From a virus (taxonomy: Duplodnaviria > Caudoviricetes), in IMG/VR virus record IMGVR_UViG_3300032116_020335, positions 1 to 52,221 of that record: a stretch of DNA of 52,221 bases; one strand, 5' to 3'. The position numbers were made by a program, and so were the translations under genes. Positions 1 to 52,221 of this stretch are shown piece by piece. Under the pieces are notes generated by a model that was not told the DNA's origin, made no database searches, and saw only the letters and a program-made list of their open reading frames with translations. Position 1 is the first letter of the stretch, and each line of letters begins with the position of its first letter.

Positions 1-152
1 CCTGCTGTATTTATAAATAACACAGATTTATCGCTGAAATCATACCATAATGTTAAACCTGTTCCAAATAATTGTTGGGGTGAATAAATTACAGATGGTA
101 CTGTATTATTTCCTAAACTTGAAAAAATATTTCCTTGACTATCTAATAACAT
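1..152 (-). CDS. Partial CDS running off the left edge; probable virion/tail protein with a LamG-like N-terminal motif
   Basis: Manual translation from ATG at 152: MLLDSQGNIFSSLGNNTVPSVIYSPQQLFGTGLTLWYDFSDKSVLFINTA..., with no stop before the edge. 'P..L...L.LWYD.SD' resembles phage lectin-like tail domains. Confidence 0.6.
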   Translation of the reverse strand, partial: MLLDSQGNIFSSLGNNTVPSVIYSPQQLFGTGLTLWYDFSDKSVLFINTA

Positions 153-157
153 ATATT

Positions 158-2344
158 TTAATTTAAAATTTCTAAAAATGATTCGTTAACTGTTATATCA
201 AAAGTATCAATATACATATCAACCCCCCCACCTGTTAAATAACATGTACAATCAAATATTTGATTTATTGTTGTATCAATTGTTGCATCTTGAGAATATA
301 ATCCGAATATAACAGGGTCTCCAGAACCACCTATACCTGATGGTGGAAATGTTAAAAATATTATTTTTCCACTACCAACAACTAAGCCCGAATTTCTTAT
401 TGTAAATGTAACATCAATTTCAAATTCACTACTATAAACATTTGGACCATCAATATATATTCCATATAAAATTTGGTTTGTAATAATTGTTGTTGACCCA
501 AGTTTTATATTAATGTTTAAATAAGGAGTACCAAAAGAAATACTAGTATCTGCATTAATACTACCTTTTGCTGTATATCTATATTTTCTACCAACCGCTA
601 ATTCAGGATTATAAAGATTTGTTGAAGCTAGTAATGTTGTACTTCCTACTATTGTAGAGGGTATGATTGATTTTTCTATATTTTCTTCCAAACTATAAAA
701 ACTAACAACAGTTGGTGTTGAATCAAATAAACCAAGTGAATTTACATATTTAGGTGTTATAGTACCACCTGTATCAACCGCTAGTATGGATTGGTAACCT
801 GATAAACTATTATTATTATCTTTAAAAATAAAATCAGTAGCTACCGTTCCTTTTTCAAATCTTAATGTATTTCCTGATGTACTAAACCAAATACTTCCAT
901 CAGGTGGATTTGTTGGTTCATTTGAAAAGGCCGTTAAATCTATCTGTGATATTGTTGCTGAACCTGATGCAGCTAATAATCTTGATGTTGTTACAGGTGC
1001 AATACCAATACCCATATTACCTGTTGTAGCACTTGGTAAAATTAAACTAAATGTATTTAAAACAGGTCCTGTTGTTATATTATAAAATCTATCTAATGTT
1101 GTATTTGTTGGTAATGTTCTAACAAGAGTATTTACTCCTCTAGTTGTTGAAGCAATAACTTGTCTACCTAAAGTTGTTTGATATGCTTCAACTATTGTAT
1201 TGAAAGAAGAAATTTCAGAAGCTGTTAAGCCAGAACCAATGGAAGCAAATGCACATTGTTTTGTTGAAAAACTATCTACACCAGCTGCATCATTTCGTGC
1301 GCCTATTGTAATACTTGGAATTGCTCCTAAACTAGTATTATTATAATTGGAGGCAGCAGTTCCTACTGATGCATTTCTATATATATTTCTTGCTGCTGCC
1401 GTTGCTCCATTTTGATTTCCAATAAAAAAACCTGTAGAAAGACTTGATGAGAGAATAGCTAATGTTCCTGCACCTTGATTTCCCCACCAAAATATGGATT
1501 GATTTGTACTTCTTCCAACTGCTAATGCACATATAATAGCAGAAGAATTTATTGAAGCCCCAATTTCAATATTTGCTCCTGATAATGATTGGACTCTTGA
1601 ATAAAAAGATAAATGACCATTTGAAACAGATAATGAGGTTGCTGCTGTTAAAAATGTATCTGCATAAGAAGTAGTACCATTTGGTGTCATTCCACTTGCA
1701 TTATGTGTCCAACCACCACCTAAAAATGATAATCTAAATGCATCATTTAAATCTCTTGGGTCTTTTAAATTATATTTATGACTATTTTCTGTTCCTCCAA
1801 CAATAGGATAAATAGCATTCATTTTATTCCATAAATTAGCTGCTTTTAAATCAAAAACAAGATTACTAATTGCTATTATTTGTGTTGTACTAGTAATACT
1901 TGCTGCTGTTATAAACGCTGTAGCATCAGAATCTGTTATAGCATTAGCAGCATTCCCTAAAGCAGTTGTAAAGCCACTACCTGCACTCTGTATTGTTCTA
2001 GAAGCTAATGTGTTTACTGATATAGCTGAATATATTCTAGCACCAGTTCCCTGATTTGATAAAGTGTTTACAATTTCTTGTCCTCTATCAATTATAATTT
2101 CACCATTATCATTTAGACCAATACTAACTTGATTTCCACCAGATAATGTGTAGTAAACTAATGTATCATTAGTATTATTTGTTGTTGTAAAACCACAAAG
2201 AAAATTTATACCTGTTCCAGCATTTGCACCGCTTATAATACCGCTTGGTGAACCTGATATAGCATAACTATTTCCTGAAGGATATATTGATATATTTGGT
2301 CCTTGATTAAATAAATTTAATAACTGTTTATTACTTATTGACAT
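158..2344 (-). CDS. Tail fibre / virion adhesin-like protein (728 aa) with an internal lectin-like domain; paralog of 2360..3694
   Basis: S/T/G-rich. Shares GPNISIYPSGN.YAISGS, GSATISQI.LT.FS, FKDNN.SL, G.KYR..A.G.IN, FEID.TFTIR and a C-terminal NE..LE.LN with the neighbouring gene. Confidence 0.6.
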   Translation of the reverse strand: MSISNKQLLNLFNQGPNISIYPSGNSYAISGSPSGIISGANAGTGINFLCGFTTTNNTNDTLVYYTLSGGNQVSIGLNDNGEIIIDRGQEIVNTLSNQGTGARIYSAISVNTLASRTIQSAGSGFTTALGNAANAITDSDATAFITAASITSTTQIIAISNLVFDLKAANLWNKMNAIYPIVGGTENSHKYNLKDPRDLNDAFRLSFLGGGWTHNASGMTPNGTTSYADTFLTAATSLSVSNGHLSFYSRVQSLSGANIEIGASINSSAIICALAVGRSTNQSIFWWGNQGAGTLAILSSSLSTGFFIGNQNGATAAARNIYRNASVGTAASNYNNTSLGAIPSITIGARNDAAGVDSFSTKQCAFASIGSGLTASEISSFNTIVEAYQTTLGRQVIASTTRGVNTLVRTLPTNTTLDRFYNITTGPVLNTFSLILPSATTGNMGIGIAPVTTSRLLAASGSATISQIDLTAFSNEPTNPPDGSIWFSTSGNTLRFEKGTVATDFIFKDNNNSLSGYQSILAVDTGGTITPKYVNSLGLFDSTPTVVSFYSLEENIEKSIIPSTIVGSTTLLASTNLYNPELAVGRKYRYTAKGSINADTSISFGTPYLNINIKLGSTTIITNQILYGIYIDGPNVYSSEFEIDVTFTIRNSGLVVGSGKIIFLTFPPSGIGGSGDPVIFGLYSQDATIDTTINQIFDCTCYLTGGGVDMYIDTFDITVNESFLEILN

Positions 2345-2359
2345 CTTAACTATAAATAG

Positions 2360-3694
2360 TTAATTTAAATACTCTAATGTTGCCTCATTGATAACAAATA
2401 TATTACCTGTATTAGTATTTTGAAGGGTAAAATTAAAAGCTGCATCAACTGTTGTATCAATTGTTACATTACCTAAAGATGTAATAGCTACAACTGGGGA
2501 AGTAAGTGCTTGTAAATATTGCCAATCTGTTAACATTTTTCCACTACCCTGAACTGTTCCTGATGCTCCTTGACTTCTTATTGTAAATGTGCAATCAATT
2601 TCAAAAAAATTACCATTAATGCTACTTGCTAATGATATTACTGAAGTTGCTATGGTAGCAGAACCTAATTTTAATCTAGCTGTTAAATTACCAGGTGTAG
2701 TATCAGTATTTATAGTTCCTCTAGCATTAAATCTATATTTTTTACCTGTTATTAATTGTGGTGCTGTACCGTGAGATGAACTATTTAAAATATATGTACC
2801 TATTAAAACAGTACTACCTGTATTAAATACGCTTAATTCATTTGTTCCTGTTATTGTAGTTGATGTTATAGAATTAAATATACCTAAATTTGTTGGATAA
2901 TAAAATGAAGTTATTGTACCGCCTGTATCTGCTTGAAGTATTCTATTACTAGTTGCACCTGTTAAACTATAATTATTATCTTTAAAAAGAAATGATGTTT
3001 GTAGTGTGGTGGTTTTGTTAAAAAATAATGTGTTACCACTTGTGGAGTTATAAAATATATCACCTGCTGTTGCTGCCGAATATCTTGCTGAAAATGGTGT
3101 TAATCTTATCTGTGATATTGTTGCTGAACCTGGTGCAATTGATAATCTTGATAATATTGGTAATTGGTCACCTTGTGTAATAAACCCAAGTGCCATTGTA
3201 CCATTAGTTGAATCAACTTGATATGCATCACTAGTTGTAATAGCACCTCCTGTTCCTGCAATAAGAAATCTATTTGTTGTTAATGTTGATGATGGTCTAA
3301 TAATAACTAAGTTTCCTGATTCAACAACATCAATACCATTTGCCCCTGATAAAGTTCTTGAAACTAGAGCATTTGCTGTGACTGATGATGCTACTGCTAT
3401 ACCACCACCTACAGTTGTTACAGCTGTTATACCATTTATAGCACCTGTACCTGCTGAAATAACTATATTATTTCCTGATATAGAAACACTTGTATTTAAA
3501 CCACTTCTTAGTGTTCTAAATACCATATTTGTTCCAACAACACCTGAAAAAACAGCAACTCCTGCTCCAACATTTGTACCACTTATAATACCTGCTGCTG
3601 AACCTGAAATTGCATAAGTATTTCCTGAAGGATATATTGATATATTTGGACCTCCGACAAATGTATTACCTGCTTGTCTAAAACTTAATGGCAT
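2360..3694 (-). CDS. Tail fibre-like virion protein (444 aa); paralog of 158..2344
   Basis: G/S/T-rich shaft-like repeats (FRTLRSG, SRTLSGANG) and motifs shared with 158..2344. Confidence 0.6.
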   Translation of the reverse strand: MPLSFRQAGNTFVGGPNISIYPSGNTYAISGSAAGIISGTNVGAGVAVFSGVVGTNMVFRTLRSGLNTSVSISGNNIVISAGTGAINGITAVTTVGGGIAVASSVTANALVSRTLSGANGIDVVESGNLVIIRPSSTLTTNRFLIAGTGGAITTSDAYQVDSTNGTMALGFITQGDQLPILSRLSIAPGSATISQIRLTPFSARYSAATAGDIFYNSTSGNTLFFNKTTTLQTSFLFKDNNYSLTGATSNRILQADTGGTITSFYYPTNLGIFNSITSTTITGTNELSVFNTGSTVLIGTYILNSSSHGTAPQLITGKKYRFNARGTINTDTTPGNLTARLKLGSATIATSVISLASSINGNFFEIDCTFTIRSQGASGTVQGSGKMLTDWQYLQALTSPVVAITSLGNVTIDTTVDAAFNFTLQNTNTGNIFVINEATLEYLN

Positions 3695-6600
3695 TAGATA
3701 TATGTGTTTATGTTTGTTTGGAAATATCTTCCTATTTCATTGTTATATGTAAATGTTATACTATCATAAGTATCACCACTAATTACAGCATCCAATCCAC
3801 CTTCAGTTTTTAATGTTGCACTATTACTAAATGTAACTGTTACACCTGTATTAGCAAAAAACTTAATTGATGGTGTGTATGCACTTATGCTTACATTTGA
3901 TGTAATTGATGTTATGGTAACGGTTGCTGTTGATGAAGTTATGGTTAATTTATCATACAAATAAAGTGTATTAACTTGTGCTGATTGTGATGTAACACCA
4001 ATATTTGATTTTAATAAAGTTTTACTTAATACTTCATTTATACTACTATTTGTCCAAGAAGAATAAGTTACACCATCATATCTTAAAATATTATAATCAC
4101 TTGGGTTTGTAATTCTTACATTATGAAGTTCATCAAGTTCATATCCATTATCTATTTTAATATATATTTTTCCGTTAATAGCATGTGCATATTCAACATA
4201 ACCAATAATAACTGTATGATTTGGTGCTTGAGGTTTAACATTGGTTAATTGTCCTGCTGTTGTTGGTGATAAATATAGAACATCACCATCATTCCAAGTT
4301 TCTCCTTGCAAAGAGCCTGTTGTATTAATTTTTTGTAATAAACCAACAGTAATAATAAATCCTTCTTGGTTTTTTGCTATATCTTCAGCAACAAGACCTA
4401 AAGTACCTGCTGAGTTAGCATCGTTATCACCTTTTGCTAATTTAACTGATAGTCTTCCACCTTGCGCCCCTCCAATAACTACGGCATGATAACTTGAGCC
4501 TGATAAATCTATGAGTGGTGATGTTTTATTTACTACTCTAGTGACTAATCCTTGACCTAATTCAGATTTAACAAAACCACCTTTAAGTCCTAATTCTAAA
4601 GTACCATTTGTATCATTCCAATTTAATCTAGCTAATTGATTAGTAACAGTTGCACCTGTATTAAAATCAATATAATTAGTATATAAACTAGTTGCTGATA
4701 TACCACTTAAAAATAGTGTTTCACCTGATACTGTACCACCTGTTAAAGAAAGATAATCTCCTGAACCTGAACCTGAAAATATTAAATTACCATTTCCATC
4801 ATCAACAATACCAATACCTGTTCCTGCCGATATTGTATTATAGTATATTTTATTATTAGTTATAGAAGAATAAATAACAGAATATGGAGAAGTACCAAAT
4901 GTAAATATATCAGTAACACCTGTAAATGTTGTATTTCCTGATATACCTGTATTTCTTATGACTAATGTTCCATCAGGTGCATATGTAATATCAGTATTTG
5001 TACCTGCGGAAAGTCTTCTATGAACTATATTATTATTTGTTATTGCATGTAAAACTTGATAACTCCCTGAACCAACAGGTGTTAAGCCTGTTACAAGAGT
5101 TGTATTTGCAATAGTCTGATTAATAGTTATTAAACTAGAACTTTCGCTAAGTGCTATTCCTGTACCACCTGATAAATTTTTATAATAGATTTGATATGGT
5201 GCAGGAATATCAAATAATGATGTACCTGATATTGTTAATTCTGAAAAAATTAAATTTTCTAAGGAAGAACCTGTTAATGCACTTAATCCTCTTAATGCTG
5301 TTCCTGCTGAAATTAGAATTAAATCTCCACTTTGTACAACTGAAAGGAATGAAGAATCTGTTGTAGATGATAAACTTCTAAATTGTAAAGTATCACCTAC
5401 TGTTGTTTTATAAACATCAATACCGCCACCAAGACTAGTGCCAATAGACCCACCTGTTATAGATGTTCCTGATGTTAAATTAACTGTTGATGAAGATAAT
5501 CTAAACCTTAAAAATGTTCCATCAAACCACATATCACCAATTCTTGGTGTTGTAGGTGCAGTTCCTCCTGATGAAAAGTTTATCTGTGGTTTTGTTGGTA
5601 ACGCATTACCAATATCAAGCCAAGCACCTCTTGTAACTGATGTTAAAGTTAAACCTGTATTTAATGCTAATGTATCACCAATATATGACCTATCACCTTC
5701 TACAAAAATACCCCAAGGTCTATTAGTATAAACAGTTGCTATTCTTGATATAGGTCTTCCTACAACATCTTCTTCAGTACCACCTGTTATTCTATCTCTT
5801 CTTTCTACAAATATACCAGCATGTGTTGTATATGTCATAGGTGGACTACTTCCAACAGGATTTGGATAACCATTATAGTCACTAGCAAATGTTTTTGGTC
5901 TACTAATATATAAGTCTATACCTTCTCTAATTACTTGAGCATATGCCCATGTTTTATTAATATGACCTAATTGAATTGTTCTTGTTTTATTCCAAGCACC
6001 TGCATCAAATCTAAATGCTATAGGTGATGTCTCAAAGTAATTACTTACTATTGGACTATCTGCTGCGAAAGCTGCTCTTTGATTAGTAAAGGCAAATGTA
6101 TTAAAAATACCTACCGTTTTATTTCTTACATCAGTATCATTTCCTGTAGAAGGATATATACCCACTTTATTTAATATACCAACAGCAGTATCACCAGATT
6201 TTAATAAAATATCACTAGAGTCTATATCAACATGTGTAAGTTTACCAACAGTAAAAGTTATTGATGATATAGTTCTTGCTGTTGCAGAACCTGTTGTTCC
6301 TGAACCGTTATTACCAATATTTGTATCTTGTGTTGTTGAACTAAATTTAGTTCTTGTTAATGGATTTATTGATTTTCTTATATATTCACTTACCCAAGGC
6401 ATCATGAATACTTCATATCCTGCGAAAAGATAAACACTTTCATATGGTACACCACCATATCCTAAAACATATCTATTATTTGGGTCACTAAATAAGCTAT
6501 ATGTATTATATGGTTCTTGATTAGCCCAAAACGGTGTTGTTGGAAAAGAACTAGCCTGTAAAAATACATTAGGTGTTGTAATTGGTGAAGTACCAATCGT

Positions 6601-8676
6601 AAATCCTGAAATAAAATTTTTAATTCCATTAATAGTCTGATTTGCTTCAGTCATTACAAAACTAGCATTTCTTCTAGTATCAGGAATAGTATATGTTCTA
6701 GTATTGTTTGATTGTGCTGTATATGTATATGAAGTATATAATGTAAATCCTGATTCTGTAATAACATCAAAAGATAAAACATTAAATACAGAATCTATAG
6801 AATATGATGCACCACCAAAACAACAATCACCCAAACTAATGTAACTTGCTGAATTATTTGAATTAATAAAAGTTTGAAGACCTGTACCTGTTATATTAAA
6901 ATTAAATCCTGAAATAATGAAACTTGTTCCAGAAAAATATTGAGGTGTAATTTCTTCGTAACTACTAGTTACACCACTATTTGATATACCTGTTCCAAGA
7001 GGTGCAGTATGTGTACCTAATCTTACAGTTATACCTGAAATATTTGCTGATGTAAATGAACTATAAACAACAGGACTAGATGACCTATACATTGCTAAGA
7101 CACCAACATCACCTGTTTGAACTTCTATTGGACTATTAATTGTAATTAAATCTGCTGCTTGAGTAACAACTGCTCTATTTGCGCCAGATATTGCTCTTCC
7201 TATAATATTTCTTCCACTAACATTAGATAAAACACCAACAGTAGTTCCTGTTGCATTTGTTGAACCTGTAATTGGTGGTATTGATGTAAATAATACTAAT
7301 TCATTTAATCCTGCGCTTTCAGCAATTGTTAAATAATTTGATGTTATTGAACTTAATCTTCTAAATCTTAATTCATTTAATGTTTTACCGCTAAATACTG
7401 CTGCTGCTGCTACTGGACCAACATTAGCACCTGTTGTTGATGCTGATGTATCACTATAGATAAGTATTCTATTGTTTGATAAAACAACTTGAGTTCCACC
7501 ACTACCTTGAATTGGATATAAGAAATAAGTTGAGCCTGTTTTTCCGCTAATAATACTTGTTCCACCTGTAAGTGAAACAATTTCAGTAAGACCACTTAAA
7601 CTTGCACCTGATAATTCAACACTTACAAATATAGTACCTCCGCTTTCAAATACTGTTACATTTGAACCACCTGAAAGTGATTTAAGTATTATAGAATTAT
7701 TTGTAATAGATGAAAAAATTGATATTCCACCTGCAATTGAGGTAACACCTGTAACAGTTTCAAGTTGTGGTTTAAATTTAGTACCATCAAATTTTAAAAC
7801 TTGACTATCAGTTGCAGAAGATGTATCAATTTCGATATTTTTTACAAATAAATTATTATTTACATATGTATCACCTGAATTTGTTACACTAAAAGCATTA
7901 CTTCTTGAACCATCTGAAATACCATTACCAATTATAAAATAATCAGTAGTATTTGGTGTATTATATTGACCAACAACGGTTTGCGAATTACCTGATACTA
8001 TTGAATAGTATCCTAATGCAACAGAATCTTGTCCATACGAAATTGAATTTCTTGTCAATGCGAATGAAAAATCGCCAGGTGCTTGTGCATTAGTAGAATT
8101 TGGTAATCTTTGAATACCTGTACCAGCAGGGTAATATTCAAATACGGTTGTTGATGTTGCTTGAATTACTGTACTACCTGTTCCACCTGTAAAATTTGCA
8201 GGTACTAATATAATCCCAATTTCTAATTCACCACCTGATAATGAAGGAACTGATGGATTTATAATTGTAATTCCTGCTCTAACATATGGTGTTTGTGCTG
8301 TTGTTATGTAAACAATATCTAATCTACTTCCACCTGATTGTCCTGATAAAATATTTACACTACCACCTGAATATTCATATACATTTGAGCCAATTTTATA
8401 TTTACCATATGATACATCATAGGTTAATCCACTATTATATGTTAATTGTAAACCTTGTAATATTCCTGAACCAAATGAACCAATAAGTCCAGGTGCAAAT
8501 TTATTATTTATTGCATCGTAAATTAATAAATTACCATCTATTGCGTTTGCAGTATCAATTTCAATACTTTTTATTGAAAATTTTTCAAGAATATTTGTTT
8601 GTCCTGAAAATACTGCTGATGTTCCAGAATATTGTTTGAGTTGCCTTGAATAATCAGGTTTAGTATAGTATGGCAT
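3694..8676 (-). CDS. Large tail fibre-like protein (1660 aa)
   Basis: Short YadA-like head stretch (GDFSFAL...GQDSVALG...FIIGNG...RSNAF), repeated shaft motifs (LKSLSGGSNV, FRRLSS, FRSLSS, RRLSAGTN) and a C-terminal GDVLYLSPTTAGQLT...ELDELHNV segment typical of phage fibre/baseplate proteins. Confidence 0.65.
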   Translation of the reverse strand: MPYYTKPDYSRQLKQYSGTSAVFSGQTNILEKFSIKSIEIDTANAIDGNLLIYDAINNKFAPGLIGSFGSGILQGLQLTYNSGLTYDVSYGKYKIGSNVYEYSGGSVNILSGQSGGSRLDIVYITTAQTPYVRAGITIINPSVPSLSGGELEIGIILVPANFTGGTGSTVIQATSTTVFEYYPAGTGIQRLPNSTNAQAPGDFSFALTRNSISYGQDSVALGYYSIVSGNSQTVVGQYNTPNTTDYFIIGNGISDGSRSNAFSVTNSGDTYVNNNLFVKNIEIDTSSATDSQVLKFDGTKFKPQLETVTGVTSIAGGISIFSSITNNSIILKSLSGGSNVTVFESGGTIFVSVELSGASLSGLTEIVSLTGGTSIISGKTGSTYFLYPIQGSGGTQVVLSNNRILIYSDTSASTTGANVGPVAAAAVFSGKTLNELRFRRLSSITSNYLTIAESAGLNELVLFTSIPPITGSTNATGTTVGVLSNVSGRNIIGRAISGANRAVVTQAADLITINSPIEVQTGDVGVLAMYRSSSPVVYSSFTSANISGITVRLGTHTAPLGTGISNSGVTSSYEEITPQYFSGTSFIISGFNFNITGTGLQTFINSNNSASYISLGDCCFGGASYSIDSVFNVLSFDVITESGFTLYTSYTYTAQSNNTRTYTIPDTRRNASFVMTEANQTINGIKNFISGFTIGTSPITTPNVFLQASSFPTTPFWANQEPYNTYSLFSDPNNRYVLGYGGVPYESVYLFAGYEVFMMPWVSEYIRKSINPLTRTKFSSTTQDTNIGNNGSGTTGSATARTISSITFTVGKLTHVDIDSSDILLKSGDTAVGILNKVGIYPSTGNDTDVRNKTVGIFNTFAFTNQRAAFAADSPIVSNYFETSPIAFRFDAGAWNKTRTIQLGHINKTWAYAQVIREGIDLYISRPKTFASDYNGYPNPVGSSPPMTYTTHAGIFVERRDRITGGTEEDVVGRPISRIATVYTNRPWGIFVEGDRSYIGDTLALNTGLTLTSVTRGAWLDIGNALPTKPQINFSSGGTAPTTPRIGDMWFDGTFLRFRLSSSTVNLTSGTSITGGSIGTSLGGGIDVYKTTVGDTLQFRSLSSTTDSSFLSVVQSGDLILISAGTALRGLSALTGSSLENLIFSELTISGTSLFDIPAPYQIYYKNLSGGTGIALSESSSLITINQTIANTTLVTGLTPVGSGSYQVLHAITNNNIVHRRLSAGTNTDITYAPDGTLVIRNTGISGNTTFTGVTDIFTFGTSPYSVIYSSITNNKIYYNTISAGTGIGIVDDGNGNLIFSGSGSGDYLSLTGGTVSGETLFLSGISATSLYTNYIDFNTGATVTNQLARLNWNDTNGTLELGLKGGFVKSELGQGLVTRVVNKTSPLIDLSGSSYHAVVIGGAQGGRLSVKLAKGDNDANSAGTLGLVAEDIAKNQEGFIITVGLLQKINTTGSLQGETWNDGDVLYLSPTTAGQLTNVKPQAPNHTVIIGYVEYAHAINGKIYIKIDNGYELDELHNVRITNPSDYNILRYDGVTYSSWTNSSINEVLSKTLLKSNIGVTSQSAQVNTLYLYDKLTITSSTATVTITSITSNVSISAYTPSIKFFANTGVTVTFSNSATLKTEGGLDAVISGDTYDSITFTYNNEIGRYFQTNINTYI

Positions 8677-8679
8677 ATA

Positions 8680-9129
8680 TTAACAATTTACAGAGGGTGT
8701 AATAATTATATTTAGTTTATTGTTGATAGGTACAATTAATGTTTTTTCCTCACCATCTTTTGAAAATACAATCTTAAACTCACCAATATAAAATCCTGCT
8801 CTTGATGTATTCTTCTTTTTAAATTTATATTGGATTGTAAAATCTAGAAATTCTCTACAATCATTTTCTTGATTTAAGATATTATTGCTTAATGTATCTA
8901 AATTTACATGAGCAATGTCATTTAAAATATAGTATTTGTCACTTGTATCAAACATTGAAAATGTAACTGTCGCATTTTGAATTAATTCTAATAATTCTTT
9001 AAAATTTGGTGTCACAATTGGTTTGATTTCTAAAATAGGTAAATCAGTATTTTGTTTAATTACAAAATCTAATCTTTTTTCTGTTGTAAAATCAAAATAT
9101 GACGAATTATCTAATTCAAACTCAAACAT
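8680..9129 (-). CDS. BppU-like baseplate upper/adaptor domain protein; paralog of 16239..16766
   Basis: F.IKQN..LPILE...NATV.FSM.D...IQYKF.K..T..AG...GEFKI.F pattern, matching the BppU N-terminal family pattern as I recall it. Confidence 0.6.
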   Translation of the reverse strand: MFEFELDNSSYFDFTTEKRLDFVIKQNTDLPILEIKPIVTPNFKELLELIQNATVTFSMFDTSDKYYILNDIAHVNLDTLSNNILNQENDCREFLDFTIQYKFKKKNTSRAGFYIGEFKIVFSKDGEEKTLIVPINNKLNIIITPSVNC

Positions 9130-9150
9130 TACTTTTATATAAGTAGATAA

Positions 9151-9348
9151 TTATGATGCTTTATTTTTCCAAGCGTTAGTATATTGTAAAAGGTCTTCCC
9201 TACTATATGTTTTAAGTAATTCATCCATAGCCTCAATTACTTCTTTTTGTGTAAATTCACATGCATCTTTAATATCATCAACCCAAGTGTTATTTTCAAG
9301 TGATGAAAGATATTTTTTATCGGATTTTCTCTGTATTTTCTTTACCAT
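9151..9348 (-). CDS. Small hypothetical protein (65 aa)
   Basis: ORF fills the gap between neighbouring genes and is preceded by a CTACTTATA motif. Confidence 0.55.
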   Translation of the reverse strand: MVKKIQRKSDKKYLSSLENNTWVDDIKDACEFTQKEVIEAMDELLKTYSREDLLQYTNAWKNKAS

Positions 9349-9391
9349 AATTGTAAATATTTATTTACTATAAGTAGTTTATAAATAATAA

Positions 9392-9422
9392 ACCCATCCA
9401 AATTTTTAATATTCGGATGGGT
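9392..9422 (-). terminator. Probable intrinsic terminator downstream of 9444..13601
   Basis: Minus strand ACCCATCCGAAT-attaaaa-ATTTGGATGGGT forms a 12-bp stem with one G-U pair, followed by TTATTATTT. Confidence 0.7.
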
Positions 9423-9443
9423 CATTATATATGTTAAAATAGT

Positions 9444-12400
9444 TTAGTCGTTTGGTATGAATGTTATTTGATTAACTTCATGGTATGTTACACCTGCTCT
9501 ATTTATTGCATATGCTCTAGCATAGATATAATTACCAAGTTCATTATTAAAATCAACATTATACATATCACTACCTATTATATTACCAAATATATTACCA
9601 AAATTTAGTTTATTATCAGCAATTGTTGGATTTGGTGTCAATGACCAAACAATACCAAACTCTGTAACTTTTGAACTACCTGAACTTGCTAATGTAACAT
9701 AAAAATCAACTGTACCGTTTCCATTTACCGTATAATCATCTAAATAGACAGTTGGTTTAAATCCAACATAACTTTTTATTTCTATTGTTGTATTAAATAA
9801 TAAACCATCATAATTATAATTATTTACCCCATCATATGCACTAGCCGAAAGATAAACAAAATCATCAATTTTACTTTCTGAATAAATAGCTGAAAAAAGT
9901 GATAGAGATACAAACGGATAAAAATCATAAGGTGTTAATTGTGAAGTAACAATAGATGTTTTTTCTCTTGGGAATGTTTGATTTCCATTACTAAAATATG
10001 CACCATATGCACCTTCTCCACCAAATGGATTAAGAACCCAAACAATTTCATCATCAAAACTATTTTCTAAAACATTAACAACTAATGTTGGTGTTTCTAC
10101 TGTCAATTGAGAACCATTTGACCAATTTGTTGGATATCTTCCTGTTGCTACAAAATCAGTATTTGAATTTGTAGTTGCTCCAACATTTAAGAAATCATCA
10201 CCTGCTACATAATTTAGTATCTTATAAGTTTCTCCAACGATTAATCCATTAAGTTGGTTAGATGTTATATCTTGTGGTGGTATATGTGTTAGTAATGCTC
10301 TATATGTTCTATAACCATTATCAAATCTGCTTTCTACATTTACACTATTTTCATTAATGTAGAAAATATCACTTCTATTTTCATATGTACCATTACCAAC
10401 AACCATTAATGATTCAGTATTTGCTGATTTATTAAATTTACCTGATGCATGTTGATAGTCCTTTGTTGTTATTGTTCCATAACCTTCAGCATGTGAATAA
10501 TTACCCAATGCTAGTGTACCACTACCTTCTGTATGTGAACCTGTACCAAGAGCCTGTGTTGCTATACCTTCAGCATGTGATGCATCACCAATTGAGTAAG
10601 TAGCACCTCTTGGATTAATATTGTATGGTAAATAAATATAACAAGAACCATTCAATGTTAAATTATCAAATACTACGGTTGTATATCCTGCCTCAAATGT
10701 TGATGCTGATATTGTAGCTATAACTCCACCATAAGTATTACTATCCTGTCTATCATCAAATATGATTGGACTACTAGCTACGAAAACATCTGTTAAGTCT
10801 TGCGTTTCATTTTCATTTAATACTGCAATACCATTTACTACATTTGTACTTCTATATCCTCTAGCACCTGCTAAGTTCATTATACCTTCTGTATGTGATG
10901 CCATACCAGCTGCAATAGCACCACCCATACCTGTAGAACCTTCAGAGTGTGAATAATCACCAATTGCTTGTGTATTATAACCTTCTGAATGTGACCCTGT
11001 ACCAATTGCTCCTGTACTATCGCCTTCAGCATGTGAATTTGAACCAAATGTTGTTGTTCTATATCCTTCAGCATGTGAATTTGAACCAAATGTTTGTGTT
11101 TCACTACCTTCAGCGTGTGATGCAAATCCAAATCTTTCATAATTATTTCCATCAGGCCATGTTTGCTCATTTTCTATTCTAGAAAATCTTGGATTATAAA
11201 TATAAATATCTTGACCAATTAAATATGATGAAAATGCTGAACCTGCTGTTATGTAGGTATATGTACCATCAAAACCTAGTGTTGTTGACCCTAAATTATT
11301 ATATTCAATAGTTGTTTGAGTTTTATAATAGTATTTTAAATCACCAGGATTAAGATTGTAAAAAGATATTGAATTTGTTAAATCACCAAAACCACTATCT
11401 AATCTTAAAGTTGTTGCATCAACTACATTCGCAGGAATTGCATTTATACCTGCTTTTGTATTTTCACCTTCAGCATGTGAATTATCATGATTAGCTTGTG
11501 TTTCAGAACCTTCAGCATGTGATGCAGTACCTGCTGCTTGTGTTATTACACCTTCAGCATGTGAATGATTACCTAATGCAGCAGTTTTTCTACCTTCAGA
11601 ATGTGATGATGTTCCGATTGCAACTGTAAAAGAACCTTCTGAATGACTGTAATAATAATTACTAGTATCTAATCTAAAAAGTACTCCAATATCGCTTAAA
11701 CCACCATTTAAACCACAAAATACATTATTACTAATATTTGGTGCATATTGTAATGTCATTGTTTTAGCGGTATAATCTATAGATTTAATGTATGTTCTTG
11801 CCAATTGATTATAATTACCACCTGCACTTCTAACATAAGCAACAAGATTACCTACATTAAAGTTTGCAGTATTTGTAACTGTAATAGTTTCAGTATTTTC
11901 ATCAACTGCTGTTATATAAGTATAGTAAGTTGGTGTAAATGTTGCACTACCTTCAGCATGTGAACCTTCACCTAAAGCAAATGTGTCATAACCTTCGGCA
12001 TGTGATGCATAACCATGTGCCTCTGAATAATATCCTTCAGAATGTGATGCATAATTATATGCTTTTGTGTTACCACCTTCAGAATGTGTTGCAAATCCAT
12101 CTGAAAATGTTGAATCACCTTCAGCATGTGAAAATCCTCCTAATGCCATCGTTCCTATACCTTCAACATGTGAACCTTCACCTAAAGAAATTGTATAATT
12201 ACCTTCAGAATGTGAACTCTCACCTCCTGCAATAGTAAAGTATCCTTCAGAATGTTGATAACTCTTGTATGGAATTATATGAGTTGATTCAAGTGAAACG
12301 CAAGCAATTAATGCTTCACTTGTATTTATACCAGTATTTTGAAGATATATTGTATATGTCTGTGCTGATGGAATGTATGTTGTTGATGAAATAGAAAAAT

Positions 12401-13601
12401 AATCATATCCGTAATTATCTTGATACTGTGAATCATCAAATATAATATAATTTCTATTATCTTTTTCTATAATCAGAAACTCATTTTGTTGATTTAGTCC
12501 AATATTTTCTATGGTGATTACACCATCAATAATGCTTGAACTATAAAATGCTCTTAAACCTGTTTGAGTATATCCACCTTCAGCATGTGAATAATCACTA
12601 AGTGCATTTACACTTACTCCTTCAGCAGTAGAATATGCACCTACTGTGCTTGAACCAAAACCTTCAGTAAAATAATAAGTTGCTTCTAAAGATGGTGAAA
12701 AAACAAATGTTGTTTTATCAGCATCAATATCATAAGTTATATCCGTTATAGTTGGTAAATCATAATAGTATTTATTTAAGTTAAAAGAATCAGGTCCATC
12801 TCCAATATAAAAACTAGTTGTTTGAATTGGTAATTCAAATATTAAACTTGAATAATCACCATTTACTGTAATTGTTGATGTTGTAGATGAAAATACATTT
12901 GAAGTTAAAGATTGATTATTATCTGTATAATCAATATAAAAAAATTGAAAATAATTAACAGACCCTGAGCCTGTAATATTTACTGCTCTATCTGTATATA
13001 CTGCAAAGTCAGAAGATTGATTAAAACTATTACCTGTAAATGTACTTGTTCCACCGCTTGATGGTCCAAATGACCAATTAAGATAATGTCTTTCATAAAC
13101 AGGTAATGTTTGTCCTGATGGTGGACCTGCAATAACTTTACCATTAATTTGCCAACCATTTCCAATACCAAACATTTCAGAAATCTGAATTGTTGCACTA
13201 TTTGATGCATTACCTGCATATGTTATTTGTAATAAACCATTTTTAGGGGTTTGTTGTAATGCAGCCCACCAAACATCTCTACTTGTAGATGATGTATCAC
13301 CATTATTTACTTTAATTTTTAATAAGTTATTTGGATTTAATGGGTTATTAGTTAATCCTGAAAATAGTTCAATATTAAAATAATTATCAGTAGGTGAAGG
13401 TTTATTACCAGGTGATATTGGTTCTGATAATAGCCAAATATAACCTTGATTTGAACTTGTTCCACCACTATTTATTACTGTAGTATCGCCTACATAAATT
13501 GTTGTTGCACAAAGTACACCAATAAATTTTACATCACTATTAATTTCTAGACTTTTTTCGGGTACGGTTGATTCAATTGCATCTACTTTTATTAAACTCA
13601 T
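9444..13601 (-). CDS. YadA-like (SHAEG-repeat) trimeric adhesin / tail fibre with inserted domains and a C-terminal FN3-like domain (1385 aa)
   Basis: Many 14-aa G..SH(A/S)EG..T.A repeats, followed by a neck-like LMVVGNG...RSDIF. The C-terminal FGIVWS...NPTI...YARAYAINRAG.TY is FN3-like. Confidence 0.7.
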   Translation of the reverse strand: MSLIKVDAIESTVPEKSLEINSDVKFIGVLCATTIYVGDTTVINSGGTSSNQGYIWLLSEPISPGNKPSPTDNYFNIELFSGLTNNPLNPNNLLKIKVNNGDTSSTSRDVWWAALQQTPKNGLLQITYAGNASNSATIQISEMFGIGNGWQINGKVIAGPPSGQTLPVYERHYLNWSFGPSSGGTSTFTGNSFNQSSDFAVYTDRAVNITGSGSVNYFQFFYIDYTDNNQSLTSNVFSSTTSTITVNGDYSSLIFELPIQTTSFYIGDGPDSFNLNKYYYDLPTITDITYDIDADKTTFVFSPSLEATYYFTEGFGSSTVGAYSTAEGVSVNALSDYSHAEGGYTQTGLRAFYSSSIIDGVITIENIGLNQQNEFLIIEKDNRNYIIFDDSQYQDNYGYDYFSISSTTYIPSAQTYTIYLQNTGINTSEALIACVSLESTHIIPYKSYQHSEGYFTIAGGESSHSEGNYTISLGEGSHVEGIGTMALGGFSHAEGDSTFSDGFATHSEGGNTKAYNYASHSEGYYSEAHGYASHAEGYDTFALGEGSHAEGSATFTPTYYTYITAVDENTETITVTNTANFNVGNLVAYVRSAGGNYNQLARTYIKSIDYTAKTMTLQYAPNISNNVFCGLNGGLSDIGVLFRLDTSNYYYSHSEGSFTVAIGTSSHSEGRKTAALGNHSHAEGVITQAAGTASHAEGSETQANHDNSHAEGENTKAGINAIPANVVDATTLRLDSGFGDLTNSISFYNLNPGDLKYYYKTQTTIEYNNLGSTTLGFDGTYTYITAGSAFSSYLIGQDIYIYNPRFSRIENEQTWPDGNNYERFGFASHAEGSETQTFGSNSHAEGYRTTTFGSNSHAEGDSTGAIGTGSHSEGYNTQAIGDYSHSEGSTGMGGAIAAGMASHTEGIMNLAGARGYRSTNVVNGIAVLNENETQDLTDVFVASSPIIFDDRQDSNTYGGVIATISASTFEAGYTTVVFDNLTLNGSCYIYLPYNINPRGATYSIGDASHAEGIATQALGTGSHTEGSGTLALGNYSHAEGYGTITTKDYQHASGKFNKSANTESLMVVGNGTYENRSDIFYINENSVNVESRFDNGYRTYRALLTHIPPQDITSNQLNGLIVGETYKILNYVAGDDFLNVGATTNSNTDFVATGRYPTNWSNGSQLTVETPTLVVNVLENSFDDEIVWVLNPFGGEGAYGAYFSNGNQTFPREKTSIVTSQLTPYDFYPFVSLSLFSAIYSESKIDDFVYLSASAYDGVNNYNYDGLLFNTTIEIKSYVGFKPTVYLDDYTVNGNGTVDFYVTLASSGSSKVTEFGIVWSLTPNPTIADNKLNFGNIFGNIIGSDMYNVDFNNELGNYIYARAYAINRAGVTYHEVNQITFIPND

Positions 13602-13636
13602 CTTTTTTTCTTTAAATAGTTATCGTATTGTTAAAA

Positions 13637-15931
13637 TTATGAATAAACTCTAATTTCTACAGGTACTCTTATTAGACCGCTAACACCACCACTATTAACA
13701 TCAGGTACTGGTGGATTTTCTATTATCAATCTACCTAAATCATATTTTGCAAACGTAACAGCACTAGTGTTAGTAATCCAACCTTTAGTCATATAAAACC
13801 CATCTTCTACATAACTTGTTTGCTGTTGTGTTTCTTCACCATTACCAACAAAAAATAAGGTTTTACCAACTGTTAAAATAGGTGAGCTAAATGAACCACG
13901 AATATAATATGGATTAGACATAATACTTGTAGTTGACCAAGTTGGTTCAATACCTAATTCATTTTGTAATACATTTACTGTTACAGCTGATGTTGTACTT
14001 GTATATGAAATTAAAGCCGTATATGAACTATATAATTTATTTGAAGTAACAACATTGCCTTGACTATCAACAGCCAATGGGTATAAGGTTGTTCCTGTTG
14101 GTACTGTTTTAATATTTAATTTATCAACATATACCGTATTTGCTGAATATCCAGTTATTGATGAACCTAGTACTATGGTATTTGTATCATATGCAGTACT
14201 ACCACTACCATGTACGAAACTATAATTTCCTAATGCAATACTATTAATTCCACCTGCATGTGAACTTGTGCCACTAGCTATTGTTGACCAACCTTCAGCA
14301 TGTGAATAATCACCATATGTTATTGTTCCAAATCCTTCAGCATGTGATGATTGACCAAATGCTTGAGAATATTCACCTTCGGCATGTGATACTATACCAT
14401 TTGCTATTGTTAAATAACCTTCAGCATGTGAATAATTACCATTTGTTTTTGTTTGAAATCCTTCAGCGTGTGAACCATAACCATTTGCTCTTGTTAAATG
14501 TCCTTCAGCATGTGAAGTATTACCACTTGCTATTGTTAAATTACCTTCAGCATGTGAACTTTGACCAAATGTAACACAACCTTCACCTTCTGCATGTGAA
14601 GAAGTACCACTTACTATTGTTTTAAAACCTTCAGAATGTGAATATTGTGTTACTGCTGTTGTTTGATAACCTTCAGCATGTGAATAATCACCATATGTTA
14701 TTGTTTGATAACCTTCAGCATGTGAACTTGTGCCACTAGCTATTGTTGACCAACCTTCAGCATGTGAATAATTACCATATGTTATTGCACTTAAACCTTC
14801 AGTATGTGACCAATTACCAACCGATAATGTATCATAACCTTCAGCATGTGAATTAATACCATTTGCTGTTGACTCATACCCTTCGGCATGTGAACCTGAA
14901 CCATTTGCTGTTGACTTATATCCCTCGGCATGTGATGCTATACCTACTGCTGTTGTTTGATAACCTTCGGCATGTGATACTATATCATTTGCTGTTGTTT
15001 GATAACCTTCGGCATGTGAATAATTACCACTTGCTATTGTTCCTGTACCTTCAGCGTGTGAATAATTACCACTTGCTATTGTTCCTATACCTTCAGCGTG
15101 TGAATATAGCCCTGTTGTTAACGTATAATAACCTTCAGCATGTGAAGAAGTACCTGATGCTATTGTAAATTCACCTTCAGAATGTGAGTATTGTGTTACT
15201 GCTGTTGTTTGATAACCTTCAGCATGTGAATAATCACCATATGTTCTTGTTTGATAACCTTCAGCATGTGATGCTTCCCCATTTGCTATTGTTAAATAAC
15301 CTTCAGAATGTGAATATGGACTATTTGTTTGTGTACCCAAACCTTCAGCATGTGATGAATAACCAAGAGAAATTGTATTAAATCCTTCAGCATGTGAAGA
15401 ATTACCTAATGATTGAGAATATTGACCTTCGGCATGGGAATATTGTCCATTTGCTTGTGTGCGTATTCCTTCGGAGTGTGAATATGATGTTGATGCTGTT
15501 GTTAACCATCCTTCTGCGTGTGATGCATAACCAATTGCTTTTGTACTTTCACCTTCGGCATGTGCATAATATGTTGTTGCCGATGTTCTGTAACCTTCAG
15601 AATGTGAAGCAAGACCACTTGCTATTGTTTCTTGACCTTCAGCATGTGAATAATTACCACTTGCTATTGTTCTATAACCTTCAGCATGTGAATAATTACC
15701 ATTAGTTGTTGCTGTTGTCTGTAAACCTTCAGCATGTGAACCTTCACCACAGGCTTTTGTTTGGTAACCAATTTCTACACCACTTGGATTACAGGGTGGA
15801 CCTGCTGTTGTGCTATAAATACCTGTTTCACCGATTGTTACTCCTGATGCTCCACCTAATTGTAGATTGCTGTCAATTTGTATTTGATTTGTTGAAAATG
15901 ATTCTATTGAATTTACTCTTATAGTACCCAT
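13637..15931 (-). CDS. YadA-like head-repeat adhesin / tail fibre (764 aa)
   Basis: About 36 tandem 14-aa SHAEG repeats. The C-terminal domain (Y..YTAL...VLQNELG...VEIRVY) is related to a domain in 9444..13601. Confidence 0.75.
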   Translation of the reverse strand: MGTIRVNSIESFSTNQIQIDSNLQLGGASGVTIGETGIYSTTAGPPCNPSGVEIGYQTKACGEGSHAEGLQTTATTNGNYSHAEGYRTIASGNYSHAEGQETIASGLASHSEGYRTSATTYYAHAEGESTKAIGYASHAEGWLTTASTSYSHSEGIRTQANGQYSHAEGQYSQSLGNSSHAEGFNTISLGYSSHAEGLGTQTNSPYSHSEGYLTIANGEASHAEGYQTRTYGDYSHAEGYQTTAVTQYSHSEGEFTIASGTSSHAEGYYTLTTGLYSHAEGIGTIASGNYSHAEGTGTIASGNYSHAEGYQTTANDIVSHAEGYQTTAVGIASHAEGYKSTANGSGSHAEGYESTANGINSHAEGYDTLSVGNWSHTEGLSAITYGNYSHAEGWSTIASGTSSHAEGYQTITYGDYSHAEGYQTTAVTQYSHSEGFKTIVSGTSSHAEGEGCVTFGQSSHAEGNLTIASGNTSHAEGHLTRANGYGSHAEGFQTKTNGNYSHAEGYLTIANGIVSHAEGEYSQAFGQSSHAEGFGTITYGDYSHAEGWSTIASGTSSHAGGINSIALGNYSFVHGSGSTAYDTNTIVLGSSITGYSANTVYVDKLNIKTVPTGTTLYPLAVDSQGNVVTSNKLYSSYTALISYTSTTSAVTVNVLQNELGIEPTWSTTSIMSNPYYIRGSFSSPILTVGKTLFFVGNGEETQQQTSYVEDGFYMTKGWITNTSAVTFAKYDLGRLIIENPPVPDVNSGGVSGLIRVPVEIRVYS
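14220..15750 (-). repeat. Coding tandem repeat of ~36 x 42 bp (plus-strand core ccttcagcatgtga) encoding SHAEG beta-roll repeats
   Basis: Counted by hand in the translation. The period is 42 bp and in frame, with one 15-aa unit near the start. Confidence 0.9.
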
Positions 15932-15934
15932 ATT

Positions 15935-16237
15935 TTATAGTATAGTTAAAACTGAATTTTCAGGTATACTTATTGTGAAACCTGAAGGTAATGTTATTAT
16001 TGGTCCAATCATTATTGCATTTGAATTTTGTGGTATTTGAATGTTTTCTGAAATAGTTTGAGGATTACTATAAAAATTAGCTGAGACATTCATAAATGGT
16101 TCAGCAGTTGCTAAAGTATTTGCTAAATTATCAACTGTAACATTATATGTAGAATTACCTTCTTGTGCAGGTAATGCTGTATTTAATGTTGGTGTAATTA
16201 AATTGGGTAATTGTGTAATGGTTTTTCCTGTTATCAT
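15935..16237 (-). CDS. Small tail-fibre-associated protein (100 aa)
   Basis: N-terminal KTITQLP..T and C-terminal N.QTISENI.IP...NA..IGP.ITLPSG.TI.IP....LTIL are motifs typical of small phage fibre proteins. Confidence 0.55.
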   Translation of the reverse strand: MITGKTITQLPNLITPTLNTALPAQEGNSTYNVTVDNLANTLATAEPFMNVSANFYSNPQTISENIQIPQNSNAIMIGPIITLPSGFTISIPENSVLTIL

Positions 16238-16238
16238 T

Positions 16239-16766
16239 TTATGTAAATTTTAAGTATTGATTTTCACCAAGTTTTATATATCCATTAGATAATCCTGTTA
16301 GGATTGCATCGTAAATATCTACTTCAATTGGTGGAAGTGGTGGTTGTGGTGCATTTGATTGAATCATTGTTGTTGTTTTTGTAAAAGATGGTAAGATTTC
16401 AATATCAAGTTTATAATTTAATGGAACAACGATAGTCTTTTGTTCTCCATATTTTTCAAAAATAATTTTAAACTCACCTCTAAACTTTCCAGCTTTAGCT
16501 GTATCTTTTTTACTAAATTTATATTGAATTGTAAAGTCAATAATTTCTCTACAAGTATCTTCTTGATTTAATTGTAGATTATTTTTTGTTTCGATATTTA
16601 CAAAACCACTTTTATCATGTATTTTATAATAACCTCTTTCATCAGTCATTGAAAACAATACAGTAGCATTTTGAATAATATTAATTAATTCAGAAAAATT
16701 CCTACCTTTATAGGGTCTTAACTCTAATATTGGTAGTTCGCTATTTTGTTTTATTGAAAAATCCAT
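16239..16766 (-). CDS. BppU-like baseplate adaptor protein (175 aa); paralog of 8680..9129
   Basis: Near-collinear motifs with 8680..9129: IKQN..LPILE, IQNATV.FSM, LNQE..CRE..DFTIQYKF, GEFKI.F. Confidence 0.6.
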   Translation of the reverse strand: MDFSIKQNSELPILELRPYKGRNFSELINIIQNATVLFSMTDERGYYKIHDKSGFVNIETKNNLQLNQEDTCREIIDFTIQYKFSKKDTAKAGKFRGEFKIIFEKYGEQKTIVVPLNYKLDIEILPSFTKTTTMIQSNAPQPPLPPIEVDIYDAILTGLSNGYIKLGENQYLKFT

Positions 16767-19700
16767 TATTTTAATTTTCTAAAACCGTATCTATCAGAGA
16801 AGTAATTATAGTTCTTTTTGATTTCAGGGAAACCTAAATCAATATCATACATTCTAAGCCTTTGTATCTTTCCATAGAATGAACCATCAAAATTATCTTC
16901 AATAACAGATTTAATTCCTCTATTATATAATATTTCAGTACTAATTGTATATGAAGTTGTTCCTGTAAGGTAAACTACATCATATTCACGGAATGTAATA
17001 TCGTCAAAGTAGAAATTATAATAAGATGTTATATTTTCCGCATTTTCAAATTTAACAACAGGTGTATAAGATGTATATCCACTTATTTCATTTGGTGTTA
17101 CAAAATCAATTGATAAATAAGTCCATGTATTTGCAGAACTATTTGTATTATATGTAGTAGTAGTTAATACTTCAATTTCAGAACTTAATGGATTTATAAA
17201 ATCAAAATAAATTCCTTTTTCAGTATTTGAATAATATCCATTATCATCATAAAAATATCCCTCTAAAACATATTTCTTATTTGGTTTTACTTCTAATGCA
17301 TTTTCAAAAATTAATAAATTATTTGTTAATGAACTAAATGTTGTAGCTGTAGAAGATGAAATTGTATCTGGTATCAGATTATACTCACTAAAACTATAAT
17401 TATCAATAAAAAATTTATAATTTTCTGTTATTGCAGTAATGTTACCTGCTTTTATTACAGGTGTATAAATTGTATATGAAGATATAACTTCAGGAGTGGT
17501 AAACTCTATACTTAAATCTAACCAAGTATTTGATGAAACACTATCATTATATGTGATAGATGTTATGATAAGATTTTCACCTGATAATGAAGGTTCAAAA
17601 TCAAAATAAATACTCTTTGATTCACCACTTAAATAACTATTATCATCATAGAATTTTGTTGATAATGTATATTTTTTAGCAGGGTTAATATTTATATCTT
17701 CAAATTTAAAGATATTATCTGTAACTGATGAATATGTTAAGCCTGTGACAATATCTTGTTCATATAATTTGAAATCATCAAACCTAAAGCTATAAACTGA
17801 AGGGAAACAGTCACCAAAGTCAACTGTAGCACCTAATGTGTAGGCTGTTGAGCCTGTGATTATTGAAGGTGTTTTAATTTCAGTTCTTAATGTATACCAA
17901 GTATTAAAAGAGTCTGAAGATGTATATGCTGTTTTACCAAGAACTTCATTTTCACTATCTAAATTTAAAAAGTTTATTTCAACATATTTATATGTACCTA
18001 CAAAACTAAAGAAATCATTAAATCTTGATTCAATTATATAAACTTTACTTGGGTTTATTGGTTTAGGGTCTGTAAGTGTAAAGATTGTATTAGTTGGTGA
18101 GTTAAATGTATTACCTGTAAAATCATTATTCCTAATATTTAAAATAAATGCAGATGGATTACCAACTTCACTAAATGGTATTGCTTCTAATGTTCCATCA
18201 ACTAAATCAATGGTTATGCCTGTTGTGATACCAATTGTATGACCACTATCTTCAAATTCACCAAAATTACCATCATTTATAGTTAATGTATTAGATGTAT
18301 ATTGAGTTATCACAAGTGATGGTAAAGCAAGTCTAAGTGAACTATTTCCTGAGAAATATTGTTCTGTTGATACTTCTAATAATGCATTTATTGTTTCACT
18401 TGATACATTTTCAATTGAGGATTCAAATGTTTTTGTAATTGCACTTGAGAATACATAACTAAATCCTGTTAATGCAAGTACAGGTAGTAAATTATAATCT
18501 TCAGTATAAATTTCATCAAAATAAAACTTATAATTTTGATTTATACCTGTTGGATTATCAATAAACACATATGGTGTATAAGATGTAACACCTGTTATTT
18601 GAGTTGGTGTATTAAATTCAATCTTTAAATCATTCCAAACACCTGATGATGTTGTAGTTGTATAAGTTAAAGATGATACTACTGTATGTTCAGAATCCAA
18701 TGATGGTAAGAATCCAATATAAACACCTTTAGTTTCTCCTGTATTATAACTATTATCATCAAAGAACTTAGCACTAATAATATATTTTTTATTAACTTCA
18801 GGAGTTAAAGCTGATAATGTTAATAGTGAATTTGTTAGTGAACTGAATGTAAATGATGTAAATGGTGTTAAAGGATAATTTGTTATTGAAAAATTATCAA
18901 AATAGAATTTATAACTTGAACTTATTCCACTTTTATTATATAATTTTGCAATAGGAATATAACTTGTAGAGCCTGTTAATGCACTAGGTGTGGTAAATGA
19001 TAATGATAAATCAACCCAAGTCTGAGAAGATGTAGTTGTTGTATATGTTAATGAAGATATAATTATATTTTCAGAATCTAAACCCCCCGATAATTCTAAA
19101 ATTACACCCTTATCTTGACCAGTTAAATAACTATTATCATCATAAAACTGAGTATTTAAGAAATATTTAGTATCTGTTGTAATTGTAAATGAACTAAATT
19201 TAACTAAAACATCTGTTGTTGATGATAATGTAAATGAACTGTATGTATCAATAGTTTCATATGATAAATAATAATTATCAAAGAAGAAATTATATCCTAT
19301 ATTATTAATAGTTAATGATGTAACACTTTCGCCACTTGTTCCACCTGTAAATATAAAATTAGTTACTGATGGTTCAGTCAAATCATTTTCATAATCAATA
19401 CTAGTTGAAAATTTATATGTTGTATTACCTGTCATTGCTGATGGTGTTTTGAAAACATATGTTAATTTTGTCCAAGTATTTGCGGATGTTGTAGATGTAT
19501 AAGTTTCAGCAGATAAAATAAGAATTTCAGGGTCTAATGCAGGGATTGTATCTAAATAAACACCTCTATTTGAACCTGTCCAAGTTTGTGCAATATTTTG
19601 TGTATATGCAGAAATATTAATTACATTACCACTAGCATTTGTTCCTGTATAAGCAGTTACAAAAGTAGTTTCACTTGTAGCAGTATAATTATAAAAATAT

Positions 19701-22700
19701 CCCTCATAATAATAATATGTATTTGGTATTAATGTAACATCATTTACAAAATAGAATAAATTTTTATCAATACTAAAGAATGGTGCGTAACTATTTGGTT
19801 GTGGATATGGTGCAACTCTAAGACTTGATGAACCACTTAATACAATACCAGCATCAAAATAATATGCTGCTGTATTATTTGTGTCCATTCCATAATCTGA
19901 AAGGTAATCAAATGTACCACTATTACCATTTGTAATAACATTTCCTGTATAAACGGTAAGACCTGTTGTGTATGTAATTCCTGATGAATCACCAAATAAT
20001 TTTAATGATGTTGTACTTGAATATTGGTTGGAATATTGTTCAGTACTTGATGTTAATATTGCAGCATCAATTTCTGTTGTAAATGGTGTTATATCACCCT
20101 CAAAATCATATAATACCGTACCACCTGAAATATATTCATATATTGTTTTAGTAGATGATGTTGATGCTGTTAAAACTAAAGAACTTAAACCTGAAAAAGT
20201 TTGTGCAGTTGTTGATGTTATTACTACATCTAGAATATCTGTTGTTATACCACTAATAGAACTTTCAAAATCAATATTACTTGAACTATTAAAGAAATAA
20301 GTATAACTTGTTGAATAACCTGTTAAATATGTAACTGAAAATAGTGGTTCAAGTGGTCTTAGTTGTAAAGAATAACTACCTGAATGTGTAAATGATGTAG
20401 TTGATGTAATAATTATATCATAAACATCACTTGTAACACCTGTTATTGTATTTTCAAATGTACCATTATCGCCATTTAAAAAATAATTTGTATTTCCTGA
20501 AACTTTGTATTGTTCAAATACAAAATCATCAAAAGTAAATTTATAGTCAATTGAAATTCCTGTTGGATTTACAAATTTAATTAATGGTAAATAACTTGTA
20601 TTACCTGTTATTGCTGATGGACTTAAAAACTCTAATCTTAAATCAGTCCAAGTTTGAGTAGGTGTTGTTGTTGTATATGTTAATGAAGATATAATTATAT
20701 TTTCAGAATCTAAACCACCTGAAAATGTTAAATAAACACCTTTAGTCTCTCCTGAATTATAACTATTATCATCATAAAATTTACCTTTATATACATATTT
20801 TCTATCAGGGATAATATTTACAGGATTAAAAATTAATAAATTATCACCTGTTGCGCTAAATGTAAAACCTGATGTGGAAACAATATTTTCAATAATTGCA
20901 GGTGAATATTCAATTATTGATATATCATCAAAATAAAACTTATAGTCATTAACTAAATCAAAAATATAGTCTACTTTAATTGATGGAATATAATTTGTAA
21001 TACCTGTAAATGCTGATGGAGTTGTAAACTCTAAATATAAATCAACCCATTTTCTTTTTTCAATTGTATTATTGTATGTAATTGATGTTAATTCTGTATT
21101 TTCAGGGTCTAAACCACCTTGGAAACTTAAAAATACTGATTTGTTAGTGCCTGAAAAACTATTATCATCATAAAACTTAGCAGTATATACATATCTACAA
21201 TTTGGATTAACTGTTATACCTGTTGTACCAAATATTGGTGTTGGTAAAGTATTAATTAATAGTAAATTGTTAGTATCGGATGTATATGATATTGTGGATG
21301 CACTAGAATTACTTAATTTTAAAGTTGTTGAACATTGATAAGGATGGTCAGCACTTATTTCAACTAAACCATTAATAACTTCAGTAGTAACATTTCCAGC
21401 TTGGTAAATATCATTAATTAAATTTGTGCTTGCGCTAAAAGTTGTTGAACTAATTACCGTTGTCGGTTTAACATTCATTAATAATTTTGAATTATCCTGG
21501 GATAAAACTGTAGTAAACAAATTATAAAGAACATCAGTAGTAATACCTGTTATAGATGCTTGTAGATTATTTGTATCTCCATACTCTATTTGGCTAGTTC
21601 CACCTGTTAATTGAACATCATATTCATCAAATATAAAGTTGTCAAAATATAATTCGTAAAATCTTGTTGCTGCTGTAATATCTTCTACTTTTACAACAGG
21701 TGTATAAGCTGTTAGCCCTGTAATAACTTGTGGAGTTTGAAATTCTAAACTCAAATCAATCCAAGTTTGTGGTAAATCTTCTGTTGTTAAATATGTAGAT
21801 GCTGTTATTACGGTAATTTCAGAATCTAACCCTTCTAAAAATCCAAGATAAATGTCATTAATATAACAATTAAAACTATCATGGTCATATATTTTAGCAG
21901 AATATATATATCTTTTATTTGGTTGTATTGAAATTGGTTGTGTAAACTTCAATAAATTATTAGTTATTGAACTAAATGTTGATGCTGTGTAGTCATTGTA
22001 AGTTAATAACAATGAACCACTTCCTGAATAAACTTCTGTTGAACTGCTTAATAATAAGCTATTTACGACATCTGTACTTACATTATTAATAGCTGTTTCA
22101 AAAGTACCAAAATCACCATCGTTGAATAGTGTTTGTCCTGTTACTAATGTATAACTATATCCGCTTAAATTTTCAATACTATAACCACTTTGATAAATAA
22201 ATTCTCTACCTGTAATAATATTTTCGGTTACAGTTGCTGATGAAAATGCATCAACATAAGAGTGTTTTAATCCCCAAGTTCCACCACCCCAATTTATTGT
22301 GAATGGTATACCTATTTGTTTATCTGCGTCAATACTTAAAGGTCTTAACCAAAAGAATTCTTCAGTATTATCAACTTCATGAAATAATTTACCGTTTACA
22401 AAGATTTTAAAGAAACCATCTCTTCTTGGAACACAATCAATTAAATTATCACCTTCATAATCTTTGATTTTTCTACAATATCTAAATGTTGTAACAATAT
22501 TTGTCCAACCTGTAGTTTCTATTGGATTATCAGTTTTATATTCAGCAGTAAAGCCAGATGTAATTAAATATCTTAATGATATTGTCTTATCATTATTAAA
22601 TTTTAAACCTGCTGCATTATATTCAACATCGTTAAAATAATTATTTATATCATAACTAATTTTTGATGTATCATCATTTGCACCTGAAAATGCAATGTTA

Positions 22701-23215
22701 AACTTATTTTCAGATTTAGCACCTAAATATAAAAAGAAGCCATCTGTAAATGATTGTATATTATCAAATGTATCTTGGTCAATATATAACCAAGTATCTA
22801 TTGTAAAACCATTATCAGTTCTATATTTTGAAAGTTGGTAGTATTTATCATGTAATTTAAAATATGTACTTAAATAACCACCCGATAAAGCAAAAGAATT
22901 TCCTTCATCGCCTGTATTTAATGACACTTGTGGAAATGTTGTATTCCCTTCCGAATCATTATAACCTAATCTTTGAAGGATTAAGTTTCTATCTCTTTTT
23001 GTAAAAGTTTTTGTTTGTGTTAAAGATGTTGCAAGACCAAAATCGTACATTGTTTGACCATATCCTGTTAAAGTCAGGTCGGACAAAATATAATTTTCCC
23101 AAAATGTTAAACTAGTTACAGAAAATCCTGCATTATTGTCAAATGACTTTATATTTGAAATATCAAAATCAAATATAATGTTATCTTTGGTAAGTCCTGT
23201 ATTATTGAATATCAT
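16766..23215 (-). CDS. Giant virion protein (2149 aa): LamG/concanavalin-like domain interrupted by nine CBM-like jelly-roll modules
   Basis: LamG N-part (FTIDTWLY...WTNIVTTF...KIFVNGKL...WGGG) and LamG C-part (GSFYGKIQRLRMYD..L...EIKKNY) flank repeats of Y....KFYDDNS...LDSE...TW.DL...F.TP...YKFYFDD. Confidence 0.7.
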   Translation of the reverse strand: MIFNNTGLTKDNIIFDFDISNIKSFDNNAGFSVTSLTFWENYILSDLTLTGYGQTMYDFGLATSLTQTKTFTKRDRNLILQRLGYNDSEGNTTFPQVSLNTGDEGNSFALSGGYLSTYFKLHDKYYQLSKYRTDNGFTIDTWLYIDQDTFDNIQSFTDGFFLYLGAKSENKFNIAFSGANDDTSKISYDINNYFNDVEYNAAGLKFNNDKTISLRYLITSGFTAEYKTDNPIETTGWTNIVTTFRYCRKIKDYEGDNLIDCVPRRDGFFKIFVNGKLFHEVDNTEEFFWLRPLSIDADKQIGIPFTINWGGGTWGLKHSYVDAFSSATVTENIITGREFIYQSGYSIENLSGYSYTLVTGQTLFNDGDFGTFETAINNVSTDVVNSLLLSSSTEVYSGSGSLLLTYNDYTASTFSSITNNLLKFTQPISIQPNKRYIYSAKIYDHDSFNCYINDIYLGFLEGLDSEITVITASTYLTTEDLPQTWIDLSLEFQTPQVITGLTAYTPVVKVEDITAATRFYELYFDNFIFDEYDVQLTGGTSQIEYGDTNNLQASITGITTDVLYNLFTTVLSQDNSKLLMNVKPTTVISSTTFSASTNLINDIYQAGNVTTEVINGLVEISADHPYQCSTTLKLSNSSASTISYTSDTNNLLLINTLPTPIFGTTGITVNPNCRYVYTAKFYDDNSFSGTNKSVFLSFQGGLDPENTELTSITYNNTIEKRKWVDLYLEFTTPSAFTGITNYIPSIKVDYIFDLVNDYKFYFDDISIIEYSPAIIENIVSTSGFTFSATGDNLLIFNPVNIIPDRKYVYKGKFYDDNSYNSGETKGVYLTFSGGLDSENIIISSLTYTTTTPTQTWTDLRLEFLSPSAITGNTSYLPLIKFVNPTGISIDYKFTFDDFVFEQYKVSGNTNYFLNGDNGTFENTITGVTSDVYDIIITSTTSFTHSGSYSLQLRPLEPLFSVTYLTGYSTSYTYFFNSSSNIDFESSISGITTDILDVVITSTTAQTFSGLSSLVLTASTSSTKTIYEYISGGTVLYDFEGDITPFTTEIDAAILTSSTEQYSNQYSSTTSLKLFGDSSGITYTTGLTVYTGNVITNGNSGTFDYLSDYGMDTNNTAAYYFDAGIVLSGSSSLRVAPYPQPNSYAPFFSIDKNLFYFVNDVTLIPNTYYYYEGYFYNYTATSETTFVTAYTGTNASGNVINISAYTQNIAQTWTGSNRGVYLDTIPALDPEILILSAETYTSTTSANTWTKLTYVFKTPSAMTGNTTYKFSTSIDYENDLTEPSVTNFIFTGGTSGESVTSLTINNIGYNFFFDNYYLSYETIDTYSSFTLSSTTDVLVKFSSFTITTDTKYFLNTQFYDDNSYLTGQDKGVILELSGGLDSENIIISSLTYTTTTSSQTWVDLSLSFTTPSALTGSTSYIPIAKLYNKSGISSSYKFYFDNFSITNYPLTPFTSFTFSSLTNSLLTLSALTPEVNKKYIISAKFFDDNSYNTGETKGVYIGFLPSLDSEHTVVSSLTYTTTTSSGVWNDLKIEFNTPTQITGVTSYTPYVFIDNPTGINQNYKFYFDEIYTEDYNLLPVLALTGFSYVFSSAITKTFESSIENVSSETINALLEVSTEQYFSGNSSLRLALPSLVITQYTSNTLTINDGNFGEFEDSGHTIGITTGITIDLVDGTLEAIPFSEVGNPSAFILNIRNNDFTGNTFNSPTNTIFTLTDPKPINPSKVYIIESRFNDFFSFVGTYKYVEINFLNLDSENEVLGKTAYTSSDSFNTWYTLRTEIKTPSIITGSTAYTLGATVDFGDCFPSVYSFRFDDFKLYEQDIVTGLTYSSVTDNIFKFEDININPAKKYTLSTKFYDDNSYLSGESKSIYFDFEPSLSGENLIITSITYNDSVSSNTWLDLSIEFTTPEVISSYTIYTPVIKAGNITAITENYKFFIDNYSFSEYNLIPDTISSSTATTFSSLTNNLLIFENALEVKPNKKYVLEGYFYDDNGYYSNTEKGIYFDFINPLSSEIEVLTTTTYNTNSSANTWTYLSIDFVTPNEISGYTSYTPVVKFENAENITSYYNFYFDDITFREYDVVYLTGTTSYTISTEILYNRGIKSVIEDNFDGSFYGKIQRLRMYDIDLGFPEIKKNYNYFSDRYGFRKLK

Positions 23216-23268
23216 TCTATTTTATATATAAATAGAAAAATATTCAAAAAATGACGTAAGTATTTTAT

Positions 23269-25839
23269 TTAATTTTTTAATTCTATGAAAGAATTTCCAT
23301 TTTCATCTTTATCAACCATAATAAGATAATCTGGATTAATTATATCACCATATGCATGCTCAATAATTAAGATTTTATCAATATCTTGTTTAACTTTATT
23401 CATAAGATTTATAAAGTTAATTGCATTTCTTTCAGAGAGTTTACCAAACAGTTCATCAAGTAAAAGAATGTTCGGTCTTGACCTATTATTCATAAATCTT
23501 AATGCAAGTCTAAGGCAAATACAAGCAAATACTCTTTCCATTCCTGAACCTGAAATAACATTCTGAATAATTTCAGGAGTATCTTTTTTTGACATTTGAA
23601 AAAAGAGTTCGTTATCAAAGAATACATTAAAATCAATATCTTCAGTATATCCTTGAAGATACATATTTACTTTTGGAATTAATTTTTTTAATAATGTGCT
23701 TGGAATACCTTCTCTGTGAATACAATTCTGATATTCTTCTCTGATTAACTCTTGTCTTTGTTGTTCTAAATATTTTGTAATTGTATCTTTATAGTTTTTG
23801 ATTTCATTTTCAGCAAATTCAATTTTATATTTAAAATCATTTACTTCTTTTTTTAATGATTCTTTATCATCTTTAAATTCATTTACCTTTGTTTTGTATG
23901 TATCAATTTTTGATTGAATCTTTTTATTTTCTTCAATATAAACTATATTGATATCATATCTTTTTAAGATATCATTTTTTTGAGAGATTTTTAAGTCAAT
24001 ATTTTCAATATGCATTGGAATATTATCATATTCCTGTTTGAATTTATTTCTTTTTTCAATCTCTTTAATAATTAATTCAATTTTTGTAATCTTTTCCTTT
24101 ACTTTCGTAATTGAAACACTTTCTTTTTTAATATCATCCTCAAAATTCTTTATTAATGATTTTTTACTTTCAATCATTAATTCTTTATCTTTGTTTTCTT
24201 CTTTATATTTATCAATATTTTTATTGATTGACTTAATATCTAATTCATATTTCTTTTTGAAAGTTTCTTTTTTAATATCATTCTGAATTTTTTGAATGTC
24301 TTCTTTTAATTTATCAACCTTTACCCTAATTGATGCAATTGCATCTTTATCTTTTAAACGATTACAACTTGGACAAACTTTACTGTCTTCTAATAAAGAA
24401 ATTTCTCTTTCAATTAAATCAATTTGTCTTTCTAAGGCAAGTCTATCATTATCAATTTGAGAATCAATTTTTGATAATGCTATATTATCTTTATGTATAT
24501 ACCCATTTATAACGGCAATATCATTTGTTATAATATTAATTTCTTTATTTAAGTCTTTTATTTGGTCATTTTTAGAAATTAACCAACCATTAAATGAATT
24601 TGATTTTTCCTTTAAAGAGTTATAAAGTTCTTCATCCAAAACAAACTTATTAAGTTCTTCAATTTGTTTTAAAAGGTCTTTCTGTGACCTTTTCTTTTCT
24701 TCTTTATCATCAATAAGTTTATTAATTTCAGATTTAACATTATTAATGTTAAGATTGATTAATTGGTTATCAATTGATTTTAATGTTTTAATCGTATTTT
24801 CAACATGTGTTTCCCCATTTGAAATTCTTTCATTTAGAACATTAATTTTATCTTCTCTATCAATTATATTATTTTCCCAATCTTCAATATAGACTTTTGC
24901 ATCCTCAATAAGTTGATTATATCTATCAACAGAAATATTTAAAAGACTTTCTTTTTTATATTCATTTTTCTTATATATTTTGAATACTTCAAGTTTCTTT
25001 TCAAATATATCAAGACCTGTATCTCTTAGAATTGAGTCTAAGAATTTTGCATGGTCAGTTGTAAGAATATCATTTAAAGTATCAGCATTAATTAAGGATT
25101 TTGTGATAAATTCATCAAAATCCCCAATTGAATGTTCAATTAATCTTTGAGTATTAGTTTTATCTTGTTCTGAAAGATTATTTTCATCAATAATCTCACC
25201 ATTTGAGTCTAATTTATTGAAATAAGTCTTTGTTGAACAAGAAGTGATGTCTGTATGTGTTTTATCCCATTTTCTTTCAGTCCTTCTTCTAATTGCATAG
25301 TCTTCACCATTAATTTCAATGATTAACTGAACTTCTGAATAATCTTTTTTGTTATTGTTGTTGATAAATTTATTATCTCTGTTCTTCTCTTTTTTGAGAG
25401 TATCAAAGGTAGTACCATAAAGACCATATGTAATAGAGTTTAAAATATTTGAATTATGAACTGCAATATTGTTAGCATAATATTCACCAATACCTTCAAC
25501 TTGAATATCTACTAGGTCAATAGTTGTATGTGGGCATGTTGAAATTCTAAAAATATTTTCAATTCCATCTTTAGTTTTGACTTTAATGAAAGGACATTCT
25601 TTTCCAATTTCATCAAATGATTTAAAAAGACCTAAATCTGTTCTAATAAGATGGTCTTTAGATATTGATAATCGTTTTCCTTTTTCCGTTTCTAGTGTCC
25701 AAAATTGAGAATCCTTTGATGTGATATCATAGGCAAGAATTTTTGAATACCCACATGGGGTTTCAACCTCAATATTTAATTCAGGAAGTAAATCCTTTAA
25801 AAATCTAAGATTTTCAATCTTTATTTGTTTCTCTGTCAT
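23269..25839 (-). CDS. sbcC: Split-intein C-fragment (IntC) fused to the Rad50/SbcC (gp46-like) ATPase body, which lacks the first part of its Walker A motif
   Basis: Likely start MTEKQ at ATG 25839; the ORF track starts at 25863. Intein block B (SKDH) and blocks F/G (DLVDIQVEG..EYYANNIAVHN|S) are followed by SNILNSITYGLYG, a coiled coil, zinc hook CPSC, signature SGSGMER, Walker B ILLLDE and H-loop IIEH. Confidence 0.92.
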   Translation of the reverse strand: MTEKQIKIENLRFLKDLLPELNIEVETPCGYSKILAYDITSKDSQFWTLETEKGKRLSISKDHLIRTDLGLFKSFDEIGKECPFIKVKTKDGIENIFRISTCPHTTIDLVDIQVEGIGEYYANNIAVHNSNILNSITYGLYGTTFDTLKKEKNRDNKFINNNNKKDYSEVQLIIEINGEDYAIRRRTERKWDKTHTDITSCSTKTYFNKLDSNGEIIDENNLSEQDKTNTQRLIEHSIGDFDEFITKSLINADTLNDILTTDHAKFLDSILRDTGLDIFEKKLEVFKIYKKNEYKKESLLNISVDRYNQLIEDAKVYIEDWENNIIDREDKINVLNERISNGETHVENTIKTLKSIDNQLINLNINNVKSEINKLIDDKEEKKRSQKDLLKQIEELNKFVLDEELYNSLKEKSNSFNGWLISKNDQIKDLNKEINIITNDIAVINGYIHKDNIALSKIDSQIDNDRLALERQIDLIEREISLLEDSKVCPSCNRLKDKDAIASIRVKVDKLKEDIQKIQNDIKKETFKKKYELDIKSINKNIDKYKEENKDKELMIESKKSLIKNFEDDIKKESVSITKVKEKITKIELIIKEIEKRNKFKQEYDNIPMHIENIDLKISQKNDILKRYDINIVYIEENKKIQSKIDTYKTKVNEFKDDKESLKKEVNDFKYKIEFAENEIKNYKDTITKYLEQQRQELIREEYQNCIHREGIPSTLLKKLIPKVNMYLQGYTEDIDFNVFFDNELFFQMSKKDTPEIIQNVISGSGMERVFACICLRLALRFMNNRSRPNILLLDELFGKLSERNAINFINLMNKVKQDIDKILIIEHAYGDIINPDYLIMVDKDENGNSFIELKN
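25453..25839 (-). other. IntC of an atypically split intein (~129 aa, mini-intein with no endonuclease)
   Basis: Terminal His-Asn (CAT AAT at 25458-25453) is followed by Ser+1 (TCA 25452-25450). Block B His lies in RLSISKDH. There is no N-terminal Cys1/block A. Confidence 0.9.
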
Positions 25840-26389
25840 TTTCAAGTAAAGGAAAAATTTCAATAATATTTGTCACCCTATTGTTATAATTCTCATGTTT
25901 CTTTTCAGGGTCAAAAAGAATAATTTTAGTATTTTTAAACTCTAATTCAGATAATTTTGGATTAGCAGTTAATATATAATCAAAGTTTTCATTAACATAC
26001 TCATCAAATTTATTATAAAATCTTATTTGGTCAAAATAAAAACCTGCTGAAAAGTTTGATATATAAAAAGCTGTAAGATTTCTAAATTTGTGTCCTTCTC
26101 TTGATATCATTACTGTTTTATATCCATTTTCGGATAATTCGGGATAGATTTGATTTAAATGTGCAATCAATTCTTTTGATGGTAGTGTTGATTTAGCAAA
26201 TAACTCATAGGAGTATTGAAATAAAAAATCTTCTAATTCATCATTTTCAAAATGGAATGAAAGTAGAGGGTTAAAGGGGTCTATTGGATAACCTATAGAC
26301 CTATCAGCGTATTCAATCTGATAATATTGTTCAAATTTCTTTATGAAATCTCTTAAAATCCCATTCACTTCTATTGCAAAAGTCTTCAT
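25814..26389 (-). CDS. HAD-superfamily 5'(3')-deoxyribonucleotidase-like protein with a degenerate catalytic motif
   Basis: N-terminus FAIEVNGILRDF resembles IGID(I/V)DGVL.D. C-terminus ends ...N.RV.NI.E. Confidence 0.5.
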   Translation of the reverse strand: MKTFAIEVNGILRDFIKKFEQYYQIEYADRSIGYPIDPFNPLLSFHFENDELEDFLFQYSYELFAKSTLPSKELIAHLNQIYPELSENGYKTVMISREGHKFRNLTAFYISNFSAGFYFDQIRFYNKFDEYVNENFDYILTANPKLSELEFKNTKIILFDPEKKHENYNNRVTNIIEIFPLLENDRETNKD

Positions 26390-26405
26390 TTGTCTAAGTT
26401 TTGTA

Positions 26406-26413
26406 CAAATATA
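26406..26413 (-). promoter_or_regulatory. Bacteroidota sigma-A-type -7 box (TATATTTG) upstream of the HAD-like gene and IntC-Rad50
   Basis: Matches TAnnTTTG and lies 16 nt upstream of ATG 26389, in the divergent intergenic region. Confidence 0.55.
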
Positions 26414-26449
26414 TAAAAAATTATCGTATTTTAATTAAAATTTTTAAAA

Positions 26450-27535
26450 ATGAACAGACTAGAAAAATTAAAAGAATTATTTTCTAATATTGAAAGCAAT
26501 AACTTCAATATTTATCTGTATGTTCCTTCAATTCCTGAGAATGTTTATTCAATGGCAGTTGAAGAGATATACAACATTTGTTATCTATTAAGAAAAAATA
26601 GTTACAATGCGTTTCTCATTACAGGTGAAGATGAAAAAGAACCTGAATTTAAAATTCCAACTTATTTAAGGGAGGAATTAAGGTCATTACCACATCTTTC
26701 ACCAAAAAAAGATAATATTAATGTTACACCAAATGATATGATGATTGTTCCTGAGTTTTTTGTTAATGTAATGCACCAAATTTCAGAAGCAAAAATTCAA
26801 TGTGAAAAAATTGTTCTTTGTCAATCTCAAACATATATGCTTGATTCTCTTCCACCAAATCACACTTGGGCTGCATGGGGATTCAATACAATTCTAACAA
26901 CATCTGAGCAACTTAAAGAATTTATTCAAAGAAATTCAAGAGTTAATTACAATATTCAATCATATGAGATTGGGATTCCCGATTTTTTTAAACCTAAAAA
27001 AATTAAGAAACCAATTATTATGTATTTCTCAAGAGAAGATAATAATATTAAAAGATTATCTAAGATTTTCTTTATGAAATATCCTGAACTTTCTTGGGTA
27101 TTATTTGAAAGAGTTCAAGGTGCTGAACCATTTATTACGAGAGAACAACTTGCTGAAAAAATGGGTGAAATTCCTGTTCTGCTTTGGCTTGATAGAGATG
27201 CAGGATTTGGTACACTTCCACTTGAAGCTATGAAAAGTGGTGCTGTGGTTGTTGGTTTGATTCCTGAAATTGAAAAAGATTATACAAAAGTTGATGATAC
27301 ATCTGTTTGGTCAAATTCACTTGAAGTTCTTGCTGAACAACTTGGTGTTGTTATTAAAGAATGGATGGTTGATAATATACCAGATAATGTTTATCAAAAC
27401 ATGAAAAATGTTTCTGAAAAATATAGTCTTGAAAACAATGAAAAAACATTAATTTCTGCTTTTTCAAATATTATTGAAACCAGAAAAACCTTAATTAAAA
27501 ATGCAATAGAAAATACAAATGAAGATGAGCAATAA
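26450..27535 (+). CDS. GT-B (GT4-like) glycosyltransferase; paralog of 40730..41683
   Basis: DMMIVPEF, IVLCQS and DAGFGTLPLEAMKSGAVVVG. Confidence 0.75.
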   Translation: MNRLEKLKELFSNIESNNFNIYLYVPSIPENVYSMAVEEIYNICYLLRKNSYNAFLITGEDEKEPEFKIPTYLREELRSLPHLSPKKDNINVTPNDMMIVPEFFVNVMHQISEAKIQCEKIVLCQSQTYMLDSLPPNHTWAAWGFNTILTTSEQLKEFIQRNSRVNYNIQSYEIGIPDFFKPKKIKKPIIMYFSREDNNIKRLSKIFFMKYPELSWVLFERVQGAEPFITREQLAEKMGEIPVLLWLDRDAGFGTLPLEAMKSGAVVVGLIPEIEKDYTKVDDTSVWSNSLEVLAEQLGVVIKEWMVDNIPDNVYQNMKNVSEKYSLENNEKTLISAFSNIIETRKTLIKNAIENTNEDEQ

Positions 27536-28331
27536 ATTAGATTTAACAGTAATTATTCCAGTTAATAAATTGGAAAATGATTTAGACAAAGAATTGTTTG
27601 GTGTAACAATTGATTCTATTTTTAACCAAAATGCTAAAATTACACCAAAGGAAGTTATTTTGATTACTAATACAGAAACAAATAAATTGATTGACTTATC
27701 AAAATATAGTGATATCAATGTAATAATTAATGATGAAACATCAAATAACTATCAAAGTCAAATTAATAAAGCGGTAAATGAAGTTAAAACAACATTTTTC
27801 ATGATTTTAGATGGAGATGATGAATTAACACCACTTTATTTTAAAAATCTATCAGACCATATGGATGAAATGCCAAATGTTGATATGTTTTTACCAATTA
27901 TTGCTGATGTTACATTAGATAAAAAAATTCATCGCTATATTAATGAAATTAATTGGGCAAAAGATGTAACAAATGATAGGCATGGTTATTTGGTTATGGA
28001 AACATTGATGAATTACAATCTTGTTTCAATTAATGGTGCTGTAATTAAAAAAGAGAAATTTGAAGAAGCAGGTGGACTGAAAGAATCAATGAGATTAAGT
28101 TTTGTTTATGAATTCTTAATGCGTTTTACAAACATTGATGGTATTACTTACACTATTCCTAAAATTGGTTATTTAAGAAAAATTGGTAGAGAAAATAGTT
28201 ATCTAACTGAAATTAGTCAAATGGATGGTGATGAGGTAGCTTTTTGGTGGAACTTAGCCAAGAAAGAATATGTTTGGCCTCATGATAGAAATAAAACTTA
28301 TGTAAAGAAGCAAGAAGCACCTATTATTTAA
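27519..28331 (+). CDS. GT2-family glycosyltransferase
   Basis: LTVIIPV...SIFNQ...INKAV..VKT.FFMILDGDD (DxD motif)...GGLKE. Confidence 0.75.
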   Translation: MKMSNKLDLTVIIPVNKLENDLDKELFGVTIDSIFNQNAKITPKEVILITNTETNKLIDLSKYSDINVIINDETSNNYQSQINKAVNEVKTTFFMILDGDDELTPLYFKNLSDHMDEMPNVDMFLPIIADVTLDKKIHRYINEINWAKDVTNDRHGYLVMETLMNYNLVSINGAVIKKEKFEEAGGLKESMRLSFVYEFLMRFTNIDGITYTIPKIGYLRKIGRENSYLTEISQMDGDEVAFWWNLAKKEYVWPHDRNKTYVKKQEAPII

Positions 28332-28333
28332 TA

Positions 28334-29122
28334 ATGGCTGAAAAAGGTAGACGAGGGAGAAAGGCTAAACCAGGGTCTGTAAAAGAATATTTTACTGATG
28401 CAACAGAAAGGGCTATTATAAGATATAATAGCCCCGACTGTTCATTAGATGAAAAGAATGAAATCTATGAAAAAGAAATTCATAGAGCATTAAAAAAACT
28501 TGCTTATTTTACAGCAAAATCTTATTTTCTTTATTTTTCAAGACGCTATACTATAGAGGATATGGAAAATGACCTTTTAATTTTTGCATTTAATAATCTT
28601 CATATGTTTAATCCTGAAAAGATTAATAAACATGGTGTTAAATCAAAAGCATTTTCCTATTTCTCTACAATTTGTAAGAATGAAGCAAAACACATTTCAG
28701 AAAGAAATTTTAATCAAGATAAATCTAGTGATGATGTAATTGAAAATCTTGATTTATTTGAAAGGGATATAACATTATCATATTGTATTGATGAAAATTT
28801 TGAGGAAAATACAGACATTAATTATATTAAGATTGTATTCTTGGGAATGTGTAATGAAATAAAGAATAAAATTGAAACAGATAAAGTATTAAAAGAGATT
28901 GATGTTAATGTTGGTTATTCTCTCATTTCAATTATTGAGAATTTTAGATATATTAATGAACCAACAGAATCAAAAATGAGTTTATTTTTTATAAATAATA
29001 GAGTAATTGATATGATTTGTGAAATTACAGATAATAGATATAAAAAACAAGATATTAAAAAATCTCTAAAAACATTTAAATGTTTGTATAGTAAGCTAAA
29101 AGATGATTATATGAATAATTGA
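28334..29122 (+). CDS. Phage sigma-factor-like protein (gp55-like late transcription factor candidate)
   Basis: YFT..TE.AII.YN...IY...I, then F...LHMFNPEK...SKAFSYFSTICKN, similar to the region-2 F(A/S)YF motif of phage late sigma factors. Confidence 0.55.
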   Translation: MAEKGRRGRKAKPGSVKEYFTDATERAIIRYNSPDCSLDEKNEIYEKEIHRALKKLAYFTAKSYFLYFSRRYTIEDMENDLLIFAFNNLHMFNPEKINKHGVKSKAFSYFSTICKNEAKHISERNFNQDKSSDDVIENLDLFERDITLSYCIDENFEENTDINYIKIVFLGMCNEIKNKIETDKVLKEIDVNVGYSLISIIENFRYINEPTESKMSLFFINNRVIDMICEITDNRYKKQDIKKSLKTFKCLYSKLKDDYMNN

Positions 29123-29143
29123 CTATTTATGAGTAAATAACCC

Positions 29144-37820: not shown

Positions 37821-38572
37821 AATAATATAAAATTGTTTGGGTGTGTTATGGGTTCTTCATCTTTTATATAATAATTTTTAATCATAGATAAAAGTTCATC
37901 TTTTGTCAAATAATCTATATTAAAAATGTCACTTATAAAATTAGCAGTTATATATCCCATTTTTGATTTGTTAATTACTTTATCAAAATAAGTTAACTGA
38001 ATTGATTTTACACACTCTGTAAAGGCATAATTACTAATTATTAAATCGTAATTTTCATTATTTGTTAATTGTGTTATATCTTTAAATATAACTTTGCTCA
38101 TATCAACATTAGTTGATTCTAAAAATCTTTTGGTTAATTTTAAAACCTGTGGCAAATCAATAAATGTATATGATTTTATATTAAATGTATCCATAATGAT
38201 TTTTGATTGTCCACCATAACCACAACCTATTTCAACAATATCTAAATTGTCTAAATTACCAAATTCATTTATTAAATCACCTAGAACTTTAATATATCTA
38301 ATTGTAGTTGGTGAAAAATGTCCAATATCGTACATTAATTTCATTGGTGAACCTACTGAATCATTAGTAGAATACTTATATATATTTTTTAATAATTCTG
38401 GATTTCTTTTTTTAATTAAATCTAAATAAACTAATCCTTGTTGAAAAGTAACATGTTCTAGAATTCCTGTGTATTTATTGTTGATTCTGAATGTATTAAA
38501 TATCATTGTATCTTGTGATGCTTGTTCACAAAAATTAGGATAAATATTATCGTCTGATATACTTGTTCTCAT
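37811..38572 (-). CDS. Putative sugar O-methyltransferase (class I SAM-dependent)
   Basis: IVEIGCGYGGQ, YTFIDLP and YDLIISNYAFTE. Confidence 0.8.
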   Translation of the reverse strand: MRTSISDDNIYPNFCEQASQDTMIFNTFRINNKYTGILEHVTFQQGLVYLDLIKKRNPELLKNIYKYSTNDSVGSPMKLMYDIGHFSPTTIRYIKVLGDLINEFGNLDNLDIVEIGCGYGGQSKIIMDTFNIKSYTFIDLPQVLKLTKRFLESTNVDMSKVIFKDITQLTNNENYDLIISNYAFTECVKSIQLTYFDKVINKSKMGYITANFISDIFNIDYLTKDELLSMIKNYYIKDEEPITHPNNFILLWK

Positions 38573-38583
38573 ATTTTTTATAA

Positions 38584-39174
38584 TTACTCGTTATGGTTGA
38601 ATATTAAATTACCACCAATTGGTTTTTTTGGTTGATAATTATCTATAGGATTAAAATCGTATTTTCTAGAGAAAAATATTGTTGTTGTCCATGCGTATTT
38701 ATTAAGTGGACCCATTCCGTGAAAATCAATTTGAATAAAATTATTATTTCTTAATAAAGAGCATGAATCAACATACCAATTAGAATTATCAAAAATAATT
38801 ATCCCTGTTTTATTTAAAAACTTAGCTGCTAATAACGCACAATCTTGTCTAAAATCGCCATCAATTAATATTATGTCAAATTTATCAAAGTTTTTTATAT
38901 AATTTATATATTCTTCTTTATTATTTGCAAAAAATAATTCTTGATTTTCTCTTTTATTATTAATACCAATATTATACCATTCTACATTATTTTCTACACT
39001 TATAACTTTTTTACAATTCCTAGAAAAATAAGAACTTGAATTACCTGAACCCCATTCAAAAACTGTTTTGTCAGATAAATCTAATTGTGCTAGATATTCA
39101 ATTGTTGGGTAGGTAAACCAAGGTAAGGTATTATTATTTTCATCTGTTATTTGATGAGTGTATACACTATTCAT
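38584..39174 (-). CDS. Class I SAM-dependent methyltransferase
   Basis: PWFTYPTIEYL, VFEWGSGNSS, VISVEN, FDIILIDG and GIIIFDNS. Confidence 0.8.
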   Translation of the reverse strand: MNSVYTHQITDENNNTLPWFTYPTIEYLAQLDLSDKTVFEWGSGNSSSYFSRNCKKVISVENNVEWYNIGINNKRENQELFFANNKEEYINYIKNFDKFDIILIDGDFRQDCALLAAKFLNKTGIIIFDNSNWYVDSCSLLRNNNFIQIDFHGMGPLNKYAWTTTIFFSRKYDFNPIDNYQPKKPIGGNLIFNHNE

Positions 39175-39899
39175 ATTTGTTTAAAAGATTTTTTATTTGA
39201 TATAATTGAATGACAATCCCATTGTAATTGTTGATGAACATTATGTTCTGATAATGGATTATGAAAATTATAAAGATGTAAAATTTTATCAATATATTTT
39301 ACTCTTTCAAATCCTGCAATTTCCATTACAGGAAACATTATTGCAACATCAGGTGCTGCTTTTAAAAAATTACCATTATCATCTTTAAAACAATTAAGGT
39401 CAGGGTCTTGGTTATATATTTCTTTAAAGCATTCATATTTAAATGTTCTTAAATGAGATGCAATAAATTGTGTTTTTCTAAGATTTGAAAATTCTAATTC
39501 TGTATATGGTCTTGCAAATCCTTTTCTTCCATCTGTCCAAAGTGATTGACCATATGTAACCATACAGTCATGTTCATTATAAAAATCATTTAAATAACTA
39601 AGAGATTTATTACCATGTAATGCATCATCACCATCTACAACAACAATTATATCATTTTCATTTGCATACATAGGTACATATGTTGAATAATTATGTAATA
39701 AACCTTTGTTTTCTGTATTCTTAATTTTTATAAATTTATCATATTCATCAATTAATTCAAAACTGTCATCTGTTGAGGCATCATCAATAAAAAGAACACG
39801 ATAATTATCATAATCTTGAGATACGATTGAACCAACACATCTCTCTATAAAAGATGATGCGTTATAAAATGCACTTACTATTAAAAAACTATTTTGCAT
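39171..39899 (-). CDS. GT2-family glycosyltransferase
   Basis: YNA..FIERC..SI.SQDY...FIDDASTD...VDGDD. Confidence 0.85.
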   Translation of the reverse strand: MQNSFLIVSAFYNASSFIERCVGSIVSQDYDNYRVLFIDDASTDDSFELIDEYDKFIKIKNTENKGLLHNYSTYVPMYANENDIIVVVDGDDALHGNKSLSYLNDFYNEHDCMVTYGQSLWTDGRKGFARPYTELEFSNLRKTQFIASHLRTFKYECFKEIYNQDPDLNCFKDDNGNFLKAAPDVAIMFPVMEIAGFERVKYIDKILHLYNFHNPLSEHNVHQQLQWDCHSIISNKKSFKQI

Positions 39900-40746
39900 T
39901 TATTTTAAAAATTGGTCTTATTTCTTGATGACAACCATTAATTTCATTAAAATTCATTTTTTTTAAATCAATTAAAACACCATCTAAATACATTTCATTT
40001 AAATCTTCAGCAGAATAACTGTATTGTCTTCCAGATATATTTTCAAATGTTTGTTGAACTCTATTAATTGGTGAATTAACAAGTTTACTATTTTCATATG
40101 ATGAAATAATCATCTCAGGTCTACTAAAATTTGATAAAAATGCTTCAAATAAATTTGGATTGCTATATTCTAATGTTTCACAAAGATATTTAATAAAATC
40201 TGTTTTAAAAATATGTCCATCAACTGACATTGGATATGCATAATCATTAGTTCCATCACTAACTTTCCAAGATATTACAGGTTCAATTAAATCAATATCA
40301 AAATAAAAATTATGTGTTTTATAATTATTTATTTTATTTAATCTTTGCATTGTATAACAATTAAGAGTGTTTAAACCCAAACGTAATGAAAAACAATTTG
40401 CATTTGTTATCATAAAAATATTATGTAACTCATCATTATTAAATTTAAAAGATTGATATATTATATCATCATCAGTTAGAAATACTGTATATATAGAATC
40501 TTGAAATAATGATAATAAATCTTGTTTAAATGATTCTTCTTTTTTGAAATTGAATTGTAGGTATTTTTTAATTAACAAATCATATCCTTTTTGAAAATCA
40601 TCATTTGATGCTTTGTAAAGAATATTTAATTTGTAATCTTCAACATTAAAATTTAATAAGATTGATTCAAGCAATAAATCAAGTTGCATTGGTCTATCTT
40701 TTGAAAAAACTATTCCGTTTAAAAGCATGTTATTTAAAAGTTTCAA
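39889..40746 (-). CDS. Putative GT-A glycosyltransferase-like protein
   Basis: VFSKDRPMQLDLLLES, FLTDDD, FSLRLG and YPMSVDG. Confidence 0.55.
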   Translation of the reverse strand: MKLLNNMLLNGIVFSKDRPMQLDLLLESILLNFNVEDYKLNILYKASNDDFQKGYDLLIKKYLQFNFKKEESFKQDLLSLFQDSIYTVFLTDDDIIYQSFKFNNDELHNIFMITNANCFSLRLGLNTLNCYTMQRLNKINNYKTHNFYFDIDLIEPVISWKVSDGTNDYAYPMSVDGHIFKTDFIKYLCETLEYSNPNLFEAFLSNFSRPEMIISSYENSKLVNSPINRVQQTFENISGRQYSYSAEDLNEMYLDGVLIDLKKMNFNEINGCHQEIRPIFKINAK

Positions 40747-41683
40747 ATATATCTAAAATACGTTCTTTTTCCTGTGGTTCATTATACTGTGAAGCAGTAT
40801 TTATTTCGTTAAGACACAAATCATCATACCCATATCCAGTAAGAAAAATATTTAATTGTAGGGTAAGATTGTCTGCAAGAGTATGATAATCACCATTTTG
40901 ACACCAAAATCCGTTATTATTTTTTACATATTCTTTATTACCGATGTTTGAAAACCCAACAACATGGGTATTGCAAGCCATAGCTTCTAATGGAAGAGTT
41001 CCAAACCCTGCAATTTCATCTGTATAAAGACAAAAAGCACAATCAGCAAGTTCATTTGCAAATTGTTGTTTTGACATACCCTTTAATTCAACAAATTGAG
41101 TATTTCTTAATCTCTTATCACTTGATTTAACAATATTAATAAGATTATGTGTGTTCATCTGTTGTGTATTTGACCTTGATGAAGAAAAACAAACCCTAAA
41201 TGCTTTATCTAGATTAGATTTGAATATTGGACTTATAGATTGTTTATATTGGTCAACCTCAATCCCTGGCATATATTTTTGGATATATTCGGTAATACCT
41301 TGAGATACACTTATTACTCTTTCAATACCCGATTCTTTCCAAGATTTTGGTTGTGGCATTGAGGTATAAATGTAAATCCAACTCTGTGCAAGGACTGTCC
41401 TTTTGCACTTCATATTCTTCGTAGAATCAATCAAATTACCAAAACCTTCAGGTATTACCAACAAATCATTTGAGTCGATTCTGAGGCTTCCTAGACCATT
41501 AATTCGGACTTTTGGAATATGGGCAATGCTAAATTCCATCCAAGTTGGATTGAACATACCATCTCCTTCATATAAAAGAGTAACATCATACCCATTATCT
41601 GCAAGAATTTTTGCTTGTTTAAATAAAACACCCATCCCACCTGATGGGGTATTCATATTTGGACAATAATAAAAAACTTTCAT
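40730..41683 (-). CDS. GT-B (GT4-like) glycosyltransferase; paralog of 26450..27535
   Basis: PSGGMG, DLLVIPEG and IAGFGTLPLEAMAC. Confidence 0.75.
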   Translation of the reverse strand: MKVFYYCPNMNTPSGGMGVLFKQAKILADNGYDVTLLYEGDGMFNPTWMEFSIAHIPKVRINGLGSLRIDSNDLLVIPEGFGNLIDSTKNMKCKRTVLAQSWIYIYTSMPQPKSWKESGIERVISVSQGITEYIQKYMPGIEVDQYKQSISPIFKSNLDKAFRVCFSSSRSNTQQMNTHNLINIVKSSDKRLRNTQFVELKGMSKQQFANELADCAFCLYTDEIAGFGTLPLEAMACNTHVVGFSNIGNKEYVKNNNGFWCQNGDYHTLADNLTLQLNIFLTGYGYDDLCLNEINTASQYNEPQEKERILDIFETFK

Positions 41684-41688
41684 ATTGT

Positions 41689-41696
41689 CAAATATA
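41689..41696 (-). promoter_or_regulatory. TATATTTG (Bacteroidota -7 box) at the head of the glycan / Mre11-IntN operon
   Basis: Lies 5 nt upstream of ATG 41683 in a 23-nt intergenic gap. Confidence 0.5.
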
Positions 41697-41706
41697 CGAC
41701 AATATT

Positions 41707-42384
41707 TTAATTAAACCTTGGATTCTGTACTTCTTTATCTGATGCTTCAACACCCCATGCGCTAACAATTAAATAACCTTCTTTTACAGGTTGTAGTACG
41801 ATTGGGTCTTCTTTTACAATGTCAACCAATTTATGACCTTGAACTCTTGCATTTTTCATGTTTAATTGGTCTTTTGTTGCAATAATTAGAAGACCTGTAC
41901 CCATTGTGTATTCAGATTCTTTATTGTATGAACGAGATAGGTCGATTTTATCAACTTTAAAGTTAATTATTTCTTTTTGATTCTTTTCTGGAATACCTCC
42001 AATAAATCTATCAACATTAGTTAAGAGTAGTCCATACTTATCACAAATTCTAATTACTGAATCTTCATTGATAAATTTATTAAATGGATATTTGAATGAA
42101 TAATATTCAATGTTTGATTTAATTTTCTTTGATTCTTCAATCTTTTTAACTTCTTCCTTATAATTTGAGATATTTTTCTCATTGTTAAAACCTAAATTGA
42201 TTAGTTTTTGATAATCTTCAACTTTTGATTCATCAATAGGTGTATCTAGCACAGCTTTGGCTTCATTAAGTAATAAATCATGTGCAGAATAAACTTCATT
42301 GTGAATATCTTCAATTAATTCTACATTTGATTTTTCATCAAACATTGGGTCTAATTTAACATTTTTAGGAAGAATGGTTCTCAT
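41707..42384 (-). CDS. Phage hypothetical protein (225 aa)
   Basis: Long ORF ending DPIVLQPVKEGYLIVSAWG; function not recognised. Confidence 0.7.
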   Translation of the reverse strand: MRTILPKNVKLDPMFDEKSNVELIEDIHNEVYSAHDLLLNEAKAVLDTPIDESKVEDYQKLINLGFNNEKNISNYKEEVKKIEESKKIKSNIEYYSFKYPFNKFINEDSVIRICDKYGLLLTNVDRFIGGIPEKNQKEIINFKVDKIDLSRSYNKESEYTMGTGLLIIATKDQLNMKNARVQGHKLVDIVKEDPIVLQPVKEGYLIVSAWGVEASDKEVQNPRFN

Positions 42385-42411
42385 AACTATTTTAGTATAA
42401 ATAGTTTTAAA

Positions 42412-42783
42412 CTAAAAAGTTTCAATAAAAATATTTAAATATAGTATAATCATTTCTTCATCATATGAATAAAAAATACGTTTATGTTCAGATATAAATC
42501 TATCAAAATATTTAACTAAATATATTTCATTTACATAGTTATTTCTACCATAAATTTCAAAGAATAAATCATAAATAAAGTTTATTACTCTTTTTATATT
42601 TTTAAATACTGCTCTATTGTAGAAATTATCATAGATAAATTGATGCATTGATTGAAGTTTCAATGCAACATGTTGGTTTGGTAAATCAAGCAGTAAGTCT
42701 TCTTTCCATTTTTTTAAAGCAAGAACACCCTCTTTTGTGGAGGGTGTCTTTGCTCTATAAAAGTATAGATTACTATCTATCAT
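42412..42783 (-). CDS. Hypothetical protein (123 aa)
   Basis: ATGA overlap with the helicase stop. Confidence 0.55.
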   Translation of the reverse strand: MIDSNLYFYRAKTPSTKEGVLALKKWKEDLLLDLPNQHVALKLQSMHQFIYDNFYNRAVFKNIKRVINFIYDLFFEIYGRNNYVNEIYLVKYFDRFISEHKRIFYSYDEEMIILYLNIFIETF

Positions 42784-44234
42784 AATGATTTTAACAAATC
42801 TAACTCTGATTTTTGTGTCATATTTTCAACAAGAAGTTGTCTTGTATCTTTAACTTCATCATAATCAGTATCAATAATTTCATCATCATCAAATTGCTCA
42901 ATAATAGAACCTGTTGGAGGTGTTAATTCAAACCTCATATGGGCAGTATCAAAGGTTGAATCTTCAAATACATGACCTGATGGTGAAATATTTGATTTAA
43001 CAAGGTGAAAAGTAGCACGATTATGATTTCTATCATCAGAATCACGACCAATTGTAATAACTACTTGTGCCTTTTTAACTTTAGCAACAGAACCACCTGA
43101 ATCATTCAAATCAAGAAGTTTCTTATTGTTAGATTCTTTCTTAGCTTGTGTGGCAGTCCATCCACAAATATCAAACTCAACAAGCATATCAAGAATAGCA
43201 CCAACAACTTCTTTCTCACCTTGATATGGATTATTTTGATTTGAAAGATGTGATATCATTTCATCAACATAGTCAATATTAATTTGGTCAAATTTATATC
43301 CAACTTTTTGTTGATACTTAATAATCCAATTTTTTAATTGAGGTACTGTCATTTCGCTAGATGGGAATCTTTTGATTTTAATTAAACCAAGATTTTTTGA
43401 TTTAATCTTTTCAATTTCCTCATTTGCTCTTTGCGCTGCTTTTTCAGGGTTCTTTTGAGCATCTTTAAATGATATACCTGTTAATGCAGTTGATACTAAT
43501 AGTTTAATATCTCTTGTTTCGTTCTCACCAAAGATTATGTGAAGAACTTTCTTACCTTGTTTGAAAGCATTTATAGAAAAATTGGATAGGATAGTTGATT
43601 TACCAACACCTTGTCCTGCTATAATCATTCCAAGTTTACCTTTTGGTAGACCAACAATGATTTTATCAATTTCTGAAAGACCTGTTTTAATAAAATCTCT
43701 ATAACGCTGAGTAAATAAGGTTTCATCAATATTATCAATATCATCAGGGTCTTCATCTTCAGTACCAATATTGATGATTTTACGCATTTTTTCTAAAATC
43801 TTATCAAGAGATTCTAAATCATTTGATTCAACAATATTTTTAATTTCACCCTCTGAAAGATTTTTTAATTCCTGGACTTGAATGAATGAATTTGTTGTTT
43901 TTTTAACAAACTCAAAATCATTTCTTTCTTTACCATCAAGAAGATTTTTATAATCTTTATGCATGATTAATAGTTCATTAATCCAAGCATCTTTTTGTTC
44001 TTTAGTGTGTGTTTTATTTGATTTAATAATTTCACCAATATTTCTTTCTGTTGGTAAACCATTGTACTCTTGTACATATTGTTTAACCAATGAAAAAATT
44101 ATTTTGTGTTTTTCCTCTGTAAAATGTTGTGATTCTAATTTTAGAATAACATCCTTTGGGAAATCACTATGAAAAATATGAAATAAGATTCTTCTCTGAT
44201 GTCTATCAGAGCCTAAAGATAAAGTATTACGCAT
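42780..44234 (-). CDS. dnaB: DnaB-like replicative helicase (T4 gp41-like)
   Basis: TGL..ID....GLPKGKLGMIIAGQGVGKST, IDYVD and WTATQ. Confidence 0.88.
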   Translation of the reverse strand: MRNTLSLGSDRHQRRILFHIFHSDFPKDVILKLESQHFTEEKHKIIFSLVKQYVQEYNGLPTERNIGEIIKSNKTHTKEQKDAWINELLIMHKDYKNLLDGKERNDFEFVKKTTNSFIQVQELKNLSEGEIKNIVESNDLESLDKILEKMRKIINIGTEDEDPDDIDNIDETLFTQRYRDFIKTGLSEIDKIIVGLPKGKLGMIIAGQGVGKSTILSNFSINAFKQGKKVLHIIFGENETRDIKLLVSTALTGISFKDAQKNPEKAAQRANEEIEKIKSKNLGLIKIKRFPSSEMTVPQLKNWIIKYQQKVGYKFDQINIDYVDEMISHLSNQNNPYQGEKEVVGAILDMLVEFDICGWTATQAKKESNNKKLLDLNDSGGSVAKVKKAQVVITIGRDSDDRNHNRATFHLVKSNISPSGHVFEDSTFDTAHMRFELTPPTGSIIEQFDDDEIIDTDYDEVKDTRQLLVENMTQKSELDLLKSL

Positions 44235-44247
44235 TTATTGTTAAAAA

Positions 44248-45024
44248 TTAATTGTATGAATAATCCATTTTGAGAAGTTTTTTCTTCTCTTCTTGAGATA
44301 ATACTTTTAAATCATTAAAAGACATTTCATGTTTAGACATTATCTCAAAATCAAGGTATTGTGTATCAATATCTGTCTTTTTAATGTGATTTTTTATAGC
44401 ATGACAAATCTCACCAACAGATTTAATAAATTCTTCTGAAAAGATTGAATTTGGATTAAAGTTAAATACCGTGAACTTTCTTTGAATAATATAATTATCA
44501 TTCAAATGTAATGAAAAATCAAATAAAAGTTCTTCAACAAATTCAATTTGTTTGATATTATCAAAAGATGTTTTTGATTTTGCTTGAATATCAAATATAC
44601 CATCTTCATTAACAGAAATATTCTTTTTATAAAAGAGTTCATTTGAATTATCTTTCAATGAAACCACAATCATAAATTTATCTGTGATATTTTTTAATGC
44701 CCTATCCAACCCTTCTTTACTAATATTTTTATCTTTTAAATAAAAATTATTAGAATTGTATGCTTCCTTCAAGGGAAATCTTTTTGGAAACAAATCAACA
44801 AATGTTTCTTCATTTTCATGATTTACACCAACATATACTTCTTTTGTTAGTCTTTGATTTGGTAATGAAAGAATTTTTTGTAGTACTTTACGAATTTCAG
44901 GAACTAAATCCTTAATATTTACCATTTGTCTAACAATTGGGTTATAACAATCGGCATCAAAAATTCGTTCTGCGACAAGATTGTTTCTATATGAAATAGA
45001 AAACTTGAAATGATTTTTGCTCAT
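44248..45024 (-). CDS. Hypothetical protein with an internally duplicated motif
   Basis: FKFSISYRNNLVAERIFDADCYNP compared with FDFSLHLNDNYIIQRKFTVFNFNP. Confidence 0.65.
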   Translation of the reverse strand: MSKNHFKFSISYRNNLVAERIFDADCYNPIVRQMVNIKDLVPEIRKVLQKILSLPNQRLTKEVYVGVNHENEETFVDLFPKRFPLKEAYNSNNFYLKDKNISKEGLDRALKNITDKFMIVVSLKDNSNELFYKKNISVNEDGIFDIQAKSKTSFDNIKQIEFVEELLFDFSLHLNDNYIIQRKFTVFNFNPNSIFSEEFIKSVGEICHAIKNHIKKTDIDTQYLDFEIMSKHEMSFNDLKVLSQEEKKKLLKMDYSYN

Positions 45025-45045
45025 TTTAAATGATGTTTATTTTTA

Positions 45046-46125
45046 TCAAATATGCACGTTTTTTTTGAAAAAATCTTTTTCTCTGATAATAACAGGATAA
45101 AAAGGTTCATGAAATTTTATAAAATCAGAATTATAATTTTCAAGATACGCATCTTCTGTCATCATCTTTAATAAATTCTCTTCACCTCTTCCATTTGGGT
45201 CTAATGGTTCTTCCGCTACAAGTGCTAATTCTGCCATTGCTTCCTTTGTAAGGAAAGGTTCAAGTAAATTAATTATTTTATAATTTAGTTTGTATTGGTC
45301 TAAACCTACTTTACCAAATGTTTTGAAAATACCTTCAGTAATATTTTCAAGAACTTTAAGAGGTTTCTTTTTATTGGTGATTCTATCTTCATTTATTTGT
45401 CTAGCCTCCTTAATAATCGTTGCTGCTTTAACTTTTTCAGTTTGGATTTTCGGAAAATGTTTGAGAAGAGTACTTTCACCCAAACCATCAATCCCACTAA
45501 TATTATCAGAGTCATCCCCACACATAGTTTTAATAATTGTAAGATTAGAGTAGTGATGTTTGAAAAGAAGGTAGTAATTTTTTTTGGTAACATTCTGTTT
45601 TAAATTAGCAATATAAACAGAGACGTTATCATATTCTAAAAGTTGACAAATATCCCTATCGTTAGTATAAATAGTAATATTCTCTTTATCGTGATACTTT
45701 TGACAATAGTACGCAATCATATCATCTGATTCAATTTGGTCAACTTGTACTTGACGAATAAATAACTCCTCAAGATAGTTTTTAACCCTAATCATTTGCC
45801 AAAGATATGATTCTTTCTCTTGTTGTTGTTTTTTAATTTCAGCAGGAGTTAAATCAATCTTTTTATACCATTCTTTTCCTTCACGATTAGCTTTATATTC
45901 TCTGTAAATATCATATCTAAGTTTTCCCCCATTCTCACCATCCCAAAATACAATAACTTTATTAATATTTTGAGAACGGATGAGACTTCGGGTTTGCATT
46001 ATAAACTGATAAAGACCACCTATATGTCTGCTTCCATTAAATGTATGCTTTGCACCATTAAATGAACGCTTCATCAAATAGTTTCCATCAATTAATAATG
46101 TATTTACAGAAAATTTATATACCAT
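45046..46125 (-). CDS. 5'-3' exonuclease / flap endonuclease (PolA N-terminal or T4 RNase H-like)
   Basis: TLLIDGNYL, VFWDG, YKANR, ESDDMIA, TNDRDICQL and GDDSDNISGIDGLGESTL. Confidence 0.9.
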   Translation of the reverse strand: MVYKFSVNTLLIDGNYLMKRSFNGAKHTFNGSRHIGGLYQFIMQTRSLIRSQNINKVIVFWDGENGGKLRYDIYREYKANREGKEWYKKIDLTPAEIKKQQQEKESYLWQMIRVKNYLEELFIRQVQVDQIESDDMIAYYCQKYHDKENITIYTNDRDICQLLEYDNVSVYIANLKQNVTKKNYYLLFKHHYSNLTIIKTMCGDDSDNISGIDGLGESTLLKHFPKIQTEKVKAATIIKEARQINEDRITNKKKPLKVLENITEGIFKTFGKVGLDQYKLNYKIINLLEPFLTKEAMAELALVAEEPLDPNGRGEENLLKMMTEDAYLENYNSDFIKFHEPFYPVIIREKDFFKKNVHI

Positions 46126-47189
46126 TATTCATCATTATCTTTCGTATTATCCTGAATACGAACCACCTGCACATCATCAGCACCTTCTTCTCCTATTTCG
46201 GATAACAATTCAGATAAATGATTCTTTTTAAATTCTTCAAGTTCTGATTCTAGTACAAGACCATAACTTGTTGAAAGAATTTTACCTTCAAAAGAAATAT
46301 TTGAAACGTGATTTTTAACAATTTTAATTGGTGAAAGGATTCCAAGAGCAGTTGTTTTCTTATTCTTGGTAATATTAATCTTTTCAACACCTCTTGCTTT
46401 AGTACCACCCATATGAATGATAAGTCTGCTCATTGAATATACCGCCTCACCGCCTTTATGTCTAAGTACACCTTGTCCACCTGCTTGTGAATCAAACCAT
46501 ACTTTTTGAACAGCTACAGCAGCAGCTACATATTTTTTACTTACTTTTCTTGTAGATGGAATCCTATGGTGAAAAATACCTTTGAATGCTTGTTCCATTG
46601 CACCTGCATTCCACATATTATTACTCTCTTTATCTTTCTCTCTTGCAGTAAGAGTTTTACGGCAATCAACAGAACCAAAACTATCAATACAAAAGATTAC
46701 ATCCATTTGAAGTTCATCTTTTTCTTGTGCATCAAGAATATTATTTATGAACTCTGCAATATCTTCAATTGAAGGTGCTGAAAAGTTTTTATCGTATTTC
46801 TTACCATAATTCTGAACTAAATAATCAGAATCAACATAAAGATAGTCACCATTAAAATCAAAACCCATCTTTGTAAGGTGGTCTTTCTTCATTGCATTTT
46901 CAGTATCAATGATTACAGGTAGGAAACCATTCTGTTGTGCTGATACTGCTGCTTCATAAACAACAGTAGACTTACCTGTATCGGAATAACCTCTAACAAG
47001 TGTAAGTTCACACAATGGAATACCTTCCAAACCTGTAATTTCTTGATATCCTTTGCTAAGTGGAAGCCATTGCAAAGGTTTTTGTTCTTCATCATTAATT
47101 TTAAATTTTTCTTTAAAATCAGACAAAGAAAAAGACTTTTTCTTTATTGGTTTTTTTTCTTCGGAGTCGTTTACTAATGTTCTACCCAT
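46125..47189 (-). CDS. uvsX: RecA/UvsX-like recombinase
   Basis: GIP...LTLVRGYSDTGKST, IIDTEN, IDSFGS, KGGEAV and IVKNHV. Confidence 0.85.
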   Translation of the reverse strand: MGRTLVNDSEEKKPIKKKSFSLSDFKEKFKINDEEQKPLQWLPLSKGYQEITGLEGIPLCELTLVRGYSDTGKSTVVYEAAVSAQQNGFLPVIIDTENAMKKDHLTKMGFDFNGDYLYVDSDYLVQNYGKKYDKNFSAPSIEDIAEFINNILDAQEKDELQMDVIFCIDSFGSVDCRKTLTAREKDKESNNMWNAGAMEQAFKGIFHHRIPSTRKVSKKYVAAAVAVQKVWFDSQAGGQGVLRHKGGEAVYSMSRLIIHMGGTKARGVEKINITKNKKTTALGILSPIKIVKNHVSNISFEGKILSTSYGLVLESELEEFKKNHLSELLSEIGEEGADDVQVVRIQDNTKDNDE

Positions 47190-47221
47190 GATATATAATT
47201 ATTTTAATAATAAATTGTAAT

Positions 47222-47281
47222 AAAAAAGGTACAACAACAGTAAATACAGAGGGGAGTAATGTAAATACTGTGTTGTACCTT
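47222..47281 (-). terminator. Long hairpin plus U-tract between the SSB and RecA-like genes
   Basis: Arms 47226-47242 and 47266-47281 form a 16-bp stem with one bulge, followed by a T-run on the minus strand. Confidence 0.7.
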
Positions 47282-47291
47282 AAACCCTTAA

Positions 47292-48170
47292 CTAGAAGGG
47301 CAAGTCATCATCCTCATCATCAACTGTAGAAACTACAGGTGATTTAGCAGTTGCTTTTGCTGTTGGTTTTTGCTCTTCAACAGGAGAAGATGACATTTCA
47401 AAGTCTGCCTCAGTATCATCTTCATCAACAAAGATTTGAGACTGATTTAATGAATTATTCATAGATGCAGACTTATTTTCTCCAATATCATATGTAGCAT
47501 TATTAATTGCTTCATTGATAAGTTCCATTTCTTTCAAAAAGAAATCTTGTTGTTTTTTTCTGTTGTCAATGGTTACCATTTCACCATCAACTTTTTTGGT
47601 TACTTCAAAAGAAGGAATATCTTTTGCATTATATTTCCAATCAACTTTTGTTGAATCTTCCATATAAATACCAAAGTTTTTACTTCCTGCAACCCAATTT
47701 TTTGCACATCTTATAGCAAGATTAAACCTTTTGGTTTCTGTTTTATCAACAGACTGTGAAATATAAAGTTTTACATAACCAAGTCTATTGTTAGCAGCCA
47801 ACCAAGCAAGAGAATTTACAAATCCGAAGATGTATGTACTCACTCTTTTATCTTGTGATGTGAATGGTAGGTCAAGTACAAAGATTTCACCACTATCATC
47901 GGTAAACTCAAAGTTTACTTTTGGATTAGGAATTTTTGTACCATCAGTTCTTGTAATTACATTATCAAGAATTGGTGTTACCTTGGTCAAAAACCCATAA
48001 AAAGGTTTCGGATAGTTGTTTTGGTCAACCATCGGAAGCTTTTCATACTGACCATCATTGTTTTTCTTGTTTACAACGAAGAATTTCGCTGTGATTTTGT
48101 TGTCATTTGACTTTGTTGAACCCAATGACATGTAGGTTCTGGACTTTCTGTTAATCGTTTCAAATCCCAT
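47292..48170 (-). CDS. Probable single-stranded DNA-binding protein
   Basis: Acidic C-terminal tail DDEDDDLPF; directly upstream of the recombinase, exonuclease and helicase genes. Confidence 0.65.
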   Translation of the reverse strand: MGFETINRKSRTYMSLGSTKSNDNKITAKFFVVNKKNNDGQYEKLPMVDQNNYPKPFYGFLTKVTPILDNVITRTDGTKIPNPKVNFEFTDDSGEIFVLDLPFTSQDKRVSTYIFGFVNSLAWLAANNRLGYVKLYISQSVDKTETKRFNLAIRCAKNWVAGSKNFGIYMEDSTKVDWKYNAKDIPSFEVTKKVDGEMVTIDNRKKQQDFFLKEMELINEAINNATYDIGENKSASMNNSLNQSQIFVDEDDTEADFEMSSSPVEEQKPTAKATAKSPVVSTVDDEDDDLPF

Positions 48171-48213
48171 AATGTTAAAAATTTAAATTGTTAAAAATTA
48201 ATTATTGTTTAAA

Positions 48214-52221: not shown

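Follow-up and report, generated by a model that had tools for sequence, protein, structure and literature searches.

Self-nested insertion of protein domains beyond two levels is rare, and the one well-described printed case that was found, in RNA polymerase, is ancient and fixed. In SI3 of the cyanobacterial RNA polymerase beta' subunit (rpoC2), eight hybrid-motif domains are arranged in a six-level recursion inside the host protein, while relatives such as that of E. coli show a linear, less elaborate arrangement (PMC13114784). As regards bacteriophages, the CBMs found in the 'evolved' Dit, Tal and BppA proteins of lactic-acid-bacteria siphophages are reported to bind host glycans (PMC6669499, PMC7533335 and PMC10688798). 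A small set of word-matching literature searches returned no account of CBM-in-CBM nesting in phages.

The locus described here lies in a window of 52,221 nucleotides, i.e. the whole stretch of DNA analysed, and consists of one gene (16766..23215, on the minus strand, as are all the parts and modules placed below), whose single open frame, according to the ORF list and its translation, encodes 2149 aa comprising a LamG-type host domain and nine nested modules. Along this protein the order of the parts is A B, A A B B, A A A A B B B A A B B B (nine A and nine B), and the span 16980-22130 of the first-pass annotation corresponds to residues 362-2079, from A1 through B9. The module, of about 175 residues, would have one permissive loop between part A (~50 residues, with the motifs G-x-F-E and S-G-x-x-S-L-x-L) and part B (~125 residues), and whole modules would have been repeatedly inserted into the A/B loop of older modules, as well as added side by side. 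The topology would thus read LamG[ M1, M2(M3), M4( M5(M6(M7)), M8(M9) ) ], a branched tree with a depth of four modules and not a string of beads, with the LamG domain as scaffold and the array in a loop just upstream of its final strands. The two halves of an interrupted module would be expected to fold into one again, and could be brought together for this because the linkers of the inserted modules are so short (just 0-10 residues between successive parts, by HMM coordinates); the two termini of a module presumably lie close together. This nested-insertion architecture, with A-B pairing within the chain, is considered probable.

The B parts were searched over the 2149-aa protein with a one-sequence HMM built from B6 and then with a nine-copy HMM. 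The former recovered the eight other copies, with domain E-values of 5.9e-37 to 3.6e-13, and the latter gave nine matches (1e-41 to 1e-57), spanning residues 413-538, 654-777, 785-910, 1146-1326 and 1329-1454 for B1 to B5, and 1456-1579, 1703-1824, 1827-1950 and 1959-2085 for B6 to B9. The real copies scored 125-177 bits, against a best domain score of 7.2 bits in 50 shuffles of the protein. The parts delimited with these HMMs are B1 (21596..21979, residues 413-540), B2 (20882..21268, residues 650-778), B3 (20486..20863, residues 785-910), B4 (19238..19777, residues 1147-1326), where the alignment also revealed two extra stretches absent from the other B parts, B5 (18854..19231, residues 1329-1454), B6 (18470..18850, residues 1456-1582), B7 (17738..18109, residues 1703-1826), B8 (17360..17737, residues 1827-1952) and B9 (16958..17341, residues 1959-2086).

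Among the A parts, A1, A4, A5 and A8 were recovered by leave-one-out HMMs with 21-29 bits, A6 obtained a marginal 5.7 bits, the same as the best shuffle, and A7 and A9 were missed. When the ortholog alignment of each position was compared by hhalign with an A profile built without that position, the probabilities were 98.6% for A1, 89% for A2 (E 2.2e-6), 88% for A3 (E 3.1e-6), 98.7% for A4, 97% for A5, 96.5% for A6, 30% for A7 (E 5.5e-4), 97% for A8 and 80% for A9, both controls (the linker at 331-361 and the C-terminus of LamG) remaining below 1%. At the profile level, eight of the nine A parts are supported, while A7, a weak candidate, directly precedes B4. The second and third A parts had been described as degenerate, and so they are: with plain HMMs, A2 gave no match above threshold and reached just 3.1 bits (residues 553-563), below the 5.7-bit shuffle maximum, and A3 scored 11 bits.

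At the top level, A1 (21980..22132, residues 362-412) is contiguous with B1 and forms M1, whereas the degenerate A2 (21455..21589, residues 543-587) has B3 as predicted partner, which would close M2 around M3, made up of the degenerate A3 (21275..21403, residues 605-647) and the contiguous B2. The third top-level module, M4, would begin with A4 (20330..20488, residues 910-962) and be closed about 1000 residues further on by B9, its predicted partner. Within it, A5 (20144..20299, residues 973-1024) and B6 would delimit M5, A6 (19958..20134, residues 1028-1086) and B5 would delimit M6 inside M5, and A7 (19778..19942, residues 1092-1146), contiguous with B4, would be the innermost module M7, four modules deep. 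The second branch in M4 would be M8, opened by A8 (18293..18457, residues 1587-1641) and closed by its predicted partner B8, with M9, formed by A9 (18110..18283, residues 1645-1702) and the contiguous B7, inside it. The inner, distal modules would be the fastest diverging; A7 is the most variable part across orthologs, with a mean identity of 0.49.

The claim of nine A and nine B parts in a balanced, nested order is thereby upheld, with all nine B parts found by HMM and A7 as the weak member of the A series. The count proposed as a check was borne out in part: it balances with profile-profile detection, but not at plain HMM thresholds, by which none of the 13 long proteins is balanced (6-8 A vs 9 B), so that the balance of the long proteins emerges only with profile-level detection of the A parts. 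By arithmetic, a random order of nine A and nine B parts would be balanced by chance with a frequency of 0.10 (4862/48620).

The array had also been placed inside a LamG domain, with the N-part before it and the last strands after it, and the insert-free homolog P0028 (383 aa) agrees with this. In P0028 the LamG domain is uninterrupted, N-part and C-terminal strands being continuous in sequence, and passes the PF13385 (Laminin_G_3) cut-off of 27.6 bits with 31.1, while the one-module homolog P0026 stays under it with 24.9. The Pfam search of the 2149-aa protein itself gave nothing above threshold, and its LamG membership is assigned because of the 87% identity to P0028 across the N-terminal part of this concanavalin A-like host domain (22226..23215, residues 1-330). 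The last strands (16769..16957, residues 2087-2149) join the N-part directly in P0028 and follow the single module in P0026.

Natural relatives with fewer inserts, whose comparison the first-pass annotation had suggested, form a graded series of LamG-type homologs with 0, 1, 2, 3 and 4 modules (none, AB, AABB, AABABB and AAABBABB), and the complete short ones are balanced by HMM in 20 of 20 cases. They comprise P0028 with no insert (n=1), those with one module, AB (n=6, P0026 and P0029 among them), AABB (n=2, P0027 and P0036), A(AB)(AB)B (n=7, P0019-P0025) and A(A(AB)B)(AB)B (n=4, P0014-P0017). The halves that flank an insert are orthologous to the contiguous halves of simpler proteins, with 78-97% identity. 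Thus, the two contiguous parts of P0026 have their counterparts in A1 (85%, for A) and B3 (91%, for B) of P0019, the other parts giving 22-46%, and in P0019 these orthologs lie apart, with two whole modules between them at the same junction; likewise, A2 and B1 of P0019 match A2 (79%) and B2 (78%) of P0014, where one further module splits the pair. The flanking residues are identical at each junction. With such graded relatives, exact junctions and split halves orthologous to contiguous ones, the insertion of whole modules repeatedly into one loop, as originally put forward, is well sustained, and domain halves flanking complete domains, the sequence sign of recursion, are seen in part order, orthologous halves and junctions alike. 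Any single step of the series fits insertion or precise deletion equally. Moreover, intermediates with 0, 1, 2, 3, 4 and 9 modules coexist at about 40-90% identity, and the nesting process looks recent and ongoing, because the forms with 0-4 modules are found side by side.

Structure prediction was less informative. The AlphaFold2 model of residues 905-2090, a long stretch with a shallow alignment of 11 orthologs, had a mean pLDDT of 47.6 and a pTM of 0.26, and in this low-confidence model the A runs (pLDDT about 24) were unplaced, while the B parts were beta-rich (55-80). That of the four-module homolog P0014 (1189 aa; a shallow, 16-row alignment) had a mean pLDDT of 40.0, with values below 50 across both LamG parts. 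Foldseek comparison of the low-confidence model with the PDB gave merely long, meaningless alignments (TM <=0.11), and a two-chain prediction of A4 (905-968) with B9 (1953-2090), run without controls and scoring 0.00 against a mark of 0.32, weighs neither way on their binding. Since both AlphaFold2 models are poor, the physical pairing of each A with its nested B is to be taken as presumptive, and so are the reassembly of the LamG halves and the branched, double-linker stalks of the first-pass annotation. As for the history of the partners, the nested pairing gave a distance-matrix correlation of r = 0.46, reached by 15,687 of the 362,880 pairings, and ranked 38 of 120 when the four contiguous pairs were fixed; when orthologs were compared for covarying rates, the nested sum was reached by 3,019 of the 362,880 pairings, a signal driven by the contiguous pairs, and with the five non-contiguous pairs alone the nested pairing ranked 31 of 120.

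These tests bear on a first alternative, in which A and B would form one fold, but with the halves swapped between the chains of an oligomeric fibre, or with A paired to a non-nested B. Phage fibres are commonly oligomers, which on general grounds is in its favour, and for the non-contiguous pairs the nested pairing is not singled out by either partner-history test; the short linkers, however, favour the nearest nested partner, and simpler relatives carry the orthologs of the split halves in contiguous form, so that this alternative is held to be unlikely.

The fold of the module and its occurrence in a second protein bear on another alternative. The module had been called jelly-roll-like, a description that holds, weakly, for the B part, by hhalign, Atlas and a low-confidence model, but not for the A part, whose profile showed no detectable similarity to the N-termini of bacterial CBM-like repeats (hhalign 0.3%). 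Module residues 64-170 align with the last ~100 of the ~170 residues of these repeats (hhalign 93.6%, E 2.1e-7), so B alone would be an incomplete domain without its first strands, and the sub-threshold match to PF22637 (CBM_4_9_1; E 0.033, 14.9 bits vs a cut-off of 27) covers model positions 60-144 of 148. PF02018 (CBM_4_9) gave no match, and PDB sequence searches with the module profiles gave none at E up to 10. Among the named Atlas look-alikes of the module, 26 of 30 are CBM_4_9 clusters (cosine 0.94). In the low-confidence AlphaFold2 model, B5 compares with CBM22-2 (Z 8.4, rmsd 3.0, 113 of 161 residues) and CBM4 (Z 6.9, 103 of 155 residues), Z scores that fall in the range typical of unmatched models. 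Weak as these signals are, they suggest a likeness of B to the last, C-terminal two thirds of jelly rolls of the CBM4/CBM22 type, and the module may be a distant relative of the CBM4/CBM9/CBM22-type ones. Furthermore, one complete A+B module (49188..49733; profile match E 1.7e-43) lies in an ORF of 662 aa (48270-50258) unrelated to the LamG protein, with 18 further clusters (657-661 aa) carrying it too, while it is absent as a single block (columns 154-364) from 35 clusters of 459-462-aa homologs with 74-79% identity.

A and B might instead be small domains independent of each other, each amplified on its own, their equal counts coming from the duplication of larger blocks and not from loop insertion. 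The beta-rich B units next to unstructured A runs in the model of residues 905-2090, and the dissimilarity of A to CBM N-termini, would agree with this. Nevertheless, gain and loss affect A and B jointly in two unrelated host proteins, the short complete relatives are all balanced, in an order that is nested rather than arbitrary, and B on its own lacks the first strands, which leaves this explanation very improbable.

The gene belongs to an uncultured, AT-rich phage, probably a jumbo one. The fibre-like genes immediately downstream, with YadA-head repeats and a tail-fibre PHROG represented by its C-terminal end, give a phage-like context; the identity of the contig's helicase to any isolate is at most about 25%, and no match to the 2149-aa protein emerged from tblastn over 50,697 phage records. 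The idea that the long array arose in assembly as an artefact, or that the gene is decaying, which might draw on a related contig (L002) where a frame change inside B1 disrupts the gene, is practically negligible, given 11 full-length orthologs (70-87% identity, 100% coverage) with the same architecture on separate contigs (the largest of 243,803 bp), an unbroken frame in the window gene and in the ortholog in L001, and array repeats so divergent at the DNA level (only about 60-65% identity) that they are unlikely to mislead an assembler.

A 50-bp exact duplication, attributed beforehand to recent copying or gene conversion, was confirmed. Its copies, at 19035..19084 in B5 and 20667..20716 in B3, encode the same 17 residues, while outside the tract identity is 60% and the longest run common to B3 and B5 in L001 is 15 nt; by this nucleotide comparison, the tract is a lineage-specific conversion patch.

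Within the nested-insertion reading, the product would be a large surface or adhesion protein, presumably located in the virion, and its role may be multivalent glycan binding at the host cell surface; taken by itself, the glycan-adhesin function has about even chances. For phage biology, this suggests that receptor binding may be diversified through the number and arrangement of modules rather than through point mutation. The A+B module is almost only found in this phage lineage, and a bolder possibility, rather doubtful at present, is that it is a mobile protein-coding cassette, copied by dedicated or strongly biased recombination into permissive loops, i.e. those of the module itself (between A and B), of the LamG domain and of at least one further protein of the phage. 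If so, phages would grow, prune and reshuffle branched glycan-binding trees on ecological time scales, shifting their host range, in what would be a module-based analogue of the systems for targeted hypervariation. In protein engineering, a small beta-sandwich with a loop that accepts whole domains repeatedly would be a natural scaffold for branched, double-tethered multivalent binders. Moreover, since the forms with 0-4 and 9 modules survive in nature, they allow direct study of how the events followed one another, of the permissive loop and of how far the fold tolerates interruption.

Regarding known systems, the tandem CBM arrays, such as CBM22-1-CBM22-2 of Xyn10C, also carry several CBM4/22-type jelly rolls per chain, and the best structural matches of the B part, from the low-confidence model, are 4xun_A (Z 8.4) and 4xup_A (Z 8.0); unlike the phage array, the Xyn10C domains are contiguous beads on a string attached to an enzyme. 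There are also viral proteins combining Laminin_G_3 and CBM_4_9: the Atlas look-alikes of P0026 are viral Laminin_G_3 clusters, and in one of them (59 members) 97% carry the two together, although we know of no nested copies in such proteins. The CBMs of Dit, Tal and BppA are single-level insertions into non-CBM hosts. In the evolved forms of these proteins, CBM-type modules are placed inside other phage structural proteins, as the CBM-like modules presumably are here, and the sole Pfam hint for the module, the sub-threshold CBM_4_9_1, is described as 'BppA domain 1', the sequence similarity between the module and those CBMs being under threshold. The closest precedent is the recursive nesting of SI3 in cyanobacterial RNA polymerase, where members of a single family of small beta domains are likewise repeatedly inserted into one another (PMC13114784). 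SI3 serves transcription, while the phage protein joins LamG to putative CBM-like jelly rolls; fold, host protein, function and organisms all differ; in addition, the phage array mixes nesting with tandem placement and branching, and its 0-4-module intermediates coexist. What is new here is recursive self-nesting in a putative phage surface protein with its intermediates still extant.

The whole of the finding lies in a single ORF (16766-23215, minus strand, 2149 aa), in which a LamG domain carries nine modules (M1-M9), each made up of an A part (the first ~50 residues) and a B part (the remaining ~125), numbered along the protein. The repeats themselves are confirmed. An HMM built from B6 only found the other eight B parts (domain E-values of 5.9e-37 to 3.6e-13), and one built from all nine copies gave nine matches (1e-41 to 1e-57), while shuffling the protein 50 times gave a top B score of 7.2 bits. 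The A parts, which are short, vary more than the B parts: leave-one-out HMMs recovered A1, A4, A5 and A8 (21-29 bits), were marginal for A6 (5.7 bits, equal to the shuffle maximum) and did not recover A7 or A9. When the ortholog alignment of each position was compared with an A profile built without that position, the probabilities were 98.6% for A1, 89% for A2, 88% for A3, 98.7% for A4, 97% for A5, 96.5% for A6, 30% for A7, 97% for A8 and 80% for A9, with two control regions below 1%. The weakest, A7, directly precedes B4.

The resulting order, A B, A A B B, A A A A B B B A A B B B, is the one described in the first-pass annotation, and it stands on the B HMMs together with profile-level A detection, A7 being weak; A2 and A3, there called degenerate copies, are real. 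Read as sequence, this order parses as LamG[ M1, M2(M3), M4( M5(M6(M7)), M8(M9) ) ]. The expectation that HMM counts of A and B would balance held with profile-level detection and failed with plain thresholds, under which none of the 13 long proteins was balanced (0/13; 6-8 A vs 9 B), so that the balance of the long proteins rests on the former. The 50-bp duplication is exact, and is the longest run common to any two B parts (the second longest has 22 nt). In the ortholog on the contig L001, the longest run common to B3 and B5 is only 15 nt, and beyond the tract B3 and B5 share 60% identity, which fits the earlier suggestion of gene conversion, as a small, lineage-specific patch.

The decisive evidence for nesting is the natural series of relatives. 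A search of 5.8 billion proteins returned 11 full-length orthologs of identical architecture (70-87% identity) and also shorter LamG-type relatives, given here by their database handles, which form a graded series of zero to four modules: LamG only in P0028 (383 aa, zero modules), A B in P0026, P0029, P0037, P0038, P0040 and P0041 (581-629 aa), A A B B in P0027 and P0036 (about 785 aa), A A B A B B in P0019-P0025 (about 985 aa), and A A A B B A B B in P0014-P0017 (about 1185 aa). All complete short relatives are balanced (20/20), a count that omits the relatives truncated at a contig end (P0018, P0030-P0033, P0039). The placement of the array inside LamG was likewise supported at the sequence level, since in the insert-free P0028 (31.1 bits to PF13385, Laminin_G_3, cut-off 27.6) the N-part of LamG runs straight into the C-terminal strands, which in the 2149-aa protein are 1750 residues away.

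The junctions are exact, the split always falling at the A/B boundary. In the one-module P0026, A ends in '...TGTNSLLL' and B starts with 'TTNPQTAFTTSFTF...', and in P0019 and P0014 these two strings lie on either side of two or three entire modules. The A of P0026 is 85% identical to the first A of P0019 and its B 91% to the last B, compared with 22-46% for the other parts. Furthermore, A2 of P0019 shares 79% identity with A2 of P0014, and B1 of P0019 shares 78% with B2 of P0014, the P0014 pair being separated by one extra module. Thus, two halves that adjoin in one phage are split by complete modules in another. For any single step of the series, insertion is indistinguishable from precise deletion at this level; the orthology of split to contiguous halves supports, as sequence and evolution, the repeated insertion into one loop that had been proposed. 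Two statistics of shared history did not single out the nested pairing of the non-contiguous A-B pairs, and two AF2 predictions (long segments, shallow alignments) gave mean pLDDT values of 47.6 and 40.0, with the A parts unplaced.

Two observations concern individual relatives. The best local alignment of P0028 to the 2149-aa protein shows 87% identity over 15% of the query, and its later LamG stretch is, by eye, nearer the short-architecture class, a pattern that suggests mosaic recombination within the gene. On L002, another related contig, the orthologous gene (8001-14440) is split into ORFs of 500 and 1567 aa by a frame change inside B1; either an error in sequencing or a copy that is truly broken could explain this.

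As regards the identity of the module, Pfam gave only a sub-threshold hint of CBM_4_9_1 ('BppA domain 1', E 0.033, model positions 60-144 of 148), and the remotest profile-search matches were bacterial CBM-like repeats, e.g. in a GH31 enzyme. Aligned by hhalign, 40 contiguous modules matched five such repeats at 93.6% (E 2.1e-7), the alignment covering only module residues 64-170, onto the last ~100 of ~170 repeat residues; similarity of the A part to these repeats was not detectable by hhalign. CBM_4_9 clusters make up 26/30 of the named Atlas look-alikes, i.e. protein clusters similar to the module. B5 of a low-confidence AF2 model aligned with CBM22-2 (Z 8.4, rmsd 3.0, 113 residues), as well as with CBM4 (Z 6.9) and several phage receptor-binding heads, Z values in a range also reached by unmatched models. 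Taken together, these results suggest that a CBM4/22-like jelly roll has B as its larger, C-terminal portion, in which case its first strands would have to come from something A-sized.

Moreover, one complete A+B module (49188-49733, minus strand; profile match E 1.7e-43) lies in a loop of the protein of a 662-aa ORF (48270-50258), a protein that is unrelated to the LamG protein and has zero Pfam and zero PHROG matches. Among 102 relatives of this ORF, 19 clusters (657-662 aa, including the window's own) carry the module and 35 (459-462 aa, 74-79% identity) are without it; in an alignment of five sequences it is absent as a single block, columns 154-364. The A+B module thus behaves as a cassette. 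Its family is very narrow: of 1.84 billion cluster representatives, a four-copy profile picked out just 13 (E up to 1e-3).

In the most likely working of the array, the module tolerates interruption after its first ~50 residues, and an inserted module with adjacent ends would return the A end and B start of its host to loop distance. The linkers between successive parts, by coordinates, have only 0-10 residues, so that an insert with its ends together would rejoin the host halves, and, these being back at loop distance, recursion would be possible. In this scheme a LamG base would bear nine lectin-like modules arranged as a tree, with a pair of short linkers tethering every daughter. Among orthologs, the innermost module, M7, is the least conserved (mean identity 0.49 in A7, 0.70 in B4) and M6 and M5 are the most conserved (0.80-0.85), a pattern that, in a small sample, fits a conserved stalk with a distal tip that varies. 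In M7 (A7 + B4, 19238-19942), B4 has two extra stretches absent from the other eight B parts. M7 may be the specificity-determining tip. Glycan binding and a virion location are predicted from family resemblances and the neighbouring fibre-like genes.

These large genes lie downstream on the same strand, and include a 764-aa ORF (13637-15931, minus strand) with YadA-head repeats (PF05658, 66.8 bits), because of which its product resembles a trimeric adhesin or fibre. The match of a 100-aa ORF (15935-16237, minus strand) to a tail-fibre PHROG is confined to the C-terminal end of the latter, its last ~70 residues. The 1385-aa and 764-aa neighbours (9444-15931, minus strand) have phrog_25468 repeats in common. 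Directly upstream of the 2149-aa gene is an SbcC-like nuclease/ATPase (23269-25863, minus strand) and, ~6 kb from it, an SbcD-like metallophosphoesterase (31594-32931, minus strand); both match phrog_35725 and resemble an SbcCD pair that has been split or dispersed. Further matches to phage families among the window genes include a DnaB-like helicase, a UvsX-like recombinase and an exonuclease. The 52,221-base record is 16% complete (CheckV) and AT-rich (GC 0.22-0.36 in 2-kb windows). A tblastn search of 50,697 phage records with the 2149-aa protein gave no match, and the helicase reaches only ~25% identity with its best isolate; by these comparisons, no cultured phage appears close.

The nested interpretation is thus supported as sequence and evolution, the nested folding in three dimensions being predicted, and the living intermediates of the architecture make up an unusually complete set. 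The combination of Laminin_G_3 with CBM_4_9 occurs in viral proteins often enough to give Atlas clusters. A limited word-matching search of the literature found no phage protein whose CBM-like modules are nested inside each other. The CBM insertions known from adhesion proteins of siphophages of lactic acid bacteria are single-level. Insertions of this type are described for these phages (PMC6669499, PMC7533335, PMC10688798). Finally, SI3 of the cyanobacterial RNA polymerase beta' subunit is described as one domain family recursively nested, with eight domains and six levels (PMC13114784), and the present array resembles it in the recursive nesting of one domain family, here in a phage LamG protein.
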